Shown: piece after piece, positions 1 through 64,000 of the stretch | Numbering within the stretch: the stretch's first letter is position 1 | How the letters are laid out: each line of letters opens with the position of its first letter | NCBI GenBank assembly: GCA_947253655.1 | Contig: CAMYAE010000005.1 | Span: 5,078 to 69,077, forward strand | Source of the DNA: an uncultured Bacteroidales bacterium | GTDB taxonomy: Bacteria; Bacteroidota; Bacteroidia; Bacteroidales; UBA932 | Length of the DNA: 64,000 nucleotides | Direction: 5' to 3' | Position numbers and translations under genes: made by a program | Notes under the pieces: generated by a model | The model's database searches: none | The model's input: the letters and a program-made list of their open reading frames with translations, nothing else | What the model was told of the DNA's origin: nothing

Positions 1-2806
1 TAGTGAGCGATTTCTCCATATTTGAGGCATCAAAAAAAGGCTTCATGGATTCGTCAAATAGAATGTATGTCGTTTGAGGCTTATTCCTTGTTCTGCACAA
101 TCTGCCAATAGCCTGTTCCACTGTTGTTTGTGCCCATGCCGCTTTATCCTTGATGATTCCGGGATTCCGCTTCTCGCCAAACATGAAATTGTTGGACAAT
201 GCATAACAGAGCCACTGTGCGACATCTGATTTGGAAAGACATCCTCTTTCATACAGCATCATCAGTATTAGCATGGCATTGTAAAGGCTTTTTTCAAATG
301 TCGCCTCATTGCCGTCTTCATTCATCATTAGGTATGCCGTAGGAGACTGTAAATAGATGGCATCCCAGTCCTTTTTTAGCTTTTCTCCTTCATTTATCCA
401 GTTGTCGCCGCTTGTATATTCAAGACCTTCTGGTATATCATACTGCATGTTGGCTCCCGCCTTGAAGCTTCCATAGGCTGAAATCAGCATCAGTTTTGCA
501 TCTTTGTCCCGGCTTAGTTCTGACAGGATGTTGGATTCCACGTCTTCCCAGTCTTTGGAAATACGGATATGGGCATTGTCCCAACTTGATGGGATTTCGT
601 CTTCCAAAGGACAATCCATGTCCTTGAAAGTTCCGTCTATCAGGCAGCTAAGGACGTTAATCTGATCCTTGTCCTTATCTCCCGTACGGTTTTGGAAGAA
701 GATCATGCTATGGATGTCTTTGTGTGTGAAGAACCAATGATATGCTTCAATAAACTGGAAAAGCCTGTATAGTTGGAACATTATGTCATCAATATTCTTG
801 GCAGTCTTTTTCAGTCCTTTGTATGTGATACTGAACCAGTTGTCTACTAGTCCTTCTTCCAAAGCCTCATTAGAGAACAAATTCTTGTATTTGTCGGGCA
901 AAGCGATGGCATTCTCTCTCTTATCGTCATATTCATACTTCTCCAGAGGTACAACTTCAATATGGTGTGCTGAGGGATATGTTCGGGCGACAAGGCTGTC
1001 AAAAGTCTCACGATCTTCTTTGGAAAGCACATGAACTTTCTCTCCAAGTGTTTGCTTTAAGTACTTGATATCACAATTACTTACTACAGACCAGCACGAG
1101 GCTGTCGCTGAACATAGGACAACAGAGGTTCCGTCAGTGTTAAGGAGATCGATCAGTATCTTTTCCGGAGTTGTTGCAATCTCCCTGCATGATAGTCTGA
1201 CCCTGTGCTGGTTGTCGCGCTCGTCAATTTCTTCTTGGTAGAGTTGCACCCCTTGGGAATAGACCGAGAAATCGGGCAGTTTAATTTTGCTGCCGCCATC
1301 AGATACAAACAGATTCTTTCTGTTTGTCATGAATTCGTTAATCTGCTGTTCAAAATGATATTCCGAAGTGGTTTCAAAACGAGAGAATAAAGTATGTATC
1401 TCCCGTTCCAATGTAGGGTAGCCAAGATAATGATTTGTCGTGGAGGTATTGGCTGCGACTTCTTTTTCCTCGGCCTCGAATTGTTCCCGACTTTGCTTAA
1501 GGGATTCAGATATGACCTTTCTGAGCTGTGACTTTATAGACGTGGTGTTAGCGATGATTAGAGAGAGAAACCTGTCTAACGGAATTCCCCCTGAATATTC
1601 TTTCATCAGCAGATTGCCGTCCTTAGAGTGAACAAGGCTGAAATGACGGTCGTTATTCTTATGGCAGATATACGAGTTGGTATTGTCTCCCTTTGGGGAT
1701 ATATTCAATTTCAGAGCAGGGCCGGAAAAGAATACTCCTTTTCTGTATGTCTCCAATTCTTCTTTATTGCGTAAGAAGATATTCCTATAAGGAATAATAC
1801 TGCCTACGACTTTTTCCCAGTTTGTCTTTATGATTTCTTTGGCTTTGTTAAGGCTTCTCTCCAACAAATCACCGTAATAATCATTGGCGATTTGTTCCGG
1901 GTTATCAATCAAATCCTTATATTGCAGATAACCATTATACCCCTTTGCAAATCTCTTGCTACCTCCCGCATTTTCAATTGATTGGTCGATGATTGCCGTG
2001 CGCATGGCGACTGCTGCCTGGTCGGACTCGTCAAAGATAATAAGTGTCTTTTTGTTCTTCTCCGCAATATCTTGGAGATATATTCTCTCCGAAAGAATAG
2101 GGTCAATGCCGTACATCGCTTTATGAACGGTCATTAGGAGCACTTTTTTCCGTCTGAAATCAACCTGGGGATAAACCTTTACAAGAGACTGGAACCTGCT
2201 TAAAATTGTTTCGAGAGAGACTTTCTTCACTTGTCTTGTTTTTTCGAGGTGTCTTTTATAGGTGTCGAAGAATCCACGGACAGCCCTGCGAAGTCTGGCT
2301 TCACTCTCGTTGATTTGACTGAGGATGTAGTCGTTCTTGCCACTTTCGTCAAGAGTCTTGATTAATCCTGCCAATCCCTCATATATCTTCTTGACGTCAT
2401 TGTAACTGTATTGTATCTCATTGACCTTGTAATCCGCATCCTTCTGTTTCCCGACTTGGTAGAACATCTCTTCTAAAAGCCTTTCGAACAAACCGTTCTT
2501 GACTGCATGAGAGATAACTTCGGGATTGTTCTCTATTACAAGCTTGTCAGATGAGGATATAAGACTGCTTTCAGTGTTGACGAAACGGTCAATTTCCCGA
2601 TTCATGCTGTCCACCAGTTTATTCTGGACGCAGAGGATAACAATGCGGTCAAACTTTTCAGGGTAGTATTCGCAGGTCAGCTTGCCGATTGTATATGACT
2701 TTCCGCCACCTGTTGCAATATCGCAGATGTGTAGGCCAGGCATCGAATACCCCTTGAAGATATTTTCAACGTGCCTGCTTAGTTGCTCTTTATATGTAAT
2801 ATCCAT
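1..2806 (-). CDS. Large SF2 helicase-like / ResIII-like P-loop ATPase, N-terminal ~935 aa. The C-terminus lies beyond the window start. It is absent from the ORF track because there is no in-window stop.
   Basis: Manual minus-strand translation from ATG at 2806 stays open to position 1: MDITYKEQLSRHVENIFKGYSMPGLHICDIATGGGKSYTIGKL... Walker A-like A-T-G-G-G-K-S at about aa 30, DExD-like IIFDESDQ at about aa 200, and a SAT-like LCSATAS motif about 370 aa further downstream. The track shows no competing complete ORF in this frame. Confidence 0.6.
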   Translation of the reverse strand, partial: MDITYKEQLSRHVENIFKGYSMPGLHICDIATGGGKSYTIGKLTCEYYPEKFDRIVILCVQNKLVDSMNREIDRFVNTESSLISSSDKLVIENNPEVISHAVKNGLFERLLEEMFYQVGKQKDADYKVNEIQYSYNDVKKIYEGLAGLIKTLDESGKNDYILSQINESEARLRRAVRGFFDTYKRHLEKTRQVKKVSLETILSRFQSLVKVYPQVDFRRKKVLLMTVHKAMYGIDPILSERIYLQDIAEKNKKTLIIFDESDQAAVAMRTAIIDQSIENAGGSKRFAKGYNGYLQYKDLIDNPEQIANDYYGDLLERSLNKAKEIIKTNWEKVVGSIIPYRNIFLRNKEELETYRKGVFFSGPALKLNISPKGDNTNSYICHKNNDRHFSLVHSKDGNLLMKEYSGGIPLDRFLSLIIANTTSIKSQLRKVISESLKQSREQFEAEEKEVAANTSTTNHYLGYPTLEREIHTLFSRFETTSEYHFEQQINEFMTNRKNLFVSDGGSKIKLPDFSVYSQGVQLYQEEIDERDNQHRVRLSCREIATTPEKILIDLLNTDGTSVVLCSATASCWSVVSNCDIKYLKQTLGEKVHVLSKEDRETFDSLVARTYPSAHHIEVVPLEKYEYDDKRENAIALPDKYKNLFSNEALEEGLVDNWFSITYKGLKKTAKNIDDIMFQLYRLFQFIEAYHWFFTHKDIHSMIFFQNRTGDKDKDQINVLSCLIDGTFKDMDCPLEDEIPSSWDNAHIRISKDWEDVESNILSELSRDKDAKLMLISAYGSFKAGANMQYDIPEGLEYTSGDNWINEGEKLKKDWDAIYLQSPTAYLMMNEDGNEATFEKSLYNAMLILMMLYERGCLSKSDVAQWLCYALSNNFMFGEKRNPGIIKDKAAWAQTTVEQAIGRLCRTRNKPQTTYILFDESMKPFFDASNMEKSLT

Positions 2807-3183
2807 CTTTTATTAGATGTTGTTTGTGTATGAAGTTAAATTCGTCTTGTCTCAAATCATGGAACATGCCCGATATTTCTCAAATACTTCTATTATTAAT
2901 GAGTAAATATGACATAAAGTTAGCAATAAACCGTCATGAATGCGGACATAAACATTTAAAAGATATAAAATATTAATAGTTGTACTTATTTATTATTAAT
3001 AATCAAGGAAAAAACGTTAATTTTATACAATACGCAATATTTTAGTAATGAAGCAGACATTGACAGACTGAAAGTCGTTCTCGCTGAGCAGAGGCGAACG
3101 GACAGGAGGTGCACGCATATTGCACAGCCCGTTCTTTATTACCGGCTTCGGAGAGAAGATAGAACTGACAAAACAGGATTAGT

Positions 3184-4140
3184 ATGACTGTACCGGCAAA
3201 ATTCAAAGAGTATATCTGGCTTGTGAACACGATTCGCAAGGCTCGTAGGATTACATTCGCAGAAATCCAGGAAAAATGGTTGGACACAGACATGAGCGAA
3301 GGCGCAGAACTTGCCCGCTCTACCTTTGCCCGTCATAAGGATGCCATAGAGGACATCTTCGGCATCTATATAGACTGCGACCGTCAGAATGGCTATGAAT
3401 ACTATATAGGTAATGACTACGTTTTGAGAGAGGATAGTGTTCAGAACTGGATGTTGTCAACACTCTCCGTGAACAATGTTATCAGTGAATCTCTTTCTCT
3501 CCAAGACAGAATTTTGTTGCAAGAGGTTCCATACGAGGGCGAATATCTGAAACTGGTCATTGATGCCATGAAGAAGGGTGTCCGTGTTGCTGTTGATTAC
3601 AGAAAATATGGAACTGACAGGCCCAATCATCTTGACTTTGAGCCATATTGTATCAAAATGTTCAAGCAACGCTGGTATGTTCTCGGCCATTTCCATCGTG
3701 ATGCTACGGAGGAGAAGCCTGAGTCTGATTACTTTGGTTTGTTCTCTTTCGACCGTATCCAGAATATGACACTTACAGATATCAAGTTCCAAATAGATCC
3801 GGATTTTGATGCACAGTCATATTTCGACGAGTGTTATGGAGTTCTTGTCGGTGACGGAACGAAATCCGAGCGTATTGTCGTCCGTGCATATGGTTATGAA
3901 AGGTATTATATCAGGGATTTGCCTATCCACAAATCCCAACGTGAGATTGGCCAAGGTGAGAACTTCGCCGACTTTGAATTGTATATGCGTCCTACGGTTG
4001 ATTTGAGCGGCCATCTGTTAAGCCGTGGCAATCAGATTAAAGTCTTGTCACCGCAGTGGCTGGCTGATGAGCTCCGTGACATGCACTTGGAGGCCGCACT
4101 CATGTATGGTCGTGAAGAAAATGAGCAGGAACAAGAATAA
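3184..4140 (+). CDS. WYL-domain transcriptional regulator (wHTH-WYL-WCX, BrxR/CapW-like defence-island regulator)
   Basis: N-terminal wHTH (ITFAEIQEKW...), central WYL signature QRWYVLGHF, length 318 aa. Divergently transcribed from the large ATPase gene across a 377-bp AT-rich spacer. Confidence 0.7.
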   Translation: MTVPAKFKEYIWLVNTIRKARRITFAEIQEKWLDTDMSEGAELARSTFARHKDAIEDIFGIYIDCDRQNGYEYYIGNDYVLREDSVQNWMLSTLSVNNVISESLSLQDRILLQEVPYEGEYLKLVIDAMKKGVRVAVDYRKYGTDRPNHLDFEPYCIKMFKQRWYVLGHFHRDATEEKPESDYFGLFSFDRIQNMTLTDIKFQIDPDFDAQSYFDECYGVLVGDGTKSERIVVRAYGYERYYIRDLPIHKSQREIGQGENFADFELYMRPTVDLSGHLLSRGNQIKVLSPQWLADELRDMHLEAALMYGREENEQEQE

Positions 4141-4216
4141 TTTTTTGAGCCTGTCCCTCGTATTGAGACAATGTCAAGGTAATTTTACCTCCAAATAACA
4201 TTAACGTGCAGGTAAT

Positions 4217-4438
4217 ATGGACAAGAGTAAGGTAATACATTTAGAAAAAGCAAACACCCTGTCGAACTTCCTGACTAAGGAAGAGCGTGAGAACATTGTT
4301 TCTTTGAAAATTACCGGTTTCATGGGGGCTGATGATTTCTATGGTGTACTTGATGATATGTGTGACTCTTATGGCCAGTTTGATGAAAATGATGACTTGC
4401 CTGGAAATAAAAGTCTCGGAAATTCCACCGAATGTTAA
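4217..4438 (+). CDS. Small hypothetical ORF (73 aa) in gap between WYL regulator and SAH gene
   Basis: ORF track only; no recognisable motif; could be a gene fragment. Confidence 0.2.
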   Translation: MDKSKVIHLEKANTLSNFLTKEERENIVSLKITGFMGADDFYGVLDDMCDSYGQFDENDDLPGNKSLGNSTEC

Positions 4439-4610
4439 TGTGTTGCATTATTCAGCTCTTGATAGTCGGGATTTAGAACAGCTAATACTGCATTATGGCC
4501 TGGGGGAATTTGCTGATTATTAAGAGATGATGGTTATAAAAAGAATATGACAATGGGATGGGATGTAGTACAAATAGGATTAAGGCATAATTTGCCGGTC
4601 CACGATCCTT

Positions 4611-4835
4611 TTGCAACCGCAAAAGAAGTTGCAAGCAGATAACCTGAAAGAGTATGCCCGTTCTTTCCAATATCTTAAAGATACAAGTTGGGTCGAGGAG
4701 AATAAAAAAGAGGAATGGAAAAAGAATGCAAAACATATTAAGTTCCCCTCATATTTTCAAAATCAAATTGACCTGTCAAATGAAGATTTCGTAGAAGTTA
4801 TATTCGATGATTTCAGCGATATTGAAAAGTCATGA
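4611..4835 (+). CDS. Small hypothetical ORF (74 aa), K/E-rich
   Basis: ORF track only; no recognisable motif. Confidence 0.2.
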   Translation: MQPQKKLQADNLKEYARSFQYLKDTSWVEENKKEEWKKNAKHIKFPSYFQNQIDLSNEDFVEVIFDDFSDIEKS

Positions 4836-4966
4836 ACAGAGTATTGTGAAGATATTAAAAATAAATATCTTACCATCTACAAATAGAAAGGTTGGAAAGC
4901 GATAGAGGAATTATGTAAAAGAGATCGTTTGGCTTCCCTGTAAGGATAATATAAACTAAAATAAAT

Positions 4967-5494
4967 ATGAAAATAGGCAATGAGTATATCTCCTTGGAGA
5001 TAACATGCAAGCGGTCAACTGACTCTGATCCAATAAGTCAGGATACCGTAGAGAAATGTATCAAGATTGCTATGGCAGCCCATGAAGGACAGAGAGATAG
5101 AGATGGGAATGCCGTCATCCTTCATCCATTGTTAGTAGGCTCTATGGGGGAGACTGATGCAGAAAAGTGTGTCGGCTTTCTCCATGATGTGGTTGAAGAT
5201 ACTGACTGGACTTTTGACGACCTAAGAAACGAGGATGTCCCAGAAGAAGTTATCAAAGCATTAGAGTTATGTACGCACAAGGATGACCGGAATTATTATG
5301 ATTATGTGCAGAATATCATTGACTCTGGAAACATTACCGCTATTAATGTAAAACGAAATGATCTTTGCCACAACATTGCCAGAGGTAAGGCGTTCGGTTA
5401 CCCGGATTTGGTGGCAAAACATGAGAAAGCATTACAGATGATTGAAGGTTATTTGAAAAATAAAGATTCTTTTTACTGTTGTACCACGAAATGA
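4967..5494 (+). CDS. HD-domain (p)ppGpp hydrolase-like protein (small alarmone hydrolase / Mesh1-like, RelA-SpoT HD family)
   Basis: AMAAHEGQRDRDGNAVILHPLLVG ... FLHDVVEDT matches the RelA/SpoT hydrolase HD signature. 175 aa with no synthetase domain. Confidence 0.7.
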   Translation: MKIGNEYISLEITCKRSTDSDPISQDTVEKCIKIAMAAHEGQRDRDGNAVILHPLLVGSMGETDAEKCVGFLHDVVEDTDWTFDDLRNEDVPEEVIKALELCTHKDDRNYYDYVQNIIDSGNITAINVKRNDLCHNIARGKAFGYPDLVAKHEKALQMIEGYLKNKDSFYCCTTK

Positions 5495-5524
5495 GACAAC
5501 ATGTCTGTATCTTTCCATAAGTAA

Positions 5525-5914
5525 TTGAAGTCAAACCCTCAAAAAGGATTAGTTATGAAGGCAAAGAAGTTATTTTTCAAAGAGTGTCATCTCGCCGGTC
5601 GACAGTATCATGATGTGGATGAGGTTTGGGAAGATTTGCATGTGGGAACCTGTTTGGAATTACAGCGTGACTTTGACAACAGATATGACATGAATGCCGT
5701 TGCAGTAGTTTACAACACGATTGACGAAGATACAGGCAAGTCGGAGGAATACCTGCTTGGCTATATCCCCTGTGATGAGAATGAGACAATCGCTCAACTT
5801 CTTGAAATGGGGTGGAAGAATATCTTTGAGTGTCGCATTAGCAAAATAAACCCTGACGCACACTATGAGAATCAGATCCGTCTGACCATACGAATTGTCA
5901 GGAATGATAAGTAG
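5525..5914 (+). CDS. HIRAN-domain protein (stand-alone, 129 aa)
   Basis: LELQRDFDNRYDMNAVAVVYN....LGYIPCDENETIAQLLEMG fits the HIRAN core (L.REP.N.YD.NAI.V ... GYlP). Starts 30 bp after the SAH gene. Confidence 0.65.
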   Translation: MKSNPQKGLVMKAKKLFFKECHLAGRQYHDVDEVWEDLHVGTCLELQRDFDNRYDMNAVAVVYNTIDEDTGKSEEYLLGYIPCDENETIAQLLEMGWKNIFECRISKINPDAHYENQIRLTIRIVRNDK

Positions 5915-6314
5915 TATAATAGGACTATGAGGCGTAACAGTGCAAGCTGGGAGTACAGTGAACTGAAATGACAGCTACTAAGGATAAGTAGAAATACTTT
6001 CGCCATGAATGTCAGTTAAATGCATATTATAACGGTCATTAAAGTTAAGTCGTGGAGTCATATCCTTTTCCTTTTGGCGAGCAGAATAGTTCTTTGATAT
6101 GAGTGTATGAGTAAAAATCTGCCTCTATATTACGAATATCATATTGCTTGTAGAGAGGTGTATATAGCACATACAAACAAAATTATGACATTTAGTCTTT
6201 GGAGTTTCTGCTTAAAAGGGTTATGTGCAGAGTTAATTATTCAATGATGTACATTTTCTATATACAACACATCATTAAATAAATAAAAAGTCTTATCTTT
6301 GCATATTATATGAT

Positions 6315-6644
6315 ATGTTGACTATGGCGAAGAATACAATGGCTACTAAGTTGCCTCGGAAATTGGAGCAGAAGATGCAGATTGTAGGCGAGCAGATTAA
6401 GTTGGCTCGCTTGCGTAGAAATTTGAGTGTGGCTCAGGTGGCAGAACGGGCTACCTGTTCGCCGCTTACTGTGTCTCGTATTGAAAAAGGTATTCCTACT
6501 GTCGCGATAGGAATCTATTTGCGTGTATTGTATGCTTTGCAGCTCGAAGATGATATTTTATTGCTTGCCAAAGAAGATGAAATGGGTAGGGCGTTACAGG
6601 ATTTGAGTTTGAAAACAAGAGAACGAGCATCAAAAAAAGAATAG
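6315..6644 (+). CDS. hipB: XRE-family HTH regulator, HipB-like antitoxin component
   Basis: HTH_3 pattern IKLARLRRNLSVAQVAERATCSPLTVSRIEKG. Immediately upstream of HipA-homologous ORFs, 3-bp spacing. Confidence 0.7.
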   Translation: MLTMAKNTMATKLPRKLEQKMQIVGEQIKLARLRRNLSVAQVAERATCSPLTVSRIEKGIPTVAIGIYLRVLYALQLEDDILLLAKEDEMGRALQDLSLKTRERASKKE

Positions 6645-6647
6645 GCT

Positions 6648-6932
6648 ATGAGAGGGTTGTATGTATATGCCGATTTCGATTGGCTCAAAGAAGTGGAACT
6701 CATAGGCGAATTGGGCTATGAGTCTCTTCGAGGTGCAGACAGCTATAGCTTTACGTTCAATAATGAATGGTTAGGACAACACGGTGATCTGTTTTTGAGT
6801 GATGATTTGAACAATTATCCGGGACAGCAATACACACAGCCTGACAAGGACATATTCGGATGCTTTTCCGATGCCTTGCCGGATCGTTGGGGACGTACTT
6901 TGTTGTTAAGACGAGAACAAATCGCGGCATAG
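6648..6932 (+). CDS. hipS: HipS-like protein (HipA N-terminal subdomain as separate 94-aa ORF)
   Basis: HipA N-terminal couple_hipA-like sequence (...FSDALPDRWGRTLLLRRE). Ends at TAG, in the same frame as the downstream kinase ORF. Confidence 0.6.
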   Translation: MRGLYVYADFDWLKEVELIGELGYESLRGADSYSFTFNNEWLGQHGDLFLSDDLNNYPGQQYTQPDKDIFGCFSDALPDRWGRTLLLRREQIAA

Positions 6933-6956
6933 GAAGAAAATAGGCCGGTACGGAGA

Positions 6957-7931
6957 TTGTCGTCTTTCGATTTCTTAACCGGTATCGATGATTTCTTTCG
7001 GATGGGCGGGTTCCGTTTCAAGGAAGACCCTGATGACAAATTTATCAATGTAAGTGAATCACTGAAAATCCCCCCTCTGACAGATATCCGGGAGTTGATT
7101 GTTGCCAGTGCAGAGATTGAGAAAAGCGAAGAAAACAATATGCTCCCTGACAGGAAATGGATTGCACAGCTTGTGCAACCCGGAACATCATTGGGCGGTG
7201 CAAGACCTAAAGCAAATGTGATAGATGTAGATAAGACTCTTTATGTAGCCAAGTTCCCGTCTCGTCAGGATGATTATGATGTAGGACTTTGGGAGCATTT
7301 CAGCCACGTACTATCTATAAAAGCAGGAATAAATGCAGCTAAAACCAAAGTGCTGGCGGCAGGAGAAAAATATCATACACTGCTATCGCAACGCTTCGAC
7401 AGAACTCAAGAAGGAAAACTTATTCATTTTGCATCTGCTATGACCCTATTGGGGTTGAGTGATGGAGATAATGCAGCAAGTGGGCATGGCTATTTGGACA
7501 TTGTTGATTTTATAATTCGGAACTGCACAGATGTCGAGAAAAATCTGCAGGAACTCTACCGCCGTGTAGCCTTCAATATCTGTATAGGCAATAGTGACGA
7601 CCATTTCCGGAATCATGGTTTTCTTTTAAAGGCAAAGGGATGGACATTGTCTCCTGCATACGACATGAATCCCACTCTTAATGAGTATCAAAGCCTGCTA
7701 ATCTCTTCTACTTCCAACAAGGCAGATTTAAGTATCTTATTGGATGCTTGTGAGGAGTATATGCTCAACAGGAATAAGGCAGAGAAAATTGTATCAGAGG
7801 TGGTTGAAGCAGTGAAAGGATGGCGAGAATTGGCAACGCGATTAGGAATCTCCAAGAGAGAAATGGATATGTTTGCCGGAGTGTTGGATAGACGATATGA
7901 TAGTATGTTTAATTTCTCAATTCAAATTTGA
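6957..7931 (+). CDS. hipT: HipT-like Ser/Thr kinase (HipA C-terminal kinase core)
   Basis: HipA_C motifs: GTSLGGARPKANV, VAKFPSRQDDYDVGLWEHFSHVLSIKAG, NSDDHFRNHGFLL, LSPAYDMNP. Confidence 0.7.
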   Translation: MSSFDFLTGIDDFFRMGGFRFKEDPDDKFINVSESLKIPPLTDIRELIVASAEIEKSEENNMLPDRKWIAQLVQPGTSLGGARPKANVIDVDKTLYVAKFPSRQDDYDVGLWEHFSHVLSIKAGINAAKTKVLAAGEKYHTLLSQRFDRTQEGKLIHFASAMTLLGLSDGDNAASGHGYLDIVDFIIRNCTDVEKNLQELYRRVAFNICIGNSDDHFRNHGFLLKAKGWTLSPAYDMNPTLNEYQSLLISSTSNKADLSILLDACEEYMLNRNKAEKIVSEVVEAVKGWRELATRLGISKREMDMFAGVLDRRYDSMFNFSIQI

Positions 7932-8118
7932 CAAGGAGGAAATAACTATGAGTAGGGGATGTATTGATAGGAGCATATACGCAATGCGTGAGATTGCTGA
8001 TACTATTTAGCATGATATTGCGGGGGTTTTACAACCAAAGCCGGAGAAAGTTCAAGAGGACTATTGGACTATTTACGAGAAAGATTGCTTTGGCTCATAT
8101 CATTGTTATAAGGACTAC

Positions 8119-8337
8119 ATGATTTTTGTGAACTATGAAGATGCAGAATCTCTTCTTCTAAGAGATAAAACCATTGTCAAGGCAGAACAAAAATTCACAG
8201 ATCGACGATTCTTTGATGATGGGGTGATTTTCCAATCGAAAAAGCGATATAGGTCCGACACTCCTTATGGTGAACAAATGTCAGTATTACACGCAATCCA
8301 TCATTGTCATTATGACCATTATCCCTATGAAGCTTAA
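8119..8337 (+). CDS. Hypothetical small ORF. The same frame continues for 47 more codons after a TAA (8338-8480).
   Basis: ORF track only. His/Tyr-rich C-terminus. Possible remnant. Confidence 0.15.
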   Translation: MIFVNYEDAESLLLRDKTIVKAEQKFTDRRFFDDGVIFQSKKRYRSDTPYGEQMSVLHAIHHCHYDHYPYEA

Positions 8338-8555
8338 GTATTGGAACAGTCAGAAGTGACTATAGATGCAAAGAAGGAGGCATATCGGCAAATTCGTATT
8401 GCAGAGATATACGCTGAGCGAGTTGATTGGACGATGAGTGGCGATGATAGCGAAGATTGCTTCCGTGAACGAATCAAGTAAGATAGATATTCCGGCGGAT
8501 AGTCGGCCACCGATTCCGGTGATACTCGGCCACCTGAGTTAGATTTGCAAAGATA

Positions 8556-8960
8556 TCAATATTTCTTTCTCATGCTATCTCCCTTAAGCTCGAAGCGTAG
8601 TGATTTGTGTACGATTCTGTCCAGACAGGCCTCTGCAAGCATCTCGCTGCTGAAGACTCCGTACCAGTCGGCGACTGCCAGCTGGCTGGACAGGATCAGC
8701 GATTTTCTGTGATACCTGTCATCGATGATCTGCTCGAAGTCGTTCTGCTGCTGCCTTTCGAGACACTTCATCCCGAAGTCATCTATTATGAGCAGGTCCG
8801 GGGATATTGACCGAATACTTGTTCTCCTGCAACTCCTGGCACTGCTCAAGGCTCTCGTTTTCAAAATTGAAACGGCCTTTCAATGATCCCTCTTTGAGGA
8901 ACTTGGATATGTTGTCAAGGGCAATGTGTACAAGTATTACACCGATTATTGAGGCAAGCA
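8556..8960 (-). pseudogene. istB: IS21-family IstB helper ATPase, C-terminal fragment (frameshifted; N-terminal part including Walker A missing)
   Basis: ...PDLLIIDDFGMKCLERQQQNDFEQIIDDRYHRKSLILSSQL...DRIVHKSLRFELKGDSMRKK matches the IstB C-terminus. Upstream part readable only in a second frame. Truncated where the IS256-like copy begins. Confidence 0.6.
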
Positions 8961-8982
8961 TATAAAGCCAGATGTTCAATCG

Positions 8983-9604
8983 GATACTGTTTCAAAAAGT
9001 GTGTCTGAGAAGAGCTAAAAAAGAAAGTCTACGGATTTCTTTGTGTTTGTAAACACAAAACAAGAACTCTAAAAAAACGTAGACTTATGTATTTCACAAA
9101 GGAACAACTTTCCGAGGTATTATGCAAGCATGCGGAAAGAGAAAATGGTATCCAGGACCTGCTGGAGATAATGATTGAGAGTATGCTGGTCGCTGAAAGG
9201 TCCGAATACCTGCGAGAGGATGCATTGCCTGGTAATAAGAGAAACGGGTACAGAATGGGTCACACCTACGGTCAGGGACGGGCTCTTATATTCCGTATAC
9301 CCCGATATAGGTATGGCAACTTTCATCCTCAGATACTGGCTGTCCTGCACAATCAGGAGGACGAATGCGAGTGCTTGGCCGGCACCCTGTATGGCAAGGG
9401 CCTGACTCAGGAGCAGGTTGGCGAGGTGTTCAACGACATCTATGGGGAACACTACGGCAAGGCAAGCATTTTGAGGATGCCGGATTACCTTCGGAAAGAT
9501 GTCCAGGAGTGGCTGGGCCGCAGTTTGGACGCTTACTCTCCGAATCCTGTTCATAGATTGTGTGCACATCAAGACACACCGCAAACAATAATCTATGAAA
9601 GGGA
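8983..9604 (+). mobile_element. IS256-family (mutator-type) element, ~0.6 kb internal-deletion derivative, copy A
   Basis: Left terminus GATACTGTTTCAAAAAGTGTGTCTGAG. Encodes a transposase N-terminal 150 aa (GYRMGHTYGQGRALIFRIPRYRYGNFHPQ...) which then breaks off. The right end ...AAGACACACCGCAAACAATAATC resembles the inverse of the left IR. Near-identical inverted copy at 18457-19058. Confidence 0.65.
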
Positions 9605-9632
9605 ATTTTTCTTTTATATGTCTGTTGAGTGA
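9087..9632 (+). pseudogene. IS256-family transposase, N-terminal fragment only
   Basis: Transposase_mut-like N-terminal region. Similarity to copy B stops after ...GRSLDAYSP. Confidence 0.6.
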
Positions 9633-9869
9633 AAGCATAAATTCGCTTGGTTCATACAAAAAATCATATTTCAAATCTTCATTTAATTTGTATTTCCCGT
9701 ATGAAACTCTGATGATTTTGTTCTCTGCAAGCATCCTATTCAAAAGCACAACAAGAGAACCTTCTGATATGTTTTTCATACCAGAACGCACCGCATTCAG
9801 CAGGTCTTTTCTTGTGAATAGCCCGTTCTGTTTCCGAGCAATATCTATTATTTGATTTACAGTTGTCAT
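9605..9869 (-). pseudogene. AbiEi-like (type IV TA antitoxin) N-terminal wHTH remnant, truncated by IS insertion
   Basis: MTTVNQIIDIARKQNGLFTRKDLLNAVRSG...IIRVSYGKYKL matches the AbiEi_4 N-terminal domain pattern. After ~88 aa the reading frame runs antisense into the IS256-like element. The 249-aa track ORF 9120..9869 is this chimera. Confidence 0.5.
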
Positions 9870-9989
9870 TGTTGTTCTTGAATTATACTTTATCCTGTTT
9901 TACAATTCCTACTACCTTGCTATTTTACCTATTTATATTATCACAATATTGTGAACTTATTCAGCAGTACGTATGCTTACCTTGATTCG

Positions 9990-10640
9990 CCCTGGGAAGC
10001 AACCTTCGAGCAGCTTCCTGCGTATGTCACAGCAGATCTCCCAGTCCCGCGAGGCGGAAACCAATCCCATCAGGACTGCTTCGGTATGGGAGTGTGCCAC
10101 CTTGATAGAAAGATATTTACGATGAATCGCCGTGTAGCAGTATTCTGGGATACCGGCCGATAGCCTTTAGCCTTAGGGAAGATGAGTGGCAGCACCACGG
10201 GTAAGATTTCCGGAGCAAACCTCTTCACCTGTCTGAACTACTGGATTGTCGCCTGCGATGGCTCTCCGGAGACCAACCCGCCCACTCTCGTGTGTCGAGA
10301 ACCCTTCCTCTGCCACCATTGTGTGCCATTGCAACGTCTTAACCTTCAAGCTTGACCAAGCTATCGCTGATATAAGCGGTATCTTCCTAGGCATCGAGGC
10401 TTCCGAAAGTCAGTCCAATGGTGTGAGCCGTGCCCACAGCAAGTCCGCACAGATCAAGATGGTCGAAGTTTCCGAAGCCACCGCAATCGTCCTCTCCTTG
10501 CCGACAACATTGCCAAAAAAGGCATGCCCAGCACTACGCTGCTCCGAAGATTTTCTTCCGCTACTACTACGTCAACTACTCCACCTGTGAGAAGTCAGGC
10601 ATTATGCTGGCGGAGACCACCTGGACCGCTGGTGAATAGA
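9990..10640 (+). pseudogene. Degraded paralogue (copy A) of the secreted-protein gene at 15540-16300; multiple frameshifts
   Basis: ~70% nucleotide identity with the reverse complement of 15540-16300. Conserved peptide segments (ATFEQLP / IEASE / KIFFRYYYVN...EKSG) lie in three different frames. Confidence 0.45.
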
Positions 10641-10767
10641 TCAAATCTATGTAGTTCTCCCGGAAATTCTAAACCAATCCCTTTGCAGCTTTAGCGATTA
10701 CAGAGTGATTCATTTATCATTTTCGTGACCTCACGAAAATGATCCAAATGCTCTTAAGTGAGTTGTT

Positions 10768-11634
10768 TTACCTATTTTTCGGAAGCTTTGCAGAAGCCTT
10801 CTCAATCTTCTTCTGTTCTGAGGCGACTCGACGTTCTAATTTTTTAATATCCTCGGCGGGCGGTAATTCTTCCGGACGAATACCTCGTTGGCCTAACATA
10901 TCACGCACACTTTTATTATTTTGCATGTGTTCACGAGTAATGGTTGGCTCACCATATAGATTCTTCCCCTTGACATTATAATTAGTCATCTCTGTTGCCA
11001 GGTTTTTGGCTGCTATGGTCAGGGTAGGGAGAAAGTCAGCCAAAGGCCGATTATCTTTGACACCGAGACGTTTTTTCATATCCTCGGTAGTATGTCCACC
11101 AAATAGAACTGCATCACCCTTCGAACGAATTCTGCCAAATCCCTTATCATCGACTCCTCGCTCATAGATATGTTGAGATAGTTGCTTCTCAGACGCACGA
11201 AGTCTATCCCGAGATTCAAGGCGTGCAATGTAGTTAAGGCGTTCTTCAATTAATTCAGCTTTACGTGTCTGAACAGCAAAATAACTTTGTGCAAAGGCTA
11301 TCTCTTCTTTCTTTGGATCGCCATTCTGAGCAATCAAGTAACATGCAAATCTTGTTAGCATGTAATCCTTGATGTCACGTTCCGCTCCTTTGGCAAGGGT
11401 TATCATTTTCGTGACTTCACGAAAATGATCGTCAACATTGATTCCCTGAGTATTACATGACTCAACAGCTCTATTGATGGCTGTCTGGAAATTCTCCCAT
11501 CTGGCATACCCGAGAACCTTTTGAAGATCTCTTGCAAACCAAACTTCGACTTGTTCATTTCCGTTGTCGCTTTCAATGTATGTGGCAATACTATCAAAAG
11601 CAGATTTGTATTGAATGATAATCTTTTTATCCAT
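10768..11634 (-). CDS. dinD: DNA-damage-inducible protein D-like (Bro-N / DinD family)
   Basis: WFARDLQKVLGYARWENFQTAINRAVESCNTQGINVDDHFREVTKMI...YLIAQNGDPKKEEIAFAQSYFAVQTR matches the DinD N-terminal pattern (RDLQ..LGY..W..F..AI.RA..SC). Confidence 0.7.
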   Translation of the reverse strand: MDKKIIIQYKSAFDSIATYIESDNGNEQVEVWFARDLQKVLGYARWENFQTAINRAVESCNTQGINVDDHFREVTKMITLAKGAERDIKDYMLTRFACYLIAQNGDPKKEEIAFAQSYFAVQTRKAELIEERLNYIARLESRDRLRASEKQLSQHIYERGVDDKGFGRIRSKGDAVLFGGHTTEDMKKRLGVKDNRPLADFLPTLTIAAKNLATEMTNYNVKGKNLYGEPTITREHMQNNKSVRDMLGQRGIRPEELPPAEDIKKLERRVASEQKKIEKASAKLPKNR

Positions 11635-11766
11635 TTCCTAAGTACGTTAATATGCGAATTTACTGATTTTTCCCATACCCTACAATGTTTAAACAGAAAT
11701 AATAGAAGACTTCTGCTGATATTGGCTACGGTAGCCAGTGACATCGTTGAGCAGGTTGAAACGTCC

Positions 11767-12619
11767 TTATATCTGACACGAATTCGAGCCGCCGCCAATG
11801 ATAGAGGCATCGTTAGGTACGCGAATATGGACCACGGCGGAATCACACGATGCGTCCGCGAGATAATTCCGAAGCATACACGGGTGACAACCCTTGCCTG
11901 ACATGGTCAGTTGGAGTTTGGCCTGCAGACGATACCGCCCCGGATACTCTTCACCGCTGGGAGAGCGGAACATCAGCTTGGTCTCGGAACACGTGGCGTC
12001 CAGTAGCAACCGCTTGAGGGCGTCAAGGTCCTTAACGTTGTCGAATTTGAGACAACGGTATCCGCTGTGCTCCACCAACTTGTCATTGACCCGCTCTGAG
12101 ACGACTCCAGAGAAGGTGCTATAGGCGAAGTAGGACGCCTTATAGTTGTGTCTCGTGTTCTTGTCCTCGATGGAGTGCAGTTTCTCGGTCTCGGCCTGAG
12201 CGTAGTGACCGGTGATGTAGTTCCAGTCATCTAGCAGCGTGCTGGACTTGTGGGAAGTCTTGTTGGTGGCTGGAGCCTTGAAGAAAGAGAAGGAGGGGAG
12301 CGGCTTTACCGGGACCGCGTTGCAGCCGAATGGACTGTAGCCAGCCTCAGGCAGGAGATAGAGGTCTTCGTTGATGGGCGATGAGCAGATCCTGTCCGTC
12401 TTTCTTCCAGTACAACTTTGCGAAGTCAAAGCAGTAGCCATCGGTGATGGCGTCGAACTGGTCTTTGTGTCGGGCGATTTCATCGGAGAGTTTCTGCTCC
12501 GCATGAAGTTTTTCCGTACAGGCGTGGAGGGTCTTGCTGCCATCGGCAAACGGATTCCTGTAGATGCCGCATTCGCGACCGGAGATTTTCATCACGATTC
12601 TGCCGGCAGTTCCTGCCAT
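11767..12619 (-). pseudogene. Hypothetical protein, apparently frameshifted (N-terminal 12619-12347 in one frame, C-terminal 12230-11767 in another)
   Basis: Protein-like N-terminus MAGTAGRIVMKISGRECGIYRNPFADG... and protein-like C-terminus ...LKFDNVKDLDALKRLLLD... are joined only by a frame change near 12340-12360. No family recognised. Confidence 0.35.
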
Positions 12620-12818
12620 TTGCTATTTTCCGATGCATACTTTGCGAAGGATTGATACTCAATAATATAGCAAAGTTGTGATACAAATGTGGTACATTGT
12701 TCAATGATAGCAAAAATTGATATTAATTGCTTGTTGAAATGTTCCAATATGCGAAGATACAAAAACATTTTTTCCACTGAAGATATTTAGGTAACTTTGC
12801 GTATCTAAGCGTTGTAAT

Positions 12819-13925
12819 ATGAACATTGATGTAAATAAACTCTTTGCTTCTAGCGATCTTGAATGCAAGGTCGTTGCCGGATGGACTATCGTTAATAAGC
12901 TTGCTGCACCTGACAAAAGTAAAAATGAAACTGGAGGGAATTTCTCAACATGTTACAAAGTTGAGAAGGATGGCGTGGTTGCCTTTATGAAGGTCCTTGA
13001 TTATGCCAAGATTATGATGCTATATGGTCAACTCACACCCCAGATAATGCAGCGTGCATCATCTGAATTTAATTATGAGAAGGCCCTTTCTGAATACTGT
13101 GTAAATAGACGTGTTTCTAAAGTCGTTCATTATATTGAGTCCGGGGATGTTCTGCTCGATGGTTATATAGTCAATGGTAGCGTCTCATTTATTATTTATG
13201 AGATGGCAGATGGTGATATTCGTAAGGTCCTTGATTTGTCCTCTAAAGCCGAATTGGCGGCAAGGATTAATTCTCTGTCAACAAAGTTGAATTCGCTCCA
13301 CGATGTGTCTGTTGGGTTAAGTCAACTTCATATGAATGATATTTCACATCAAGATATTAAGCCATCCAATATCCTCTCGATTAAAGGCGAATCCAAAATC
13401 GGAGATCTGGGTAGATCAATATGTTTTGATTCCAGTGTAAGTTGCCCTTATTCTGCTCTCTTTAATGGAGATAAAAATTATGCCGCCCCAGAATGCTATT
13501 ATCCGGACTTTGTAAGTAGTATAGAAAGCCTCTATCAGATTGATAATTATATGCTTGGCGGATTAATTGCTTACTATATAACTGGACTTACTTTCAATGC
13601 GTTGATGAACAATCATCTTCCTGACGTGCTTCAATTTTCTAAATTTCGGAGTATTCAGACACAAACATATTGCAATGTTTTGCCAGATATGATGAATGCA
13701 TACCAGAAAGCGCTTAAAGACTTCGAGAACGAAATTCCAATAGATGAGGTTAAAGTCGGGCTAGTGTCCCTTGTCGCATATCTGTGTAATCCAGACCCAA
13801 ACCGACGTGGTCACCCAAAGAATGTATTGGAGACATCCCGCACGCCAAATTATGATTTGCAGAGGACAATACAGGAACTTGATGTTTTGCAGAAGAAAGC
13901 TGAGTTGGCTTTAATTAAGAAATAG
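12819..13925 (+). CDS. Eukaryotic-like Ser/Thr protein kinase (stand-alone kinase domain, 368 aa)
   Basis: Complete ePK motif set: VAFMKV (VAxK), HQDIKPSNIL (catalytic loop), IGDLG (DFG-like), YAAPE, DNYMLGG. No TM segments. Low-GC gene. Confidence 0.8.
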   Translation: MNIDVNKLFASSDLECKVVAGWTIVNKLAAPDKSKNETGGNFSTCYKVEKDGVVAFMKVLDYAKIMMLYGQLTPQIMQRASSEFNYEKALSEYCVNRRVSKVVHYIESGDVLLDGYIVNGSVSFIIYEMADGDIRKVLDLSSKAELAARINSLSTKLNSLHDVSVGLSQLHMNDISHQDIKPSNILSIKGESKIGDLGRSICFDSSVSCPYSALFNGDKNYAAPECYYPDFVSSIESLYQIDNYMLGGLIAYYITGLTFNALMNNHLPDVLQFSKFRSIQTQTYCNVLPDMMNAYQKALKDFENEIPIDEVKVGLVSLVAYLCNPDPNRRGHPKNVLETSRTPNYDLQRTIQELDVLQKKAELALIKK

Positions 13926-13926
13926 T

Positions 13927-15453
13927 ATGGCATCATTTAAGGAGGATGAGAAAAGAAACGTAGTCCCTAACTGGAGAGATTACAATAAGACCGCTAAACT
14001 CGGTGAGTTTGGCAGTTCTCCTATTGCTACCCAACCTCTTGAACTGTTCCCTATAGACGAATATGTTGTAGCCTGGCAGAATAATAAGAGTGTATCTTTT
14101 GCTGGCGATTTACTGTCAGCCGCCATTTTGAATGGACATCAATCAAACCCATATGCAATAGAGGCCGCTAAATTTGTGATCGCTCACAAAGATGAGGCTA
14201 CGAATGTTCTTGTAAGGACTGCACAATCGGTGATTGCGACACCGGAAGAAAAGGCTGCTGCTGCTCAATTGACAGTCCCTCAAAAAATAGCTCAGATCCA
14301 AAATCAAGAAGAAGCTGTTCGAAATGAAATAAAGTTGCTTAAACAAAGCCGAGACTACTGCTGCTATAATCCGATTGCTTTTTGTGAAATGGCCAGGTGC
14401 TATGTTACACTGGGACAATTTGACAAGGCAAAAGAGGCTATGGAAGTGGCTCTCCATCTTGCACCAAATCATAGATACATTTGCCGTTCTGCCGCTCGTC
14501 TCTATCTTCACCTTATGGATGAGGACCGTGCAAGATATATTATTGCCAAGAATCCAGCATTACTCCACGATCCATGGCTTCTTGCATCAGAAATCGCTGT
14601 TAATACATTAATGGGCAGAACTTCTCGCCACATCAAAAAAGGTTCAGAGCTGATTGCTTCTCAGAATTACTCTCCTTTTAGCATTAGTGAACTTTCAAGC
14701 GCTATTGGTTCTGTTGAAATGATTAATGGCAACAAAAAGAAGTGTCGTTCATATTTCAAAACTGCTTTACAAAAGCCAAATGACAATAGCCTTGCGCAGG
14801 CAAGGTTCCTTCTTTCTAAAAACGCCGACTTGACTTTTGAATTCGGAGATGATATTGCTATTCCTAACGCTTTTGAAGCTGATGCGATTACCGCATATAT
14901 CTCAGACGATTACGCCAAATCATTAATTACAGCAGTTGATTGGATTGAAGATATGCCTTTTACAAGAAGGCCTGTCCAGTTCGCAGCAAATATTGCATAT
15001 TCATTCTTAAAGGACTATGGTACTGCCATCGATATTCTTGACCTGGGGCTGAAGTCTAATCCCAATAATCCTATGCTCTTGAATAATAAGGCGTATGCGT
15101 GTGCCTTATCTGGTAAAACACTTGAAGCGGAGCGAGCTATTCAGGAAGCCAAAAAGTTGCAGTTACCCCCGGATGCACAGGTCTGTCTGATTGCTACAGA
15201 AGGATTAACGGAATATAGAAAAGGCAATATCGATGAAGGGCGTAGATTATATACTGAAGCAATACAGTTAGCAAAGTCGTCTTTCCCTGATCCTCGCATT
15301 GCGAATACTGCTCTTTTGAATTTTACAAGAGAAGAAGCTCGGGCTGATGAAGCTTTTGATAAATCAGTTCTTGATGTCATAGACAAGATCCCCAATGATT
15401 GCAAGGAAACTGTTCAGTTAAAAATGGACATTAAAGCCGAAATTAAAGATTAG
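13927..15453 (+). CDS. TPR-like helical repeat protein (508 aa), translationally coupled to the kinase
   Basis: ATG lies 1 nt after the kinase TAG (AAATAGTATGGCA). Repeated amphipathic helix pairs (…LGQFDKAKEAMEVALHLAPNHRY…, …LGLKSNPNNPMLLNNKAYA…). Confidence 0.7.
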   Translation: MASFKEDEKRNVVPNWRDYNKTAKLGEFGSSPIATQPLELFPIDEYVVAWQNNKSVSFAGDLLSAAILNGHQSNPYAIEAAKFVIAHKDEATNVLVRTAQSVIATPEEKAAAAQLTVPQKIAQIQNQEEAVRNEIKLLKQSRDYCCYNPIAFCEMARCYVTLGQFDKAKEAMEVALHLAPNHRYICRSAARLYLHLMDEDRARYIIAKNPALLHDPWLLASEIAVNTLMGRTSRHIKKGSELIASQNYSPFSISELSSAIGSVEMINGNKKKCRSYFKTALQKPNDNSLAQARFLLSKNADLTFEFGDDIAIPNAFEADAITAYISDDYAKSLITAVDWIEDMPFTRRPVQFAANIAYSFLKDYGTAIDILDLGLKSNPNNPMLLNNKAYACALSGKTLEAERAIQEAKKLQLPPDAQVCLIATEGLTEYRKGNIDEGRRLYTEAIQLAKSSFPDPRIANTALLNFTREEARADEAFDKSVLDVIDKIPNDCKETVQLKMDIKAEIKD

Positions 15454-15460
15454 AAAAATA

Positions 15461-15497
15461 CGCCCGCCTCGATTCGCATCGGAGCGGGTGTTTTCGA
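15461..15497 (+). terminator. Weak putative rho-independent terminator after the kinase-TPR operon
   Basis: GCCCGC-N16-GCGGGT hairpin (one G-U pair) followed by GTTTTCG. Confidence 0.3.
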
Positions 15498-15539
15498 TAA
15501 GAATACCCTTGCGGGAAGGTGGAATCCACGCTGAACTAC

Positions 15540-16272
15540 ATCAGCTTGCCCTGGGCGAGGATTTCTCCTGACTTTTCGCCGGTTGCGGTGTTGACGAAGA
15601 AGTACTTGAAGAAGACCTTCGGATCTCCGGCAGAAGGAGTGCCACACTTGGCCTCGTAGCTGGACTTGATGTCGATAGCATCGGTGGACGGAGTGACAGG
15701 TGCACCAAATGTGGCAGCTTTGCCGTAAGCACGAGTGATACCGTTGCCCTGAGGTTCGGAAGCCTCGATGACGAGCTTGAGGTTGGTGGTGTCAGCTGGA
15801 GCGCTGGAGAGAGTAAACGTAATAGTACTTGAACTGATGACAATGACAGCGGGTGCAGGTGCCTCGACACCGGTGAGAGTAGGAGGGTTGGCCATTACGG
15901 AACCGCCACAGTAGACTACCCAGTAGTTGAGCCTCATAATGAGGTTCGCACCGGAAATCTTGCTTTTGGTGCCGAGAACCGACTTGCCTTTCTGGGTATT
16001 GTGCATTGGTGAGACCCTTCCAGCCCTGCGAGAGCTGATTGAAGGTTGCCTTGACGGAAGACGGTACCGCCGATGCCGAAGGAGTGATTTCTTGAAGTAG
16101 AGAGCCCTGAAATCACTGAGAAAGCACACAGCTGTGCTGCTAAGGCTGCGGATAAAGACAGGAATCTCGACACCTCTACTGTATTACCAAGCGGAGCGAG
16201 TTTTGAAAGACCGGAGGTTTGTCGATCGGAGTGAAACGGAGAGCGCCAAAATTCCGGTTCCGCTCTGCCCAT
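15540..16272 (-). pseudogene. Secreted-protein paralogue copy B (signal-peptide-like N-terminus). The coding sequence is spread over 3 frames, so it is either frameshifted or carries sequencing errors.
   Basis: N-terminus RFLSLSAALAAQLCAFSVISG (signal peptide-like). C-terminal 130 aa are intact in one frame (...IEASEPQGNGITRAYGK...KVFFKYFFVNTATGEKSGEILAQGKLM). A middle segment (KATFNQLSQGWKGL) is only in a third frame. Confidence 0.45.
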
Positions 16273-16331
16273 TAAGGGGCGTCTTCCGGCATCGCAGTGG
16301 ATGCAAAGGTGCTGGACACCTTGCCTGTAGT

Positions 16332-18083
16332 TTAAATATTCCCTTGGTATATAACCTTTACGTTAGGATGTGCAAGTAGTTTCTGCATGTAAGACCCTTC
16401 AAAGCCGTCCATAGTACTGATGGCTTCAAAATTCCCAAGGATTATAAGTTTACATTTAGCCCTTGATAACGCGACATTCAACTTATTAGGATTGTACAAA
16501 AAATCAGATAGTTCGTTGATGTAATCTATATTGCCTGATGTCAAAGAAATAATAATAACCTCTCTTTCTTGACCTTGCAATTTATCTATAGTATCAACTA
16601 CTATTCCTCTCTTGTATTCATCCGCTATCATATCATCCTTGAATAGTTTTCTGCGTATTTCACTGCATTGAGCTCTAAAGGGTGCTAAGACGCCTATTCT
16701 GTTACAACTAAATCCAGCAGAGAAATACTCTCTTATAATAGCGTCAACTTCAACAGCTTCGCACGTTGATGATTGACGACCATTGCCTGAGATGTTCTTT
16801 GCAATTATGGAATAATCTCCTGATAGGTATTCACTATCGATATCTATAGATAGCCTTTTATCTGGATTGTATGATTTAAGTTTACCATCATAGAATAGGT
16901 CTGATACAACTTCACAGATAGGACCATTCATTCTGAATGATGTGTCAATCATCATGCAGTTCTTCTCACTCAACATATAGTTGAATACGGATTGCTTCAG
17001 TGGTTCGACAATGTTTTCAGCCTTGATTATAGGTGTTAACTGCTTATGATCACCGCATAATATGAGTTTCTTGCAATTGAAAGCGGCCATCATTGCCACC
17101 GGGATACTCATCTGTCCAGATTCATCAATTATAACTGTATCAAACTTAATCCCCTCGGCTCTGGATGAGTAGAAAGTATAAGGAGTCATTCCCATTACAA
17201 GGTTTGTCAACTCATTTACACGACCAACGTCAAGATAACAAGATATATTATTAATGGTCAAGGTTTTATCACCTGATACAAAAGAAAGACCAGCCGTCTG
17301 AAATGGATAACCGACTTTTAATATACCTTCGACATGACTAGGAAGGATTTCCCCGATTTTTACGAGAGCGTTGTTGATGGCCATATAGTTTGGTCCAGTA
17401 ATACATACTCTTTCACCAAGTTCGAAAGCCAAAATTATTGCAATAAGAGCTATGACAAACGATTTTCCTGTACCTGGAGGGCCTTGTAGCATATAGTAAT
17501 CTTTGGCGGCAAATGCTCTCGCGATAGCCTCTCTTTGTGACTCCAAAAGAGTCATGCCCAATTCCTGCTCTACTGTCTGGATATGTTGTTTCCAGACATC
17601 AACATCTACATCAAAAACCACATCTTGCTTCGATGGAATGATACTGCTATTCCAGAATGGGGAATCTTCACTCGGAAGATCTAACATAAATCGTCTGTAC
17701 GATGAAGCGAGGAAGTTTCCATATTGCTTTTCTACAACAACTTCTTTTCCATCATCAAAGCAGTGCATTGGTATGCCAGCTCTACCCCAGAATCCTATTA
17801 TTAGATTTTCCTCGTTATCATAGTCCCAGATTGTAGCCTCGTAGCCGTTGACCAAAACAGCATCTCCTACACCTAGTGATGAGTGGTTTGTATCAACTAT
17901 AAAACGACATAATCCATAATCGCCAGAAGACTTGGAATAATTTCTGTCGTAACGTAGGCCAACAATCGCTTTCCTTGCCTTGACTTTTTCTTTAATCGAA
18001 AGCTTTCTGTATGAATCTATCTCCCTCTGTGATTGAGCATGCTCCTCGTCAATGAATTGCTGTAAATCTTTTCTTGTAATCAT
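16332..18083 (-). CDS. Upf1-like SF1 helicase (AAA_11/AAA_12, DNA2/NAM7 type) with ~190-aa unknown N-terminal domain
   Basis: GPPGTGKS (motif I), VIIDESGQ (II), TSFRMNGPICEVVSDLFYDG (IV/V region), VDTIDKLQGQEREVIIISL, NVALSRAKCKLIILG (VI). Confidence 0.8.
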   Translation of the reverse strand: MITRKDLQQFIDEEHAQSQREIDSYRKLSIKEKVKARKAIVGLRYDRNYSKSSGDYGLCRFIVDTNHSSLGVGDAVLVNGYEATIWDYDNEENLIIGFWGRAGIPMHCFDDGKEVVVEKQYGNFLASSYRRFMLDLPSEDSPFWNSSIIPSKQDVVFDVDVDVWKQHIQTVEQELGMTLLESQREAIARAFAAKDYYMLQGPPGTGKSFVIALIAIILAFELGERVCITGPNYMAINNALVKIGEILPSHVEGILKVGYPFQTAGLSFVSGDKTLTINNISCYLDVGRVNELTNLVMGMTPYTFYSSRAEGIKFDTVIIDESGQMSIPVAMMAAFNCKKLILCGDHKQLTPIIKAENIVEPLKQSVFNYMLSEKNCMMIDTSFRMNGPICEVVSDLFYDGKLKSYNPDKRLSIDIDSEYLSGDYSIIAKNISGNGRQSSTCEAVEVDAIIREYFSAGFSCNRIGVLAPFRAQCSEIRRKLFKDDMIADEYKRGIVVDTIDKLQGQEREVIIISLTSGNIDYINELSDFLYNPNKLNVALSRAKCKLIILGNFEAISTMDGFEGSYMQKLLAHPNVKVIYQGNI

Positions 18084-18456
18084 CTCTTTATGCGAAATGC
18101 TTGTTCTTCTAGAATGTGGTTAATACAATCTTAACACAAAATTTTCCCGTCTTAGAGTTCGTACATATCCTCTACTGGCAGATATTCTCCGTATCTATCG
18201 CAATGTACATCTCTACATCGTTGAATTCGTGTGACATAACTTAGTGTGTGTTTGATTTCTACAAATATAACGATTTGTGCTAACTTTACATAAGCGTATC
18301 ATACGCTATGGCAAAGATTTATGTAGCAAGAAGTTGGAGTAATGCTTTATATAAAGATATGGATCAGCGACTTCGTGACGCTAGCCATTAGGTCTATGAT
18401 TTCCGCAATCATCCCTTACGGCAAGCAGCACATAGAACGTCTCGTATCCACGCTCC

Positions 18457-19058
18457 GTTTGCGGTGTATATTGATATGCACACAATCTATGAACAGGATC
18501 GGAGAGTAAGCGTCCAAACTGCGGCCCAGCCACTCCTGGACGTCTTTCCGAAGGTAATCCGGCATCCTCAAAATGCTTGCCTTGCCGTAGTGTTCCCCAT
18601 AGATGTCATTGAACACCTCGCCGACCTGCTCCTGAGTCAGTCCCTTGCTGTACAGAGTGCCGGCCAAGCGTTCGCATTCGTCCTCCTGATTGCGCAGGAC
18701 CGCCAGTATCTGAGGATGAAAGTTGCCATACCTGTCTCGGGGTATACGGAATGTAAGAGTCCGTCCCTAACCGTAGGTGTGCCCCATTCTGTACCCGTTC
18801 CCCTTATTACCAGACACGGTGTCCTCACGCGTGTATTCGCACCTTTCAGCGACCATCATACTCTCAATCATTATCTCCAGCAGGTCCTGTAGACCATTTT
18901 CTCTTTCCGCATGCTTGCATAATACCTCGGAAAGTTGTTCCTTTGTGAAATACATAAGTCTACGTTTTTTTAGAGTTCTTGTTTTGTGTTTACAAATCTA
19001 AAGAAATCCGTAGACTTTCTTTTTATCTCATCTCAGACACACTTTTTGAAACAGTATC
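18457..19058 (-). mobile_element. IS256-family ~0.6 kb deletion derivative, copy B (inverted relative to copy A)
   Basis: The reverse complement is near-identical to 8983-9597: same terminal GATACTGTTTCAAAAAGTGTGTCTGAG and the same internal end point ...CACCGCAAAC. Carries transposase N-terminal fragment ORFs 18767..18955 and 18416..18667 (frameshifted). Confidence 0.65.
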
Positions 19059-19652
19059 AAGGATTGTCGTTTGAAGCGTTATAATCACTGATAAACGATG
19101 CAATGGATTTCCTGAATATCTTTGTGGCCGGTCAAATGAAAGAACAATCTCCGGTCTGCTTGTGCTGCAATTAAAATTGACCTTTAGTGTAAATCTGTCG
19201 TAATATGTGCATCCTTTAACCCGTCTTGTAGCATGAGCCTGCCCGAGAAGCCATACTTGGTTGTCACCGATAAATGTCGGTTCCACTATGGTGTTCATTC
19301 TTTGGAAATAGAACATAATTTCTCGATTGAAATATCTTTTGACAAGTGCAAAATTCTTCAGGTTGTTGAAGTCGATTTACAACTTTGAGTATCCGTCAAC
19401 CTCACGTGAAAATGATGTGTATATTGTTTCCGCATTTCCGATTCTGGGGAATATTTCTTCAATATTAACTGGAAACAGTTGGTGAGAAAGCGGAGTCAAT
19501 GACATACCTTCCTTGTCTGTTCTCGAGAACCAGAAAGTAACTGGCTCAGAAGGGAAGCTGAATAGAAGCGAATTTAGTCGAAGGTCTTTTTTCGCTGGCT
19601 CCTGTGTATAGTTATTGCCTTTGTAGTATGCGATTTTGAACGTTTTTTAGTG

Positions 19653-21383
19653 TTATTTGAGTTCTGCGGATTCGATGGTCGCCTGACCGCAGAAGGAGGC
19701 TTCTAGCATCTCGAGGGAGGTGGTACCTTTGTCGAATGCGAACCATATGTACGGTGCATCATCGGAGCGATACATCTTGCCGATGTATTCTTCGAAATTG
19801 GCGTTAACGAAAGCCTTGATGTCGCCGAAAGGGGTAACACGAAAGAAGTCGCATTTGCCGTTATAGACGCTTATGAGGTCGGTGCGGAACTTGTCGTGGA
19901 TGCGGTGCTTGACGCTCTCGTTGTCAGAGTTGGTGACGTATGAAGCGAGAACGAACAGGAAGTTGATATTGTACGCCTGAAGAACCAGTGTGTCTCGGTC
20001 AAACGGACGGTTCTTGAAGTGGGCGTTTGCCGGTATGATCTGGTTGTTCTGAGACAGACGATCCTCGGAGTAGCAGGCGTGCCCATCGGTCAGGTCTTCA
20101 GCCTTGACATATCCGCGCACGAAGAAGTTCGGCGTCAAGTTATAGCCCTCTGTAAGGGGGTCACGATAGCGGACGTTCTCAATTATCCATTGCTCCTCAT
20201 TTTTCAATTCACCGGGAAGCTTGTTGAAGATGTTGATGTTGAGCTGGATTATGTTCTTGGCATAGGTGAACTGTTTGTAGATGGATTTCTCGTCCAGGTC
20301 GGAGCCGTAGAAGTAGTACTTACTGTCGCCTATGTAGTAGATTTGGCTGTTGTCCACAAGGGATTTGTCCTTGTAGATGTGGTCGATTTCCTTGCCGTCT
20401 TCGTTCTCCTTGAGGTCGGAGAATATGTCGTCACCGATGAGACAGTCAACCATATCTTCGAACACTCGGTCAAATTTGCTGGCGAGGAGGGCTTCCTCCC
20501 GACTCTTGCCGGACCGTATGGTCTCTGACTTTTCGAAGAAGGCGTAGAGCAGTTTCCAGAGGAGAACCAGTTCGTCCTTGAAGTATTTGCAACGGATGGA
20601 GCGGAGCAGTTTGGTGCCTCGCTTTGACTCTATCATTGCATCGACCTTGGCAGGCTTAATCAGCTCGTAGTTCAGGTTGGCTCGAACGGGGAAGAAGTAG
20701 CGCAGCCGCAGATATTCCAGGACCGAGTAGAAAATGACTATGAGTTCCTCGTCATAGTTGATTGCCTTTTTCTTGTTGCGGAATTCAGCATAGAACGGCT
20801 CGTTATCTTGAATGATTGGCTGTACTGTGCTTATGGTCTTTCCCCAATGAATCTTGTTGTTGCCGCTGGTGTTTATTATGGAGATGTAGGTGAAAAGGTT
20901 CGCATGCTCCTTGTGGAATGCGACGAGGGAGAGGATGGTGTCGAGAAGTGTCTGGTTATCCTCGCCTTTGTCCGAATTCACTCTGCGGATGTCCGTGCGC
21001 CTGATGATTTCACTTTTTGGATGACGGACGGAATACTTATCGATTGCTCGATAGATCCAGGTGGAAAGGCCGAACAGCACTCGGTCAAGACCATCTTCTT
21101 TGAGAGGGTTGTGGTCCGGGGAGATTTCAATGACGTCTTCGACTGAATACTTCCCGAAGGCGATTTCCAGCAGGTTTTTCTCTTTGTCTATCTTGCCGCT
21201 TCCTTCAAACAGGAAGACCTTCGGCAGGATGAATATCGTGTCGTTTATCTTCGGAGAATAGATATAGCCTACATACGTCAGGATTCCCTCGATCTTGTCC
21301 CTTGACGTGTACACGTAGGACTCAAGGCCGTAGCTCTCCAGCAGTTCTGGGCTGTATGACTGTCCTTCGAAGAGAATTCTCAT
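19653..21383 (-). CDS. McrC-like / LlaJI.R2-like endonuclease subunit (PD-(D/E)xK)
   Basis: Third gene of the dcm-mcrB operon, 10-bp spacing. C-terminal region with IDHIYKDK...YYIGDSKYY resembling the McrC D...(D/E)xK nuclease motif. Confidence 0.6.
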   Translation of the reverse strand: MRILFEGQSYSPELLESYGLESYVYTSRDKIEGILTYVGYIYSPKINDTIFILPKVFLFEGSGKIDKEKNLLEIAFGKYSVEDVIEISPDHNPLKEDGLDRVLFGLSTWIYRAIDKYSVRHPKSEIIRRTDIRRVNSDKGEDNQTLLDTILSLVAFHKEHANLFTYISIINTSGNNKIHWGKTISTVQPIIQDNEPFYAEFRNKKKAINYDEELIVIFYSVLEYLRLRYFFPVRANLNYELIKPAKVDAMIESKRGTKLLRSIRCKYFKDELVLLWKLLYAFFEKSETIRSGKSREEALLASKFDRVFEDMVDCLIGDDIFSDLKENEDGKEIDHIYKDKSLVDNSQIYYIGDSKYYFYGSDLDEKSIYKQFTYAKNIIQLNINIFNKLPGELKNEEQWIIENVRYRDPLTEGYNLTPNFFVRGYVKAEDLTDGHACYSEDRLSQNNQIIPANAHFKNRPFDRDTLVLQAYNINFLFVLASYVTNSDNESVKHRIHDKFRTDLISVYNGKCDFFRVTPFGDIKAFVNANFEEYIGKMYRSDDAPYIWFAFDKGTTSLEMLEASFCGQATIESAELK

Positions 21384-21393
21384 ACCGCTGTCG

Positions 21394-23022
21394 TTATGCT
21401 TCCTCTACCTCGATATAAGCCATAAATCCCTGCAAACGCTTGTTGGTGTCGTCATTGGTAGGGAAGAGGCTGTTGAATGTGAATTCGGCATCGCTGTCGT
21501 TCTTGTCCTTGAAGAAAGAGCCGGACTTCTCATATTCCTTGCATACCTCGCTCCAGAGGTAGAACATAACTTTGCTCTTGAACTCTTCAACATCAACATC
21601 CTTCTTGATGAAGAAGTTGCCCATCTGTTTGTCCTCGGAATCTGAAAGTTTATGGATGCATTCGTTGGCCTTATCGAGGAATGAAGCCCATTTGTACATC
21701 TTGTCTCCGATTGTGATCTTGAACTGAGATTTAGTATTAGAAGAATCAATCGGCACATATTCCCAAGCCCAGCGACGCTTGAATGCACTGTCCATAGGGA
21801 AGAGGGACTGGTCTGAAGTGTTCATTGTAGCCAGTATGTGAAAATTCTTCGGGAGACAAAGTTTCCCGTTATCAATCCCTTCGCTTCCGTCAACTTCATC
21901 AATATCAAGTCTTCTTAATTCTACTTCAAGATAATCCTTGAGGTCGGTGTCAGCATCGATAGGGTATTCTGAATATCCATCATACCTATCGAGTAGTTGG
22001 AAAAGGTCTCCAAATATCTGTGCACAATTCCCTCTGTTAATCTCTTCAATAACAAGATATACAGGGATATCTGGATTTTTCCAAGCTTTACAATATGCCT
22101 TTGTGAACGCTTGAGGAATAAATTCGTATGTCAAAGTGTCTGCAACCTTCTTCGGCTTATATGCTCCCACAAATGTGGAATAGTCGGAATCCGGATGGAA
22201 TGTTGTCCTGAAATCAATACCAGGATTATTGTTAATGTATTCTGCGACAGAGTGGGATTTGCCACACCCAGGTGCACCAAAGTATATCTTTTGCAGTGCC
22301 ACAGCTATTGTCGGCGCAGGAGTGTTTGCTGGCGGATTGGCAATTGCAAACAAAGTTCTAATATCGTCATCGTCGATTTCAGGAGCCAAAGAAACGAAAG
22401 TGAGTCCAAGAACTTGACAATAGTTGTCGAAATCTTGTTGCAATGGAAGAATTTGAGTGGCATAATCTGCCGTCAACAATGAATTAAGCTCATCTCTAAC
22501 GGACATATAGAAATTAGCCTCCGTGAGTTTGTGAGAACGCAAAAGCCAAAGAACCAGAGCTGTTTTATGCAAAGGTGCCGATATGTATGCATCCAAATTT
22601 TTAATCAGATTCGGGTTCTCGAAAAGTTTTCCCGATTGGACGTGCATTATAGGATTAGACCCTCTGCGGGGGAAAACAAGTTGCTGTCCTCCGTTTTTGG
22701 TTGATTCCCTAACAACATTGACAGAATAAAAATTGCTTCCTACGGCATAATCTGAATTATGGTCAAGAGGGTAGTAAAAATTAGATGTGTATGAAGTATT
22801 ATTTACAGAAACAACCTTGCCCACATTCTCAATATATGCAGCGGCATCATCTTTATCTTTGACATTGCATTCACGTCCAAATTTTTTGTAGAACATATCG
22901 AGTGCGATGGAGTAACGAATTGCACTCACTCTTTGAGTTGCCCCCTGAGCAAGAGGATCTGTGCTTAAAGTCGACAGTTTCTTATAAGCGGCAAGTATTG
23001 TCTCTTTTGATAAAAAAGCCAT
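21394..23022 (-). CDS. McrB-family AAA+ GTPase restriction subunit (LlaJI.R1 / BsuMI-like) with ~230-aa N-terminal DNA-recognition region
   Basis: Walker A YFGAPGCGKSH. McrB signature LVIEEINRGNCAQIFGDLFQLLDR. ILATMNTSDQSLFPMDSAFKRRWAWEY matches the McrB NTD.R..D.AL.RRF motif. Confidence 0.8.
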   Translation of the reverse strand: MAFLSKETILAAYKKLSTLSTDPLAQGATQRVSAIRYSIALDMFYKKFGRECNVKDKDDAAAYIENVGKVVSVNNTSYTSNFYYPLDHNSDYAVGSNFYSVNVVRESTKNGGQQLVFPRRGSNPIMHVQSGKLFENPNLIKNLDAYISAPLHKTALVLWLLRSHKLTEANFYMSVRDELNSLLTADYATQILPLQQDFDNYCQVLGLTFVSLAPEIDDDDIRTLFAIANPPANTPAPTIAVALQKIYFGAPGCGKSHSVAEYINNNPGIDFRTTFHPDSDYSTFVGAYKPKKVADTLTYEFIPQAFTKAYCKAWKNPDIPVYLVIEEINRGNCAQIFGDLFQLLDRYDGYSEYPIDADTDLKDYLEVELRRLDIDEVDGSEGIDNGKLCLPKNFHILATMNTSDQSLFPMDSAFKRRWAWEYVPIDSSNTKSQFKITIGDKMYKWASFLDKANECIHKLSDSEDKQMGNFFIKKDVDVEEFKSKVMFYLWSEVCKEYEKSGSFFKDKNDSDAEFTFNSLFPTNDDTNKRLQGFMAYIEVEEA

Positions 23023-23026
23023 AATG

Positions 23027-24241
23027 CTATTTCTTTATCTGGTTAATCAATGACGTTGCAACCACCCATCCAAGAACGGGTGGAACTGCATTACCAATTA
23101 CTTTATATCGTGATTGAAGAGGAATTGACTCAAATGAATAGTTGTCAGGGAAAGACTGGATTCTGGCAATCTCCCGAACAGAATATCTTCTATTCTCAAC
23201 TGGATGGGTTATGCCACAATTTTCGGGTTGAGCAGACGCAGTGATTGTGCCATTGATTTCCCCAAAAGCGAATCTTCTGAAAAATTTAGGTGCATGATAC
23301 TTCTTGGGGTCATCGTAAATTTTCTTAAATCGTGGCGTAAGCTTTTCTGGGGGAATATCTTTCCATGATTTGCCTTCAAATACTCTGTCCGGCATGTCTG
23401 ATAACTTGAAATCTCCCTCAAAATATTTTGATGCTGAGGCTTTATGCGAACACGGCCCAATAAGTTCAATCATATCCTGGGTAGTTTTGCTATACTCCCA
23501 GCATCCTTCGTCATTCAACTTTTTGACATCATGAAGGATTGAACCCAATAACAGCTTTTCGTATGTTCCATTTTTTTCTGATGGGATGTCGAAAACGTTT
23601 ACAAGGCGGTCCATCTCTGCGAAATCGAACGAGCCTATTGATTTAAGTATACCGATTATTAGCACTCGATATCTTTTTTGAGGTACGCCATAGTCACTTG
23701 CGCGAACAAGTTGCATACTGACATTATATCCAAGTACCTCCATCCTATTTCTTATTTCTTGCGGAACAGTGATGCCGGATGGCATTTTTGAAGACAAGAT
23801 GCCACGGACATTTTCAAAAACAAAAGCGGCTGGTGCTTTGCCTGTATCAACTTTATGTTTGATTATTCTTTCGCATTCTTCGAAAAGAGTACCTCTTCCG
23901 TTATCATCGTTGACGCCCTTTCTGTTTCCAGCATTAGAAAAAGGCTGACATGGAAAGCCGGCGAGAAGAATGTCAAAGTCCGGAATAGACTCTGATGACA
24001 CTTCTCGTATATCTTTTAGAAGACAATTCGTGCCGTCCGATACAAGTAGTGGATTTGCATTATAGCAATCGGCAGCATTCTTATCAAAATCATTTGCAAA
24101 CACTATTGATGTCGGCTGCTTTGAGAATTCTTTTCCGTAAAATGTAAAACCTCCTGTAAATCCAAGGTCAAGTCCGCCGCATCCAGAAAATAAGGATGCT
24201 ACGCGAATTTTGTCGCCAAATATGTATTTCTTCTTTGCCAT
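23027..24241 (-). CDS. dcm: DNA (cytosine-5)-methyltransferase
   Basis: Motif I FSGCGG, motif IV PCQPFS, ENV, QKRYRVLIIG, GNAVPP. 4 bp upstream of the McrB-like gene. Confidence 0.9.
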   Translation of the reverse strand: MAKKKYIFGDKIRVASLFSGCGGLDLGFTGGFTFYGKEFSKQPTSIVFANDFDKNAADCYNANPLLVSDGTNCLLKDIREVSSESIPDFDILLAGFPCQPFSNAGNRKGVNDDNGRGTLFEECERIIKHKVDTGKAPAAFVFENVRGILSSKMPSGITVPQEIRNRMEVLGYNVSMQLVRASDYGVPQKRYRVLIIGILKSIGSFDFAEMDRLVNVFDIPSEKNGTYEKLLLGSILHDVKKLNDEGCWEYSKTTQDMIELIGPCSHKASASKYFEGDFKLSDMPDRVFEGKSWKDIPPEKLTPRFKKIYDDPKKYHAPKFFRRFAFGEINGTITASAQPENCGITHPVENRRYSVREIARIQSFPDNYSFESIPLQSRYKVIGNAVPPVLGWVVATSLINQIKK

Positions 24242-24349
24242 GAAAGTGAATACTTCTGTTTTTAACTAACAAATTTACAAAAATATTGTCAGTAATAAAT
24301 AAACGAGTACTCAATTTATCTTTGGTAGAGTCAAAAAGCAAGTGCAACA

Positions 24350-25439
24350 TTACGACAAAAATTTGAAAAATTCATCCTTAGGTGTGGAAAAGTTGAGTTT
24401 TTCTCTATGCCTCCTGTTGATTTTCAGCTGCTCCGAGTGGATGAATTCGTCCGTAAGCAGGTCAAAGTCAGTGCCTTTCGGCATATACTGCCTGATAAGT
24501 TTGTTGGCGTCCTTTTCGCTCTGGAAACGGGGCTTGTTTACGAGGTATATGCCCAGGTATTCGCGCCGGACGTACTTGCGAGTGCGGGGCTCTCAGGGGC
24601 GGATAGAAGTCCAGATAGAGGGTGATTTTGCCGCTTGGCAGCAGTTGCTGCCGAAGTGTTACTTTTGTTGCTCCCATTGCCGCTTATCTTTTTGAATAAC
24701 TTATCGAGTTCGTCTTTCTTGTACCAGACGTAGTTGCCTTCCGTCCGGGCTTTGGGCACGCCTGCGGCCCGGGTCTCTTCAGAGAAGCGTTTCTGGCCGA
24801 TGCGGTAGTGCTTCTTGGCCTGGTCCACGGTGAGGTGGTTTTTGTCGATGTCGCCCTGGAAGATGTGCGCTTTCTCCCATTCTTTCTTGCCGAGCAGGAG
24901 GGTGCGTCCGGTGTGGCGGCGGGGGATGGCCTTGTGCCGTGCGAGGTCGGAGATGTATTTACGGGTGAGGCCTTCGCCGTTGATGAGGTCTTCCGCATCG
25001 ATCCATTCGTCCGGGTTGTAGTCGGGTTTGGGGTTGAACATCCGCTCGATGTCCGGCTTGGACCGGAAGGAGACACCTTTGATGAGTTTGGGCCTGATGC
25101 CTTCTTCTTTCAAGCATTTGTACAGCCAGCACTCGGATATGTCGGTACTTGCTCAGGACATCGGCCTTTGAAATGAGCGAGGAGGAATCGCCTTTCGTGG
25201 GCTTGGGCTGCATCTGGGTGCTTGTCTCGAGTTGTACGATTGGAATCCTGACGGTGCTGTGGATATGCGTAGGGGAGTGGGGCCCCTTGCTCGATCCTGG
25301 CGTACAGTGTAGGCCGGATTACTCCGATGAACTTTGCGGCTTCGGAAATGAGATGTGTCTTGCCTTCTAGCACCTCACGATCGGCGGAGGTTTCGGTGCG
25401 AGCCTTGCGGGCCTTACTATGGACTCGTTTCTTTCGCAT
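24350..25439 (-). pseudogene. Degraded mobile-element DNA-binding gene(s): HTH_17/excisionase-like modules spread over three frames
   Basis: Fragments MRKKRVHSKARKAR..HLISEAAKFIGVIRPTLYARIEQG, ..GLTRKYISDLARHKAIPRRHTGRTLL.., ..HLTVDQAKKHYRIGQKRFSEETRAAGVPKARTEGNYVWYKKDELDKLF.., ..NRRHREKLNFSTPKDEFFKFLS* require at least 3 frame changes. Locally elevated GC. Confidence 0.45.
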
Positions 25440-25818
25440 CTGGTGCGTGTTTAGGCAGGTATCCGAGCAGTATTTCCGCTTCAGATTGTCTGTCGTGAAC
25501 GTGCTGACTCAGCAGGTGCATTTTTTCGTGACTGAGTGCATAAGTTTTACAACTTTTCGGCAGTTATGAGGTCTGTGATCTCGTTTATGCAGTTTTACCT
25601 CTCCAATGGGTACAGGTTTGTAAATCTATGTAAATCCGTGTAAGGTTCTGCACTTTGGCGTGCCCCCCTCCACTACCTTGAACCACGCGTGGTTTAAATA
25701 AAGCAAAAAAGTCCCGAATTAGACCAAACTAACGGGGAAAAGTTTTCAACATGTTTCAGTTGATTATGTGAGAGTTACGCCCTTTTGTACGGAGCGTGTA
25801 GAGTGTGTTTAGGTGTAC

Positions 25819-27288
25819 TTATTTTCCGATGCAAAAATTTTTGAAAATGTTTCCAAGGAGCTCGTCGGTGGTGATTGACATGCCTGTTATGGAGGAGAGG
25901 GCGTCGATTGCGGAGCGGAGGTCTTGTGCAACAAGGTCGGTAGGCAAGGAGTGGGCGAGTCCTTCTCTGACTTCTTCAAGGCTGCCGGCGGCTTTTTCCA
26001 AGGCCTCGTAATGTCTGGCGTTGGTGACAAGAACGGTGTCGTGTCCCGATAGGATTTCAGGATGTAGGCCGGCAAGTATTGTTTTGATTTCTTCTATCCC
26101 GTCTCCATTCCTTGCAGAAATGGATACTATCCTAATTGTGTCAATAAGTTGTTTATTATCAATTAAGGAAACAATTTTATTATGAAGTATAACATTTTTG
26201 TTAGAGCGGCGGTCGGCCGGAATGGCACCAAGATACAAATCTTTTTTGTTCAATATGAGTACCAGCTTCTGCAAAGAAAAATCGCATCTCGAAATAATAT
26301 ATTCCGCCTCATCACAGATGTCTTCCTCGGATCCGCTCCCGTCAATTACACCTAAGACGATATCCGCTTCCGACAACTTTTTCAAAGACCTTTCTATACC
26401 GATTTTTTCAATAGTCTCGGAAGTGTTGCGAATACCGGCAGTATCAATAAGCCTGAAACATATGCCGTTAATATTGAATGTCTCTTCCACCGTATCGCGT
26501 GTGGTGCCGGGAATATCGGATACAATCGCCCTTTCTTCACCGAGTAGGGCGTTCAGCAGGGTACTTTTCCCACTGTTTGCCGCTCCGACAATAGAGACAG
26601 GTATGCCGTTACGAATTGCATTACCGAGCCTGAAAGAGTCCGTAAGTCTCTGAATATGAGATAAGACCTTATTCAATAATTCATTAAGCCGTCCTCTGTC
26701 AGCGAACTCGACATCCTCCTCACTAAAATCAAGTTCAAGTTCCATGAGCGAGGCCATATTAAGGAGTTCCGCCCTCATCTCCAAAAGTTCTTTTGAAAAT
26801 CCTCCGCGTAGTTGATTAAACGCAAGTCTGTGCGCAGCAGCGTTTTGTGAAGAAATAATGTCTGCGACAGACTCTGCCTGTGCCAGATCCATCTTGCCGT
26901 TCATATATGCCCTGAGAGTAAATTCCCCCGGTCCGGCGGTACGTGCCCCGGACTCGCACAATATGAACATCAGTTGCTCTGCTATATATTTTGATGCATG
27001 GAACGATATTTCCGCAGAGTCCTCGCCCGTATAAGAATGCGGAGCCTTGAAAATACTTACAAGCACATCATCGAGAGGTGCACCGTCTTTCATAAAGACC
27101 GTACCGAAGTGTATCGTATATCCGAGAAATTCCTCTATGTTTCCTTTTTTGAAGCTAACCGCTCTGCCGACTACGTCGAATGTATCAGGACCGCTTATAC
27201 GTATAATGCCGATTGCTCCGGAGCCGGGAATTGTGGCCGGGGCCGCTATTGTGTCATTATATCCAATTTCCATATAATCTTCATTCAA
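25819..27288 (-). CDS. mnmE: tRNA modification GTPase MnmE (TrmE)
   Basis: G-domain GKSTLLNALLGEERAIVSDIPGTTRD, C-terminal ...FKNFCIGK. Confidence 0.9.
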   Translation of the reverse strand: MNEDYMEIGYNDTIAAPATIPGSGAIGIIRISGPDTFDVVGRAVSFKKGNIEEFLGYTIHFGTVFMKDGAPLDDVLVSIFKAPHSYTGEDSAEISFHASKYIAEQLMFILCESGARTAGPGEFTLRAYMNGKMDLAQAESVADIISSQNAAAHRLAFNQLRGGFSKELLEMRAELLNMASLMELELDFSEEDVEFADRGRLNELLNKVLSHIQRLTDSFRLGNAIRNGIPVSIVGAANSGKSTLLNALLGEERAIVSDIPGTTRDTVEETFNINGICFRLIDTAGIRNTSETIEKIGIERSLKKLSEADIVLGVIDGSGSEEDICDEAEYIISRCDFSLQKLVLILNKKDLYLGAIPADRRSNKNVILHNKIVSLIDNKQLIDTIRIVSISARNGDGIEEIKTILAGLHPEILSGHDTVLVTNARHYEALEKAAGSLEEVREGLAHSLPTDLVAQDLRSAIDALSSITGMSITTDELLGNIFKNFCIGK

Positions 27289-27394
27289 AAATGGCGTTAC
27301 TGCAAATTTACAAAATTATTGTTCAAGATTTCTTTTGTCAAGATATGGTTTTTGTGTATCTTCGCTAAATTGAACTTAATAACAGCTTTTTCAA

Positions 27395-28480
27395 ATGGAG
27401 AATAAACTTGCAGCAACTCTAAGGTTGCAAAACGGAATGGAGTTCAAGGGGTGGAGTTTCGGCCATGGCGGTCAGTGTGATGGGGAAGTCGTTTTTTCAA
27501 CAGCTATGGTAGGCTATCCCGAAAGTCTCACAGACCCTTCCTATTCCGGTCAGATTCTTTGTGTTACATATCCGTTGATTGGAAATTACGGAGTTCCGGA
27601 TGAGGGCTTGGACGCTTTTGGAATTTCAAGAAATTTTGAATCGGAGAAGATATGGGTAAGAGGCCTTGTCATCTCCGATTATTCTTTTAAGTACAGCCAT
27701 TGGGATGCCGTCAAAAGTCTTGATGAATGGCTAAAGGAGCATAAGATCCCAGGAATTTATGGAATTGACACCAGGGAACTTACGAAAGTGCTACGCGATA
27801 CCGGATCTATACTTGGCCAGATTATCCCGGACGGCGTTGAACCGGCACAAAAGATAATAGACCCTAACACGCAGAACCATATTGCAATAGCAAGTTGTAA
27901 TAAAATTATAGAATATATCCCGGAAAAGCCGTCGGGCAAGAAAGTCGTACTTGTGGACTGCGGTGTCAAGCATAATATATTGAGATGCTTTCTTGACAGA
28001 GGGGTTGAATTGACGAGAGTTCCTTGGGATTATAACTTCAATAATCTCGAATATGACGGGCTTTTCATATCAAACGGCCCCGGCAACCCTGAGCACTGTG
28101 TCGTGACTGTAAATAATTTGAGAAAAGCCATGCAGAAAGACAAGCCTATTTTTGGAATATGTATGGGCAATCAGCTTCTTGCAAGGGCTGCCGGAGCAAG
28201 TACGTACAAACTGAAATACGGTCACAGAAGCCACAACCAGCCGGTCCGTCTTATCGGTACAAACAGATGTTTCATTACTTCGCAGAATCATGGCTACGCT
28301 GTTGACGACAAGACATTGGGAGATGATTGGCTTCCATGGTTTGAGAATATGAACGACGGCACAAACGAAGGCATAATCCATAAGTCCAAACCGTTCTGTT
28401 CCGTGCAGTTTCATCCTGAAGCTTCAAGCGGACCTACAGATACGGAATTCCTGTTTGACGAATTTATCAGCAAATTATAG
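27395..28480 (+). CDS. carA: Carbamoyl-phosphate synthase small (glutamine amidotransferase) subunit
   Basis: CPSase small-chain N-domain plus GATase (GICMGNQLL..., HGHRSHNQP). Directly upstream of carB. Confidence 0.9.
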   Translation: MENKLAATLRLQNGMEFKGWSFGHGGQCDGEVVFSTAMVGYPESLTDPSYSGQILCVTYPLIGNYGVPDEGLDAFGISRNFESEKIWVRGLVISDYSFKYSHWDAVKSLDEWLKEHKIPGIYGIDTRELTKVLRDTGSILGQIIPDGVEPAQKIIDPNTQNHIAIASCNKIIEYIPEKPSGKKVVLVDCGVKHNILRCFLDRGVELTRVPWDYNFNNLEYDGLFISNGPGNPEHCVVTVNNLRKAMQKDKPIFGICMGNQLLARAAGASTYKLKYGHRSHNQPVRLIGTNRCFITSQNHGYAVDDKTLGDDWLPWFENMNDGTNEGIIHKSKPFCSVQFHPEASSGPTDTEFLFDEFISKL

Positions 28481-28486
28481 AAGGCT

Positions 28487-31400
28487 ATGAGAGACAATAA
28501 TATAAAGAAAGTATTGATATTAGGTTCAGGGGCATTGAAAATCGGCCAGGCCGGAGAATTCGACTATTCCGGCTCCCAGGCTCTCAAAGCTCTCAAAGAG
28601 GAGGGGATTGAGACAATACTTATAAACCCGAATATAGCAACTGTCCAGACCTCCGAAGGGATAGCCGACAAAATCTATTTCTTGCCGGTAGATGCCTTTT
28701 TTGTGGAAAAAGTTATCGCTAAAGAGAAGCCGCAGGGGCTCCTCCTTTCATTTGGCGGTCAGACTGCTCTGAACTGCGGTGTCGAACTGTACACAAAAGG
28801 CATCCTCGATAAATATAATGTACAGGTATTGGGTACCCCCGTCCGTGCTATTATGGACACGGAGGATAGAGAGCTCTTTATTAAAAAGCTGGACGATATA
28901 GGAGTGAAGACAATCAAGTCTCATCCGGCCGAAAGCATGGAAGAAGCTAAGGCAGCCGCACATGAATTAGGTTATCCATTGATAATCAGGGCAGCTTATG
29001 CCTTGGGCGGACTCGGCTCCGGATTTGTAGACAACGACAGCGAGCTTGAAGAATTGTGTGAGAAGGCTTTCTCTTTCTCACCGCAGGTGCTTGTGGAAAA
29101 ATCCTTAAAGGGATGGAAAGAAATTGAATATGAGGTTGTCAGGGACAGATATGACAACTGTATTACGGTCTGCAACATGGAGAATTTCGATCCTCTCGGT
29201 ATCCACACCGGAGAGAGCATTGTAGTAGCCCCGTCACAGACATTGACAAATAAGGACTATTATTTCCTGAGGGAACTGTCTATCAGGATTGTACGCCATA
29301 TCGGCATAGTCGGGGAGTGTAATGTGCAATATGCTTATGATCCATACGCAATGGACTATAGGGTCATCGAGGTGAATGCCAGGCTTAGTCGCTCTTCGGC
29401 CCTTGCGTCCAAGGCAACGGGCTATCCTCTCGCCTTTGTGGCTGCCAAATTAGGCTTGGGGTACGGCCTTTTCGACCTTAAGAATTCCGTAACTAAAAAC
29501 ACCCCGGCATTCTTTGAGCCGGCTTTGGACTATGTTGTCTGCAAAATTCCGCGTTGGGATTTGTCAAAATTCCACGGAGTGTCAAGGAAAATCGGCTCAA
29601 GCATGAAATCCGTAGGTGAGGTGATGTCAATAGGCCGCACCTTCGAAGAATCCTTGCAGAAAGGCCTAAGGATGATTGGTCAGGGCGCTCATGGTTTCGT
29701 AGGTAATAAAGAGTTGCTCGTCAATGATATAGAAGAAGCTTTAAGCGAGCCTACGGACAAGCGTATCTTTGTCATTTCCAAGGCGATGAGGGCCGGATAT
29801 TCTGTAGAAAAGATTCATAATCTCACGAAAATAGACAAATGGTTTCTCGACAAATTGGAAAATATCATCAAAACGGATATTTCTATTGGAAACTATAATG
29901 ATATCAGTGAGATGCCGGTCGAGCTGCTAAGAACTGCCAAACAGCAAGGTTTCTCCGATTTTCAAATCCAAAGAGCGGTTTACAAAGATAAAGGCTCTCT
30001 GGCTGAAAATCAGGATAAAGTCCGGAATTACAGGAAATCGCTGGGGATTGTGCCGGTAGTAAAGCAGATAGATACTCTCGCAGCAGAGTTCCCGGCAGCT
30101 ACGAATTATCTGTACCTTACCTATAACGGAAGTTTTAATGACATCGATTATGAGCTTGACGGAAAGTCTGTTATAGTGCTCGGCTCCGGAGCTTACAGAA
30201 TAGGTAGTTCAGTCGAGTTCGACTGGTGCTCTGTAAATTGTCTCCATACAATCCAGAACCAAGGCTATAGAGGAGTTCTGATAAACTATAACCCTGAGAC
30301 GGTTTCGACGGATTACGATATGTGCGACAGGCTCTATTTCGATGAATTGACTTTCGAAAGGGTCATGGACATAATTGAGCTGGAGACACCTCACGGAGTG
30401 GTGGTTTCAGTCGGTGGACAGATTCCTAACAATCTGGCACTAAGGCTATCAAGCCACGATGTGCCTATATTGGGGACCTCGGCAGAAAATATTGACAAGG
30501 CGGAGGACAGGCACAAGTTCTCCAGCATAGTGGATGCATTGGAGGTAGACCAGCCTAAATGGAGCGAACTTACCACAATGGAAGACGTCGACAGATTTAT
30601 TGCAAAGGTCGGATTCCCTGTGCTCGTGCGTCCTTCATACGTCCTATCAGGGGCTGCTATGAATGTATGCCATGATGAGGACAAGCTAAGGCAATTCCTT
30701 TCACTGGCAGCGGAAGTGTCTAAGGAACACCCTGTTGTCATAAGTCAGTTTATGCAAAGGTGCAAGGAGATAGAATTTGATGCTGTTGCAGATGAGGGAG
30801 AAATATTGGCTTATGCCATTTCAGAGCACATTGAATATGCCGGTGTACATTCCGGTGATGCCACTATTCAATTCCCGCCTCAGAAACTGTATGTTGAGAC
30901 CGTGCGGAGAATCAAGAAGATAGCCAGAAAAATAGCCTCAGCCTTAAATATTTCCGGTCCGTTCAATATACAGTTCCTTGCCAAGGAGAATGAGATTAAG
31001 GTAATCGAATGCAACCTGAGAGCGTCCAGGAGTTTTCCTTTTGTGTCCAAAGTATTGAAAATGAACCTTATAGAGCTTGCGACAAAGGTAATGTTGGGTA
31101 TGCGTCCTGTTGCTCCTCAAAAAAGTGCTTTCGATCTTGACTATGTCGGCGTAAAGTCGTCACAGTTCTCTTTCGCAAGGCTTGAGGAGGCCGACCCGAT
31201 GCTTGGTGTGGACATGTCCTCCACAGGCGAGGTCGGTTGTATCGGTTATGATTTGAACGAGGCTTTATTAAAATCCATATTATCCGTTGGATATAAGATT
31301 CCGAGGGAGAAGATATTGCTTTCTACAGGGGATCCGTTGCAGAAAGCCGATATGCTTAGAGCCTGCGTCATGCTTGCTGAAAAAGGTTATAAGCTTTACG

Positions 31401-31726
31401 CGACCGGTGACACGTACAGATATTTTATTGAGAACAGCATACCTTGCGAAAAAGTCTTGTTGCCGAGCGAATGTGACAACCCTAATTTCAAGGACAGGTA
31501 CAAGCCGGCTTTAGAGCTCATTCAGAACAAGGAAGTTGACATGGTCATTAACATTCCACAGAATTTCTCCGAAGAAGAGCTTCTCAACGGATATAAGATC
31601 AGGCGCAGTGCGATAGACTTCAATATACCACTGTTCACAAACGCCAGACTTGCCGTAGCCTTTATCAGGGCTTTCTGTTCAATGACCTTGGACGATATTC
31701 AGATCAAGTCATGGGACGAGTATTAA
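28487..31726 (+). CDS. carB: Carbamoyl-phosphate synthase large subunit
   Basis: 1079 aa, duplicated ATP-grasp modules, MGS-like C-terminus. Confidence 0.95.
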   Translation: MRDNNIKKVLILGSGALKIGQAGEFDYSGSQALKALKEEGIETILINPNIATVQTSEGIADKIYFLPVDAFFVEKVIAKEKPQGLLLSFGGQTALNCGVELYTKGILDKYNVQVLGTPVRAIMDTEDRELFIKKLDDIGVKTIKSHPAESMEEAKAAAHELGYPLIIRAAYALGGLGSGFVDNDSELEELCEKAFSFSPQVLVEKSLKGWKEIEYEVVRDRYDNCITVCNMENFDPLGIHTGESIVVAPSQTLTNKDYYFLRELSIRIVRHIGIVGECNVQYAYDPYAMDYRVIEVNARLSRSSALASKATGYPLAFVAAKLGLGYGLFDLKNSVTKNTPAFFEPALDYVVCKIPRWDLSKFHGVSRKIGSSMKSVGEVMSIGRTFEESLQKGLRMIGQGAHGFVGNKELLVNDIEEALSEPTDKRIFVISKAMRAGYSVEKIHNLTKIDKWFLDKLENIIKTDISIGNYNDISEMPVELLRTAKQQGFSDFQIQRAVYKDKGSLAENQDKVRNYRKSLGIVPVVKQIDTLAAEFPAATNYLYLTYNGSFNDIDYELDGKSVIVLGSGAYRIGSSVEFDWCSVNCLHTIQNQGYRGVLINYNPETVSTDYDMCDRLYFDELTFERVMDIIELETPHGVVVSVGGQIPNNLALRLSSHDVPILGTSAENIDKAEDRHKFSSIVDALEVDQPKWSELTTMEDVDRFIAKVGFPVLVRPSYVLSGAAMNVCHDEDKLRQFLSLAAEVSKEHPVVISQFMQRCKEIEFDAVADEGEILAYAISEHIEYAGVHSGDATIQFPPQKLYVETVRRIKKIARKIASALNISGPFNIQFLAKENEIKVIECNLRASRSFPFVSKVLKMNLIELATKVMLGMRPVAPQKSAFDLDYVGVKSSQFSFARLEEADPMLGVDMSSTGEVGCIGYDLNEALLKSILSVGYKIPREKILLSTGDPLQKADMLRACVMLAEKGYKLYATGDTYRYFIENSIPCEKVLLPSECDNPNFKDRYKPALELIQNKEVDMVINIPQNFSEEELLNGYKIRRSAIDFNIPLFTNARLAVAFIRAFCSMTLDDIQIKSWDEY

Positions 31727-31745
31727 TATCGGCTTCATAATATGA

Positions 31746-31790
31746 TTGCCCCCGGAGCAAACGCTTCGGGGGCAATGCTTTATATGTTAT
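31746..31790 (+). terminator. Rho-independent terminator between convergent carB and rho
   Basis: Perfect 9-bp stem TTGCCCCCG / CGGGGGCAA with 12-nt loop, followed by TGCTTTATATGTTATT. Confidence 0.5.
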
Positions 31791-31805
31791 TACCTAATTC
31801 AATGA

Positions 31806-33740
31806 TTAGAAGCTGTCGTAATATTTAGCCTCTCTTGGGCTTACCTTGTTCATGTTGTCCAGCAGTTGATCGTTGGTATTATATTGATCCATAATCTGAA
31901 GCATGAAGTTCATAGCCTCAGTGGGATTCATGTCGGCGAGGAGTTTGCGTAGAATCCATATTCTGTTCGCTTGTTCAGGGCTGTACAACAAATCATCGCG
32001 TCTGGTGCTGGAAAGCACAACATTCACTGCCGGGAATATCCTGCGGTTGGACAAGGTCCTGTCAAGCTGCAGTTCCATATTTCCCGTACCTTTGAATTCC
32101 TCGAAAATGACGTCATCCATTTTTGAGCCGGTCTCTGTCAGTGCAGTTGCTATAATCGTAAGTGAACCTCCGCCTTCAATGTTCCTTGCAGCTCCGAAAA
32201 ATCTCTTTGGCTTCTGCAGGGCATTGGCATCAACTCCTCCTGTCAGTACTTTTCCGGATGCAGGCTGAACGGTATTGTAGGCCCTTGCGAGACGGGTAAT
32301 GGAGTCAAGCAGTATGACAACATCATGACCGCATTCGACGAGACGTCTGGATTTCTCCAAGACCATATTAGCAACTTTTACGTGCCTCTCTGCAGGCTCA
32401 TCGAAAGTAGAAGCTACAACTTCTGCCTTAACGCTTCTGCTCATGTCGGTAACCTCTTCAGGCCTTTCATCTATAAGCAGCACTATTTCATATACTTCCG
32501 GATGATTGTCCGCAATGGCATTTGCTATTGATTTGAGCAGCACTGTCTTGCCTGTCTTAGGCTGGGCAACTATCAGTCCTCTTTGCCCCTTTCCGATAGG
32601 AGTGAACATGTCTACAATCCTACATGAGGTGTCGTGCTCGTGACCGTGGCCGAGGAGATTGAATTTTTCGTTAGGGAAGAGGGGTGTAAGAAAATCGAAA
32701 GGCACCCTGTCTCGTATAAATTCAGGAGTACGCCCGTTGATATATTTTATCTTGACTAATGGGAAATACTTGTCTCCCTCTTTCGGAGGTTTTATCTCAC
32801 CTGTAACCGTGTCTCCGGTCTTTAGTGCATTGGCTTTTATCTGGCCTTGTGAAACATATATGTCATCCGGTGAATTCAGATAATTATAGTCAGATGATCT
32901 TAGGAAGCCATAGCCGTCAGGCATGATTTCCAGAACGCCCGTGGCCTCTACTGTGCCTTCAAATTCAATTTTAGGCTTAGCGGCAGGCTTCTGTTGCTGT
33001 GAATGTTTATTCTGATGTCCTTCCTGTGCCTGCTGATGCTGGCCTTTTTGTGGAAGAGGCTCAACTATTGGCTCCTGATCCGGGGCATTTGCCCTCTTGG
33101 CCTTAGCAGTAGCAATTTCTAATTTGGAAAGAATGGCTGGCGTTTTCTCTATCGGCTTCGTTTCCTTTACTGCATTATCGGTTGCCTCATCTTCAGTTTT
33201 CTTCGTCTTTTTTGCAGAAGCAGCTTTTGTTGTTTTCTCTGTTGCAGGCTTGTCTTTGGCTGCGTTAACTTCAGGCTTTTCTGCTTTTGGAGCCTCTGCT
33301 TTCACTGCTTTTTCAGCTTTCTTTGCGGGTTTTGCAGCTTCTTTCTTGGTCTCCTTCTGCTCTTTTACCTGTTCAGGCTTTTCTTCCTGCTTTGAAGCTG
33401 CTTTTGCGGCAGGCTTAGCGGCTGTTTTGCTAACAGGTTTTGAATCCTTTTTGGTCTCAGGCTTCGAATCTGTCTTAGCCTCAGGCGTTGTCTCCGTTTT
33501 TGCTGCAGTCTTTGAAGTTCCTGCTTTCTTGCTTTCAGAGCTCTGGGCCTTTTTCGGGCGTCCTCTTTTCTTCTTTTCCGGTTCCGGCTGTTTTGATGTA
33601 ATTACGGCTTCCTGATCTAAAATAGCATATCCTAAGGTCTCTCTATCCATTTTTTTAGAGCCTTTTATATCAAGTTCATCCGCAAGGTTATGAAGCTGCT
33701 CATCCGACATGGAATTCAGCTCAAATAGACTGTGTGGCAT
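31806..33740 (-). CDS. rho: Transcription termination factor Rho with long low-complexity N-terminal insertion
   Basis: Rho N-terminal LSEL.. domain, then ~240 aa K/A/E/T/P-rich segment, then RNA-binding and RecA-like ATPase core ([15 protein letters not shown]). Confidence 0.9.
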
Positions 33741-33847
33741 TTAAAAATTAATTTTATTCACAAAAAATAGTTCTCTTGGAAATCTGCGAAAAGAAATAAT
33801 CCGCAGCGATTGTCTTTGCAAATATAATAAAAAAAATATAAAAACAA

Positions 33848-36637
33848 CTAATTATCCCAATAGCTTGTGCTTTTCTTGAACTTCAACAGATCGGAAAGGG
33901 CGGCTGCATTTGCAGCGATTCTGAAACTCCATGACTGCCATGTGCCGGTCGGCACGTAAGAAACAGAAATGTTGAAGCAGTGGAGGTCGTATGTGAAACT
34001 TAACTGAGTGGTAGTGAGTTTCATAGCCATAATATCAAAACCTGAAGTCATGTTCATGCTCATTTTTGGTGACAGTTTGACGTTGCCGCTAAAGCCGAGC
34101 GTCTGTGTGTACCTGTCATTGGTGATGAGGCGGTTGTTGGTGTACTGGTACGACCTGTTATACGAGAATGAATAATTTAAATTGATAGACCAGGGAACAT
34201 TTGGGTTGGTATAATAGAGCCAGCCACCCGGAATATAGTCTCCGGTAATAGGGTGATAATAGATTCTCCTGTAATAGTCTGCAGCACTTTCAGCCCTTGA
34301 ACCCTCGCCCCCGGACCCTCCAGAAGTAGTTTTGCTGCCGTCATTGCCGTCAATCGCCCCTTTCCCAGACAAAGAATAGGACAGAGAGGCACTTGCAGCC
34401 GTCAGTCTCAGTGGCTTCGACCAGCCTTGTCTCTTAAAATTATAGACATTTATCTTCCTGCCTCTTGAGTCAATGGCATAAGGGTCAAAGTTGGCATTCG
34501 CGCTCAGTCCTAATTTTCCGAAAACCGAGGTGGACATCGTGACACCGATATTGCTCATTTTCAATGAGTCCGCCAGGAAATTATACCCCGTGCTGAAGTT
34601 CAACTGGTCAATTAGCTTGACTTTTTTTATACCTTTGCCCGTAGTGTCCCTTAAATCCCTGACCTTGGCCTCGAGGTTGTTGCCTATAGAAAGGCTCATG
34701 CTTGCCGTCTTGCCTTTTGATGGAGCCGAATATATCTGACCTGCATATATATTATAGTCATAACTCTTTTGGGCACCATTTTTATCGACATAGTTCAATG
34801 TTCGCCAGCCGTTAGCGTAAGTGCCTTTTTCCGGGCTTACAGAAAAGGACAATGATGGGGAAATCACGTGCCTTATAGCCTGCACCTTATGCACCTTCCC
34901 GAAATTCAGCAAACCGTAGAGCCTTGTACTTACCGACACGCTTCCGGAGTAGGTCTGGGTTATGCCTAATGTGCTGAACTGCTTGCCTGCTACAAGGGTA
35001 GTAGTGTTCTTTTCCGGGTTAAATACAGCCTCGGATTTTCTGAAAAACCAGTTTTGTCCGTAACTGATACTTGGCGTGAAATTAAAATACTTTGCAAGCG
35101 TGAAATTCGGCAACCCTATCTGGAAACTGTGAGTCATGCCATTCTGCAGTTTGTCGAAAAATCCGGGCTTGCCGAAGTCCTTAGCCTTGAAATTTATTTT
35201 GTTCTGGATAGTCGTATTGTAACCTAAGGAGAACTTCTCATAGAACTTCTCCTTGCCTACGCGCATCTTCCTTTTGAACGGATAGAATCTTGTGGCTGAA
35301 AATGTCAGGTTAGGCAGGGTGAAAGAATATGAACTGTCCCTTGAATTCTGGTTATGCAAGACATTGACTGACAGATTGAACTTTCCATTCCAATTTTTCG
35401 AGTAGGATATTGAGGAAGAGGCCTGGTTCTGCAGTGCATCGGTAACCGACCGGGAATTGTAACGATTGTTGGAGGGGCTGGAGAAGTTGACGGATGCGGA
35501 AAACGTCGTTCCCGGCCTTGACTTGCTATCCTGCGAATGGGACCACTTCAGCGAAAAGTTCTTTGACTGAAAGAAGTCCGTAGACCCTCTTTCTCCTGTC
35601 TGGTCGTTGGAATATGTCAGTCCGAAATTGCCGTTGAATTTATAGTTTACCTTATATCTTGAATTGACGTCGACACTCCAAGAGCCCAGGGTGTACATAT
35701 CTCCTGTTACCGAAAGGTCGAAATGGTCTCCGAACACAAAATACATTCCGAGATCCCTCAGGTAAAAGCCCCTTGCATTCTCCTCGCCGAATGTAGGCAT
35801 GAGCAAGCCCGTAGCCCTGCTTGGCCGTTTCGGAATGAAGCCGAAAGGAAGTCCGATAGGCAGGGGGACATCTTCCACCACCAGCCCGGCAGGGCCGAAA
35901 ACGGTTTTCCGTGACGGTTTTGTGATGACTTTGGCAGCAGACAGCGTCATATAATAATGAGGATGTTCCAAGTCGCAGACCGTATATTTTCCTTGCGTTA
36001 TATTTATGGACTTGTCCGGCATCATCTTGATATTCTTGCCGTGGAGCAGTCCTTCCTCCTGCTGAGTAATCATTTCGGTGATCCTTGCCTTGCGGGTATT
36101 GAAATTGTATCTCAGCTCTTTCATGGTATATGAAGCCCCTCCCTGGGTCATTGTCGGCATGCCCTTAATCTCTCCGGTAAGAGTATCGGTTGTTCCCCTG
36201 GCATATACCGTCCCCGTCTTCATATCATATTCCATATAATCGGCTGTAAGCTTCATGTCTCCGTATGAGACTGTGACGTCACCGTAATAATAGGCTTTTC
36301 TCTGCCCGTTCGAAAAATCCTCTCTGATAGAGTCTTTGGCGCCGGTAAAGGCCGGACTTTCTAATGAACTTTGCTTCTGCAAAGCAATTGAATCCAATTT
36401 GAACAGAGAATCCACCCTATGAAGAGAGTCTCTTAGCGCTTTGATTGAATCAGGCACTGCCACGCTGTCGGGATTGAAGAGAACAGCCTGGCTAAATGAT
36501 TTTGGCGGACGTCGGCGACGGTTTCCGTCTTGGGACAAGCCGGTGAACGGGTCGGCGAGCAGGAGCAGCATTACCGAGACAAACAGTATCTTGTTCCATT
36601 TACGACTGAATATATTGGCAGCGCGAGATCTCCGCAT
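33848..36637 (-). CDS. lptD: LptD/OstA-family outer-membrane LPS-assembly protein (probable)
   Basis: Signal peptide. OstA-like N-domain (AYYYGDVTVSYGDMKLTADYMEYDMKTGTVYARG). Long beta-rich C-terminus, 929 aa. Confidence 0.5.
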   Translation of the reverse strand: MRRSRAANIFSRKWNKILFVSVMLLLLADPFTGLSQDGNRRRRPPKSFSQAVLFNPDSVAVPDSIKALRDSLHRVDSLFKLDSIALQKQSSLESPAFTGAKDSIREDFSNGQRKAYYYGDVTVSYGDMKLTADYMEYDMKTGTVYARGTTDTLTGEIKGMPTMTQGGASYTMKELRYNFNTRKARITEMITQQEEGLLHGKNIKMMPDKSINITQGKYTVCDLEHPHYYMTLSAAKVITKPSRKTVFGPAGLVVEDVPLPIGLPFGFIPKRPSRATGLLMPTFGEENARGFYLRDLGMYFVFGDHFDLSVTGDMYTLGSWSVDVNSRYKVNYKFNGNFGLTYSNDQTGERGSTDFFQSKNFSLKWSHSQDSKSRPGTTFSASVNFSSPSNNRYNSRSVTDALQNQASSSISYSKNWNGKFNLSVNVLHNQNSRDSSYSFTLPNLTFSATRFYPFKRKMRVGKEKFYEKFSLGYNTTIQNKINFKAKDFGKPGFFDKLQNGMTHSFQIGLPNFTLAKYFNFTPSISYGQNWFFRKSEAVFNPEKNTTTLVAGKQFSTLGITQTYSGSVSVSTRLYGLLNFGKVHKVQAIRHVISPSLSFSVSPEKGTYANGWRTLNYVDKNGAQKSYDYNIYAGQIYSAPSKGKTASMSLSIGNNLEAKVRDLRDTTGKGIKKVKLIDQLNFSTGYNFLADSLKMSNIGVTMSTSVFGKLGLSANANFDPYAIDSRGRKINVYNFKRQGWSKPLRLTAASASLSYSLSGKGAIDGNDGSKTTSGGSGGEGSRAESAADYYRRIYYHPITGDYIPGGWLYYTNPNVPWSINLNYSFSYNRSYQYTNNRLITNDRYTQTLGFSGNVKLSPKMSMNMTSGFDIMAMKLTTTQLSFTYDLHCFNISVSYVPTGTWQSWSFRIAANAAALSDLLKFKKSTSYWDN

Positions 36638-36665
36638 CTAAATCCTAATATTAACCCTGTTTTTA

Positions 36666-37919
36666 ATGCAAATTTTTATTAGATTTGCAAATATAAAATG
36701 CAAATATAAGTCCATTTTGAAAAATTCGCAACAACATATATTCACTATAGCCGCGGTTGCTATAATTCTGTCCTGCGCATTCTTTTCCGTGTCGCCGTTG
36801 AAGGCGGACAACAAGGGACTGGGGCTTAGGACAGTCTGTATAGATGCCGGACACGGAGGCAAAGACCCCGGATGTGTTAGCAGAGACGGATCCGGGACCA
36901 AAGAAAAGGATATAGTCTTGTCGATAGCCAAAGATCTGTCAAGGCGGATAAAGACCGGGTACCCTGACGTGAAAGTCGTTATGACACGCAGCAATGATAC
37001 CTTCGTCGAGCTCGGAGAGCGTGCCGGAATTGCCAACCGCAACAATGCCGACCTCTTCATATCTATACATGTAAATTCTGTAGATACTCGTAAAAACAGG
37101 TCATGGGCAGCGGCAAATGGCTTTTCCATTCATACCCTCGGTCAGTCCAAGACAGGCAGGGATCTTTTTTCATTCAATATGGAGGTTTGCAAGAGGGAAA
37201 ATTCCGTAATCCTGCTGGAAGACGACTATACCACAAAATACCATGGATTTGATCCGGCCGAGCCTGAATCATATATCTTCTTCAACCTGATGCAGAATGC
37301 AAACCTCGGACATAGCCTGGCTTTCGCCGAAGATGTAGACCTGCAGATGGCAAAAGGCCCGATTTCCAACAACAGAGGTCTCTCGCAGGATCCGTTTTAT
37401 GTGCTTTGGAAGACAAAAATGCCAGCAGTACTTATTGAGGTAGGATTTATTACCAACACTTCCGACCTTGCCGTGATGAAAACTGAGATAGGCAGGAAAG
37501 CCATAGCCAACAGGATATATCAGGCTTTTGTCTCTTTCAAGAAACGCTATGACGCAAGCATGAACATCAATCCGTCAGAGCCTGTTGCCGATTTTGATGA
37601 TGAAGCCTATTCCGGGACTGAAACGGAAGCCGTCGTCAATTCTGAAACAGAGCCGGACGCTTCAAATATCGGACAGGCAGAGAGGTCAATTTTATACGGG
37701 ACACAGATTTTTGCTTCAGCCAAACTTCTTGACTCGTCAGACAGCCGTTTCATGGGGTACGTACCTACCATTATTCAGGGAGAAAAAGTTTATAAATATA
37801 TAATAGGTGTTTCTGAAAAACTCGATGAGGCTAAAACTTTGAATAAAAAAATTAAAAAATCCTATCCCGATTCATTTATTGTTTCAATCTGTGATAATTC
37901 TACAAAAAGGATAAAATAA
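36666..37919 (+). CDS. N-acetylmuramoyl-L-alanine amidase (Amidase_3) with C-terminal SPOR domain. The true start is probably downstream of 36666.
   Basis: CIDAGHGGKDPGC...NADLFISIHVNS amidase_3 motifs. C-terminal ...YIIGVSEKLDEAKTLNKKIKK SPOR-like. Confidence 0.75.
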   Translation: MQIFIRFANIKCKYKSILKNSQQHIFTIAAVAIILSCAFFSVSPLKADNKGLGLRTVCIDAGHGGKDPGCVSRDGSGTKEKDIVLSIAKDLSRRIKTGYPDVKVVMTRSNDTFVELGERAGIANRNNADLFISIHVNSVDTRKNRSWAAANGFSIHTLGQSKTGRDLFSFNMEVCKRENSVILLEDDYTTKYHGFDPAEPESYIFFNLMQNANLGHSLAFAEDVDLQMAKGPISNNRGLSQDPFYVLWKTKMPAVLIEVGFITNTSDLAVMKTEIGRKAIANRIYQAFVSFKKRYDASMNINPSEPVADFDDEAYSGTETEAVVNSETEPDASNIGQAERSILYGTQIFASAKLLDSSDSRFMGYVPTIIQGEKVYKYIIGVSEKLDEAKTLNKKIKKSYPDSFIVSICDNSTKRIK

Positions 37920-38234
37920 TCTTTATTTAACTTATAGAACCCCGTAAGACATCGAAAAACCCTAATTGCCTAATTTAGAATAATTAAAAATTGTAAGTTG
38001 CTGATAATATGGTGGTATATGTAAAAAGCTTTCTCACAATTGATTGATATATAGTTGTTTATATAAAAGTCGTTTTGGAAAGCAATAAACGGTTAAAGTA
38101 AAATATTATTAATAAACAATAGTAATTTAATTTTTTTATAAAATATTTTTACCCCATATTTGCATAGCATCGGATAAGGAACGTGAAGTTTTTAATTCGG
38201 TGGTTTTTTCAACTATAACCGGACCTGAACTTTA

Positions 38235-39659
38235 ATGGAACAAGTCGAACAACATATCCTGTTATGGAATAATTGTCTGCGGATCATTGAGCAAATCATA
38301 GAGCCGCAGAAGTTCAATACTTGGTTCAAACCTCTCAAGCCGATTTCTTTCAAGGATTCCACAATAACGGTTGAAGTACCTTCCGACTTTTTCAGGGAAT
38401 ATCTTGAAGGTGCATATCTGGATGTCCTGAAAAGGACTCTTAAAAGAGTAATCGGGCCGAAGGCAAAATTAGTTTATAAAATTCATCCTGTCAAGGTGCA
38501 GCCTGCGATAGAATTTCCTGCTGCCGGGGCTTCAACCCCTGTTAACAAGACAGTGAGCGTAAACGTCTATCCTACCGAAGGCAATCCGGGTCCTTTTGTG
38601 TTCCCCGGGCTCAAGAGGATACAGATAAACCCGCGATTAAATCCGGTATACAATTTCGAGAATCTGATAGAGGGCGAATGCAATAAAATGGGAATAACGG
38701 CAGGGCGCAGCATTGCCGATAATCCGGGCAATACCCCTTTCAATCCGCTTTTCCTTTTCGGAGGTCCGGGATTAGGCAAGACGCATATAGCCCAAGCCAT
38801 AGGAATTGCAGTCAAAGATAAATTTCCCGACCCTGTTGTCTTGTATGTGACCGGAAACGAGTTCAAAACTCAATACATGGACGCGGTCAATGTGAGAAAC
38901 AAGCTTACCGACTTCCTTGCATTCTATATGAAGATAGATGTGTTGATTGTGGATGATGTGCAGGATTTGATAGGCCAGGGCTCGCAGAATGCTTTCTTCA
39001 ATGTGTTTGATCATCTGCACAAGAACGGCAAGCAGTTGATTTTCACATCGGACAGGGCACCTGTCGATTTGCAGAATTTCGAAGAGAGACTCCTGTCAAG
39101 ACTCAAATGGGGCTTGTCCGTTGAGCTTCAGAGGCCATCCTATGCAACAAGGCTTGCAATGCTTAAAGCAAGAGCTTTCAGGGAAGGGGTGAAGATAGAT
39201 GAAGAAGTTTTAGTATATCTCGCAAAGAGGATAACGTCCAATTTCAGGGAGCTTGAAGGTGCACTGATTTCCCTGATAGCCCACGCTACGCTTACCCACA
39301 GGGAGGCCACGTTGGAACTTGCCGAAAGCATTACGGAAAATATAGTAGGCGAGGACAGGTACGAACTCTCTATCGATACCGTACAAAAGACAGTTTGCGA
39401 GTATTTCAACATAACAAGGGACGCCCTCCTTTCAAAATCCAGAAAACGTCAGATTGTGCAGGCTCGTCAGATTGCGATGTATATGGTCAGAAACCTTATA
39501 AACTGCTCGCTTTCTACTATAGGCACGGAACTTGGCGGCAAGGATCATTCTACGGTACTGCATGCTTGTACTACCGTTTCAGACCTTATGGCAACAGACA
39601 AGACGTTCAGACAATATGTTTCTGATATTGAAAGAATGCTCGCACCTGTGCAGAAATGA
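38235..39659 (+). CDS. dnaA: Chromosomal replication initiator DnaA
   Basis: FLFGGPGLGKTHIAQAIG, DVLIVDDVQDL, IFTSDRAP, C-terminal DNA-binding RQIAMYMVRNL... Confidence 0.95.
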   Translation: MEQVEQHILLWNNCLRIIEQIIEPQKFNTWFKPLKPISFKDSTITVEVPSDFFREYLEGAYLDVLKRTLKRVIGPKAKLVYKIHPVKVQPAIEFPAAGASTPVNKTVSVNVYPTEGNPGPFVFPGLKRIQINPRLNPVYNFENLIEGECNKMGITAGRSIADNPGNTPFNPLFLFGGPGLGKTHIAQAIGIAVKDKFPDPVVLYVTGNEFKTQYMDAVNVRNKLTDFLAFYMKIDVLIVDDVQDLIGQGSQNAFFNVFDHLHKNGKQLIFTSDRAPVDLQNFEERLLSRLKWGLSVELQRPSYATRLAMLKARAFREGVKIDEEVLVYLAKRITSNFRELEGALISLIAHATLTHREATLELAESITENIVGEDRYELSIDTVQKTVCEYFNITRDALLSKSRKRQIVQARQIAMYMVRNLINCSLSTIGTELGGKDHSTVLHACTTVSDLMATDKTFRQYVSDIERMLAPVQK

Positions 39660-39677
39660 TGCAAGTAACAGACTTTA

Positions 39678-40349
39678 TTGAATATGCAAAGACTTGTAGC
39701 ACCCTCCATGCTTTCTGCGGACTTCCTGAATTTGGAAAAGGATGTCGCTTTCGTAAATAAGTATGCCGATATTTTCCATTTGGATGTGATGGACGGTATC
39801 TTTGTCCCTAATATCTCATACGGATTTCCCGTGATAGAAGCTATTGCCAAGAAAGCTGCCAAGCCCATGGATGCTCATCTGATGATTACATATCCAGAGA
39901 AATATATAGAGAGATTTGTCAAGGCCGGAGCCTCTATGGTTAGTTTTCATCTTGAAGCCGCCATGGATTCGGGGACCGATCCGGTGAAAATTCTGTCGGA
40001 TATAAAAGGTCTTGGAGCAAGGGCGGGAATGGCAATCGATCCGGATGTCCCTGTAGAAAAGCTATTTCCGTACATAGAATATGCGGACTTTATGCTTATA
40101 ATGTCAGTATTCGCAGGCTTTGGAGGGCAGAAATTCATTGAAGACACCTATAAAAGAATATCCGATCTCAAAAATGAGATAGAGCGGAGGAATTCCAAGT
40201 GCATGATTGAGGTGGACGGTGGAGTGTCGCCGGCCAATGCCGACAGGCTTGTTGAATGCGGGGCGGAAATTCTGGTTGCAGGAAGCTCCATATTCAAGGC
40301 TGAAGACAGGGCAGAGGCAGCAAGGAAGATCAGAGGTCAGATTATATAG
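39678..40349 (+). CDS. rpe: Ribulose-phosphate 3-epimerase
   Basis: FHLDVMDGIFVPNISYG, MVSFHLEA, GFGGQKF, IEVDGG. Confidence 0.9.
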   Translation: MNMQRLVAPSMLSADFLNLEKDVAFVNKYADIFHLDVMDGIFVPNISYGFPVIEAIAKKAAKPMDAHLMITYPEKYIERFVKAGASMVSFHLEAAMDSGTDPVKILSDIKGLGARAGMAIDPDVPVEKLFPYIEYADFMLIMSVFAGFGGQKFIEDTYKRISDLKNEIERRNSKCMIEVDGGVSPANADRLVECGAEILVAGSSIFKAEDRAEAARKIRGQII

Positions 40350-41089
40350 CTTATCTCCTTGAAGGCAAAATATTTAAAGCAACCGTCCTCAAGCTCTACC
40401 ATAAGTCTCGCATCATCGGAGACTCCTCTGATTATGCCTTTGAACACCCTGCCTTCAATTGTATCTGTATAATGCCGGCTCTCATCCTTTCTATAAAGCA
40501 TTGACAGATATTTTTCCTTTAACTTGTCCGGAGATGATGAAGCCATATCAATGTAGGCAGAAAGCACCTCTAAAAGGCGTAGGAGACAGGCTTTTGTATC
40601 GAAAGTTCTTTTTGTCAGGTACTTCATTGAGCAAGGGTTCATAAGTTCCGGAGGAAAATCAGTCTGGTTTACATTCAGTCCTATCCCAACAATGCTTGCA
40701 CTTACATTCTTGTCTGCAAGTGTATTTTCCACGAGCATGCCGCAGATTTTCCTGTCTCCGCAATATATGTCGTTCGGCCATTTTATTTTTGCATTTATGC
40801 CGTATTCTCCCAACATTTCGGCAACTGCTATTGTCGCAGCCTCACTTATTATGAATTGTCTGTCTACAGGAATTGAGGGGACACCGTTCATGCCGGGGAA
40901 CAATAAAATTGAGAAAGTCAGGTTGTCTCCGGCTTTGCTCAGCCACTTGTTTCCTCTTTGCCCCCTGCCGGCAGTCTGGCTTTCAGCAGCGATTACTGAC
41001 AAATTGTCAAGGGAAGAAAGATGCCTCCTGACGTAGCTGTTTGTCGAATCCACCTCGTCCAGCCATATTATTTTAAAGCCTGTTTTCAT
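40337..41089 (-). CDS. birA: Biotin--[acetyl-CoA-carboxylase] ligase
   Basis: QTAGRGQRGNKW, KWPNDIY. Confidence 0.8.
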   Translation of the reverse strand: MKTGFKIIWLDEVDSTNSYVRRHLSSLDNLSVIAAESQTAGRGQRGNKWLSKAGDNLTFSILLFPGMNGVPSIPVDRQFIISEAATIAVAEMLGEYGINAKIKWPNDIYCGDRKICGMLVENTLADKNVSASIVGIGLNVNQTDFPPELMNPCSMKYLTKRTFDTKACLLRLLEVLSAYIDMASSSPDKLKEKYLSMLYRKDESRHYTDTIEGRVFKGIIRGVSDDARLMVELEDGCFKYFAFKEISYII

Positions 41090-41157
41090 TGGCTCGGAAA
41101 TTGTGTTATCTTTGTAAGTTGCAAAGTTAGTTTATAAAATAGATAAAATTGTAATAT

Positions 41158-41604
41158 ATGAAAATAAATCCGGTGAAAGTTATCGCTGACGCGATGCTGG
41201 ATAAAAAAGGAAAGGGTGTAGTGTCTCTTGATTTGAGAAAGATTGAAGGGGCGATTTCCGATTACTTTATAGTCTGCAATGCCGATTCTACTACGAATGT
41301 GGCTTCTATTGCGGATAATGTGCTGGTCAAGATGCAAGAAAAATGCAGCAGAAAGGTGCTCAGAATGCAGGGGCTTGAAAATGATTTCTGGATAATCCTG
41401 GATTACGGTGACATCGTGGTACATATTTTCCTTACTCAATATCGTGATTTCTACAGGCTTGAAGACCTATGGGCCGATGCCGGCAGAAAAGAATATACGG
41501 ATATTGACTCCGAGCCTCAGGGGACTGTCACGGGTAAAAGGGTGAAGCCGAAAGCTGTTGCAAAAGTTCGTGCTTCAATATCGAAAACAAAACAAACCGA
41601 ATAA
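41158..41604 (+). CDS. rsfS: Ribosomal silencing factor RsfS (Iojap family)
   Basis: DYFIVCNADSTTNVASIADNV...WIILDYGDIVVHIF...FYRLEDLW. Confidence 0.8.
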   Translation: MKINPVKVIADAMLDKKGKGVVSLDLRKIEGAISDYFIVCNADSTTNVASIADNVLVKMQEKCSRKVLRMQGLENDFWIILDYGDIVVHIFLTQYRDFYRLEDLWADAGRKEYTDIDSEPQGTVTGKRVKPKAVAKVRASISKTKQTE

Positions 41605-41605
41605 G

Positions 41606-43555
41606 ATGGCGGGGAAAAATAAAAAACCCAAGAAGAGGATAGTCCGGGTCAATCTCGGCATCTCGTGGTTCTACCTCCTATTGATAATAGGAATAGCAGT
41701 CATGCTTTTTAACAGGTCGTCTGCAAATCCGCAGAAAGTGGAATGGGCCGATGTTGAAACCATGATAAAGTCGGGCGATGTCAAGGAGATCCATTTCGTC
41801 AGAAATGATTTCAAGGGAAATGTGACCATACGTCCTGACAGGCTTGCAAAATACTCTGATAAATTCGGGGGACAGGTGCCTGCAAAGTCGCCTCATTTCA
41901 TATTCCTTGTATCCAACAAGTTCAATCCGGAAGAGACTTTCGGAGAGATGAACGCAGCCTTGACCGAGACTGACAGATTTAAGGTCATACTTGAGAACAA
42001 GGACAACACTTGGGTGAATATAATACAATGGCTTATCTTCCCTATACTTCTGATTCTGATGTGGGTATGGATGTTCAGAGGAATAGGCAAGAATATGGGT
42101 GGAGGTCCGGGAGGCCCCGGAGGCGTGTTCAATGTCGGGAAGTCAACAGGCAAGCTCGCGGACAAGAATCAGGTAAAAGTGACTTTCAAGGATGTCGCAG
42201 GCCTCTATGGTGCAAAAGAAGAGGTTATGGAGATTGTGGATTTCCTTAAGAATCCTCATAAATATACGGTTCTTGGCGGAAAAATTCCTAAAGGAGCCTT
42301 GCTTGTAGGACCTCCGGGTACGGGAAAAACCCTGCTTGCCAAGGCTGTTGCCGGCGAGGCCAATGTGCCTTTCTTCTCGATTTCCGGGTCGGATTTCGTG
42401 GAAATGTTCGTCGGAGTCGGAGCTTCAAGGGTAAGGGATCTTTTCCGCCAGGCAAAGGAAAAGGCACCGTGCATTGTTTTTATTGATGAGATAGATGCCG
42501 TGGGCAGGGCAAGAGGGAAAAATGTAGGTTTTTCTTCCAATGACGAGAGAGAAAACACTCTTAACCAGTTGCTTACGGAAATGGACGGATTCGAGACCAA
42601 CAGTGGAGTTATAATACTTGCAGCTACCAACAGGGCTGACATTCTCGACAAGGCTCTTCTGAGGGCCGGCCGTTTTGACCGCCAGATCCATGTGGACCTG
42701 CCTGAACTTAAAGAGAGGGAAGAGATTTTTCAGGTGCATCTTAGGGATATAAAGATTTCCGATGATTTTGATTTGAAGCTTATTGCCAAGCATACTCCAG
42801 GCTTTTCCGGTGCGGATATAGCAAACGTCTGCAATGAAGCAGCCCTTACAGCATCGAGAAAGAATAAGAAAAATGTTGATCAGCAGGATTTTATGGACGC
42901 TATTGACAGGATTGTCGGTGGGCTTGAAAGAAAGAGCGCGACTATAATGTCACCTTCTGAAAAGAGGACTACGGCCTATCACGAGGCAGGCCATGCCACG
43001 GTTGGTTGGCTTCTTCCTCATTCTGATCCTGTTTTGAAAGTAAGTCTCATCCCGAGAGGACAGGCCCTGGGGCTGACATGGTATCTTCCGGAGGACAGGA
43101 AGATCATATCAAGATCTTATATGCTTGACAGTATGTGCTCCCTGATTGCAGGCCGTGTGGCAGAGGAGATTATCAACGGAGAGCCGGCTACCGGAGCCTT
43201 GAACGATTTGGAAAGGCTTACGCAAATGGCCTACGGCATGGTAAAATACTACGGAATGAGCGATCAGGTCGGCACCTTGTCATTTTATGACAGCACGGGA
43301 GCCAGGGGCTATGATTTTACAAAACCTTATAGCGAAAAGACTGCCGAGCTGATGGATAAGGAAGTCAGAAACCTCGTAGACAGTATTTATGCTAAGACTT
43401 TGAAGATTTTGACAGACCATAAGGATGGATTTACGCAGATTGCCGAGCTCCTTTTGGAAAAAGAAGTTATATTTGCAGAAGATATAGAGAAAATATTAGG
43501 GCCTAAGGCCAGACCTGAGGGCTATACCGAACACGTAAACCCGGAGCATGAATAA
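41606..43555 (+). CDS. ftsH: ATP-dependent zinc metalloprotease FtsH
   Basis: TM, AAA module [17 protein letters not shown] zinc motif. The track start 41558 lies inside rsfS; the ATG at 41606 (MAGKNKK...) is preferred. Confidence 0.9.
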
Positions 43556-44372
43556 TACTGTGGTAAGGACGATTTCCGGAATCGGATTCGTAGCGATTAT
43601 TGTCGCATCACTGCTTCTGAACAAATTTGTTTTTGCGGCTTTGATGATATTCATCGAAGTCGTCATGATGATTGAATTCTTCAGAATGACAATGGGCAAG
43701 AAATATTTCCTGTCCCAGGCCCTTGCCGTTGTGGCGGGAGTTGTGCTCTTTGCCTTGTTCTTCCTGATATGTGCCTACGATATCCCTTTGAAATATATGG
43801 CCCTTGCCATAATTCCGATTTCAATAATAATGGTGGAATCGCTGTATGTCAAGGACAAGGATGATTTCTGGAAATTTTCCTTTATCTACACCGGCACTCT
43901 GTATATTTCAATTCCTCTCGCCCTGTCTAATTTCCTCGTATTCGACAATACCGTCTTCAACGGGCTTCCGATGCTGTGTTTCTTTATTATTATATGGGCG
44001 ACTGACGTCGGAGGCTACGTGTTCGGTCTGACTTTCGGGAAAAACGGCAAGAAACTTTTCCCTGAAATATCGCCGAAAAAATCCTGGGCAGGCTTTTGGG
44101 GAGGAATGATATGTGCGACCGCAGCAGCAGCCATATTGAAATATATCGGCTTACTCGATTTCCCTATGGTACATTGCATATTTATGGCTATAGTTATGGA
44201 TGTGGCCGGTGTTTACGGTGATCTTTTCGAATCTCAGTGGAAGCGTTGCTTCGATATCAAGGATTCCGGCAAGATCATTCCGGGGCACGGAGGGATGCTG
44301 GACCGTTTTGACAGCAGTCTGATAGCAATCCCCACCGGAGTTTTGTACTTAATTGTGTTCAACCTTATGTAA
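43548..44372 (+). CDS. cdsA: Phosphatidate cytidylyltransferase
   Basis: Multi-TM, CTP_transf_1-like C-terminus (KDSGKIIPGHGGMLDRFDS). Overlaps ftsH stop by 8 nt. Confidence 0.8.
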   Translation: MNNTVVRTISGIGFVAIIVASLLLNKFVFAALMIFIEVVMMIEFFRMTMGKKYFLSQALAVVAGVVLFALFFLICAYDIPLKYMALAIIPISIIMVESLYVKDKDDFWKFSFIYTGTLYISIPLALSNFLVFDNTVFNGLPMLCFFIIIWATDVGGYVFGLTFGKNGKKLFPEISPKKSWAGFWGGMICATAAAAILKYIGLLDFPMVHCIFMAIVMDVAGVYGDLFESQWKRCFDIKDSGKIIPGHGGMLDRFDSSLIAIPTGVLYLIVFNLM

Positions 44373-44413
44373 TTAGGGAATTATTCCTAAATTTACAACT
44401 TAAACGAGACTAT

Positions 44414-45064
44414 ATGCGTATAGATAAAGATTCATACGGTACCATAGCAAGAATTTGGCTGCTGGCAATAATAGCAATTATACTATTGCTATGGCTTGTG
44501 AAATTGAAAGCGGTGTCTGTTCCGCTTTCGGTTGCACTTTTTGTATTTATGGTCTTCGTAACGTGGTTTCACAGGGTTCCGCAAAGATCATGCACAGTTG
44601 CCGATGGCACAGTCGTATCTGCCGCTGACGGCAAGGTTGTCTTTGTCGATAAGGTTTATGAAAAAGAGTATCTGAAAAAGGAATGTATCAAGGTCTCGGT
44701 ATATATGGATTTTTTCAATGTGCATGCCAATTTCTGGCCTATGAGCGGAGAAATATCCTATTATCAGTATCATCCGGGCAGATATCTGCTGGCCTTTCTT
44801 CCCAAGGCTTCAGAATTGAATGAACATGCCTCAACCGCAATCAGGAATGCCCATGGAGAGATTCTCTTCAAGCAGATTGCCGGCACGTTTGCAAGGCGTA
44901 TAGTATGCTATTCGGAAAAAGGAGTTGTTGTTGAGTGCGGCAAACAATGCGGCATCATCAAATTCGGCTCAAGGCTTGATATGTTTCTTCCGCTTGATGC
45001 CGACATTAAGGTCAAGGTGGGAGACGTTACAAAGGCCGCCGAAACGGTAATTGCCACCTTGTAG
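44414..45064 (+). CDS. psd: Phosphatidylserine decarboxylase proenzyme
   Basis: N-terminal TM, PSD core, C-terminal ...KFGSRLD processing-site region. Confidence 0.75.
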   Translation: MRIDKDSYGTIARIWLLAIIAIILLLWLVKLKAVSVPLSVALFVFMVFVTWFHRVPQRSCTVADGTVVSAADGKVVFVDKVYEKEYLKKECIKVSVYMDFFNVHANFWPMSGEISYYQYHPGRYLLAFLPKASELNEHASTAIRNAHGEILFKQIAGTFARRIVCYSEKGVVVECGKQCGIIKFGSRLDMFLPLDADIKVKVGDVTKAAETVIATL

Positions 45065-46408
45065 CTATCGGCTCTTCTTATCGGATTCAATAAGTTCAGC
45101 CAATCTGTCCACTGCCTCGTTTTCAGGAACGTGACGCAGTATCGGTGTCTTTTTCTTATAAATTGTAACCTTCCTGTCGCCCTCTCCCACATAGCCCCAA
45201 TCAGCATCAGCCATCTCGCCGGGACCGTTTACAATGCACCCCATAACGGCAATGACGACGTCCTTAAGATGGGCGGTCTTTGCCTTTACCTCCTCAAATG
45301 TGTCCTGCAGATTGTACATTGTTCTTCCACAACCGGGGCAGGCTATATATTCAGGCTTGTAGAAGCGTCTTCTGGCAGCCTGAAGCAGTTCATCTTCAAG
45401 GTATGCTCCGAGACCTGATTCTTCAATGGATATTTCTTTTCCCTGTTCGTCCCTATATGCACCGGTTATTTTAACATTGTCGAGTTCCTTATCGAGAAGC
45501 CTTTTCCCGAAGTCGCAGGAGACGTCGAGCAATAGCTTGTCTCTCGAGGGGGCATCGTATCTCGCAACAGCATCCTTGCCTGCAATCCGTATGGAACTCA
45601 TGGATGAATATAATTTGCCCCCATATCTGTCAGCAAGATATTTTGCCACCGGCAGTTCGTTTTCCGGATCTTCGGTCAGCGACACCCTGATTGTATTGCC
45701 TATGCCTTCGGAAAGCAAGGCAGAAATCCCTACACAAGACTTAATTCTTCCGGAATCTCCATTACCTGCCTCCGTCACTCCAACATGCAACGGAAATACA
45801 AGGCCGAATTCCTGCATTTCCTTGGCCAGCAGTCGGTAAGCTTCAGTCATAACAATTGTGTTGCTCGACTTGAGAGACACCACTACATTGTAGAATTCAT
45901 TATCTGCACAAAGCCGTATCCATTCCATGGCGGCCAAAGCCATTGCTTTTGGAGTGTTGCCGTAAAGCCGGGTTATCCTTTCACCGAGAGAGCCGTGATT
46001 TAGGCCTATGCGGACAGCTGTTTTATTCTCCTTGCATGTAGTGACAAGCCTTGCGAATTGCTGGCATGCCTGGTCATGGTCCTTGCTGAAGTTTCCCGGA
46101 TTAATCCTGACCTTTTCCACAAAAGGGGCAACGGCAATTGCTGTTTCTGAAGAAAAATGTATATCGGCGACAATAGGGGTGTCGATGCCATTATTGAGCA
46201 GTTGTCTCTTTATTTCCCTGATATATGGGACATACTTCAATCCCGGAACAGTAATCCTGATAAGCTGCGAGCCGGCGTCCGCCAATCTTATGCATTGTGC
46301 TACAGTGGCTTCCACATCATCAGTGTGGGTGTTGCACATCGTCTGTATAGCAATAGGCTCATCGCCTCCGATTTTAAGTCCGCCTATATCGGCAATCAGG
46401 GTTTTCAT
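45065..46408 (-). CDS. ispG: 4-hydroxy-3-methylbut-2-en-1-yl diphosphate synthase (IspG/GcpE)
   Basis: N-terminal TIM-barrel GcpE motifs and C-terminal CxxC...C cluster (ACPGCGR). Confidence 0.85.
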   Translation of the reverse strand: MKTLIADIGGLKIGGDEPIAIQTMCNTHTDDVEATVAQCIRLADAGSQLIRITVPGLKYVPYIREIKRQLLNNGIDTPIVADIHFSSETAIAVAPFVEKVRINPGNFSKDHDQACQQFARLVTTCKENKTAVRIGLNHGSLGERITRLYGNTPKAMALAAMEWIRLCADNEFYNVVVSLKSSNTIVMTEAYRLLAKEMQEFGLVFPLHVGVTEAGNGDSGRIKSCVGISALLSEGIGNTIRVSLTEDPENELPVAKYLADRYGGKLYSSMSSIRIAGKDAVARYDAPSRDKLLLDVSCDFGKRLLDKELDNVKITGAYRDEQGKEISIEESGLGAYLEDELLQAARRRFYKPEYIACPGCGRTMYNLQDTFEEVKAKTAHLKDVVIAVMGCIVNGPGEMADADWGYVGEGDRKVTIYKKKTPILRHVPENEAVDRLAELIESDKKSR

Positions 46409-47265
46409 TTTATATCCTCTTGTTCATCATTTGTCCTGTCTTCTCCGAACACCATATTGTAGGCCTCTTTCCTCAGTTGGGCTTTCGTCTTTCCTATTCT
46501 CTTGGTCAGCTGGAAATGCAGACCGGCAGATATCATTACATCGAAAGGGTAGGCAAACCGGTAGTAATATTGACTGTTGTAGTCAGGTTTATATATGGAA
46601 GACATGGAATATTTAATAAGAGCGGTGACATGAAACTCGACGGGGGAGAACATGATTGCGAAGCCCCCTCCTCCACGAATTCCGTAGTCTATCCGTCTGT
46701 CATAATCATAAAAATTGGACCTGTGATATTCGTCCACGGCATCGCCGTATCTCTTTACGGATAGACGATAGCCGCCGTAAAGTCCTATGTCGGCGATTAT
46801 CTTGAAGCGTCCGGCGTCAAGGTGGAAATGTGACATCGCCGGCACTTCAATAAATTGATATACAGCTTTTTCAGCACCGTCCATAGTTGGCACGACACCT
46901 TCGTCATTAGCCTTGAACTGATAGCCGTCGTAGCCGAAAATCACTCCTGTCTGAAAGCCGAAGTACGGCATATATCCGAACATCTTGCCATATCTTGTAT
47001 AAAAGACGCCTACGTTGATAGGAGTGAACATAGTGGTCTGCTGCTTAGGAGGGTTGAACATCATCCTGTTGAAAGAGACACCGTACTGGACCCCAATCAT
47101 GGAATAATCGTTTATCACAATCTTCCTGTCCAGATTCACTGTGTCAAGGTATTCCTTACTGAACGTAGTGTCGGCAATCTCCTGTGCCTGCACCTGTCCT
47201 GCTGCAATTTGCACAGACAACGCCAAAAAGATAAGTTTATATATATTTTCTAACCTTAAAGTCAT
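46405..47265 (-). CDS. Outer-membrane beta-barrel protein (PorT/OmpA-like family, function unknown)
   Basis: Signal peptide, alternating aromatic/Gly beta-strand pattern, 286 aa. Confidence 0.4.
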   Translation of the reverse strand: MTLRLENIYKLIFLALSVQIAAGQVQAQEIADTTFSKEYLDTVNLDRKIVINDYSMIGVQYGVSFNRMMFNPPKQQTTMFTPINVGVFYTRYGKMFGYMPYFGFQTGVIFGYDGYQFKANDEGVVPTMDGAEKAVYQFIEVPAMSHFHLDAGRFKIIADIGLYGGYRLSVKRYGDAVDEYHRSNFYDYDRRIDYGIRGGGGFAIMFSPVEFHVTALIKYSMSSIYKPDYNSQYYYRFAYPFDVMISAGLHFQLTKRIGKTKAQLRKEAYNMVFGEDRTNDEQEDIK

Positions 47266-49070
47266 TCTCCGAATAATTCTGCTACATTGATTTGCTGCTC
47301 AATTTCTGTGCCTTCAGGTATTTCAAGCACGTAAGAGCCGTTTTTCAGCTTGAAGAATTTAACTTTCTCCGGTTGCCGGCGTCCCAAAAGAGACCCTGTG
47401 TCCACAAGACCGTTTCCGTTCCTGTCTTCCGTAAATCTGATTGAATATTTCCCTTTTTTCAGATAAGGAAAGGACAGGGAGGTGGCCGAGCCGATGTTAT
47501 AGCTTCTCAGCACATTATCCCTCTTTTCGTTCAGCAAATCCACTATATAAGTATAATTCACATTTTCAAGGTTTAGCGTTAGCGAACTCAAAGCATCATC
47601 TTTAGGCAGTGACACCTTGACTTCAGTACTGTCATTGTAGTAACCGTTAATATCCCTGAATTTTCTATGAGGTACCTTTAATCTATAATCATATCCTGTC
47701 TGGAATTTCCCCTCTGGACGCAATATATATTTTCTGAGGTTAAGAGTGTCCTGTTCGACCTTGAAATTCATCTTTGCCTCCTGCTGCCTCGGATTGACGG
47801 AGATCAGGCTCAGGGAATCGAACAACTCGTATATTAGAGGATATTTGAATTCAAAACGGAAGCCGTATTGCTCGATAAGCTCCGGGGTTGCATCTATTTG
47901 TATTACGCAAGTCGTGTCTTCATGCTTGATGTTCCGTCTGGAACTTTTAGACATAGATTTAGCCTTATCCTCCGTAAGCTTGAGGTGCTCGGTGAAAGGG
48001 GAGGGCTGTCCTGTAGAGTCTGTTTTGAGATAATCCACGAAAACGTGCAGAGTGTCGGGAATTCTCCTTCTGTCATTCACCCAAAGCTCCAGACTATCCT
48101 TTTCCCGGTTGAACTGAAGTATAAGATTCTTCGGTTTGACACCCCTGATCCACAAGGAATCGATTTTAGCGTCAGGGGCCATGAATGTAATATAGGCCGA
48201 CCTGCGGGATGTCCTTTGCTTGTTCACGATCATCTGTTTGACCGGTTTCTCCTTGAACATATAAAGCTCGTATTCGGATTTTCTGGACATGCAGCGGAAG
48301 GTGTCTTTCATGTCGTATTTTAGGAATTCCGTCAAGGTGTCATTGACTACCGTCTTAGGACGGATTATCGAATCAATGAATGCAATCCTGTCACTTTCGG
48401 GGTCATATATGTTATTGGAAGATTCATCCGTTATGGCAAATAGCCTGAAATCCGCATCGGCAATATTTCTCATGGAAAAAAATCCCCACTCGTCCGTTTT
48501 TACGGCGGCGGCGGGCCGGTGTTTGAAGATTGCAGAATCCGCCATGTCCCGATAGAGCATGACGGTAGCTCCTTTGACCGGCTTGAGGGTGTTACAATCC
48601 ATAACAGTACCGGTAATTCCCATTGAATCAATCTGACTGCCCGTTGAGAATACCAAGGTGTAGCCTGGGAACATATTGCCCTCATTGTTATCGGCCACGG
48701 CATTGGTAAGGTCGAGGGTGTATGTGGTGTTGGTGTCGAGGTCCGATTCAAAATAGACTATAAGCGTCTTGCCACGCATCTTGTATTTCGGTGTCTTCTC
48801 GAGCGGAGGAGAAAGAAAGATGCTCTTAGGATCCTTGACGGTGATATATTCGTTGAATGTAATATAAATTTTCGTGTTGTGAACCGGAACGTTCACAGTG
48901 CCCGGCAGAGGGCTGAGGCCGACAATCAGAGGAGGAATTGTGTCTTTCTTGCCGCCGCTCGGAGGCGTGGTGGTGTTGGCGCAGGATGGCGAAAAAAACA
49001 TCGACGCCAGCACAAAGGCTATCGGTATTGCCGGGAGGCAGCTAATTATTTTTTTCCTTATATTCTTCAT
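47262..49070 (-). CDS. Hypothetical lipoprotein with Ig-like/beta-sandwich repeats
   Basis: Signal peptide with SPSC lipobox-like cysteine, 602 aa, no catalytic motifs recognised. Confidence 0.35.
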   Translation of the reverse strand: MKNIRKKIISCLPAIPIAFVLASMFFSPSCANTTTPPSGGKKDTIPPLIVGLSPLPGTVNVPVHNTKIYITFNEYITVKDPKSIFLSPPLEKTPKYKMRGKTLIVYFESDLDTNTTYTLDLTNAVADNNEGNMFPGYTLVFSTGSQIDSMGITGTVMDCNTLKPVKGATVMLYRDMADSAIFKHRPAAAVKTDEWGFFSMRNIADADFRLFAITDESSNNIYDPESDRIAFIDSIIRPKTVVNDTLTEFLKYDMKDTFRCMSRKSEYELYMFKEKPVKQMIVNKQRTSRRSAYITFMAPDAKIDSLWIRGVKPKNLILQFNREKDSLELWVNDRRRIPDTLHVFVDYLKTDSTGQPSPFTEHLKLTEDKAKSMSKSSRRNIKHEDTTCVIQIDATPELIEQYGFRFEFKYPLIYELFDSLSLISVNPRQQEAKMNFKVEQDTLNLRKYILRPEGKFQTGYDYRLKVPHRKFRDINGYYNDSTEVKVSLPKDDALSSLTLNLENVNYTYIVDLLNEKRDNVLRSYNIGSATSLSFPYLKKGKYSIRFTEDRNGNGLVDTGSLLGRRQPEKVKFFKLKNGSYVLEIPEGTEIEQQINVAELFGE

Positions 49071-49071
49071 T

Positions 49072-51297
49072 TTATAAGTCTCTTCTCATTACGCTTTGGA
49101 TGCCGTCAATCGACTTCAGCCGGTTTATAATCGTCTCAAGTACAGCCTTGTTGTGCACGAACAGATCAATTTCTCCTTCTACAATATCCTCCTCAGCCCC
49201 AAGATTAAGTCTCCTCATGTTGACACCCATAACCAAGGATATTTCCCTTGTTATGTCATTCAGGAGTCCGATCCTATCTACACCTTTAATCGAAATCCTT
49301 ACAAGGAATGCCTGCTCTTCGGTGTCGTCCCATTTCGGCATTACTATCCAATCTCCGTGCTTGGAGGCAAAGCTTTCTGCCACGCCGCAAGACTTCTTAT
49401 GCACGGTGACCGTCCCGTCCGGAGACAGGAAACCAACGACTGCATCTCCGGCAATAGGATTACAGCAAGACGCCAACACATATTTATGGCTGTCAAAAGG
49501 AGAGTTTATCACAAAATTCGTCCTGTCATTGTTCTCTTTATCTGCCGGAACTGCCTGTCCCTCATTACTTAGATGATACCTCTCGGCAATTTCCATAATG
49601 ACTTCAAAGCTGATGAGGCCGAGGGCATAACGGAAATAAAGCTCCTCTATGTTTGTCAGGCCTAAATTGGCTATAACAAAGCGTTTTATCTTCTCATTTA
49701 TGCCTGTTCCGACTGATTTGAGTTTCTCGGTCAGAGACTTCTTTCCTGCAGCCACGAGTGTCTTTTTTTCAGGCCTGAAAAAGTCTATCACCATGTTTTT
49801 GGCGTGCCTTGTCTGTAGAAATTCCAACCATTCCCGTTTCGGGTGCTCCTTTTCGGCAGTAATTATTTCCACCTGATCTCCCGTCCGCAACACATAGGAC
49901 AGAGGAACTAATTTCATATTTACCTTTGCGGCGATAGCCTTGTTCCCGATTTCGGTGTGTATCTGATATGCGAAATCCAGGACTGTCGCGCCTTTCTGAA
50001 TTGACCTTTGCTCTCCCTTAGGGGTGAATACCACAATATCTCCCGCAACAAGGTCGTTATGTATAATATCAAGAAGTTCAAGGGCATTGACATCGGGACT
50101 GACAAGTATTTCCTTGACTTTTGACAGCCATTTGTCCATCTGACTGTCATTCTCTCCGACATATCCGTCTTTCTTGTAGGCCCAATGGGCGGCAATGCCT
50201 TTTTCGGCAATATCATCCATTCTTCTGGAGCGGATCTGCACTTCTATCCAAATGCCGGACACACTCATAAGAGTGCAGTGAAGTGCCTCATATCCATTGC
50301 TTTTCGGATGCTTCACCCAGTCCCTGACCCTGTCCGGCTTGTATCTGTATATCCCTGTAATTATTGAAAAAACGTGATAGCTCTGGTCCCTCTCGGTCTC
50401 TTTCAATGATGGGTCGGTGTTGAATACAATCCGCACGGCATACAGGTCATATACCTGTTCGAATGTAATATTCTTCGAGGTCATCTTGTGCCATATCGAG
50501 TACGGAGTCTTTACCCGCTTCTTGATTTCGAAATCAAAGCCGGCATTTGTCAATGCTTTTTCAATAGGCTTTATGAAACTGTCTATTTCTTTCTCTTTGT
50601 CAAGTATATTCCTGTTGATCTTGGCATTAATGTCATTATAGGCATCCGGCTCCTTATACCTCAGCCATATATTCTCCATTTCCGATTTGACTTCATACAG
50701 ACCTAACCTGTGGGCAAGCGGAATGAAGATGAACATTGTCTCGCTCAAAATCTTGTCCCTCTTGTATTCCGGCATGAACTCTATTGTCCTGCAATTATGC
50801 AGCCTGTCGGCCAATTTAATCAGCACGACTCTTGCATCATCGTTCAATGTCAGCAGGATACGCTTGAAATTTTCAGCCTGGGAGCTCTCCGTGTATTCCG
50901 AGTGATGATGCTTCCTGTCTTGGGTGTCGAGAACGTTCTTGATTTTGGTAAGACCGTCCACAAGCGAGGCAATCTTGTCTCCGAAGAGCCTCCTGATATC
51001 ATCAACGGTATAGTTGGTGTCTTCGACCACATCGTGCAGCAAGGCGGCTGTTATGGATTTGTATCCCAAGCCGATATTCTCTACGACAATCTTGGCTACG
51101 GCAATAGGGTGTATGATATATGGCTCACCCGATCTCCTGCGAATATTCTTGTGAGCCTCATTGGCGAACTCGAATGCTTTTTGTACGACTGCAAACTCCT
51201 CAGCGTCGGCACATCTTTTCCTGGCTATCACCTCCAGGTCCGCATACTCTCTGGCTATAACTTCGTAATCCCTCTTGGTAAATTCTGAAAAGCTCAT
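49072..51297 (-). CDS. rel: Bifunctional (p)ppGpp synthetase/hydrolase (RelA/SpoT family)
   Basis: HD hydrolase (HPIAVAKIV...LLHDVVEDT), synthetase core, TGS and ACT regions, 741 aa. Confidence 0.9.
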   Translation of the reverse strand: MSFSEFTKRDYEVIAREYADLEVIARKRCADAEEFAVVQKAFEFANEAHKNIRRRSGEPYIIHPIAVAKIVVENIGLGYKSITAALLHDVVEDTNYTVDDIRRLFGDKIASLVDGLTKIKNVLDTQDRKHHHSEYTESSQAENFKRILLTLNDDARVVLIKLADRLHNCRTIEFMPEYKRDKILSETMFIFIPLAHRLGLYEVKSEMENIWLRYKEPDAYNDINAKINRNILDKEKEIDSFIKPIEKALTNAGFDFEIKKRVKTPYSIWHKMTSKNITFEQVYDLYAVRIVFNTDPSLKETERDQSYHVFSIITGIYRYKPDRVRDWVKHPKSNGYEALHCTLMSVSGIWIEVQIRSRRMDDIAEKGIAAHWAYKKDGYVGENDSQMDKWLSKVKEILVSPDVNALELLDIIHNDLVAGDIVVFTPKGEQRSIQKGATVLDFAYQIHTEIGNKAIAAKVNMKLVPLSYVLRTGDQVEIITAEKEHPKREWLEFLQTRHAKNMVIDFFRPEKKTLVAAGKKSLTEKLKSVGTGINEKIKRFVIANLGLTNIEELYFRYALGLISFEVIMEIAERYHLSNEGQAVPADKENNDRTNFVINSPFDSHKYVLASCCNPIAGDAVVGFLSPDGTVTVHKKSCGVAESFASKHGDWIVMPKWDDTEEQAFLVRISIKGVDRIGLLNDITREISLVMGVNMRRLNLGAEEDIVEGEIDLFVHNKAVLETIINRLKSIDGIQSVMRRDL

Positions 51298-52223
51298 ATC
51301 AGTTCGGTTTCAATTTCGTCAATTCTCTGGAACGAGTATGAGAACTGCGCTCCGTATAATATAATAAGCCACCCGAATCTCAACCATAGCATGAAAAGAG
51401 GAATGGCTGCCACTGTGCCGTAGACAGCGTTTATTCTGGTGACAAGCAACTGCGTTTCCAGATAAAGATATTGCAATATGGTAAAGGCTATTCCTGCCAG
51501 AATGGCTGCCTTTAATGCGTTGCGGTACCTGACTTCCGTAGCCGGTATGAATTTATACATAGCCGACAATGTCAATATAGCCACTGCACAGAATATCAGC
51601 CAGCCGATAAATGAAATAATGGCGTCTGTGATGCCAATACTGTTGGGAATCAGGTCGAGAACGTGGGAATAGACGATAGAGCCGGTAAAGAATATCAATA
51701 TCACGAAAGGCGAAATAAGCATTATTATTATGTCTATTCCGAAACTCTTGATGAATTTTCTCTGCGGCTTGTCCACTTTCCACACATTGTTGAACACGGT
51801 CTCCACCCTCATCATCATCCATATTACAAGCCATACGAACATCAGCGCACTGATAAGTCCGAACAGACCGGCCTGTGCGGATTCTATGATATTGTCGGCG
51901 GCATTCATGAGCATATCAATAAGCCTCTGGTCAATATCGGATGAGTAGAGAATGTCGGTCAGCTTGTTTGCAAGCCCGAAGCCGCCCGTTACGGCAAACG
52001 CTACTGCAACGAAAGGTACGGCCGCCATGGTGCAGAAATAGCTTAAGGCCACCGACTGGAAACCGATTTTCTGTTCCCTGAAAGTCTTTAAGGCAATCAG
52101 TATGACCTGAGTGTCCCTTACCAGCCTCGCCTTTGCTTTGGAAAGCTCATCCAAATTCAAATGCCATACATCCTCCGAAAGGAACTTCTTAAGCCTGTAT
52201 ATGTATTCTTTTGCTTTCTTCAT
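51294..52223 (-). CDS. yihY: YihY/BrkB-family inner-membrane protein
   Basis: Six TM helices, 309 aa, family-typical N-terminus. Confidence 0.65.
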   Translation of the reverse strand: MKKAKEYIYRLKKFLSEDVWHLNLDELSKAKARLVRDTQVILIALKTFREQKIGFQSVALSYFCTMAAVPFVAVAFAVTGGFGLANKLTDILYSSDIDQRLIDMLMNAADNIIESAQAGLFGLISALMFVWLVIWMMMRVETVFNNVWKVDKPQRKFIKSFGIDIIIMLISPFVILIFFTGSIVYSHVLDLIPNSIGITDAIISFIGWLIFCAVAILTLSAMYKFIPATEVRYRNALKAAILAGIAFTILQYLYLETQLLVTRINAVYGTVAAIPLFMLWLRFGWLIILYGAQFSYSFQRIDEIETELI

Positions 52224-52229
52224 CCCGTA

Positions 52230-54308
<2,079 letters not shown>

Positions 54309-54454
54309 TTAAAGTCTACAATCTTACAAATTTAACTCTTTTTTCGTGGATATTCTGTGGAAAATAGATAATTTTGCAATTGGAATCCTATTAGCCGGGA
54401 AAATTGACCGGCAGAATGAACTTTAACGTTAAACTTTAAAATCAGAATTATTAT

Positions 54455-55684
54455 ATGAAAGATGCAATTATTATCCTCTGCGGCGGCGGTCCTGCACCCG
54501 GTATGAACACGGTTGTCTGCTCAGTAGCAAAAACATTCTTGTCAAACGGATTTCGCGTTATCGGCCTGCACGGTGGATATTCCGGACTTTTCAGCAAGTC
54601 TCCGAGAACGGAGGAACTCGATTTCTTAAAGGCAGACGCCTATTTCAACAGAGGTGGTTCCTATCTCCAGATGAGCCGTTTCAAGCCTACGGACGCTGAT
54701 TTTGAGAACAATTTCAACCTGTCGCTGTTCCAGGACAATAATGTTAAGCTCCTTGTTACTGTCGGTGGGGACGATACGGCTTCCACTGCAAACAGGATTG
54801 CTAAATTCCTTGAACTCAAGAAATATCCGATTCGCAACATTCATGTTCCGAAAACGATTGACAACGACCTTCCTTTGCCGAATAACGCTCCTACTTTCGG
54901 TTTCAATTCAGCCAAGGACGAAGGTGCCCACATTGCCAAGACAATCTATGAGGATGCACGCACATCCGGCAACTGGCTTATAATTTCCGCAATGGGACGT
55001 TCGGCCGGCCACCTTGCTCTCGGCATAGGCGAGGCTACTCATTGTCCTATGACAATCATACCGGAAATGTTCAACAAAACGGAAATATCAATAGATAAGA
55101 TAATCAAGCTCACCTTGTCAGCCATTATCAAGAGGATGATTTTAGGGATTGAGTACGGCACTGTTGTCGTTGCCGAAGGTGTATTCCATGACCTGGATCC
55201 TGAAGACCTGAAGTCAACCGGCGTCCACATGACATACGACGAGCATGGACATCCGGAACTTGGAAAAATATCCAAGGCAGTCATGTTCAACGACATACTT
55301 GACAAAGAATTCCAAAAGTTAGGGCTGAAAGTCAAGACCCGTCCGGTGGAAATAGGCTATGATGTCCGTTGTCAGGACCCTATAGCTTATGACCTTACTT
55401 ATTGCACGGAGCTTGCAATGGGAGTCTACGAACTTTATGAAAAGGGAGAGACCGGATGTATGGTTTATGTTGATGCTAACGGAGATTCGCATCCTCTATA
55501 CCTGAAAGATCTTCAGAATGCCGAGGGCAAGATCCCTCCGAGACGGGTGAACATCAACGGTGGCATAGCACGGAATTATTTCCAATATATCTGCAATTTT
55601 GTCACGCCGGACGATTACGAAGCCGCAAAGGCTTATGTCGGAAATCCGGAGGCATATGATCTCAAGAAGATTCTTAACTGGTAA
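54455..55684 (+). CDS. pfp: 6-phosphofructokinase, probably pyrophosphate-dependent (PPi-PFK)
   Basis: GGGPAPGMN, GGDDT (Asp at the ATP/PPi discriminating position), MGR, TIDNDL. Confidence 0.6.
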   Translation: MKDAIIILCGGGPAPGMNTVVCSVAKTFLSNGFRVIGLHGGYSGLFSKSPRTEELDFLKADAYFNRGGSYLQMSRFKPTDADFENNFNLSLFQDNNVKLLVTVGGDDTASTANRIAKFLELKKYPIRNIHVPKTIDNDLPLPNNAPTFGFNSAKDEGAHIAKTIYEDARTSGNWLIISAMGRSAGHLALGIGEATHCPMTIIPEMFNKTEISIDKIIKLTLSAIIKRMILGIEYGTVVVAEGVFHDLDPEDLKSTGVHMTYDEHGHPELGKISKAVMFNDILDKEFQKLGLKVKTRPVEIGYDVRCQDPIAYDLTYCTELAMGVYELYEKGETGCMVYVDANGDSHPLYLKDLQNAEGKIPPRRVNINGGIARNYFQYICNFVTPDDYEAAKAYVGNPEAYDLKKILNW

Positions 55685-55819
55685 TTTGCCCATAAGGCTA
55701 TAATGGCCTGACCGGCTATTTGCTATTCGCCGGTGGTGTGTCCTCTTATTTGGTTATGACATGCCGCCGGCTATTATTTTGGCACGAAAGTTTCATATTG
55801 GATTTGAAACTCGCATTTT

Positions 55820-57457
55820 ATGTCAAAACCGATAATTTACCAGATACTTCCCCGGCTCTGGGGCAACACAGTTGAAAATCCTGTCAAAAACGGAGATATA
55901 GGCCGTAACGGAACAGGCAAATTCGAAAATATAGACACCGCGACCCTTGCATATCTTAAGGATATGGGCATATCCCATATCTGGTTTACCGGGATTATAA
56001 GGCACGCTACAGCATGCAACGCCTCCGGCTGTGAAACCTCTTCGCCGGACTGGATAAAAGGCAAAGCCGGCTCTCCGTATGCGATAACGGATTATTTTGA
56101 TGTCAACCCCTATCTTGCCGCAAATCCGGAAAACAGAATGGAAGAGTTCTGCGATATGATAGATCGTACTCATTCCGCCGGTCTTAAAGCCATTATCGAT
56201 TTTGTCCCGAATCATGTTGCCAGAGACTATGGCAGGTTTTCTCCCAAACCGATAATTGACGGGCGGGACGCTAACGGGCATCCTGTACTCGGTATCTTGG
56301 ATGATAAAAACCAGTTGTGGACCGAGACCAATGATTTCTTCTACTATCCGGGACAAGCCCTGAAACTTCCGGTTGCAAGACAGAAATATGAGGAAATTCC
56401 GGCTATGGCCTCCGGGAATGCCTATACCCCTGAGCCGACAGCTAACGATTGGTATGATACCATAAAGCTAAATTATTGCGACAACCATACACAGACTTGG
56501 GACAAGATGTACGAGGCCGTACGGTTTTGGGCACAGCAAGGCATTGACGGTTTCAGATGCGATATGGTGGAGCTTGTGCCAAAACCTTTCCTCAAATGGA
56601 TGATAAAGCGTATCAAAGAGGAATTTCCCGACATCATTTTTATTGCCGAGGTCTATCAGAAAGCCTCTTACAGGACTTATGTCAAGGATGTAGGTTTTGA
56701 TTATCTGTACGACAAGTCCGGGCTGTATGATGCACTGCACGACATCGTCAGAAAAAATGTGGATGACAGCTGGGAGCCGGTGGAAGCCTGGCAATCGACA
56801 AGGAGGATAACTTGGAATTGGCAGGCTCTCGGTGACTTGCAGCCCTATATGCTGAATTTTCTGGAAAACCACGATGAGGTGCGTTTTGCATCGGATTTCT
56901 TAGGGAAAAATGCTGCCAACTCAATCCCGGCTCTTTATGTTTCCTTGTTCTTCAACACATCTCCATTCATGTTGTATTTCGGCCAGGAGGTGGGGGAGAG
57001 AGGAATGGACGAGGAGGGCTTCTGCGGCCTTAACGGGAGGACATCGATTTTTGACTGGTGGAGCGTGGGAAGCTTAAGACGTCTCTACAATACAATACAC
57101 GGCAAGGACGAGCTGTCGGATTTGGAAAAGTCAATATGGAACGAATACAGGCAGGCCATTGCTTTTGCTGCATCGGAACGTGCCGTCAATTCCGGGGACA
57201 CTTACGACCTGTGCTATTGCAATGTCTCTTCGGACGGCTTTGATAAAGACAGGCATTTCGCGTTTCTGCGAGATTACGAGGATGACACATGGCTCTTTGT
57301 AGCGAACTTCTCGGCAAGGGCTTCGGACATAATTATAACAATACCTGAACATGCTTTCGAATGGTTAGGCCTTGCCCAGACTTCGGAATTGAACAAGGAC
57401 ACGCCTATAAAGATTCACGTGGATGCAATGAGCGGTACAAAGCTGCGTATTTCATAG
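55820..57457 (+). CDS. GH13 alpha-amylase-family glycoside hydrolase
   Basis: DFVPNHV, GFRCDMVELVP, FLENHDEVR conserved GH13 regions. Confidence 0.65.
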   Translation: MSKPIIYQILPRLWGNTVENPVKNGDIGRNGTGKFENIDTATLAYLKDMGISHIWFTGIIRHATACNASGCETSSPDWIKGKAGSPYAITDYFDVNPYLAANPENRMEEFCDMIDRTHSAGLKAIIDFVPNHVARDYGRFSPKPIIDGRDANGHPVLGILDDKNQLWTETNDFFYYPGQALKLPVARQKYEEIPAMASGNAYTPEPTANDWYDTIKLNYCDNHTQTWDKMYEAVRFWAQQGIDGFRCDMVELVPKPFLKWMIKRIKEEFPDIIFIAEVYQKASYRTYVKDVGFDYLYDKSGLYDALHDIVRKNVDDSWEPVEAWQSTRRITWNWQALGDLQPYMLNFLENHDEVRFASDFLGKNAANSIPALYVSLFFNTSPFMLYFGQEVGERGMDEEGFCGLNGRTSIFDWWSVGSLRRLYNTIHGKDELSDLEKSIWNEYRQAIAFAASERAVNSGDTYDLCYCNVSSDGFDKDRHFAFLRDYEDDTWLFVANFSARASDIIITIPEHAFEWLGLAQTSELNKDTPIKIHVDAMSGTKLRIS

Positions 57458-57485
57458 GGAGAATTCAGGACTCCGGACGAGTACG

Positions 57486-58250
57486 CTATCGTCCTCGCCT
57501 TCTGAACTCAGCTACTGTGATTGCCGTCGCTACTGCTGCATTAAGCGACTCAGAGCCGGTGTTTCCGTCAGGATAAGGAGGAATATACAGCCTTGAACCG
57601 ACTTTCTTTTCCATTTTAGCAGATATGCCATTGGCCTCATTTCCTATTACTACCACGACCGGAGCCTTATCCCCTGTCTGCAAATCGGTATCATAGATAT
57701 TGTCGCCGTCCAAAAATGTCCCGTACACAATTCCTCCGGAATTTATTGCAAGATCCGCAAAACGCTCCAGATTGGCATAGGCGAAGCGGACTCTGAAAAT
57801 TGCCCCCATAGTGGACTGGACAGTCTTGGGATTATACAAATCCACGGTGTCAGGAGTTGCGAATATACCGTCTATGCCGAACCAGTCTGCAATTCTGAGT
57901 ATTGTGCCCAAATTGCCGGGATCTCTGATAGAATCCAATGCGAGATATAGGCCTTTGGCCGGACGGGCCACTTGGGCCTCATCAGTTTCGTCCTGCGACG
58001 GCTTTTTCACTACGGCCAATACCGGCGAGGGGGTAGACAGCAGGCTTATCTTTTTCATCATTTCCTCACCTATTTCAGAGCTGCGGTATATTTTCTCTAC
58101 ATGGAAACCGGACTTCATGGCTTCTGCGACCAATTTATCGCCCTCAACCGTAAAAAGTCCCAAAGAGTCCCTGAATTTTTTCATAGACAAGGACCTGACA
58201 AGTTTTATTTCGCTGTTTGATATGCCCATCGCATTTTTGTTGTCTTGCAA
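57486..58250 (-). CDS. TrmH/SpoU-family RNA 2'-O-methyltransferase
   Basis: LDSIRDPGNLGTILRIADWFGI, VVVIGNEANGIS. Confidence 0.7.
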   Translation of the reverse strand: MQDNKNAMGISNSEIKLVRSLSMKKFRDSLGLFTVEGDKLVAEAMKSGFHVEKIYRSSEIGEEMMKKISLLSTPSPVLAVVKKPSQDETDEAQVARPAKGLYLALDSIRDPGNLGTILRIADWFGIDGIFATPDTVDLYNPKTVQSTMGAIFRVRFAYANLERFADLAINSGGIVYGTFLDGDNIYDTDLQTGDKAPVVVVIGNEANGISAKMEKKVGSRLYIPPYPDGNTGSESLNAAVATAITVAEFRRRGR

Positions 58251-58366
58251 ACTTACGGAAAATCTTTCGTTTTTATGCCCGACAGGTTAAAAATCGGTTA
58301 TAATTGTCAGAGCATGCAGAAAAATTTGAGAATGTCGCCTTAAAAAGATAAATTTGTAAGATAGGA

Positions 58367-60550
58367 ATGAGCAGGATATTTTCATATATATTCATAGTTG
58401 CGGCAATTTTGTTTGCCGTTGTTTCTTGCAGCACGACAAGGGTCCTGGCAGACGGCCAGTACAGGCTTGCCGAAAACACTATTGAGGTTGAAAAAGGCGG
58501 TAAACTCAAAACCAACCGGCTCATGCCATACGTCAAGCAGAAAGCCAAGAGCTGGAGCCCGATGATGTGTGTCTACAACTGGTCCGGAAGAAAGGAGACA
58601 GGGACATGGAATAGATTTGTAAGGAAAATAGGCATAGCTCCCGTAATATACGATCCGGATATGGTTGCTCCTTCTGTTGAAAATATCAAGCGACATCTGG
58701 AGTATATCGGCTATTACAATTCGACAGTTGATTCAAAGGTGGAGGTGAAGCGTCGCAAAGTAAAGGTAATATATACGATAAAGCCGGGAAGACGCTATCC
58801 CATAGATAAGCTTGATTTCTCAGTGTCTCAGGACAATCCGGAATTCGCAAAGGATTTTTACAGACATATATCCGAAGTCGGAATACGTCAGGGAGACTAT
58901 CTGTCGGAAGCTGCCCTTGAGGCCGAGATTGCAAGGTCTTCAGCCGCCATGCGAAGCCTTGGCTACTACGGCTTTTCAAAGAACTATTATTCCTTTGAAG
59001 CCGACACCCTCACCAAGCCGGGATTTGCAATATTGGAAATGAAGGTGAACAACTATACGAGGAATGAATCGCCGGAGGATGCCGTAACTTTCAGGAAATA
59101 CACTTTCGGTGATGTGGATATAACCTATCCTGCAAACCTCAAAATAAGGAATAATGTTCTGTATCATCTGAATTCCATAACACCGGGCATCCAATATAGT
59201 GAGGTTGCCGTGAACAATACCTATAACCGCCTGTCAGCACTGAGGATGTTCAGCAGTGTGAATATAGAATTGAGCGATGACAAATCCGACAAGATATATA
59301 CGAAAATAAGTCTTACACCGTCGAAGTTACAGGGCTTCAAGCTGAATATGGAGGCTTCCTCCAATTCCTCCGGCCTTTTAGGACTGTCTCCGGAGGTGTC
59401 TTTCTATCATAAGAATATATTTCATGGAGGAGAGTGGCTTAACTTAGGATTTAAAGGCAATTTCCAGTTCAAGCCGAACACCAATATACGTTCCACTGAA
59501 TTCGGGGTCTCCGCAGGGCTAAGCCTGCCCAAATTCGTGTTTTTGCCTTACAGCCTGTTCAAGAAAGCCATTCCGCGTACTGACATCAAAGCTTCATATA
59601 ATTACCAGAATCGGCCTGAATATCGTAGGAATATCATATCAACATCTTTCGGCTATGCCGGAGTCCATAAGAAACTGTATTATCAGGTATATCCTATCCA
59701 GCTGAATATAGTTCATCTGTTCAAAATCGACGGAAATTTCTATTCCTCTTTGGAGAAAAACCCTTTTATGAGGAATGCCTATCAGGACCACTTTGACTTG
59801 GGCTTAGGCGGACAGTTATATTACACCACAAATGCAAGTCCGAACCCGAAGACCACCTATCACTATGTCGCCCTGCAATTCAATGTGGCCGGAAATGCAC
59901 TTAGTGCCTTTAAGCCATTAATGGGGAAAGATGAGTTCGGATCGGGAATGATATGGAACACACCATATTCCCAATATGTCAGGGGAGAACTGATGTTGGG
60001 CAGGACATGGAGGTTCGGCAAGGAGGACAAGCATTCTTTCGCCACAAGGATTGTGGCAGGAGCCGGCTATGCCTACGGCAATTCGACCGTTTTGCCGTTT
60101 GAGCAACATTTCTATGTCGGAGGAGCAAACAGCCTTAGGGGCTGGCAGGCAAGGGGAGTGGGACCGGGACTTTCCAAAAGGGATACTACATTCGTTATAC
60201 CTAACCAGACAGGAGATATGAGGCTTGAAGCCAATATGGAATATCGTTACCCCCTGTTCTGGAAAGTGGAAGGGGCTGCTTTCATAGATTTAGGCAATGT
60301 ATGGACACTTAAAAAAGGTACCGAATCGGACAGCGAAAAGGCTCGTATCTCTCAAAACACACTTTGGGAGGGTCTTGCGGCTGACTGGGGCTTGGGAATA
60401 AGACTTGATCTGAACTTCATCCTGCTTCGTCTGGATTTCGGCTTTCAGATGTATGATCCATCGGAAGGTGCAGGAGACCGTTGGCAAGGTCCTAAAAATT
60501 GGTTTTCAGGCAAAAACGCCTTTCATTTCGGTGTAGGCTATCCTTTCTGA
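58367..60550 (+). CDS. Omp85 (BamA/TamA)-family outer-membrane protein
   Basis: Signal peptide, POTRA-like N-terminal region, beta-barrel ending in ...FHFGVGYPF (C-terminal Phe). Confidence 0.5.
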   Translation: MSRIFSYIFIVAAILFAVVSCSTTRVLADGQYRLAENTIEVEKGGKLKTNRLMPYVKQKAKSWSPMMCVYNWSGRKETGTWNRFVRKIGIAPVIYDPDMVAPSVENIKRHLEYIGYYNSTVDSKVEVKRRKVKVIYTIKPGRRYPIDKLDFSVSQDNPEFAKDFYRHISEVGIRQGDYLSEAALEAEIARSSAAMRSLGYYGFSKNYYSFEADTLTKPGFAILEMKVNNYTRNESPEDAVTFRKYTFGDVDITYPANLKIRNNVLYHLNSITPGIQYSEVAVNNTYNRLSALRMFSSVNIELSDDKSDKIYTKISLTPSKLQGFKLNMEASSNSSGLLGLSPEVSFYHKNIFHGGEWLNLGFKGNFQFKPNTNIRSTEFGVSAGLSLPKFVFLPYSLFKKAIPRTDIKASYNYQNRPEYRRNIISTSFGYAGVHKKLYYQVYPIQLNIVHLFKIDGNFYSSLEKNPFMRNAYQDHFDLGLGGQLYYTTNASPNPKTTYHYVALQFNVAGNALSAFKPLMGKDEFGSGMIWNTPYSQYVRGELMLGRTWRFGKEDKHSFATRIVAGAGYAYGNSTVLPFEQHFYVGGANSLRGWQARGVGPGLSKRDTTFVIPNQTGDMRLEANMEYRYPLFWKVEGAAFIDLGNVWTLKKGTESDSEKARISQNTLWEGLAADWGLGIRLDLNFILLRLDFGFQMYDPSEGAGDRWQGPKNWFSGKNAFHFGVGYPF

Positions 60551-61872
60551 TTTTTCTTTTCCGCATTTCCGTAATACTTTGGCCAACAGCTCTTGAGGTA
60601 AGATTTAAGGGCATTTTCATGGCTGTTGTCAGCAGGCTCATAAAAGACGTTTCCCTCCAATCCTTCGGGCATAAATTCCAAATCGACGAAATGACCGGGA
60701 TAGTCGTGGGCATATCTGTAACCGTCACCGTAGCCTAACTCGTCCATTAGCTTAGTCGGGGCATTCCTCAAATACAGTGGCACCTGAGCGCTTTGTGTCT
60801 GTCCGGCCACCTCAAGGGCCTTGTTTACAGCCATATATGCGGAATTGCTTTTAGGCGAGCATGCAAGATATATCGCAGTTTCAGACAAAGGAATTCTGGC
60901 TTCGGGCATACCGATATTGTGTACAATTCTGAAACAAGAATCCGCCAAAAGCAATGCGTTGGGATTGGCAAGACCTATGTCCTCAGCAGCAAGAATGCAG
61001 AGCCGGCGAGCAATGAAAAGCGGATCCTCGCCCCCGTCCAGCATCCGTGCAAGATAATACACGGCGGCATTCGGATCCGAACCCCTAACGCTTTTTATGA
61101 ATGCCGATATGATGTCGTAATGCAGCTCTCCGCCTTTGTCATATCTTATTGCATTCTTTTTAAGGGTAAATACCACCTTATCGTTATTCAGGATAATGCT
61201 TCCGTTCTTGTCTGACGAGTCTATAATCAGTTCGAGTATATTCAACAGCTTGCGTGCATCCCCTCCGGAATACCTGAACAGGGCATCAGTCTCCTCGACC
61301 TCGATATTCAGGTTTCTAAGGATTTCGTCTTCTTGCAGTGCTCTGTCCAACAGCACTTTAAGGTCGGAGGCTTCCAGAGGTTCAAGCACGAAAACCTGGC
61401 AGCGTGAAAGCAAAGGATTAATCACTTCAAAGGAGGGATTCTCGGTCGTTGCACCTATAAGGACGATCGTGCCGTCTTCAACCGCACTGAGCAAGGCGTC
61501 TTGCTGCGATTTGCTGAAACGGTGAATCTCATCTATAAAAAGAATAGGAGAAGCCTTTGTCCCGTTGAAGACCGATACTTTATCCTCTTTTGACCGCTCT
61601 ATGATTTCACGCACCTCCTTGACTCCGGCATTGACTGCGGAAAGGGTGTGGAATTCCCTTTCTGTCATTTCGGCCACAATCCTTGCAAGAGTGGTCTTAC
61701 CGACACCCGGCGGCCCCCAGAGTATGAACGAGGTCATATTGCCGGAAGAAATCATGTTCCTTAGCACGCAGCCGTCGCCTACAAGATGTTTCTGCCCGAC
61801 GTATTCATTAAGGTTACGGGGCCTCATCCTCTCCGGGAGAGGTGGGAGCATCTTGTTTTGCACGTCCATCAA
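60538..61872 (-). CDS. rarA: Replication-associated recombination protein A (AAA+ ATPase RarA/MgsA)
   Basis: LWGPPGVGKTTLARIVA, FIDEIHRF, MgsA C-terminal helical domain. Confidence 0.85.
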   Translation of the reverse strand: MMDVQNKMLPPLPERMRPRNLNEYVGQKHLVGDGCVLRNMISSGNMTSFILWGPPGVGKTTLARIVAEMTEREFHTLSAVNAGVKEVREIIERSKEDKVSVFNGTKASPILFIDEIHRFSKSQQDALLSAVEDGTIVLIGATTENPSFEVINPLLSRCQVFVLEPLEASDLKVLLDRALQEDEILRNLNIEVEETDALFRYSGGDARKLLNILELIIDSSDKNGSIILNNDKVVFTLKKNAIRYDKGGELHYDIISAFIKSVRGSDPNAAVYYLARMLDGGEDPLFIARRLCILAAEDIGLANPNALLLADSCFRIVHNIGMPEARIPLSETAIYLACSPKSNSAYMAVNKALEVAGQTQSAQVPLYLRNAPTKLMDELGYGDGYRYAHDYPGHFVDLEFMPEGLEGNVFYEPADNSHENALKSYLKSCWPKYYGNAEKKNQKG

Positions 61873-63050
61873 ATATCCTTATATACTACGCGCCTGCGTT
61901 TTTTCTGTTCAAATTCGAAATTGTCCCAGGGGGACTGTATCATGAAATTGGTTTCAAGTTCGGCATTGCTTTCGCCGTATTTGAAGCCGGCTTTGTTGTA
62001 ACGCGGAATCAGGTCGTTGAATATAAGCGCCAAAAGGCCGTGGTTGCGGTATTCCGCCTTTACCCCTATAAGCAGCAGTTCAACGCAGTCCTCATGTTTG
62101 AAATACAATGACTTGATAATATGGTACCAGCCGAAAGGAAACAGTTTCCCGCGACATTTGCGCAGAGCATTGACTATGCTCGGCATGCTAAGTCCGAAAG
62201 CCACTATATTCTTGTTTTTATCCTCGACTAAGGTGATGTATTTCAAGTCAATAAGGCCTAAATAGAAATTGACGTATTTGTCTATCATCTCTTCCGTAAG
62301 CTGGGTGAAATTGTAAAGATTCTTGTAGGTCTCGTTTACAAGGGCAAAAATCTTGTGCCCCAACTTTTCTTTACGGATTTCTCTACGTGTTATTTTCCTG
62401 ACCCTGACACCGTATTTCTCAGGGATGATTTTTGCAAGCCGTTCGATTCGTTCCGGCACGCTGTCCGGAATGAAGATCTTATATTCAAGCCAGTCAATCT
62501 CTTTACGGAAGCCGAGCGCCTCCATGTGTTTCGGATAATAAGGATAATTGTAGAGGAGCACCATGGTGCACATTTCCTCAAATCCCTCGACAAGCATGCC
62601 CTCCGGGTCAAAATCGGTAAAGCCCAAAGGACCTACTATCTTTTCCATGCCTTTAGCTTTCCCATATTCTATCACCTTGTCGATCAGGGCTTTTGAGACT
62701 TCCAAGTCGTCTATATAGTCGATCCAGCCGAACCGGACTTCCTTATGATTCCATTTTTTGTTGGCCTTATGGTTGACAATTGCCGCCACCCGGCCGGCAA
62801 GTTTTCCGTCTTTGTAGGCGAGGTATAATGCAGCTTCCGAAAATTCAAAAGCCGGATTCTTCTTCGGGTCGAGGGTGGATAGTTCATCCATGGATAATTT
62901 AGGAACATAGTATTTGGAATCCTTATACAGAGTATTCGGAAATTCCACAAAGTCCCTAAGCTGTTTTCTGTTTTTTACCTGGATCAGTTCTACTGACATA
63001 ATATCCGGTTGAGGTTTATTGTAACCTGCAAAGTTAGTTATATTTAACAC
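61869..63050 (-). CDS. GNAT-fold acyltransferase-like protein (hypothetical)
   Basis: Motif-A-like VKAEYRNHGLLALIF; 393 aa. Confidence 0.35.
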   Translation of the reverse strand: MLNITNFAGYNKPQPDIMSVELIQVKNRKQLRDFVEFPNTLYKDSKYYVPKLSMDELSTLDPKKNPAFEFSEAALYLAYKDGKLAGRVAAIVNHKANKKWNHKEVRFGWIDYIDDLEVSKALIDKVIEYGKAKGMEKIVGPLGFTDFDPEGMLVEGFEEMCTMVLLYNYPYYPKHMEALGFRKEIDWLEYKIFIPDSVPERIERLAKIIPEKYGVRVRKITRREIRKEKLGHKIFALVNETYKNLYNFTQLTEEMIDKYVNFYLGLIDLKYITLVEDKNKNIVAFGLSMPSIVNALRKCRGKLFPFGWYHIIKSLYFKHEDCVELLLIGVKAEYRNHGLLALIFNDLIPRYNKAGFKYGESNAELETNFMIQSPWDNFEFEQKKRRRVVYKDI

Positions 63051-63069
63051 ATCTGCAACAGAGAGGGCA

Positions 63070-63120
63070 AATAATAATATATAAACGGTGGCGTGTCCTT
63101 GCCATATAGCGACACGCCAC
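63070..63120 (-). terminator. Rho-independent terminator downstream of the cydB-like gene
   Basis: 11-bp perfect stem GGTGGCGTGTC / GACACGCCACC (63086-63120) with 13-nt loop. On the minus strand it is followed by GUUUAUAUAUUAUUAUUU. Confidence 0.5.
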
Positions 63121-63163
63121 CGAGATAAGACAGGATTGCCATTAAGGCAAAACTCCTTTATAA

Positions 63164-64000
63164 TTAATATTTTATGCCGTTATCCTTGATTTCTTCCTCG
63201 GAAATCTTCTTCTTGTCCATCTGATGCCAGGCGTAGACTATATATGCCAGGACAAAAGGAATTGCCAACGATACGAAGAACATGCTCTTGAGAGTAAACT
63301 CACTGGACGAGCTGTTGCGTATAGTAAGGGAACTTTGAAGATCGGTATATGAAGGGTAATATGCAGTGCCGTTATAGCCGGCAATGAAGAATACGGCGAG
63401 AACTACCAGGACAGTCCCGAAGCCTGCCGGCCAAATACCGTATCTTGATTTGGTGAATGCCCCCATGTACAGGCCTGAAAGCACTGCCACAACTCCGGCC
63501 AGCAGCATTATAAGCACTATCGGCATTTGAAGCAGGTTATGCAGGTATTTGAATTTCTCCATACTTACTGTCCCGTCCTCGGCTACTGCAAAGCCTTCCT
63601 TTGTAAGGATAAGAGCCAGGAATGTTAGCACTGCAACAAGGAAGAAGATGCTGATAATCTTAATGGTACAGCGCATTCTCCTGTCCAGGTCGGCATCATT
63701 CACGTTGTTGACAATATACAGTGCGCCTAAGAGGACGTCAAGGAAGAGTATTGACAGGCCAAGGCTAAGGCAAATAGGCTGCGTAAGGGCTTCAAGTCCA
63801 TGCCAGGAGTTCCCCCATGTACTTATTATGCTTGAATGTCCGTCACCGAGAATGGCATTTTTGTTTACGATGAAATCCGAGCCGGTGAAGAAGGTGCCGA
63901 CAGCGGCCCCGACAATAAGCGGTGCAAGTATTCCGTTGATTACCAGGAAAATCCTGAAAGCTCTGCTACCTAAAATATTGTGCTTCTTGTTTTGGAATTC
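63164..64000 (-). CDS. cydB: Cytochrome bd-type quinol oxidase subunit II-like membrane protein, C-terminal part (gene continues beyond window end)
   Basis: The reading frame is open from 64000 down to the stop at 63164. The track M at 63703 is an internal GTG. Multi-TM hydrophobic protein. Confidence 0.45.
   Translation of the reverse strand, partial: EFQNKKHNILGSRAFRIFLVINGILAPLIVGAAVGTFFTGSDFIVNKNAILGDGHSSIISTWGNSWHGLEALTQPICLSLGLSILFLDVLLGALYIVNNVNDADLDRRMRCTIKIISIFFLVAVLTFLALILTKEGFAVAEDGTVSMEKFKYLHNLLQMPIVLIMLLAGVVAVLSGLYMGAFTKSRYGIWPAGFGTVLVVLAVFFIAGYNGTAYYPSYTDLQSSLTIRNSSSSEFTLKSMFFVSLAIPFVLAYIVYAWHQMDKKKISEEEIKDNGIKY

Follow-up and report, generated by a model that had tools for sequence, protein, structure and literature searches.

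A divergent DdmD-type gene and its WYL-encoding neighbour in a contig of an uncultured Bacteroidales bacterium

The DdmDE systems of V. cholerae (VC1771-VC1770) and L. casei are two-gene operons in which a helicase-nuclease gene is followed by an Argonaute gene, and they are found in defence-island or mobile-element settings. DdmD is an SF2 DinG-like helicase with a C-terminal PD-(D/E)xK nuclease; it forms an auto-inhibited dimer, translocates 5'-3' and acts as an ssDNA nuclease in plasmid elimination. Its partner DdmE is a long-C pAgo with N, L1, L2, MID and PIWI parts, in which PIWI lacks the DEDX tetrad and is catalytically inactive and which also has C-APAZ and a PIWI insertion domain. A pair of Insertion and Arch domains defines DdmD and DinG/XPD-like helicases; in L. 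casei DdmD, motif II lies in HD1 segment 221-279, the Arch domain spans 280-503 and HD1 resumes at 504-563 (10.1101/2024.10.09.617351). The Walker A lysine of the V. cholerae protein (K55) is essential, as seen in the K55A phenotype, and the residues of its nuclease include E1082, D1085, D1100 and K1102 (10.1101/2024.05.10.593530). In V. cholerae a WYL repressor encoded upstream controls the canonical ddmDE operon (10.1101/2025.11.13.688357), which gives the idea of WYL regulation at the present locus a precedent.

We analysed a stretch of 64,000 nucleotides from an uncultured Bacteroidales bacterium, referred to below as the window. Positions 1-2806 very probably encode the first 935 residues of a DdmD-type protein belonging to a DdmDE-type operon, and the WYL gene on the right appears to be a neighbour made by a deletion.

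The open frame at the left edge of the window

Translation of the minus strand from ATG 2806 to base 1 gave 935 codons with zero stops. The preliminary description had reported this frame correctly, and the frame was missing from the ORF list solely because it runs off the window. Its product was 96% identical to a full-length relative of 1,258 aa (P0001). In PADLOC the window fragment reached significance with DdmD alone (E = 6e-17), a family that the full-length relative also matched (3e-27). Sequence searches of the PDB recovered V. cholerae DdmD at 2.9e-15 with the fragment and at 7.6e-24 with the full-length relative, over residues 465-1147 of the latter. Over its first 465 residues the helicase gave no sequence-level alignment to DdmD and matched it in structure only. 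Identity to the solved DdmD proteins was ~14-16%, which is comparable to the 14% reported for L. casei versus V. cholerae.

An AF2 model of the window fragment had a pLDDT of 78. When this model was compared with the PDB using Foldseek, the top 20 matches were all DdmD structures (E 7e-27 to 5e-21, TM 0.46-0.53). DinG and XPD (Rad3), a group that includes CasDinG of CRISPR type IV, share the helicase core and an Arch-type insertion in HD1; however, their structures ranked after DdmD, at E 1e-7 or weaker versus 1e-26. DinG and XPD also differ in having neither a C-terminal PD-(D/E)xK nuclease nor an Argonaute partner.

The Walker A and DExD-type motifs noted earlier are both present (Table 1). 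K36 is the counterpart of V. cholerae K55, and the Walker A motif is invariant across 30 family members. The LCSATAS motif aligned with 'ISATAR' of V. cholerae DdmD. Motif II and the SAT motif lie 307 aa apart, not the ~370 aa first estimated. The large insertion proposed for the first RecA lobe is present, but it is not unusual: judging from the model and from the L. casei DdmD domain map, which it matches, the 307-aa gap corresponds to the normal Insertion and Arch domains of DdmD.

Table 1. Coordinates and basis of the features discussed in the text
Feature	Position (nt)	Residues	Strand	Basis or remark
Probable ddmD-like helicase-nuclease gene, 5' part	1..2806	codons 1-935 of ~1,258	-	open frame and homology
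Motif III-like LCSATAS	1097-1117	564-570	-	S566, A567, T568 invariant in family
Putative Arch-domain equivalent between motif II and SAT motif	1118..2017	~300 aa	-	spacing, fold match
Motif II IIFDESDQ (DExD-type)	2018-2041	256-263	-	D259, E260, S261, D262, Q263 invariant
Walker A / motif I ATGGGKS	2696-2716	31-37	-	translation
Conserved upstream block of ddmD-like gene	2807..2983			common to loci with three different right-hand neighbours
Perfect 12-bp palindrome ATTATTAATAAT	2992..3003			position recomputed
Putative XRE/HTH_3 pseudogene remnant	3041..3130		+	alignment with HTH_3 gene of L004
Putative 3' tail of 697-aa NERD/UvrD-like gene that travels with the WYL gene	3125..3183		+	gene abuts WYL in L051, L057
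WYL + WCX protein gene	3184..4140	318 aa	+	Pfam WYL 6e-10, WCX 1e-6; PADLOC WYL 3e-25
Putative N-terminal fragment of ~298-aa protein gene	4217..4399	61 aa	+	tblastn, residues 1-61 of 298-aa protein of L112, 64% identity

The nuclease end and the Argonaute-like partner in related loci

The part of the gene that encodes the C-terminal nuclease, and with it the ddmE-like gene, fall outside the window on its left, and their presence and integrity here are therefore deduced from the 96% identical relatives. Full-length relatives (~1,258 aa) retain the catalytic residues of the DdmD nuclease. The nuclease region of P0001 aligned to V. cholerae DdmD 1006-1072, with the invariant E1133 matching the catalytic E1059, and the family-invariant E1160-x-x-D1163 and D1178-x-K1180 have spacing identical to that of E1082/D1085 and D1100/K1102. 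These alignments point to a C-terminal PD-(D/E)xK nuclease with all five catalytic positions in the full-length relatives.

Among the 35 related loci with downstream sequence, 33 carry a gene of ~662 aa directly after the ddmD-like gene, with a 4-nt stop/start overlap between the two. This agrees with the earlier proposal that an SF2 ATPase gene is the first gene of a leftward defence operon, and we infer that the partner also follows the ddmD-like gene in the window's own genome. An AF2 model of the partner (pLDDT 67.5, pTM 0.70) matched DdmE in all of its top 6 PDB hits (E 1e-21 to 9e-13, TM up to 0.63). The best of these were L. casei DdmE (9.7e-22, TM 0.63) and V. cholerae DdmE (6e-19), and other Argonautes scored 1e-8 or weaker.

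At the sequence level, neither the partner nor its 27-sequence profile directly matched the PADLOC DdmE model (PDLC04131), Pfam or PDB sequences, in which the pair differs from known DdmDE. A bridge was provided by a further protein, P0369, which the partner profile matched in hhalign with 94% probability (E 1.5e-7, 569 columns) and which itself matched L. casei DdmE at 1.2e-23 and PADLOC DdmE at 4.9e-11. A C-terminal PFPxKxLxEY motif of the partner aligns with both P0369 and L. casei DdmE. Identity to solved DdmE was ~14-16%. Six invariant residues (Y367, Q382, E406, K410, K635 and E639) match in spacing the set that forms the guide-5'-phosphate/Mg2+ MID pocket of V. cholerae DdmE (Y363, Q376, E401, K405, K674 and E678) and are candidate counterparts of it. 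Two low-confidence segments of the model, 178-255 and 514-548, might be C-APAZ and the PIWI insertion domain. The moderate-confidence model and the transitive sequence bridge together suggest that the partner is a DdmE-type (long-C) Argonaute.

The assignment of the pair to DdmDE is carried by homology and fold, by residues conserved at catalytic and putative pocket positions, and by the conserved operon. In gene order, domain content, the retained Walker A lysine and genomic setting the pair resembles the DdmDE systems already described. It differs in that the DdmD-like protein is ~65 aa longer and the partner ~30-50 aa shorter, that the clade is confined to gut/rumen Bacteroidales and one Spirochaetales MAG, and that it has no conserved WYL regulator; it is known here from sequence and models. 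We conclude that the pair is a divergent member of the already known DdmDE system.

The spacer and the WYL gene

A 377-bp spacer (2807-3183) separates the ddmD-like gene from the divergent WYL gene, as had been described. The description of this spacer as AT-rich holds for 2807-3040 (25% GC) and fails for 3041-3183, where GC is 47% against a window mean of 44%. The block at 2807-2983 is probably the promoter region of the ddmD-like gene. Homology to L011/L001 (96.7%) stops at 2983, and the block is also crossed by homology to L004-9/L060 (85%). Relaxed Bacteroides -7-like boxes, located at 2916-2923 and 2959-2966 of the minus strand, are candidate promoter elements.

The palindrome previously put forward as a plausible operator is indeed perfect, but it lies at 2992-3003 instead of 2987-2998 and is probably fortuitous. 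A perfect 12-bp palindrome would arise by chance in a spacer of such composition with P ~0.14-0.21, and the whole window contains 22 versus ~16 expected. The palindrome (ATTATTAATAAT) is not conserved in L004 (TTCATGGATAAT) or L011, and its site is just past the breakpoint of homology to L011.

The GC-normal part of the spacer does not appear to be spacer in origin. Alignments indicate that 3041-3183 consists of a decayed XRE remnant joined to the 3' tail of another gene. Related loci carry the counterpart of the remnant, an 86-aa regulator gene oriented divergently to ddmD, and L060 has it intact. In the window its frame shifts after ATG 3048, the helix-turn-helix segment (~45-51 nt) is gone and the 3' end is cut short; the window reads ...DIDRLKVVLAEQRRTDRRCTHIAQP versus ...DINRLKVVLAEQKRTNKW[LAEQLGKDPATVSKW]CTNTAQP in L004. 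Relative to the layout of L060, the deletion junction falls at ~3111-3124. From this comparison we conclude that a deletion of ~1.95 kb appears to have destroyed the XRE gene and made the WYL gene the divergent neighbour of the ddmD-like gene. On the far side of the WYL gene, 4217-4399 looks to be a decayed cargo gene; the intact ~298-aa protein is encoded downstream of WYL orthologs elsewhere. The right-hand region also holds a split hipA and an IstB fragment.

The product of 3184-4140 is probably a ligand-sensing transcription factor. It resembles the BrxR, CapW and WYL-DE repressors in its WYL and WCX domains, its size and its defence-island location beside defence genes. It differs from these repressors, whose architecture is wHTH + WYL + WCX, in that no HTH family was detected by Pfam in residues 1-110, that similarity to solved WYL proteins is marginal (E 0.08 or weaker), and that its orthologs are not tied to any one target system. 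As the WYL gene follows a pseudogene remnant here, it may lack its own promoter.

Alternative readings and proposed mechanism

The WYL protein had previously been taken for the probable regulator of the neighbouring operon. Spelled out in full, that reading would make it a repressor devoted to the divergent defence genes, binding the spacer palindrome and derepressing on a signal such as ssDNA. Consistent with this, the two genes are immediately adjacent and divergent, L041 has a co-oriented paralogous WYL + WCX gene 112 bp upstream, and L015, L032 and L035 have WYL-like genes within 3-5 kb on the upstream side. The linkage itself argues otherwise. A ddmD-like gene occurs near the WYL ortholog in 1 of 80 ortholog loci (65-95% identity), where the two are kept apart by an XRE gene, intact there, and a gene of 503 aa, and a WYL gene adjoins the ddmD-like gene in 1 of 35 genome loci. 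About 60 of the 80 orthologs instead precede other modules, 60-80 bp downstream on their own strand, which are either a PD-(D/E)XK and UvrD-like pair or an ADP-ribosylglycohydrolase fusion with ZacA. No WYL gene is present in the closest relatives, L011 and L001, whose ddmD is 96.7% identical to that of the window and whose 177-bp upstream block is identical. The adjacency is apparently a product of deletion; the palindrome, which lies at a recombination breakpoint, is neither significant nor conserved; and no conserved operator-like region was found upstream of the WYL orthologs. We consider a dedicated repressor unlikely, and control of the ddmDE-like operon by the adjacent WYL protein is possible but not indicated. 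The most likely explanation is that the WYL gene is a recent neighbour of the pair, not a conserved partner.

The chance that the pair is no longer functional is smaller still. Disruption of the unseen remainder of ddmD or of the ddmE-like gene would leave a decaying remnant, in keeping with the XRE pseudogene, the 61-aa fragment, the split hipA and the IstB fragment to the right, and with relatives in which ddmD is fragmented (L039, L045), the partner is split (L002, L003, L023) or ddmD is solo (L013, L027). Against such decay, the frame is uninterrupted throughout its 935 codons in the window, the product shares 96% identity with intact full-length relatives and retains every invariant motif, and the 177-bp upstream block is conserved. 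It is scarcely credible that the frame encodes a different helicase, be it a Type III R-M Res subunit, DISARM DrmA/D, Druantia DruE or a housekeeping DinG/XPD-type repair helicase. The suggested assignment to a Type III-like R-M, DISARM/Druantia-like or unknown system gave way to a DdmDE-type one on profile, fold and partner. A Pfam ResIII match (6e-07, aa 28-138), a weak PADLOC typeIV_DinG match of P0001 (8e-4) and the secondary fold matches to DinG/XPD fit another helicase. However, the ResIII match spans the generic Walker A region only, PADLOC gave no Type III R-M, DISARM or Druantia match and no significant family other than DdmD for the window fragment, and DdmD structures beat DinG by ~20 orders of magnitude in E-value. 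No Mod methyltransferase, DrmB/C/MI or DruA-D is conserved alongside, the sole conserved neighbour being the Argonaute-like gene, and the surroundings of the relatives' loci are those of defence islands and conjugative elements, as opposed to housekeeping genes.

For the favoured DdmDE-type pair, the biochemical activity and the target can be proposed by analogy with DdmDE of V. cholerae and L. casei. The DdmD-like protein would be an SF2, DinG/XPD-like 5'-3' DNA helicase with its RecA1 lobe split by the Insertion and Arch domains and a PD-(D/E)xK nuclease at its C-terminus. The Argonaute, loaded with short 5'-phosphorylated DNA guides, would bind complementary plasmid or mobile-element DNA and would then recruit and activate the DdmD-like enzyme. 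The latter would load on the displaced strand and translocate at the expense of ATP, its nuclease nicking or degrading the DNA, and invading plasmids would be eliminated. Pairing with a DdmE-type Argonaute in related Bacteroidales suggests that the known DdmDE anti-plasmid system is represented at this locus by a divergent gut/rumen form.

The ddmD-like helicase gene

Translation of the minus strand from the ATG at 2806 gave a frame of 935 codons that is open to base 1 with zero stops; the ORF lister had skipped it solely because it runs past the window edge. The basic observation of the preliminary description, a large ATPase frame leaving the window opposite a divergent WYL gene, was therefore real, and the motifs ATGGGKS, IIFDESDQ and LCSATAS were all found where this frame is translated (see table). 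A profile search had been proposed for this gene. In PADLOC the fragment in the window matched one family only, DdmD (6e-17, aa 468-933), and a PDB sequence search matched V. cholerae DdmD (2.9e-15). Pfam gave nothing beyond a generic ResIII N-terminus, and an NCBIfam search gave no useful match for either of the two proteins searched.

Database homologs have a uniform length of ~1,250-1,260 aa, indicating that ~323 C-terminal residues of the protein lie outside the window. The best homolog, P0001, is 96% identical, and at full length it matched DdmD more strongly than the fragment did (PADLOC 3e-27; PDB 7.6e-24 over residues 465-1147). Its C-terminal region aligns with the nuclease domain of V. 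cholerae DdmD (VcDdmD), placing the family-invariant E1133 opposite the catalytic E1059. The family-invariant E1160-x-x-D1163 and D1178-x-K1180 have the same spacing as VcDdmD E1082/D1085 and D1100/K1102, residues that are essential to plasmid elimination (10.1101/2024.05.10.593530). The 935 residues encoded in the window were modelled with AlphaFold2 (pLDDT 78), and the model was compared with the PDB. The first 20 matches were all DdmD structures (E 7e-27 to 5e-21), with DinG, CasDinG and XPD following at 1e-7 or weaker.

Motif II and the SAT motif are 307 residues apart, not ~370 as given in the preliminary description, which took the gap as a sign of an unusual insertion. In L. casei DdmD (LcDdmD), HD1 is interrupted by two domains, Insertion (91-220) and Arch (280-503) (10.1101/2024.10.09.617351). 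As the positions of Walker A, motif II and the SAT motif agree with this map, the large insertion is a hallmark of the DdmD family rather than an anomaly.

The partner gene and assignment to DdmDE

In all contexts retrieved for close homologs, a gene of ~662 aa lies directly 3' of the helicase gene, and its start overlaps the helicase stop. Scanning one genome per species yielded 40 loci, nearly all from gut or rumen Bacteroidales (Prevotella, Xylanibacter, Segatella, Paludibacteraceae, Bacteroidaceae and Lepagella); one was in a Spirochaetales MAG. The helicase-partner pair was intact in 33 of the 35 loci with enough downstream DNA, and L013 and L027 carried a solo helicase gene. The ddmD-like gene was fragmented in L039 (9962-13788) and L045 (10001-14431), and the partner gene was split in L002/L003 (4072-6060) and L023 (5736-7732), although it is intact in the nearly identical L001. 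In such genomes, with broken or solo genes, the system has undergone natural decay.

Neither the single partner sequence nor a 27-sequence profile matched anything in PADLOC, Pfam or the PDB, so the partner was assigned by means of a structure model and of a distant member of its family that served as a bridge. The AlphaFold2 model was of moderate confidence (pLDDT 67.5, pTM 0.70). Its top structure matches were all DdmE (L. casei 9.7e-22, TM 0.63; V. cholerae 6e-19), and other Argonautes ranked below these, from 3.5e-8. An exhaustive profile search defined a small partner family, with 133 representatives at 50% identity. When 10 distant members were searched with PADLOC, nine had no match and P0369 alone matched DdmE (4.9e-11); it also matched L. 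casei DdmE at 1.2e-23. The partner profile aligned with P0369 over 569 columns (94% probability, E 1.5e-7), including the C-terminal P-F-P-x-K-x-L-x-E-Y motif that LcDdmE also has. The family-invariant Y367, Q382, E406, K410, K635 and E639 are the putative counterparts of VcDdmE Y363, Q376, E401, K405, K674 and E678, and would mirror its guide-5'-phosphate and Mg2+ pocket.

From the helicase match, the partner fold, the sequence bridge and the conserved active-site and putative pocket residues, together with the strict gene pairing, we conclude that the two genes constitute a divergent Bacteroidales DdmDE-type system. Its identity to the two solved DdmDE systems is ~14-16%, compared to 14% between those two. 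We found no published account of this clade when searching the literature for DdmDE in Bacteroidota.

We infer the activities and targets of the pair by analogy. By homology, the Argonaute-like partner would take short 5'-phosphorylated DNA guides and recognise complementary invader DNA. It would then recruit the DdmD-like enzyme, lifting dimeric auto-inhibition, and the enzyme would translocate 5'-3' on the displaced strand while its PD-(D/E)xK domain cuts.

The mosaic spacer and the WYL gene

The divergent WYL gene (318 aa; Pfam WYL 6e-10 and WCX 1e-6) and the 377-bp spacer were as first described. Nucleotide comparison with related loci revealed that this "shared spacer" is a mosaic. The closest loci, L011 and L001-3 (96.7% identical), match the window to 2983 only, then diverge and have no WYL gene. 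Loci L004-9 and L060 (~85%) match up to 3110, into an 86-aa XRE/HTH_3 gene that is intact there and divergent from ddmD. In the window copy of this gene a frameshift of 1 nt follows ATG 3048, the helix-turn-helix segment is missing and the 3' end is cut short. The order in L060 is ddmE, ddmD and then, divergently, XRE, a 503-aa SNF2/DrmD-like fragment, WYL, a 919-aa PD-(D/E)XK protein and a 1,382-aa UvrD-like protein; this is the probable precursor layout of the window locus. As window 3-3110 corresponds to L060 1880-4990 and window 3125-4196 to L060 6943-8015, a deletion of ~1.95 kb brought WYL beside ddmD in the window. Relative to L011 (9084-9823), window 2984-4535 is a ~1.55-kb replacement containing the XRE remnant, WYL and a decayed cargo fragment, with homology resuming at 4536-4864 and again at 7687-7895. 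These alignments point to a cassette-like exchange at a hotspot directly upstream of the ddmD promoter block.

That block, the 177 bp from 2807 to 2983, is conserved regardless of the right-hand neighbour, and is thus likely to be the ddmD promoter region. The spacer contains relaxed matches but no strict match to the Bacteroides -7 motif TAnnTTTG. A sigma-70 promoter and terminator scan of 2700-5000, using a model ill-suited to Bacteroidales promoters, gave no enrichment over shuffles, and an Rfam scan of 1-10,000 gave sub-threshold chance matches only.

The preliminary description had proposed that the WYL protein controls the ddmD-like operon through a palindromic operator. The palindrome ATTATTAATAAT is present in the spacer, but at 2992-3003. 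One is expected by chance with a probability of ~0.14-0.21 in a spacer of such composition, and the window holds 22 palindromes of 12 bp versus ~16 expected. This one has no conserved counterpart in L004 and is situated just beyond the L011 breakpoint. Among 80 metagenomic loci with WYL orthologs (65-95% identity), a ddmD-like gene was present in L060 only. In about 60 of the 80, another module on the WYL strand lies 60-80 bp downstream: a PD-(D/E)XK and UvrD-like pair, or an ADP-ribosylglycohydrolase-fusion/UvrD-like gene, the latter often followed by ZacA. Different genes precede the orthologs, and many of them stop 1-40 nt short of WYL; the sequences ahead of WYL are unrelated, and hence there is no conserved operator. 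Judged by these comparisons, the window WYL gene, situated behind an XRE remnant and followed by decayed cargo, arrived next to ddmD recently and belongs to a family usually found with other partners, and the proposed regulatory model is unsupported.

Some loci do link the two families. With an iterated WYL profile, 4 of 35 ddmD-like genome loci were seen to carry a WYL-like gene in the 10 kb upstream. Only in L041 was it immediately adjacent, on the same strand in leader position with a 112-bp gap. With this arrangement among other evidence, WYL control of DdmDE-type systems is a real, recurrent theme. An ssDNA-sensing WYL factor placed by the deletion under the former XRE promoter, near 3018, could co-regulate the divergent ddmDE-like promoter; nevertheless, we consider it unlikely that the window WYL protein regulates this operon. 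The joint reading, in which the clade is a functionally distinct DdmDE subtype and the deletion made a 'regulator swap' in this genome, is less probable still. The XRE gene is a candidate for the ancestral ddmDE regulator. It is found in only a minority of loci, and stands first in an SNF2/Eco57I-type operon of its own in L004 and L060.

Two gene sets recur with the WYL family. One comprises WYL, a ~919-aa PD-(D/E)XK (PDDEXK_1) protein and a UvrD/GajB-like helicase of 1,000-1,380 aa. It looks AddAB-like. PADLOC does not match the 919-aa protein, so the trio could be a WYL-led defence module yet to be catalogued, and the partner that WYL genes of this family usually have. Genes for small HD-domain and HIRAN-domain proteins also recur beside WYL orthologs in several loci in varying order, which suggests a loosely linked accessory set.

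Island context and significance

To the right of the locus lies an island of defence and toxin-antitoxin genes that shows signs of decay, including an IS remnant (the IstB fragment). Its split hipA is a toxin gene broken by a frameshift or else a HipA that is divided naturally; the AbiEi-like, Bro-N, kinase and TPR genes are further defence-island-type cargo.

Features of the window and of related loci (L handles)
Feature	Location	Strand	Remark
Walker A, ATGGGKS	aa 31-37 of ddmD-like protein	-	translation
Motif II, IIFDESDQ	aa 256-263 of ddmD-like protein	-	translation
SAT motif, LCSATAS	aa 564-570 of ddmD-like protein	-	translation
XRE/HTH_3 pseudogene remnant	3041-3130	+	decayed copy of 86-aa gene of L004-9/L060
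WYL gene	3184-4140	+	divergent from ddmD-like gene
Decayed cargo fragment	4217-4399		61 aa; 3' of WYL, before small HD and HIRAN genes
HD/HIRAN genes near WYL	4967-5494, 5555-5914	+	
HipB-like XRE gene	6315-6644	+	
Split hipA	6648-6932; 6957-7931	+	Couple_hipA N-terminal ORF; HipA_C ORF
IS21-family IstB ATPase, C-terminal fragment	8556-8864	-	profile positions 146-233 of 238
AbiEi-like antitoxin	9120-9869	-	weak match
Bro-N domain protein	10768-11634	-	
Ser/Thr protein kinase, then immediately TPR protein	12819-15453	+	368 aa; 508 aa
Second HD homolog	50992-51228	-	35% identity
WYL/PDDEXK_1/UvrD-GajB-like module	L057, L059, L060 (7001-14951), L080, L092, L099, L101, L106, L126		
HD/HIRAN genes near WYL orthologs	L015:5495-6136, L089:7856-8368, L113:8037-8402, L121:322-741		

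In related loci the pair adjoins SNF2/Eco57I-type, BREX-like and Azaca genes, and conjugative-transposon tra genes. In L004-L009 (e.g. L005:15777-21824) it is flanked by an Azaca-like set of ZacA/DUF6361, a PLD-like protein and a DEAD helicase, then ADP-ribosylglycohydrolase and NUDIX genes; the opposite flank (L004:1-9811) holds an XRE, SNF2 and Eco57I-type giant-gene operon. In GCA_016648615.1 the pair lies between BREX-like genes and conjugative-transposon tra genes.

Large surveys reportedly define a 'defence-associated WYL' by adjacency to a defence gene. Caution is warranted, as such adjacency can be an artefact of recent rearrangement.

At 90% identity the clade comprises at least 243 helicase clusters and at least 400 partner clusters, with 40 species-level genomes, and it appears common in gut and rumen Bacteroidales. 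Because the PADLOC DdmE model is blind to the partner, standard annotation and current PADLOC models would miss the system; our partner alignment could be used as a new detection profile. In the less probable reading of the clade as a functionally distinct subtype, with an Argonaute missed by defence-finder models, it may be a widespread unrecognised barrier to plasmids and ICEs in gut and rumen Prevotella and other Bacteroidales. DdmDE is one of few defence systems known to act specifically on plasmids. A clade this common could help explain the poor transformability of Prevotella and relatives, and could affect how plasmids and resistance genes move in the gut.

What the first reader, a model, noticed from the sequence alone, without database searches (positions are those of the whole stretch)
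6315..7931. HipB-HipS-HipT type tripartite toxin-antitoxin; hipS and hipT are in the same frame separated by a single TAG
Gene order is XRE-HTH (109 aa), HipA N-subdomain (94 aa), HipA kinase core (324 aa) with 3-bp and 24-bp spacers. This reproduces the described split-HipA (HipBST) organisation, in which the small N-terminal piece is a separate protein. Here the two HipA-derived ORFs are exactly in frame (6957-6648 = 309 nt) and interrupted by one amber codon (6930-6932). So this is either a very recent nonsense split of a canonical hipA or a genuine hipS/hipT pair. TAG is a normal stop elsewhere in the window (hipB and the kinase at 13923), so code reassignment is unlikely.
Basis: partly seen in the sequence, partly recalled or inferred. 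Interest (0 to 1): 0.55.

Follow-up and report, generated by a model that had tools for sequence, protein, structure and literature searches.

The report
hipA toxin gene killed by nonsense mutation
This is an ordinary two-gene hipB-hipA toxin-antitoxin module in which one base change (TTG to TAG) has cut the toxin gene in two, so it is a young pseudogene and not a three-gene HipBST system.

Summary
hipB is at 6315-6644. A 94-codon ORF (6648-6932) ends in TAG. A HipA_C kinase ORF (6957-7931) follows in the same frame.

It is not a HipBST system. All 208 full-length homologues collected are single fused HipA proteins of about 413-437 aa with hipB directly upstream, including 80 loci from species-representative genomes across Bacteroidales.

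Three syntenic loci from other samples are decisive. They are 99.1-99.6% identical to the window over 6.5-12.9 kb and carry an intact 427-aa hipA with TTG (Leu) at this codon. The split is therefore a single T-to-A change at 6931.

The TAG allele is real: it was assembled independently from at least six samples.

Downstream of the TAG, the TAG-bearing lineages show 10 nonsynonymous to 2 synonymous codon changes, against 7:23 elsewhere (p = 0.001). These include F117 and L258, which no intact homologue has.

The stop also falls inside N-subdomain 1, roughly 25-40 residues before the point where genuine HipS proteins end.

Verdict: a recently nonsense-inactivated hipA next to a retained hipB. 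Low interest.

The parts
6294..6301 (+). TATCTTTG, which matches the Bacteroides-type -7 promoter consensus TAnnTTTG. It lies 14 nt upstream of the hipB ATG and is the likely operon promoter.
   Evidence: Pattern scan. It is the only match between 6101 and 7867 on the + strand. The consensus is from established knowledge of Bacteroides promoters, not tested here. This is a weak, sequence-level inference.
6315..6644 (+). hipB: a 109-aa XRE/HTH antitoxin and regulator gene, intact.
   Evidence: Pfam HTH_31 E = 1.9e-8 and HTH_3 E = 6.8e-6. NCBIfam couple_hipB subfamily gives a weak hit. A hipB homologue lies directly upstream of hipA in nearly all of the 80 relatives' loci. Lineage-specific changes in the TAG-bearing copies (window 6, L003 1) are 6 synonymous to 1 nonsynonymous.
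6648..7931 (+). hipA pseudogene: the whole 427-codon frame of a fused HipA kinase toxin, interrupted once.
   Evidence: The read-through translation is 87-90% identical over 97-100% of its length to fused 416-437-aa HipA proteins. It is about 98% identical to the intact 427-aa proteins P0131 and P0134 from syntenic loci.
6648..6932 (+). 5' remnant ORF (94 aa): the first roughly three quarters of HipA N-subdomain 1. It is not a complete HipS-like domain.
   Evidence: The Couple_hipA match covers profile positions 9-76 of 99 only. In the intact P0131 the same match runs across codon 95 to residue 103. hhalign to E. coli HipA places codon 95 at about HipA R78, while HipS chains align up to HipA 103-108.
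6930..6932 (+). Premature amber codon (codon 95). The inactivating change is T to A at 6931, relative to TTG (Leu) in the orthologues.
   Evidence: Column comparison: the window and L003 have TAG; L088, L089 and L090 have TTG. All 80 species-representative loci have sense codons here (GCG, CAA, ATG, TCG, AAG and others). The same TAG was assembled from at least six independent samples.
6933..7931 (+). Untranslated, or at best poorly translated, 3' part of hipA. It holds the rest of N-subdomain 1, N-subdomain 2 and the kinase core. The ORF callable from TTG 6957 or ATG 7002 lies within it.
   Evidence: HipA_C E = 9e-45. Kinase motifs are still readable in the sequence: Gly-rich loop SLGGARPK, GNSDDHFRNHG and SPAYDM (aligned to Legionella HipT). 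TAG-lineage-specific changes here are 10 nonsynonymous to 2 synonymous.
6997..6997 (+). S117F substitution, private to the window allele.
   Evidence: Ser occupies this position in 99% of 208 intact homologues and Phe in none. The intact orthologues and L003 have TCT.
7420..7420 (+). R258L substitution, private to the window allele.
   Evidence: Arg occupies this position in 100% of 208 intact homologues. The intact orthologues and L003 have CGT.

Best explanation
The locus is a canonical bicistronic hipBA type II toxin-antitoxin module of a family that moves between Bacteroidales genera. It sits in a chromosomal defence and mobile-element island of an uncultured Bacteroidales bacterium.

In this lineage a single T-to-A transversion at 6931 changed codon 95 of hipA from TTG (Leu) to TAG. 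Translation from the hipA start now ends after 94 residues, inside N-subdomain 1. The kinase part has no start signal of its own that selection has kept, and it is drifting as a pseudogene.

hipB is intact and still looks constrained. It probably continues to work as a DNA-binding autoregulator, and possibly as an antitoxin against related HipA copies.

Shown here: the anatomy, the ancestral sense codon, the fused state of all relatives, the reality of the allele, and the excess of replacement changes downstream of the stop. Inferred: that no functional kinase is made, and that hipB is still functional.
For: 1. All 120 best hits among 8000 homologues are fused proteins of 416-437 aa carrying HipA_C, most of them also with Couple_hipA.
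2. All 80 species-representative genome loci have an uninterrupted hipA with a sense codon at position 95. hipB lies directly upstream in nearly all of them.
3. Syntenic loci L088, L089 and L090 share the window's neighbours (WYL, HIRAN, hipB, IstB fragment, Bro-N, Pkinase, TPR). They are 99.55%, 99.59% and 99.10% identical to the window over 12.9, 6.5 and 11.5 kb. They encode an intact 427-aa HipA with TTG at codon 95.
4. The TAG allele occurs on at least 8 contigs from at least 6 samples, built with different assemblers. It occurs in two different left-flank contexts.
5. Codon changes specific to the TAG lineages in the part downstream of the stop are 10 nonsynonymous to 2 synonymous. All other classes (hipB, the N part, and the changes among intact alleles) total 7:23. 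Fisher p = 0.001; for the window alone it is 4:1, p = 0.026.
6. The window's F117 and L258 are absent from 208 intact homologues, where Ser is 99% and Arg 100%. The second TAG allele, L003, has Q177R, P178H and G184A in or next to the Gly-rich loop, plus R206P.
7. The stop is inside the Couple_hipA domain, not at a domain boundary.
8. TAG is a normal stop here and the window has no suppressor tRNA.
9. The neighbourhood holds other gene remnants: an IstB C-terminal fragment and an IS256-type transposase fragment.
Against: - The kinase catalytic motifs are still intact in the window copy. An in-frame TTG (6957) or ATG (7002) could allow some reinitiation, so a truncated kinase cannot be excluded from sequence alone.
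- The substitution counts are small.
- Differences between the window and L088 are confined to two patches, hipBA and the IS256-like fragment. Recombination with other alleles, rather than clock-like mutation, therefore contributes to the differences.
- L003 is a short metagenomic contig of unknown coverage.
- The 94-codon N part shows no lineage-specific change at all. That is uninformative, but it is not what simple neutral decay would predict (about 3.5 changes expected at the rate seen in the C part).
Confidence: 0.9

Rival explanations
1. Nascent functional split. The nonsense mutation has created a working HipS-like antitoxin (94 aa) and a HipT-like kinase (309-324 aa, reinitiated at TTG 6957 or ATG 7002). 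This would be a new tripartite HipBST-like system caught at birth.
For: - The gene order HTH, N-terminal piece, kinase core resembles hipBST.
- The literature proposes that hipBST and hipBA are related by a split or a merger (PMC8262856).
- The allele persists in several samples and strains.
- Catalytic motifs are still present in the window copy.
Against: - The stop cuts N-subdomain 1 roughly 25-40 residues before the point where real HipS proteins end. By alignment to HipA, what is lost corresponds to part of the helical region and the fifth beta strand described for HipS.
- Replacement changes pile up downstream of the stop, including at invariant positions and, in L003, in or next to the Gly-rich loop.
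- None of the 208 full-length homologues collected is split.
- No promoter-like motif lies in front of the C ORF, and no start site there has been shown to be maintained.
Confidence: 0.04
2. Leaky stop. Full-length HipA is still made at a low level by natural read-through or suppression of the TAG, so the module remains a weakened hipBA system.
For: The frame is preserved and only one stop intervenes. Low-level amber read-through is known in bacteria (established knowledge, not tested here).
Against: - The window has no suppressor tRNA, and TAG terminates 8 of 19 large ORFs.
- The excess of nonsynonymous changes downstream argues that the full-length product is no longer under selection.
- R258L and S117F hit invariant residues.
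Confidence: 0.04
3. Sequencing or assembly artefact. The TAG is an error in the consensus of a metagenome-assembled contig.
For: The host is known only from metagenome-derived contigs. hipBA is a multi-copy, mobile family, so it is prone to mixed assemblies. Mismatches to L088 cluster in hipBA.
Against: The identical TAG was assembled from at least six independent samples with MEGAHIT-, SPAdes- and Logan-type assemblies. One of these alleles (L003) differs at 29 other positions.
Confidence: 0.01

Closest known systems
Canonical HipBA type II toxin-antitoxin module (E. coli K-12 HipB/HipA; NCBI name 'type II toxin-antitoxin system HipA family toxin'), specifically the Bacteroidales hipBA family found in Bacteroides fragilis, B. 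caccae, Parabacteroides, Alistipes and others
   Same: - An HTH hipB sits 3 bp upstream of hipA.
- Couple_hipA and HipA_C domains are present.
- The Gly-rich loop, the catalytic DxHxxN motif and the Mg-binding YD motif are all readable.
- The read-through is 87-92% identical in protein sequence to annotated HipA family toxins.
   Different: hipA carries a premature TAG at codon 95 and private substitutions at invariant residues, so it is a pseudogene copy. The family is only distantly related to E. coli HipA: a single-sequence search of solved structures found Shewanella HipA at E = 6e-4 and no E. coli HipA chain.
HipBST tripartite system (E. coli O127:H6 HipB/HipS/HipT, PDB 7AB3-5; Legionella pneumophila HipBST, PDB 7VKB, 8EZR)
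   Same: The order of the three ORFs is HTH, then an N-terminal HipA-like piece, then the kinase core. The best solved-structure sequence match of the kinase part is Legionella HipT, at E = 1.2e-9 over the C-lobe only.
   Different: - In HipBST the split is a conserved feature of a separate kinase clade.
- HipS is a complete N-subdomain 1 of about 103 aa.
- HipT has its own N-terminal mini-domain and its own start (PMC8262856, PMC10627512).
- Here the split is a single-lineage point mutation inside the subdomain. Orthologues are fused, and the downstream part is decaying.

Membership tests
HipBA (bicistronic HipA-family kinase toxin with HipB) | HipA_C kinase core domain with Gly-rich loop, catalytic motif and Mg-binding motif | tested here: met
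   PF07804 E = 8.7e-45, covering profile positions 1-210 of 213. SLGGARPK, GNSDDHFRNHG and SPAYDM are readable and align to the corresponding Legionella HipT motifs.
HipBA (bicistronic HipA-family kinase toxin with HipB) | N-terminal Couple_hipA domain (N-subdomain 1) on the same polypeptide as the kinase core | tested here: not met
   The domain is present (PF13657, 26.5 bits against a cut-off of 22.5), but the TAG at codon 95 cuts it off from the core. In the intact orthologue P0131 it is continuous. The locus is a member by descent and a pseudogene by state.
HipBA (bicistronic HipA-family kinase toxin with HipB) | HTH (XRE-type) hipB immediately upstream in the same operon | tested here: met
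   HTH_31 E = 1.9e-8 with a 3-bp spacer. The same arrangement holds in nearly all of the 80 related loci.
HipBA (bicistronic HipA-family kinase toxin with HipB) | Kinase toxicity (phosphorylation of an aminoacyl-tRNA synthetase) neutralised by HipB | not testable with these tools
   Needs expression and growth assays. The target of this Bacteroidales family is unknown to me.
HipBST (tripartite) | Three separate genes in the order hipB-hipS-hipT | tested here: inconclusive
   Three ORFs lie in that order. The second and third are one gene's frame, split by one stop codon.
HipBST (tripartite) | HipS is a complete N-subdomain 1 of about 100 aa, with a five-stranded sheet, three helices and a fifth strand at its C-terminus | tested here: not met
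   The 94-aa ORF covers Couple_hipA positions 9-76 of 99. Codon 95 aligns to about HipA R78 (weak alignment, E = 0.0056, anchored by the LPD, FDxL and Gly-rich-loop motifs). HipS chains 7ab3_B, 7vkb_B and 7czo_A reach HipA 103-108. The HipS architecture is taken from PMC10627512.
HipBST (tripartite) | The HipT kinase belongs to a clade of kinases that all lack N-subdomain 1 | tested here: not met
   All 208 full-length relatives collected (75-98% identity) are fused HipA proteins. Similarity to HipT chains is remote: E = 1e-9 for Legionella and E = 1e-3 for E. coli, over the C-lobe only.
HipBST (tripartite) | The split state is conserved among orthologues | tested here: not met
   Syntenic orthologues L088, L089 and L090 are fused, with TTG at codon 95.
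HipBST (tripartite) | HipS neutralises HipT; HipB only augments this and regulates transcription | not testable with these tools
   Needs co-expression assays.

The most novel reading that the evidence does not exclude
The TAG allele is a natural snapshot of the first step by which a fused hipA becomes a split hipS/hipT pair. In this reading the truncated N-terminal peptide and a reinitiated kinase core are both made and interact in trans, and the allele spreads because the split changes how the toxin is regulated.
Probability: 0.04. Interest if true: 0.55.

Novelty: already known. Interest (0 to 1): 0.1.

Why it matters
It matters little beyond correct annotation. The two ORFs should be annotated as one hipA pseudogene with an internal stop, next to an intact hipB, and not as a HipBST system.

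The intact (TTG) and nonsense (TAG) alleles segregate in otherwise near-identical islands of one uncultured Bacteroidales species. This is a clean small example of toxin loss with antitoxin retention in a mobile toxin-antitoxin module.

It also warns that in-frame adjacent 'HipS-like' and 'HipT-like' ORFs can imitate a tripartite architecture.

Tried and rejected
- **Structure prediction.** I predicted the structure of a fused homologue (P0009 with a 14-sequence alignment) to locate codon 95 in the fold. The model failed (mean pLDDT 36, pTM 0.22) because the alignment is too shallow at 87-92% identity. I ran no fold search and drew no conclusion from it.
- **Direct search of solved structures with the N-terminal 140 aa.** This found only chance hits, with E of 0.6 or more. 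I replaced it with a weak profile alignment to E. coli HipA 1-185. That sequence was first verified as identical to PDB 3DNT_A.
- **hhalign in global mode.** It gave a meaningless alignment.
- **TAG reassignment or suppression.** Rejected.
- **A functional link between hipBA and the upstream HIRAN-domain gene.** HIRAN domains are tied to some Hip kinase families in PMC8262856. Rejected here, because neither the HIRAN gene nor the 175-aa gene next to it accompanies hipBA in any of the 80 other loci.
- **Host identification.** The MnmE search gave only 'Bacteroidales bacterium' MAG names. The nearest other cluster is 73% identical.

Full report
**1. The observation**

- An ATG-initiated 109-codon ORF at 6315-6644.
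- A 94-codon ORF at 6648-6932 ending in TAG (6930-6932).
- A 324-codon ORF from TTG 6957 to 7931.

Translating 6648-7931 gives one 427-codon frame with a single internal stop.

Pfam assigns HTH_31/HTH_3 to the first ORF. It assigns Couple_hipA (the HipA N-terminal domain) to the second, but only over profile positions 9-76 of 99. It assigns HipA_C to the third, E = 8.7e-45.

**2. What the relatives look like**

I searched the read-through protein against the large protein collection. It returned 8000 homologues, and the 120 best (87-90% identity, 97-100% coverage) are all single proteins of 416-437 aa. Where a source names them, the name is 'type II toxin-antitoxin system HipA family toxin' from Bacteroides fragilis, B. 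caccae or Cryptobacteroides.

A scan of species-representative genomes gave 80 loci in Parabacteroides, Alistipes, Muribaculaceae, Odoribacter, Phocaeicola, Bacteroides, Prevotella and others, at 75-92% identity.
- Every locus has an uninterrupted hipA.
- Every locus has a sense codon at the position of the window's TAG: GCG 22, CAA 20, ATG 10, AAG 5, TCG 5, and others.
- hipB lies directly upstream in nearly all of them.

This is a canonical two-gene hipBA family. The host's MnmE is only 73% identical to its nearest other cluster, and the few named hits are Bacteroidales MAGs. The high cross-genus identity of hipBA therefore indicates horizontal spread.

**3. Orthologous loci in near-identical strains**

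An exact-sequence look-up placed the 94-aa, 324-aa and 309-aa products in one 90% cluster together with two 427-aa proteins, P0131 and P0134. These equal the window's read-through except for a few residues and have Leu at position 95.

Their contigs (L088, L089, L090) have the same neighbours as the window: a WYL regulator, a 73-aa gene, a 175-aa gene, a HIRAN gene, hipB, hipA, an IstB fragment, Bro-N, Pkinase and TPR. They are 99.55%, 99.59% and 99.10% identical to the window over 12.9, 6.5 and 11.5 kb.

At codon 95 they read TTG where the window reads TAG. The split is therefore a single T-to-A transversion at 6931.

**4. The TAG allele is real**

The exact 94-aa product is encoded on at least 8 contigs from at least 6 samples built by different assemblers (L001-L006). 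Most are identical to the window in the hipBA region. L004 differs at 2 positions and L003 at 29, and both keep the TAG. L002 has a different left flank. An assembly or sequencing error is excluded for practical purposes.

**5. State of the two halves**

I polarised changes using the three intact orthologues. Codon changes specific to the TAG-bearing lineages in the part downstream of the stop are 10 nonsynonymous to 2 synonymous (window 4:1, L003 6:1).

All other classes together are 7:23. These are hipB in all lineages, the N part, changes shared by both TAG copies, and polymorphism among the intact alleles. Fisher p = 0.001. Against hipB in the same lineages (1:6), p = 0.006.

The window's private S117F and R258L hit positions that are Ser in 99% and Arg in 100% of 208 intact homologues. 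L003's private Q177R, P178H and G184A lie in or next to the Gly-rich loop (QPGTSLGGARPK), and R206P is also at an invariant position.

This is the signature of relaxed constraint on the kinase part, while hipB stays constrained.

Caveats:
- The numbers are small.
- L003 is a short contig of unknown coverage.
- The window and L088 differ only in two patches, hipBA (27 sites, 6230-7700) and an IS256-like fragment (30 sites, 9150-9434), plus one other site. Part of the variation therefore probably comes from recombination with other copies of these multi-copy sequences.
- The run of synonymous differences at 6423-6434 in hipB looks like such a recombination tract.

**6. Where the stop falls relative to a real HipS/HipT junction**

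In the intact P0131, the Couple_hipA match runs through codon 95 to residue 103, profile position 84 of 99. The residues after the stop (EE(K/N)RPVRRLSSFDFLTGIDDFSRMGGFRFKE) are among the best conserved in the family.

I verified my copy of E. coli HipA 1-185 as identical to PDB 3DNT_A. The same search showed that HipS chains align up to HipA residues 103-108: 7ab3_B, 7vkb_B and H. influenzae HI_0666 (7czo_A).

A profile alignment of the family to HipA 1-185 is weak (E = 0.0056). It is collinear, however, and is anchored on LPD, FDxL and the Gly-rich loop. It places codon 95 at about HipA R78.

According to the HipBST structure paper, HipS has four strands (residues 1-52), three helices (53-94) and a fifth strand (95-102) (PMC10627512). 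By these alignments, the 94-aa ORF lacks the counterpart of about the last 25-30 residues of a real HipS, which corresponds to part of the helical region and the fifth strand. Measured in this family's own numbering, the missing stretch is roughly 25-40 residues. The stop is inside the subdomain, not at the junction.

An AlphaFold model meant to show this directly failed (pLDDT 36).

**7. Other readings**

TAG is an ordinary stop here. It ends 8 of 19 large ORFs, and carB, ftsH and relA/spoT are intact. The window has no tRNA gene.

The + strand has a Bacteroides-type -7 motif (TAnnTTTG) at 6294-6301 in front of hipB. There is none between it and 7868. The window holds no second hipA copy.

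**8. Verdict**

This is a canonical hipBA module whose toxin gene was recently inactivated by a nonsense mutation. The locus works, at most, as an orphan hipB regulator or antitoxin beside a decaying hipA.

The residual novel reading is a nascent functional split of the kind hypothesised for the origin of hipBST (PMC8262856). Sequence alone does not exclude it. It is disfavoured by the position of the stop and by the substitution pattern, and I give it about 4%.

Noticed in passing
window 8556-8864 (-) and 9087-9632 (+), overlapped by ORF 9120-9869 (-): There are gene remnants just downstream of hipA. One is an IstB_IS21 fragment covering only profile positions 146-233 of 238. The other is an IS256-type (Transposase_mut) fragment covering positions 20-158 of 379. 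A 249-aa ORF on the opposite strand has a sub-threshold AbiEi_4 match at its N-terminus. The region looks like decaying mobile-element debris.
   Followed up: partly
window 2995-15931 compared with L088: The 58 mismatches over 12.9 kb are not spread out. 27 lie in hipBA (6230-7700), 30 lie in the IS256-like fragment (9150-9434), and 1 lies elsewhere. The remaining roughly 11 kb are identical. This suggests gene conversion or recombination with other copies of these multi-copy sequences, or mixed assembly of such copies.
   Followed up: partly
window 4967-5494 (+) and 5525-5914 (+): Upstream of hipB are a 175-aa protein and a small HIRAN-domain protein (E = 3.6e-10). The 175-aa protein has only a sub-threshold HD_4 (RelA/SpoT-type HD) match (E = 0.048), although an HDVVED-like motif is visible. 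HIRAN domains are linked to some Hip kinase families in the literature. Here, neither gene accompanies hipBA in the 80 other loci, so the adjacency looks incidental.
   Followed up: partly
window 1-25000: hipBA sits in a chromosomal island that ends next to mnmE (25819-27288). The island contains a large helicase-like gene running off the window start (faint ResIII match), a WYL/WCX regulator, Bro-N, a Pkinase plus TPR pair (12819-15453), an SF1 helicase (16332-18083), an McrB-like ATPase (21394-23022) and a Dcm methylase (23027-24241). It looks like a defence island. Housekeeping genes (carB, ftsH, relA/spoT, tamL) follow.
   Followed up: partly
window 6644: hipB ends in TAG in the window, but in TAA in L003 and in all three intact orthologues. 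This is a synonymous change of stop codon private to the window lineage.
   Followed up: no
L003 positions corresponding to window 7890-7907: The last 18 bases of this TAG-bearing contig differ from the window at 11 positions. This is probably a switch to another C-terminal variant of the family, whose C-termini vary, or a contig-end artefact. I excluded it from the substitution counts.
   Followed up: no

Follow-up and report, generated by a model that had tools for sequence, protein, structure and literature searches.

Inverted IS256-family relics around a Bacteroidales defence cassette and signs of recombination between them

The relic pair and the genes that it brackets

The window analysed here, a 64-kb stretch of DNA from an uncultured Bacteroidales bacterium, contains two fragments of IS256-family elements in inverted orientation, copy A (8983-9586, plus strand) and copy B (19058-~18409, minus strand). 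They bracket an interval of 8.8 kb (9587-18408) that carries candidate defence genes. The features of the locus are as follows.

8556..8864, minus strand: IstB (IS21 helper) pseudogene fragment in the outer flank of relic A, an IS-into-IS insertion
8983..9586, plus strand: relic A, IS256-family, element positions 1-602 of ~1455, with only the left terminal inverted repeat (IRL)
8983..9009, plus strand: IRL of copy A, 27 nt, identical to that of copy B and of the intact elements L036 and L049
9046..9149, plus strand: longest A/B-identical stretch, 104 nt (18893-18996 on copy B)
9153..9185, plus strand: A/B-identical stretch, 33 nt
9435..9499, plus strand: A/B-identical stretch, 65 nt
9588..9869, minus strand: abiEi' fragment, N-terminal 94 aa of the AbiEi antitoxin (profile positions 3-92 of 240)
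10176..10615, plus strand: frameshifted pseudogene paralogue of the 156-aa gene
10768..11634, minus strand: DNA damage-inducible protein D (DinD), Bro-N domain, PADLOC candidate PDC-S13
12819-13925, plus strand: Ser/Thr kinase, PADLOC candidate PDC-M71A
13927-15453, plus strand: TPR protein, PADLOC candidate PDC-M71B
15539..16006, minus strand: 156-aa protein with no family match
16332..18083, minus strand: SF1 helicase (AAA_11/AAA_12), related to the helicase domain of Mokosh MkoA
18409..19058, minus strand: relic B, IS256-family, element positions 1-650, with only the IRL
19032..19058, minus strand: IRL of copy B
19653..24241, minus strand: outer flank B, with a dcm methyltransferase, an McrB-like AAA protein, and its 576-aa partner

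The helicase lies next to relic B on its inner side, and the genes of outer flank B form an LlaJI/McrBC-like restriction operon that reads towards that relic. The pseudogene at 10176..10615 and the 156-aa gene make up an older nested inverted pair with ~50% amino-acid identity. A candidate promoter motif of the TAnnTTTG type was read by eye in the DNA upstream of the helicase.

The earlier note on this DNA had placed both copies in the IS256 family, and this assignment was confirmed. Pfam PF00872 (Transposase_mut) matches both fragments (copy A, 1e-16; copy B after repair, 2.3e-12), and the full-length relative L036 scores 309.6 bits against NCBIfam NF033543 (IS256 equivalog; cutoff, 150). The prototype IS256 comes from Staphylococcus/Enterococcus. 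Full-length relatives of ~1455 bp with IS256-type inverted repeats were found, as anticipated, in other Bacteroidales. The intact elements L036 and L049 are each 1455 bp long and encode an intact 428-aa transposase. The terminal repeats of the relatives (IRL, GATACTGTTTCAAAAAGTGTGTC; second terminal repeat, or IRR, GACACACTCGATGAAACACTA) are imperfect and 21-25 nt long, and L036 has an 8-bp target site duplication (TSD; GAGATTTC), with none at L049 or L038. The PF00872 N terminus, the ~1.45-kb length and single transposase open reading frame of the relatives, their imperfect repeats, and the 8-bp TSD of L036 are all as in the IS256 family. In contrast to members of that family, the window copies are pseudogenized 5' fragments that are missing the IRR and the greater part of the DDE domain; L036 and L049, but neither A nor B, represent a complete element (~1.3-1.5 kb, intact DDE domain, both repeats). 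Intact relatives are spread across the Bacteroidales, and the exact terminus is present in 42 GTDB stretches. The nearest intact element has ~81% nucleotide identity to the window copies, no relative closer than 83% amino-acid identity was found among 5.8 billion proteins, and no other IS256 transposase open reading frame was found in the 64-kb window.

Copies A and B differ at 41 of 604 aligned columns (93.2% identity), and their complementarity falls into three colinear blocks of 93-95% each. They form the sole repeat of ≥60 nt within the 64 kb. The description of the copies as near-identical and inverted thus stands for their orientation but not for their identity, because ~7% of positions differ. 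Identical runs between them are 104, 65, 42, and 33 nt long. The same terminus is indeed present on both, as the 27-nt GATACTGTTTCAAAAAGTGTGTCTGAG, which occurs exactly twice in the window, whereas shuffled sequences are expected to have 0 occurrences. The transposase N-terminal 150 codons said to be common to both are roughly so, but neither copy reads intact: the pseudogene of A starts with the ATG at 9087 and has a +1 frameshift at 9543, and that of B starts with the ATG at 18955 and is interrupted by a TAG in codon 63 (18769-18767) and by a -1 frameshift near 18441.

Relic end points were placed by alignment against four long relatives. Copy A (604 nt) ends at 9586 rather than 9597 as first given, and copy B (650 nt) ends near 18409 rather than 18457. 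These ends correspond to element positions 602 and 650, 48 nt apart, and the proposal that both copies stop at the same internal point therefore had to be abandoned. Copy B continues as coding sequence past the end of A (...HRKRSVDTETFYVLLAVRDD, corresponding to ...HRKRSVDTEAFYVLLAVKED in the relatives) before it gives way to the region upstream of the helicase. The apparent shared end arises because the shorter copy A simply stops there. Truncation points this close together would be expected by chance with a P of ~0.065, and their closeness is a point against reading the copies as relics.

Exchange between the relics in related assemblies

Inversion of the bracketed segment had been considered plausible in the earlier note, and related assemblies contained a flipped linkage in one contig from one sample. 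In this contig (L001; MEGAHIT k141, ERZ27269880), the outer flank of copy B is joined to the inner flank of copy A: window positions 19722 to 19059 (100% over the 500 nt tested) are followed by the IS and then by window positions 8983-14207 (99.87%). At the 41 discriminating sites L001 has 6 B alleles and then 35 A alleles, a single clean switch with no private change, and the switch lies inside the 104-nt identical stretch (9046..9149). Because this stretch is shorter than the k of 141, the k-mers that span the junction must come from reads.

A different crossover point was found in a second sample. Contig L070 (k141, ERZ27231625) starts in flank A, has 8 A alleles followed by 26 B alleles, and again shows one clean switch without private differences, in this case within the 33-nt stretch (9153..9185). 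This A-then-B form next to flank A is that expected of the second junction of an inversion, and the contig ends before the inner flank. Contig L009 is a mosaic of 6 A, 30 B, and 5 A alleles between the flanks of copy A itself, with switches in the 104-nt (9046..9149) and 65-nt (9435..9499) stretches. The switches in L001, L070, and L009 thus fall in the first, second, and fourth longest identical stretches, as homology-dependent exchange predicts.

These results suggest, with a probability of roughly 0.7, that the relics are inert IS fragments that serve as substrates for homologous recombination and thereby give rise to an inversion polymorphism of the cassette. The homology available for a repeat-mediated inversion extends over the 604 aligned columns, with identical runs up to 104 nt, and both linkages occur at the level of contigs, the crossover falling within the repeats without gain or loss of sequence. 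According to this model, a separate deletion in each of two IS256-family copies would have removed the 3' ~800-850 nt, and with them the IRR and the greater part of the DDE domain, and the remnants would have decayed to pseudogenes inside a chromosomal defence island. Host homologous recombination, presumably dependent on RecA, could then act on the ~600-nt, 93%-identical inverted relics, and a crossover in them would flip the 8.8 kb with abiEi', DinD/PDC-S13, the PDC-M71 kinase-TPR pair, the 156-aa gene, and the MkoA-like helicase. The expected outcome would be strains that differ in the orientation of the segment, along with IS copies of hybrid or mosaic structure. The relics apparently recombine with each other, so that one or more related strains have the cassette in the flipped orientation. 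The window orientation is probably ancestral, and the flipped allele is likely to have a second junction that is reciprocal to the first.

One alternative is that the relics are inert and nothing more, so that the orientation of the cassette is fixed and L001, L070, and L009 are assembly chimeras of 93%-identical repeats. All of the data, including the one junction of two seen for the flipped allele, come from short-read metagenome assemblies, and many contigs terminate within the IS (L005, L010-L012, and L017-L020). The helicase-side contig from the same sample as L001 (L019) stops 151 nt into it. Most contigs carry the window linkage (at least five B-side and three A-side contigs; L004, L007, L015, and L069 have this linkage), and the flipped linkage is in L001 alone. 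L009 switches precisely within the 104-nt and 65-nt stretches, the two longest that A and B have in common, as would also be the case if a de Bruijn graph had collapsed at k ≤ 55, and the predicted reciprocal open reading frame of 179 aa was absent from the protein collection. However, the stretches in which L001 and L070 switch (104 and 33 nt) are shorter than their k of 141, so that hybrid k-mers must exist in the reads. Furthermore, each of these two contigs has one clean switch and no private differences, and the crossovers are at three positions in three samples. Chimeric assembly is therefore considered unlikely, although it deserves more weight than any of the readings discussed below.

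Recombination between inverted IS copies that leads to inversion is an ordinary, already known kind of event. Unstable inversions flanked by IS1181 in Staphylococcus aureus result from homologous recombination between inverted IS copies (PMC6778178). In those inversions, as at this locus, inverted IS copies provide portable homology, and the crossover falls within the repeats, entails no loss, and is reversible in principle. Unlike the S. aureus case, the repeats here are truncated relics with 93% identity, the segment is ~9 kb and carries defence genes, and the observations come from metagenome contigs rather than isolates.

The k141 contigs L019, L010, and L070 break at allele boundaries within the IS, a hint of mixed forms within individual samples.

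Orientation of the cassette and the defence genes

Phase variation is common for defence genes in Bacteroidales. It is conceivable, but very unlikely, that inversion at this locus acts as a functional flip-flop of this kind. The relic pair would then have been co-opted as a RecA-driven, bet-hedging switch without a dedicated invertase, a proposal that is just as improbable. Depending on orientation, either the dcm-mcrBC operon or hipBA would be located upstream of the helicase and the 156-aa gene, and read-through from mcrBC would or would not run antisense into dinD/PDC-S13. Cells of one population would in this way wire their defence island differently with dead IS fragments. The cargo does consist of defence genes, and more than one recombinant form was found across samples. 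In the window orientation the minus strand carries dcm, the mcrB-like and mcrC-like genes, relic B, and the helicase, and a search of this strand from 19653 to 18083 gave no terminator-like site. However, the repeats are decaying pseudogenes rather than conserved short inverted repeats, and no site-specific recombinase was found among the genes within ±10 kb. The helicase retains its own upstream region, with the TAnnTTTG motif seen by eye, which moves along with it, and the flipped linkage is found in a single contig. Recombination between the relics probably flips the cassette without a functional effect.

Bacteroidales invertons and shufflons, and the megabase inversions at 16-bp inverted repeats in Eggerthella lenta (PMC13131767), resemble this locus: in each case inverted repeats flank a segment that exists in both orientations in a gut bacterium, and phage defence is the context. 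Those systems combine short conserved inverted repeats with a dedicated recombinase, whereas the repeats here are ~600-nt decaying IS remnants. A site-specific inverton or shufflon was rejected, because no recombinase family is listed within ±10 kb of the unit and the crossover positions vary (9046-9149, 9153-9185, and 9435-9499).

Transposon hallmarks and the joint with abiEi

The earlier note had proposed a composite-transposon-like structure, a 10-kb IRL-cargo-IRL unit mobilizable in trans by a full-length IS256-family element. Composite transposons such as Tn4001 (IS256-flanked), Tn10, and Tn5 likewise have inverted related IS copies around non-IS genes and end on either side in an IS terminus. 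Each outer boundary at this locus is a perfect 27-nt IRL, the same as in elements that have an intact transposase, such elements are widespread in Bacteroidales (the 42 GTDB stretches with the exact terminus), and IRL and IRR are similar enough in sequence for an IRL-IRL pair to be a conceivable substrate. The identity of the outer IRLs to those of intact elements at 27 of 27 positions is a point against reading the relics as inert, as it leaves room for mobilization in trans.

However, unlike Tn4001, Tn10, and Tn5, the unit has no functional transposase, no TSD, no inner IS termini, and unequal truncations. The check for a duplication at the outer ends gave TTCAATCG (8975-8982) versus AAGGATTG (19059-19066), which do not match. 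Neither flanking copy could be a source of transposase, both being pseudogene fragments, and the window contains no intact transposase of this kind. No IRR is present on either A or B. The sequence at 9571-9593, which had been thought to resemble an inverse left repeat at the inner end of copy A, agrees with a genuine IRR at 12 of 25 positions without gaps, below the 15-16 of 25 reached by the best random window sites under the same scoring (true IRLs, 18 of 25). Over its first 16 nt it is plain transposase coding sequence, with homologous sequence in copy B and L002. The claim of an internally deleted, non-autonomous (MITE-like) IS with identical end points fails on the 48-nt offset, on the retention of the IRL only, and on the absence of further copies: no other 0.6-kb derivative (end ...CACCGCAAAC) terminates at position 602 or 650 among the 42 GTDB stretches with the exact IRL. 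With different end points, no TSD, and no credible IRR, both the composite transposon and the non-autonomous derivative were rejected.

The surroundings of the unit point in the same direction. In every contig recovered the unit sits between hipBA/istB' and dcm-mcrBC, a single pair of outer flanks at one chromosomal site, and a JGI scan returned 0 matches. Relatives of the cargo helicase (59-70% identity) lie in unrelated contexts without an IS, and the cargo genes are unlinked to one another in relatives. No relative of the window copies closer than ~81% nucleotide or 83% amino-acid identity is known, a further point against mobilization in trans. The relics probably no longer function as transposon ends, and nothing indicates past movement of the unit. 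Mobilization in trans is accordingly the least probable of the readings weighed here, and barely credible.

The inner joint of copy A with abiEi' is old and bears on the same question. At 9586/9587 the abiEi' fragment is joined to the point where relic A breaks off internally rather than to an IS terminus, and the same joint is common to the diverged strains P0243, P0244, and L069. With abiEi' meeting the IS at an internal position, the joint is the product of a deletion rather than of an insertion. The earlier suggestion that copy A disrupted an abiEi-like gene is thus correct in that abiEi is truncated at copy A, but not in attributing the truncation to insertion; the fusion at an internal IS point indicates that one deletion took the 3' parts of the IS and of abiEi together.

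Truncated IS256-family copies at both ends of the cassette

A repeat search of window positions 7 to 21 kb identified three colinear inverted blocks, 93 to 95% complementary, which make up the copy at the left end of the defence genes (copy A, forward strand) and the copy at the right end (copy B, reverse strand):

8983-9021 and 19020-19058, inverted block 1
9018-9543 and 18499-19024, inverted block 2
9544-9586 and 18457-18499, inverted block 3

This pair was the sole repeat of at least 60 nt within the 64-kb window, and the 27-nt terminus GATACTGTTTCAAAAAGTGTGTCTGAG occurred exactly twice in the window, once per strand, and not at all in shuffled sequences. The inverted pair described in the earlier note is thus real, but "near-identical" was too strong a term for copies that differed at 41 of 604 columns of a MAFFT alignment (93.2% identity). 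Perfect identity between the two extended over 104 nt at most (9046-9149), with 65 nt for the next longest run.

Both copies matched Pfam Transposase_mut (PF00872; IS256 family), and their best protein relatives were all Bacteroidales IS256-family transposases, mostly fragments. The full-length element was defined from the DNA of L002, a stretch fetched via a protein relative, and from GTDB genomes scanned for the 27-nt terminus, where 42 stretches were recovered in Bacteroides, Alistipes, Muribaculaceae, Prevotella, Paludibacteraceae, and Odoribacter. The intact element is 1455 bp long, with a left inverted repeat (IRL) of GATACTGTTTCAAAAAGTGTGTC, a right inverted repeat (IRR) of GACACACTCGATGAAACACTA, and a single 428-aa transposase ORF (309.6 bits on the NCBIfam IS256 equivalog; cutoff 150) that is unbroken in two of the stretches, L036 and L049. 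L036 also has an 8-bp target duplication, GAGATTTC. These results bear out the proposed family assignment and the existence of a full-length relative with inverted repeats. The window copies had about 80 to 81% nucleotide identity to the intact GTDB elements; a search for a closer parent among 5.8 billion proteins found none above 83% amino acid identity, and a 34-mer specific to the subfamily had 0 matches in a scan of JGI metagenomes. Tandemly duplicated left ends were observed in relatives from unrelated genomes (L002:253-317 and L028:295-398), each with a pair of complete IRLs whose spacing is 38 nt in L002 and 77 nt in L028.

In all four alignments to long relatives, copy A corresponded to element positions 1-602 (window 8983 to about 9586) and copy B to positions 1-650 (window 19058-18409). 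Coding continues in copy B as ...HRKRSVDTETFYVLLAVRDD where the relatives read ...HRKRSVDTEAFYVLLAVKED. Thus, what had been taken for an identical internal end point is simply the end of the shorter copy. None of the 42 other loci with the terminus ended at position 602 or 650. Two truncation points within 48 nt of each other have a P of ~0.065 if truncation is assumed to be uniform along the element, a near-coincidence that is suggestive, not compelling.

Each window copy retains the IRL only. The candidate inverse repeat at the inner end of copy A (9571-9593) was rejected because it matched the genuine IRR at 12/25 positions, below the best random sites (15-16/25) and the true IRLs (18/25); most of it is plain coding sequence with homology to copy B and L002. 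Even the retained portions of both copies are pseudogenes: copy A has an extra A at 9543, and copy B has a TAG codon (18769-18767) and lacks 1 nt near 18441. Gene callers yield spurious ORFs over these relics, such as those of 249 and 97 aa. No other IS256-type transposase was found within the 64-kb window. By homology the window elements belong to the IS256 family, but not as functional members.

Junctions and genes of the bracketed segment

The sequences outside the two copies, TTCAATCG at 8975-8982 and AAGGATTG at 19059-19066, differ, and there was no 8- to 9-bp target-site duplication around the whole unit. Nor was there one around copy A taken as a 604-bp unit (TTCAATCG versus TATGAAAG). 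The outer neighbour of copy A is an IstB (IS21) pseudogene, an IS-into-IS insertion of the kind that is frequent among gut bacteria (PMC10592638).

On its inner side, the IS break at 9586 abuts an AbiEi antitoxin gene on the opposite strand, of which 94 N-terminal residues are left (PADLOC AbiEi, 5.8e-16, profile positions 3-92 of 240). The earlier note viewed this gene as disrupted by copy A. However, the truncated gene (abiEi') joins an internal point of the IS rather than its terminus, and the junction is therefore a deletion joint and not an insertion scar. The deletion took the 3' portions of both the IS and abiEi and, presumably, abiEii too. More diverged strains share this joint (proteins P0243 and P0244; contig L069), which is therefore old.

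The genes of the bracketed segment and of the adjoining operon beyond copy B (flank B) were as follows:

10176-10615 (+), frameshifted paralogue of the 156-aa gene at the opposite end of the cassette, ~50% amino acid identity
Within the bracketed interval, dinD, NCBIfam 362 bits (cutoff 242), PADLOC PDC-S13
11767-12549 (-), 260-aa ORF between dinD and the kinase gene, weak PADLOC PrimPol match (2e-4)
Within the bracketed interval, kinase-TPR pair, PDC-M71A (3e-106) and PDC-M71B (3e-163)
15539-16006 (-), 156-aa gene, no Pfam, PADLOC, or NCBIfam match
Within the bracketed interval, SF1 helicase, related to the Mokosh MkoA helicase domain
19653-24241 (-), dcm methyltransferase, McrB-like AAA protein, and 576-aa partner, PADLOC 'REase_II' models (LlaJI-like)

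All contigs recovered with cassette genes had two constant outer contexts, hipBA-istB' (flank A, outside copy A) and dcm-mcrB-like-mcrC-like. The nearest non-identical helicases (59-70% identity) were located beside housekeeping genes or in other R-M islands, and neither the IS nor the kinase-TPR pair was next to them. The composite-transposon reading failed at every point that could be evaluated, with stumps that have no IRR, no target-site duplication, and a unit at a fixed chromosomal site; a MITE-like deletion derivative likewise failed in every testable respect. The main value of the analysis is this correction: an apparent defence-carrying composite transposon consists of two decayed IS256-family stumps at a fixed site, an arrangement that should not be counted as evidence for mobility of this defence cassette.

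Several other features of the region were observed. The 156-aa gene and its frameshifted paralogue form an older inverted pair that lies within the IS pair. One ancient inverted duplication spanning both pairs was unsupported, with ~50% amino acid identity for the gene pair versus 93% nucleotide identity for the IS pair and nothing else alignable between them. The 260-aa ORF has no Pfam or NCBIfam family and differs in length between strains, with gene calls of 258 or 245 aa in other assemblies. The 576-aa partner in the flank B operon is also without a Pfam family. A 31-nt palindrome, TTATCATTTTCGTGAC(C/T)TCACGAAAATGATC, occurs twice, once directly 3' of the dinD stop codon and once inside the dinD coding region (10714-10744 and 11400-11430). 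In the window hipA (6648-7931) is broken into ORFs of 94 and 324 aa; contigs L009 and L069 carry an intact 427-aa gene, with dense substitutions relative to the window that are restricted to about 6000-8000. Rfam and tRNA scans of the window were both empty.

Contigs with recombinant linkage

Contig L001 (ENA ERZ27269880, k141_73694, 5888 nt), recovered by way of the exact copy-A ORF, starts colinear with window 19722 to 19059, the outer flank of copy B (100% over the 500 nt tested), continues through one IS copy, and then matches window 8983-14207 at 99.87%, with abiEi', dinD, the kinase gene, and the TPR gene. This linkage is what inversion of the bracketed segment would produce. At the 41 sites that discriminate the copies, L001 has the copy-B allele at the six outermost (up to 9045) and the copy-A allele at the other 35 (from 9150), with 0 private changes, a pattern that points to one clean crossover inside the 104-nt identical run. 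A second contig, L070 (ERZ27231625, k141), has flank A followed by 8 copy-A alleles and 26 copy-B alleles, switching in the 33-nt identical run at 9153-9185. It has the form expected at the opposite side of a flip, but with a different crossover point from that of L001.

L001 and L070 are MEGAHIT contigs assembled with a k of 141. The switches lie inside identical runs of 104 nt in L001 and 33 nt in L070, both below k, and the copies therefore have no k-mers in common there. Thus, judging at the contig level from the behavior of the assembler, the hybrid k-mers must have been present in the reads.

A third contig, L009 (ERZ28658251), came from a different assembler and is weaker evidence for recombination. 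It has both flanks of copy A itself around a mosaic body of 6 copy-A, 30 copy-B, and 5 copy-A alleles, which calls for gene conversion, an artefact, or a flip that was reversed with a different crossover point. Graph collapse during assembly at a k of 55 or less would also produce this pattern, and its switches fall in the 104- and 65-nt runs, the two longest stretches of identity, as such an artefact would have it. Neither of the reciprocal ORFs predicted from L009 (179 and 148 aa) was present in the protein collection, and absence of the 179-aa ORF is a further point for an artefact. L069 was rejected as a recombinant because most of its copy-B states are those of the outgroup and 14 private changes are present; we interpret it as a copy-A orthologue that has diverged. 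In its strain (ERZ27283128), the interior of copy A and abiEi' (L069:2898-3800, window 9150-9870) are ~5% diverged from the window, with the remainder of the 33-kb contig, copy B included, at 0-0.2%. This patch across the IS/abiEi' joint looks like a local imported or fast-evolving segment.

Most contigs had the window linkage (at least 5 on the B side and 3 on the A side), and one of them, 121 kb long, is identical to the window. The window orientation was therefore taken as the commoner one, and it is probably ancestral. One of the two junctions of the flipped allele was seen. The earlier suggestion of movement or inversion of the cassette is supported for inversion, on the contig-level linkage of L001, and not for movement, as the unit was seen at one chromosomal site.

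Mechanism and significance of the probable inversion

No recombinase gene was listed within ±10 kb of the pair. This, and crossovers that vary in position and track the longest identity runs, make general homologous recombination between the relics the best-supported mechanism of inversion. The same observations do not support a site-specific inverton. Dead IS stumps would then supply the homology for inversion and allele exchange of the defence island. Inversions between inverted IS copies are already a well-known class, exemplified by the IS1181-flanked inversions in S. aureus (PMC6778178), and the locus does fit that class, unlike the inversions in Eggerthella lenta, which are recombinase driven with short inverted repeats (PMC13131767).

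It is much more likely that the orientation of the cassette is a neutral polymorphism than a functional switch. The dcm gene, the mcrB-like and mcrC-like genes, copy B, and the helicase gene all point the same way in the window orientation. A scan for sigma-70 promoters and terminators found no terminator-like site between mcrC and the helicase gene; the scan, barely above shuffle expectation and not built for Bacteroidales promoters, was used solely for this absence. The region upstream of the helicase, in which a TAnnTTTG motif was read by eye, is retained with the helicase.

Inversion and allele exchange could be seen in independent gut metagenomes. The host is an uncultured member of the Bacteroidales; the closest non-identical relative of its MnmE has 73% identity, and the named matches, at ~60%, are MAGs labelled 'Bacteroidales bacterium'. 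The positive result is a modest one, evidence at the contig level that even inert IS remnants continue to rearrange a defence island. The locus could be a small natural test case for the in vivo recombination frequency of ~0.6-kb repeats at 93% identity, and could also show how crossovers are placed relative to runs of perfect identity.

A practical consequence is that assemblies break or turn mosaic at this locus. L019, a helicase-side contig from the same sample as L001, ends after 151 nt of IS sequence, precisely at a boundary between alleles, which hints at a mixture of forms in the sample and proves nothing. MEGAHIT k141 contigs of three samples end inside the IS at boundaries of discriminating sites, at window-equivalent positions 9436 (start of L019), 9501 (end of L010), and 9413 (end of L070). 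Such breaks would be expected if several recombinant haplotypes coexisted in one sample.

Follow-up and report, generated by a model that had tools for sequence, protein, structure and literature searches.

A kinase-TPR gene pair from an uncultured Bacteroidales bacterium is a member of the phage defence candidate PDC-M71

Results and Discussion

Two closely spaced genes encode a Ser/Thr kinase and a TPR protein

The window analyzed here, a stretch of 64,000 nt from a contig of an uncultured Bacteroidales bacterium, carries two intact ORFs on the forward strand, a kinase gene (PDC-M71A; 12819..13925, 368 aa) and a gene (PDC-M71B; 13927..15453, 508 aa) encoding a cytoplasmic all-helical TPR superhelix. 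The kinase stop codon, a single nucleotide and the TPR start codon make up the junction (TAG-T-ATG; 13923..13929, forward strand), which reads AAG AAA TAG T ATG GCA in its immediate context, and the coordinates, lengths and 1-nt gap are exactly those given in an earlier reading of this DNA that was made from the letters alone (the sequence-only reading). About 20 nt 5' of the kinase ATG, the forward-strand sequence TAACTTTG (12792..12799) is a candidate Bacteroidota-type -7 element, judged against the Bacteroides promoter consensus, TAnnTTTG, and may represent the promoter of the pair; a scan for sigma-70 promoters and terminators found nothing enriched over shuffled sequences. The AT-richness that had been noted for the pair is real but modest in size, with a GC content of 0.402 vs 0.444 for the window, a value equally low in just 4.7% of same-size windows.

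The genes surrounding the pair in the window were also largely as previously described, and include a HipA-type TA system (HipA at 6957-7931; HipA_C match with E=8.7e-45), an AbiEi remnant, a DinD-like gene that corresponds to Bro-N and to the PADLOC candidate PDC-S13, an SF1 helicase (16332-18083) and an AAA_5 (McrB/LlaJI-type) R-M system with a Dcm methylase. The pair is bracketed by an inverted repeat, with one arm at 9018..9586 on the forward strand and the other, 94% complementary to it, at 18457..19024 on the reverse strand. Each arm, approximately 570 nt long, derives from the 5' portion of a gene of the Transposase_mut/IS256-like type, and the equivalent gene at another locus (L083) matches Transposase_mut. 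While the two inverted IS copies of the sequence-only reading are therefore indeed an inverted pair of the same element, they are remnants and not intact IS elements, and the degenerate bracket is a feature of this locus, not a property of the PDC-M71 family.

The presence of an SF1 helicase near a kinase could indicate a split Mokosh-like system, in which the two proteins together would be equivalent to the type I protein MkoA. The PADLOC profile for MkoA combines a kinase-like N-terminus with a helicase C-terminus, and the kinase aligns with positions 87-264 of its 1112 positions (E=1.3e-8) while the helicase aligns with positions 786-1088 (E=1.3e-54). However, the kinase match is partial and reflects no more than the generic protein-kinase fold, the helicase is encoded on the other strand and separated from the pair by an ORF, and no PLD/MkoB protein is found among the neighbours in the window. 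Moreover, the helicase, as well as PDC-S13 and two unannotated flanking ORFs, accompanies the pair in no independent locus but just on contigs of the same island, which effectively refutes a split Mokosh system and membership in type I Mokosh. MADS is the other system in which a kinase-like domain, that of MAD6, gives a weak match to the kinase core (mad6, E=8.9e-10); the NCBIfam MAD6 model requires 460 bits, of which the kinase reaches 29.3, and no Mokosh or MADS genes were found travelling with the pair at the loci examined.

The pair belongs to the defence candidate PDC-M71

Searches against PADLOC-DB v2.0.0 showed that residues 6-366 of the kinase match positions 4-350 of the 352-position PDC-M71A profile (E=2.8e-106, 353.9 bits) and that residues 1-505 of the TPR protein match positions 1-508 of the 515-position PDC-M71B model PDLC04781 (E=3.2e-163); a second PDC-M71B model, PDLC04782, matches the TPR protein with E=2.2e-36. 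With both profiles matched over their full length and the genes found in the same order and adjacency, the pair is a member of PDC-M71. PDC-M71 is one of 145 "phage defence candidates" that were identified through guilt-by-embedding (Payne et al. 2024, preprint, 10.1101/2024.01.29.577857); Table S8 of that study enters the cassette as "Assign as candidate PDC-M71", with a count of 31 against a cut-off of 30.

The window pair is structurally identical in kind to PDC-M71, which is itself a bioinformatic candidate. The sequence-only reading had presented the pair as undescribed and as mapping to no named system, a claim that is contradicted by the full-length models for both proteins, and had ranked it as the best candidate in the window for a new system, which no longer holds for a cassette that has already been catalogued. 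Because it is already listed, the pair represents a good experimental target rather than a new discovery. Literature searches for PDC-M71, for kinase and TPR defence, and through surveys of Stk2 and PD-T4-6 returned no characterisation of the cassette and, in the collection of papers searched, no main text that names PDC-M71. The HipA-family pair DS-6/HipAD, validated by DefensePredictor, is different from the kinase-TPR pair. Other PADLOC candidates were assayed in E. coli in a cold-seep study, in which four of eight were protective.

The kinase has a complete and conserved catalytic core

Pfam identifies Pkinase (PF00069; E=1.3e-14, 54.7 bits against a gathering cut-off of 31.7) as the sole domain of the kinase and finds neither PASTA, FHA nor any other extra domain in it. 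The maximum 19-residue hydropathy (kinase, 1.35; TPR protein, 0.91) places no TM segment in either protein, in agreement with the domain organization that had been proposed for the kinase.

In an alignment of 70 kinase homologues with a mean identity of approximately 39%, all of the motifs quoted in the sequence-only reading, each on the forward strand, were found to be conserved. These comprise VAFMK (12978..12992), with the beta3 ATP-anchoring lysine K58 in 70/70; the catalytic loop HQDIKPSN (13347..13370), in which H177, Q178, the catalytic D179, the Ser/Thr-type K181, P182 and N184 are each found in all 70; the DFG-equivalent GDLG (13401..13412), with the Mg-binding D196 and G198 in 70/70; APE at the end of the activation segment (13485..13493), with E225 in 69 and P224 in 60 of the 70; and DNYMLGG of subdomain IX (13542..13562), with D242 and G247 again in 70/70. 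Two further residues, E87 and R330, are also invariant in the 70 kinases. Conservation of these residues makes catalytic activity of the kinase almost certain, which bears out the more cautious "probably active" of the earlier reading. Two positions are unusual. Q178 occupies the usual Arg position, giving HQD instead of HRD and thereby a kinase of the non-RD type, and G217-D218 (G217 in 70/70, D218 in 63/70) is found before APE where Ser/Thr kinases usually carry G-T/S.

The AF2 model of the kinase (pLDDT 84.9, pTM 0.85) shows a bilobal kinase fold, for which the top Foldseek matches were CLK1, CDK2, IRAK4 and ACVR1, all with no more than 20% identity and the first three with a probability of 1.00. 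Its best PDB sequence matches are eukaryotic MAP-kinase-family proteins (E of approximately 1e-10), and no informative bacterial relative emerged from the sequence and fold matches among solved structures. The Pkinase score, the set of catalytic residues and the fold together identify the protein as a complete stand-alone Hanks-type (eukaryotic-like) Ser/Thr kinase. The size of the family is rigid at approximately 365 aa, with two shortened entries of approximately 240 aa among the best 120 kinase clusters.

The TPR protein combines a conserved core with fast-evolving C-terminal repeats

TPR_2 and related Pfam matches in the 508-aa partner, along with an all-alpha AlphaFold model of 28 helices (pLDDT 88.7), are consistent with its initial description as an all-helical TPR-like protein. 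The best 150 representatives of the family span 493-556 aa, save four fragments of 335-394 aa. The fold resembles protein- and peptide-binding superhelices, with the eukaryotic Cdc27 as the best structural match. Likeness to Avs/STAND proteins with C-terminal TPRs and to RRNPP receptors (AimR, NprR, Rap, PrgX) is limited to this generic TPR fold; Pfam found neither a STAND NTPase nor an HTH or phosphatase domain in the protein, and, since only approximately 80 nt separate the TPR stop codon from the next ORF, which is located on the other strand, there is no room for a downstream propeptide gene. The protein thus lacks both the output domain and the propeptide gene of an RRNPP receptor.

Conservation is unevenly distributed along the TPR protein. 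The N-terminal peptide RNVVPNWR (R10, P14, W16, R17; 13954..13977, forward strand) is highly conserved, with P14 in 70/70, R10 in 68 and W16 in 67 homologues, and could possibly serve as a kinase-docking or pseudosubstrate peptide. The most conserved part of the TPR core (14569..14802, forward strand) includes DPW (aa 215-217) and PNDNSLAQA (aa 284-292), with D215, P216 and W217 in 70/70, P284 in 69, and N287 and Q291 in 68. This is also the least variable region among close relatives, represented by 21 proteins that are 68-83% identical to the window protein. Variability in this set is clustered along the protein (0 of 2000 shuffles matched the observed value), and, judged by entropy, the fast-evolving part corresponds to the C-terminal TPR repeats (aa ~403-508; 15133..15450, forward strand), with hot spots at aa 403-417, 443-457 and 472-486. 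These C-terminal repeats are a candidate specificity or sensor surface. On the other hand, motifs of the concave face are strongly conserved across phyla, a pattern that suits the binding of a conserved partner (for example, the kinase) no less than the sensing of diverse phage proteins.

The two genes form a strict unit that is widely and patchily distributed

The TPR gene was found immediately downstream of the kinase gene and on the same strand in 80/80 genome loci and in 4/4 viral-contig loci (84/84 in total, representing approximately 12 phyla). Of the 75 loci for which the junction was compared, 16 have a spacing of -4 nt, 14 one of -1 nt and 29 one between 0 and +5 nt, and both plasmids examined show a 4-nt overlap. 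In addition, pairwise identities of the kinases and of the TPR proteins are correlated (r=0.86). The two proteins thus co-diverge and their genes represent a strict, translationally coupled two-gene unit, in line with the obligate co-expression proposed in the sequence-only reading. When every ORF of 70 aa or more in the 75 loci was clustered, no recurrent third gene emerged, the commonest other family being present in six of them, and no kinase-TPR fusions were found among the best 120 kinase clusters or the best 150 TPR representatives.

The family is wider than the 31 of the source study: species-representative genomes contain at least 323 loci, and the TPR protein forms 2223 clusters at 50% identity (E<=1e-30). 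PDC-M71 is therefore no marginal candidate, but a large and rigidly conserved family. The closest species-representative loci are in Bacteroidales MAGs (71-72% identity). In human-gut Bacteroides, one version is abundant and resides on an integrative element, and the pair was found, with the TPR gene directly downstream, on a B. caccae integrative element with serine recombinases. By comparison, no full-length match was found in 50,697 phage genomes and only four matches were found in 2.9 million viral contigs, with the pair on occasional proviral contigs, leading us to reject a phage origin. A PHROG search yielded a generic Ser/Thr-kinase match alone for the kinase and none for the TPR protein.

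Neighbours at other loci are rich in defence and mobile-element genes

The neighbourhood of the pair varies and, judging by counts and individual examples, is rich in genes of R-M systems, other defence systems and mobile elements, both in the window and elsewhere. Among 150 flanking ORFs from 54 loci, integrases were the commonest Pfam family (6), followed by HsdM (4), HsdS (4) and TIR (2), along with further methylases and restriction enzymes and RhuM. At one locus (L017), the pair is co-directional within a type I R-M operon, in the order HsdM-HsdS-[kinase-TPR]-HsdR, and another locus (L008) shows the order HsdR-x-HsdM-[pair]; embedding of this kind is how the candidate was first found. Other loci carry an LlaJI-type REase (L004), PDC-M26A with a PDDEXK nuclease (L005) or PifA (L034) near the pair. 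On a Deinococcus plasmid the pair is located near Pycsar genes and follows a two-component system, while on an Arthrobacter plasmid it adjoins a PDDEXK nuclease, IS30 and MobF.

Carriage on plasmids, an integrative element and occasional proviral contigs could suggest a role in counter-defence or competition between elements, in which the kinase, directed to its targets by the TPR protein as an adaptor, would disable host defences or rival elements through phosphorylation. We regard this role as highly improbable, as the pair is nearly absent from phages and its co-directional position within host type I R-M operons is hard to square with anti-restriction.

Ordinary genes are also found next to the pair at some loci; L029 has one for an FAD oxidase and L054 one for a TonB receptor. 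Together with the two-component system on the Deinococcus plasmid, these neighbours raise the possibility of a signalling pair with no defence function, which could regulate host physiology, or the carrier element or R-M system (e.g., transfer, restriction alleviation or stress response). Hanks kinases with TPR modules do regulate metabolism elsewhere, as illustrated by PknG, a Hanks kinase fused to a TPR domain that is a conserved housekeeping regulator in actinobacteria. PknG and the pair share the combination of a Hanks kinase with a TPR module that regulates or docks partners, but PknG is a single polypeptide while the modules of PDC-M71 are, in the best 120 kinase and 150 TPR entries, separate and mobile genes; PknG was also absent from the best 60 PDB sequence matches of the kinase. 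A regulatory role of this type appears unlikely, given that the patchy distribution, variable neighbours and absence across the 75 loci of a conserved partner or target gene, or of a recurring link to a metabolic operon, are those of a mobile accessory cassette rather than a core regulator, and given the below-average GC content and repeated adjacency to R-M, PifA, TIR and PDC genes.

Comparison with known kinase-based systems

The sequence-only reading had separated the pair from Stk2, HipA and PglW, and the comparisons reached the same result for each. Stk2, an abortive-infection kinase of Staphylococcus epidermidis, and PD-T4-6 likewise rely on a Hanks-type Ser/Thr kinase as the presumed anti-phage effector. 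Both are single-gene systems, however, and their profiles match only approximately 100 core residues of the kinase (residues 154-259 against positions 217-319 of 500 for Stk2, E=2.1e-8; residues 122-249 alone for the best PD-T4-6 model, E=3.9e-9), whereas PDC-M71 always has a separate, obligate TPR partner and an invariant HQD / G-D signature. PglW of BREX is absent among the 25 PADLOC families listed for the kinase, which is a 368-aa single-domain protein with no BREX genes among its neighbours in the window.

HipBA, HipBST and DS-6/HipAD share the two-gene logic, with a toxic Ser/Thr kinase under the control of its partner, and DS-6/HipAD is a HipA-family pair that is able to protect against phage. 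HipA-family kinases have a different fold, though, and the partner is a small HTH antitoxin as opposed to a 508-aa TPR protein. Consistent with this, no HipA_C domain (PF07804) was detected in the kinase at E<=1, while the HipA of the window served as a readily detected control.

This kinase-toxin precedent in HipA and DS-6/HipAD, along with the strict coupling of the two genes, suggests a TA-like addiction or stabilisation module as another possible function, in which the kinase would be a toxin that arrests growth and the TPR protein its proteinaceous antidote, mainly serving to maintain islands, plasmids and integrative elements without dedicated phage sensing. Such a function would be in line with the pair being cargo of plasmids and of a serine-recombinase integrative element, with integrases as the commonest flanking family, and the conserved groove of the TPR protein would suit a conserved partner. 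We nevertheless consider an addiction module unlikely. At 368 and 508 aa, both proteins far exceed typical type II TA sizes, the presumed antitoxin lacks a DNA-binding domain of the HTH or any other kind and is encoded second, after the toxin, so that the pair is not a canonical type II TA system; in addition, its co-directional position within type I R-M operons and beside other defence genes is the signature used to predict defence. The addiction reading overlaps with the explanation that we favour, since one module could act both as a TA system and in abortive infection.

A possible role in abortive infection

There are precedents for kinase-based defence in Stk2 and PD-T4-6, for which PADLOC models exist, and the explanation we favour, at roughly even chances, is that PDC-M71 is an anti-phage module of the abortive-infection type, in which the kinase would be the effector and the TPR protein would serve as regulator and sensor. 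The cassette is self-contained and horizontally mobile, and co-expresses a catalytically competent, cytoplasmic non-RD kinase with a TPR superhelix protein of approximately 510 aa. Through its conserved N-terminal and central part, the TPR protein would bind and control the kinase, a physical interaction that is suggested solely by the co-inheritance of the two genes, while its faster-evolving C-terminal repeats would detect a sign of infection, probably a protein or peptide of the phage. Once released or activated, the kinase could then phosphorylate host or phage proteins and thereby halt the infection. The defence function, the sensing partner, the direction of regulation and the substrates are all putative elements of this model; the kinase-first gene order and the missing DNA-binding domain are silent on whether the TPR protein is an activator or an inhibitor.

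A more specific and more tentative proposal is that PDC-M71 represents a very widespread class of two-component bacterial immunity, in which the TPR protein is a dedicated receptor that, upon sensing a phage protein or peptide, switches on the separate non-RD kinase, with phosphorylation of host or phage targets aborting the infection. If this were true, PDC-M71 would differ in mechanism from Stk2 and PD-T4-6 as single-gene kinases and would follow a receptor and non-RD-kinase logic that recalls eukaryotic innate-immune signalling (IRAK and RIPK, plant receptor kinases) or the PKR and P58IPK pair. Even in the broader sense, a phage-defensive PDC-M71 would extend the small set of known kinase-based defences by a sensor-plus-kinase design and provide a tractable model for the control of a bacterial Hanks kinase by a repeat protein. 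The invariant HQD loop of the kinase and the conserved peptide at the N-terminus of its TPR partner represent concrete targets for mutagenesis.

The kinase-TPR pair belongs to the candidate defence system PDC-M71

Both genes of the pair were found exactly where the sequence-only reading had placed them, with a kinase ORF of 368 aa at 12819-13925 (+) and a TPR protein ORF of 508 aa at 13927-15453 (+), the latter starting 1 nt past the kinase stop, as had been claimed (junction AAG AAA TAG T ATG GCA). A protein kinase domain (PF00069; residues 78-338; 54.7 bits vs. a cut-off of 31.7) is the only Pfam domain in the kinase, while several Pfam TPR families match its partner, among them TPR_2 at E=1.7e-16. 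The kinase had been described as lacking transmembrane segments and sensor domains, and indeed no TM-compatible hydrophobic stretch was found in either protein (maximum 19-residue Kyte-Doolittle means of 1.35 for the kinase and 0.91 for the TPR protein). The pair had also been called AT-rich, which holds only moderately; its GC content is 0.402 vs. 0.444 for the window and is equally low in only 4.7% of same-size windows. A candidate Bacteroidota-type -7 promoter motif, TAACTTTG, can be read upstream of the kinase ORF at 12792-12799, assuming TAnnTTTG as the consensus; a sigma-70 promoter scan was uninformative.

The decisive result for the identity of the pair was a scan against PADLOC-DB v2.0.0. 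The kinase matched PDC-M71A (E=2.8e-106; residues 6-366 on profile positions 4-350 of 352) and the TPR protein matched PDC-M71B (E=3.2e-163; residues 1-505 on profile positions 1-508 of 515). Since both HMMs match and the two genes are adjacent, as the system's rule demands, the pair belongs to PDC-M71. The statement that this architecture maps to no named system was therefore incorrect; PDC-M71 is its catalogued name. The PDC series originates in Payne et al. (2024; bioRxiv 10.1101/2024.01.29.577857), a study whose authors describe its 145 phage defence candidates as untested and in which the count for PDC-M71 is 31. A literature search found no mention of "PDC-M71" in the main texts of the papers searched. 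The earlier interpretation thus stands in that the pair is real, conserved and plausibly defensive, yet the pair is not undescribed, because it is already catalogued as an uncharacterised candidate. While a specialist would not be surprised, the breadth of the family, its rigid pairing and its invariant non-RD kinase make this a system worth testing.

Several other systems were considered. The defence kinases mad6, PD-T4-6, MkoA and Stk2 gave only partial matches to the kinase in PADLOC-DB v2.0.0 (E 1e-8 to 1e-10), no better than generic kinase-fold similarity, and no NCBIfam model came near its cut-off for this protein. Stk2 and PD-T4-6, both single-gene systems, were rejected on partial matches confined to the core and on the TPR partner being obligate in PDC-M71, and MADS was rejected on a score of 29 bits vs. 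a cut-off of 460. Membership was likewise rejected for HipA (no HipA_C match in the kinase, with the window's own HipA as a positive control), Mokosh (no MkoB and a helicase unlinked to the pair), RRNPP (no output domain in the TPR protein and no peptide gene) and canonical type II toxin-antitoxin systems (wrong protein sizes and no DNA-binding antitoxin). In its architecture, the pair resembles an unfused PknG-type combination; kinase and TPR are combined in PknG as they are here, but in the pair they are separate proteins.

Kinase and TPR genes are conserved as a unit

A word-indexed search (E<=1e-3) yielded ~500 kinase clusters at 90% identity; the best 120 of these carry kinase domains only and are nearly all 331-418 aa long, the exceptions being two truncated entries of ~240 aa. 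When the TPR alignment was used for an exhaustive profile search of 1.84 billion representatives, 2223 clusters at 50% identity were found (E<=1e-30); the family therefore far exceeds the size implied by the source study's count of 31. The best 150 of these clusters comprise proteins of 493-556 aa that match end to end, except for four fragments of 335-394 aa, and include no fusions of the TPR protein. At least 323 loci were identified when one genome for each GTDB species was scanned with a pattern. The best 80 represent Bacteroidota, Gamma- and Alphaproteobacteria, Acidobacteriota, Actinomycetota, Planctomycetota, Nitrospirota, Gemmatimonadota, Armatimonadota, Chlorobiota, Spirochaetota and Bacillota, and a plasmid-borne pair adds Deinococcota.

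Conservation of the two genes as an adjacent unit, which had been proposed as a check, was borne out, with a TPR homologue directly downstream on the same strand in all of these best 80 loci and in all 4 contigs with full-length matches among the 2.9 million contigs of IMG/VR. Measured between the longest ORFs, the junction falls at -4 nt in 16 loci, at -1 nt in 14 and between 0 and +5 nt in 29, and there is a 4-nt overlap of the annotated genes on Arthrobacter and Deinococcus plasmids. These tight junctions and overlaps indicate that coupled expression is a conserved trait of the pair and no accident of the window. Clustering of all ORFs >=70 aa from 75 loci revealed no third gene family in more than 6 loci; the PDC-M71 cassette is self-contained. 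Phage genomes essentially lack the pair, and the possibility that it represents counter-defence cargo seems very improbable to us.

Sequence conservation and predicted structure

Among 70 aligned kinase-TPR pairs, kinase residues K58, E87, H177, Q178, D179, K181, P182, N184, D196, G198, G217, D242, G247 and R330 are 100% conserved; the kinase is under strong purifying selection for catalysis. Among close relatives, kinase variability is highest at aa 62-76, aa 269-283 and in the activation loop (aa 201-215). The catalytic loop carries HQD in place of HRD, an unusual feature that is invariant in the family and that we take to make PDC-M71A a non-RD kinase. Non-RD kinases are generally independent of activation-loop phosphorylation. 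Also unusual is G217-D218 before APE, where Ser/Thr kinases usually have G-T/S (G217 in 70/70); K181 in HQDxKPSN is a Ser/Thr-type signature. The kinase also belongs to the Hanks kinase superfamily, and its model (pLDDT 84.9, pTM 0.85) consists of a single bilobal domain of this type plus a short extension at the N-terminus and a helix at the C-terminus. Foldseek matched this model to eukaryotic CLK1, CDK2, IRAK4 and ACVR1 (probability 1.00, <=20% identity, TM score ~0.6-0.7), and the best PDB sequence matches were MAP2K5 and ERK5 (~1e-10); neither search found a close solved relative in the PDB.

Mean pairwise identity over the 70 pairs is 0.39 for the kinase and 0.31 for the TPR protein, and the two sets of identities are correlated (Pearson r=0.86), as joint inheritance and transfer of the two genes would lead one to expect. 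The TPR protein, predicted to fold into a ligand-binding superhelix, has invariant residues P14, D215-P216-W217 and Y442 and near-invariant residues R10, W16, P284, N287, Q291, N386-N387 and A423. In relatives that share 68-83% identity with the window protein, its variability is clustered (the observed value was reached in 0 of 2000 shuffles); the C-terminal repeats vary most (aa 403-417, 443-457 and 472-486) and aa 140-300 least.

Genomic context and proposed function

Association with defence genes in other genomes had been suggested as a further check and was found in part. One example is L017, a textbook embedding in a type I restriction-modification (R-M) system with the order AbiEi - HsdM - HsdS - kinase - TPR - HsdR on one strand; the order in L008 is HsdR - x - HsdM - kinase - TPR. 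PDC-M26A and a DUF2357/PDDEXK protein were found near the pair in L005, and a PifA-like protein in a complete Pedobacter genome (L034). In a Paludibacteraceae locus (L004), the pair is followed immediately downstream by homologues of the window's two LlaJI-type restriction subunits (12674-16899), which suggests shared island ancestry within Bacteroidales. In 54 loci, 150 ORFs lie no more than two genes away from the pair, and the commonest Pfam families among them were Phage_integrase (6), N6_Mtase/HsdM (4), Methylase_S (4) and further DNA methylases, followed by TIR (2), Eco57I (2), HpaII (1) and RhuM (1). This defence context is a matter of counts and examples and is therefore suggestive, not statistical. 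L029 and L054, on the other hand, have ordinary neighbours, and a signalling pair outside defence is a reading to which we give a rather small chance.

The pair is also carried by mobile elements. Three plasmids, each from a different phylum, have it; a PDDEXK nuclease, IS30 and MobF adjoin it in Arthrobacter, and on the Deinococcus sp. NW-56 plasmid (L082) Pycsar effector-family and adenylate/guanylate cyclase genes with interleaved IS elements (13673-16001) are located ~3-5 kb from it. Contigs of the Bacteroides caccae type (L087-L092) contain an integrative element, very common in human-gut Bacteroides, whose cargo includes a 36%-identical pair, again 1 nt apart. The element also encodes two serine recombinases, DUF3871, HU-HIG and a BT4734-like primase with DUF3987; 1450 blocks of the collection list its TPR protein. 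A TA-like addiction module of mobile elements, which overlaps with the abortive-infection-type reading that we favour, is somewhat more probable than signalling outside defence but still unlikely.

The pair is intact and co-expressed, is strictly co-inherited with no further component, and occurs in mobile and defence-island contexts. By predicted function, it most resembles kinase-effector abortive-infection systems, and we consider it about an even chance that it is an abortive-infection-type module in which the TPR protein controls the kinase and the kinase phosphorylates targets to stop infection. The TPR protein would bind the kinase and control it; an infection cue, plausibly recognised through the faster-evolving C-terminal repeats, would alter this control, and the kinase would then phosphorylate host or phage proteins, so that infection is stopped. 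Stk2, reported by Depardieu et al. (2016) to be of abortive-infection type, follows the same logic, from which PDC-M71 would differ by its separate sensor. The groove-type TPR motifs DPW, PNDNSLAQA, NN and ATxGL are kept across phyla, which fits a conserved ligand, for instance the kinase or the protein's own conserved N-terminal peptide RNVxPNWR, and is a caveat against the TPR protein acting as the phage sensor. Confidence in the abortive-infection-type reading is helped by two priors, namely that 4 of 8 other PADLOC candidates protected E. coli in a cold-seep study and that six embedded systems were confirmed by Payne et al. (2024; 10.1101/2024.01.29.577857).

The island in the window

In the window, the pair is located in an accessory island adjoining mnmE (25819-27288), which recurs in ~10 metagenome contigs with identical pair proteins. 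The neighbours previously recognised as DinD, an SF1 helicase, a TA system and an McrBC-type R-M system were all recovered, as PDC-S13, an AAA_11/AAA_12 helicase, an HTH-HipA locus and a LlaJI-type R-M system, respectively. The stand-alone SF1 helicase (583 aa; 16332-18083, -) has a GC content of 0.384, low like that of the pair, and matches the helicase part of the Mokosh profiles MkoA (E=1.3e-54) and MkoC (E=5e-33), with no PLD nuclease partner in the island. A split Mokosh system formed by the kinase and this helicase is nevertheless effectively refuted and extremely unlikely, as the helicase never accompanies the pair outside the window's island. The LlaJI-type R-M system (19653-24241, -) comprises a Dcm C5-methylase, an AAA_5 McrB-like subunit and a 576-aa protein that has no Pfam match and matches a restriction-endonuclease PHROG weakly. 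PDC-S13, another PADLOC candidate (Bro-N/DinD-like; 10768-11634, -), is a full-length PADLOC match (E=2.1e-117) and also matches phrog_8036 strongly; it does not travel with the pair in loci outside this island.

The two inverted IS copies said to bracket this segment are a real inverted repeat (9018-9586 and 18457-19024; 94% complementary), but both arms are ~570-nt 5' remnants of a Transposase_mut/IS256-like gene and not intact IS elements. They bracket 9587-18456, and inversion of the segment could be mediated by such repeats. The left remnant cuts an AbiEi-type gene, creating a chimeric ORF (9120-9869) that matches AbiEi over its first ~96 aa; the variant contig L083 has an IstB_IS21 fragment at this place instead. 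At the HTH-HipA locus (6315-7931, +), hipA is split into ORFs of 94 aa (6648-6932) and 324 aa (6957-7931) that share a reading frame, consistent with a single in-frame stop codon. HipA is intact (427 aa) in the same island in L083 and L085 and split as in the window in L084.

The pair is directly flanked by two unannotated ORFs, one of 260 aa upstream and one of 197 aa downstream. The latter (15536-16129, -; GC 0.54) has no match in Pfam, PADLOC or PHROGs, and across the segment there is a degraded, inverted paralogous fragment at about 10387-10640 (+), as indicated by repeat I2 and the peptides KIFFRYYYVN..EKSG and KVFFKYFFVN..EKSG. The 260-aa ORF (11767-12549, -), upstream of PDC-S13 and in divergent orientation to the kinase operon, has no family match; a fragment 48% identical to it is found in L001 (4924-5289), ~5 kb upstream of the pair.
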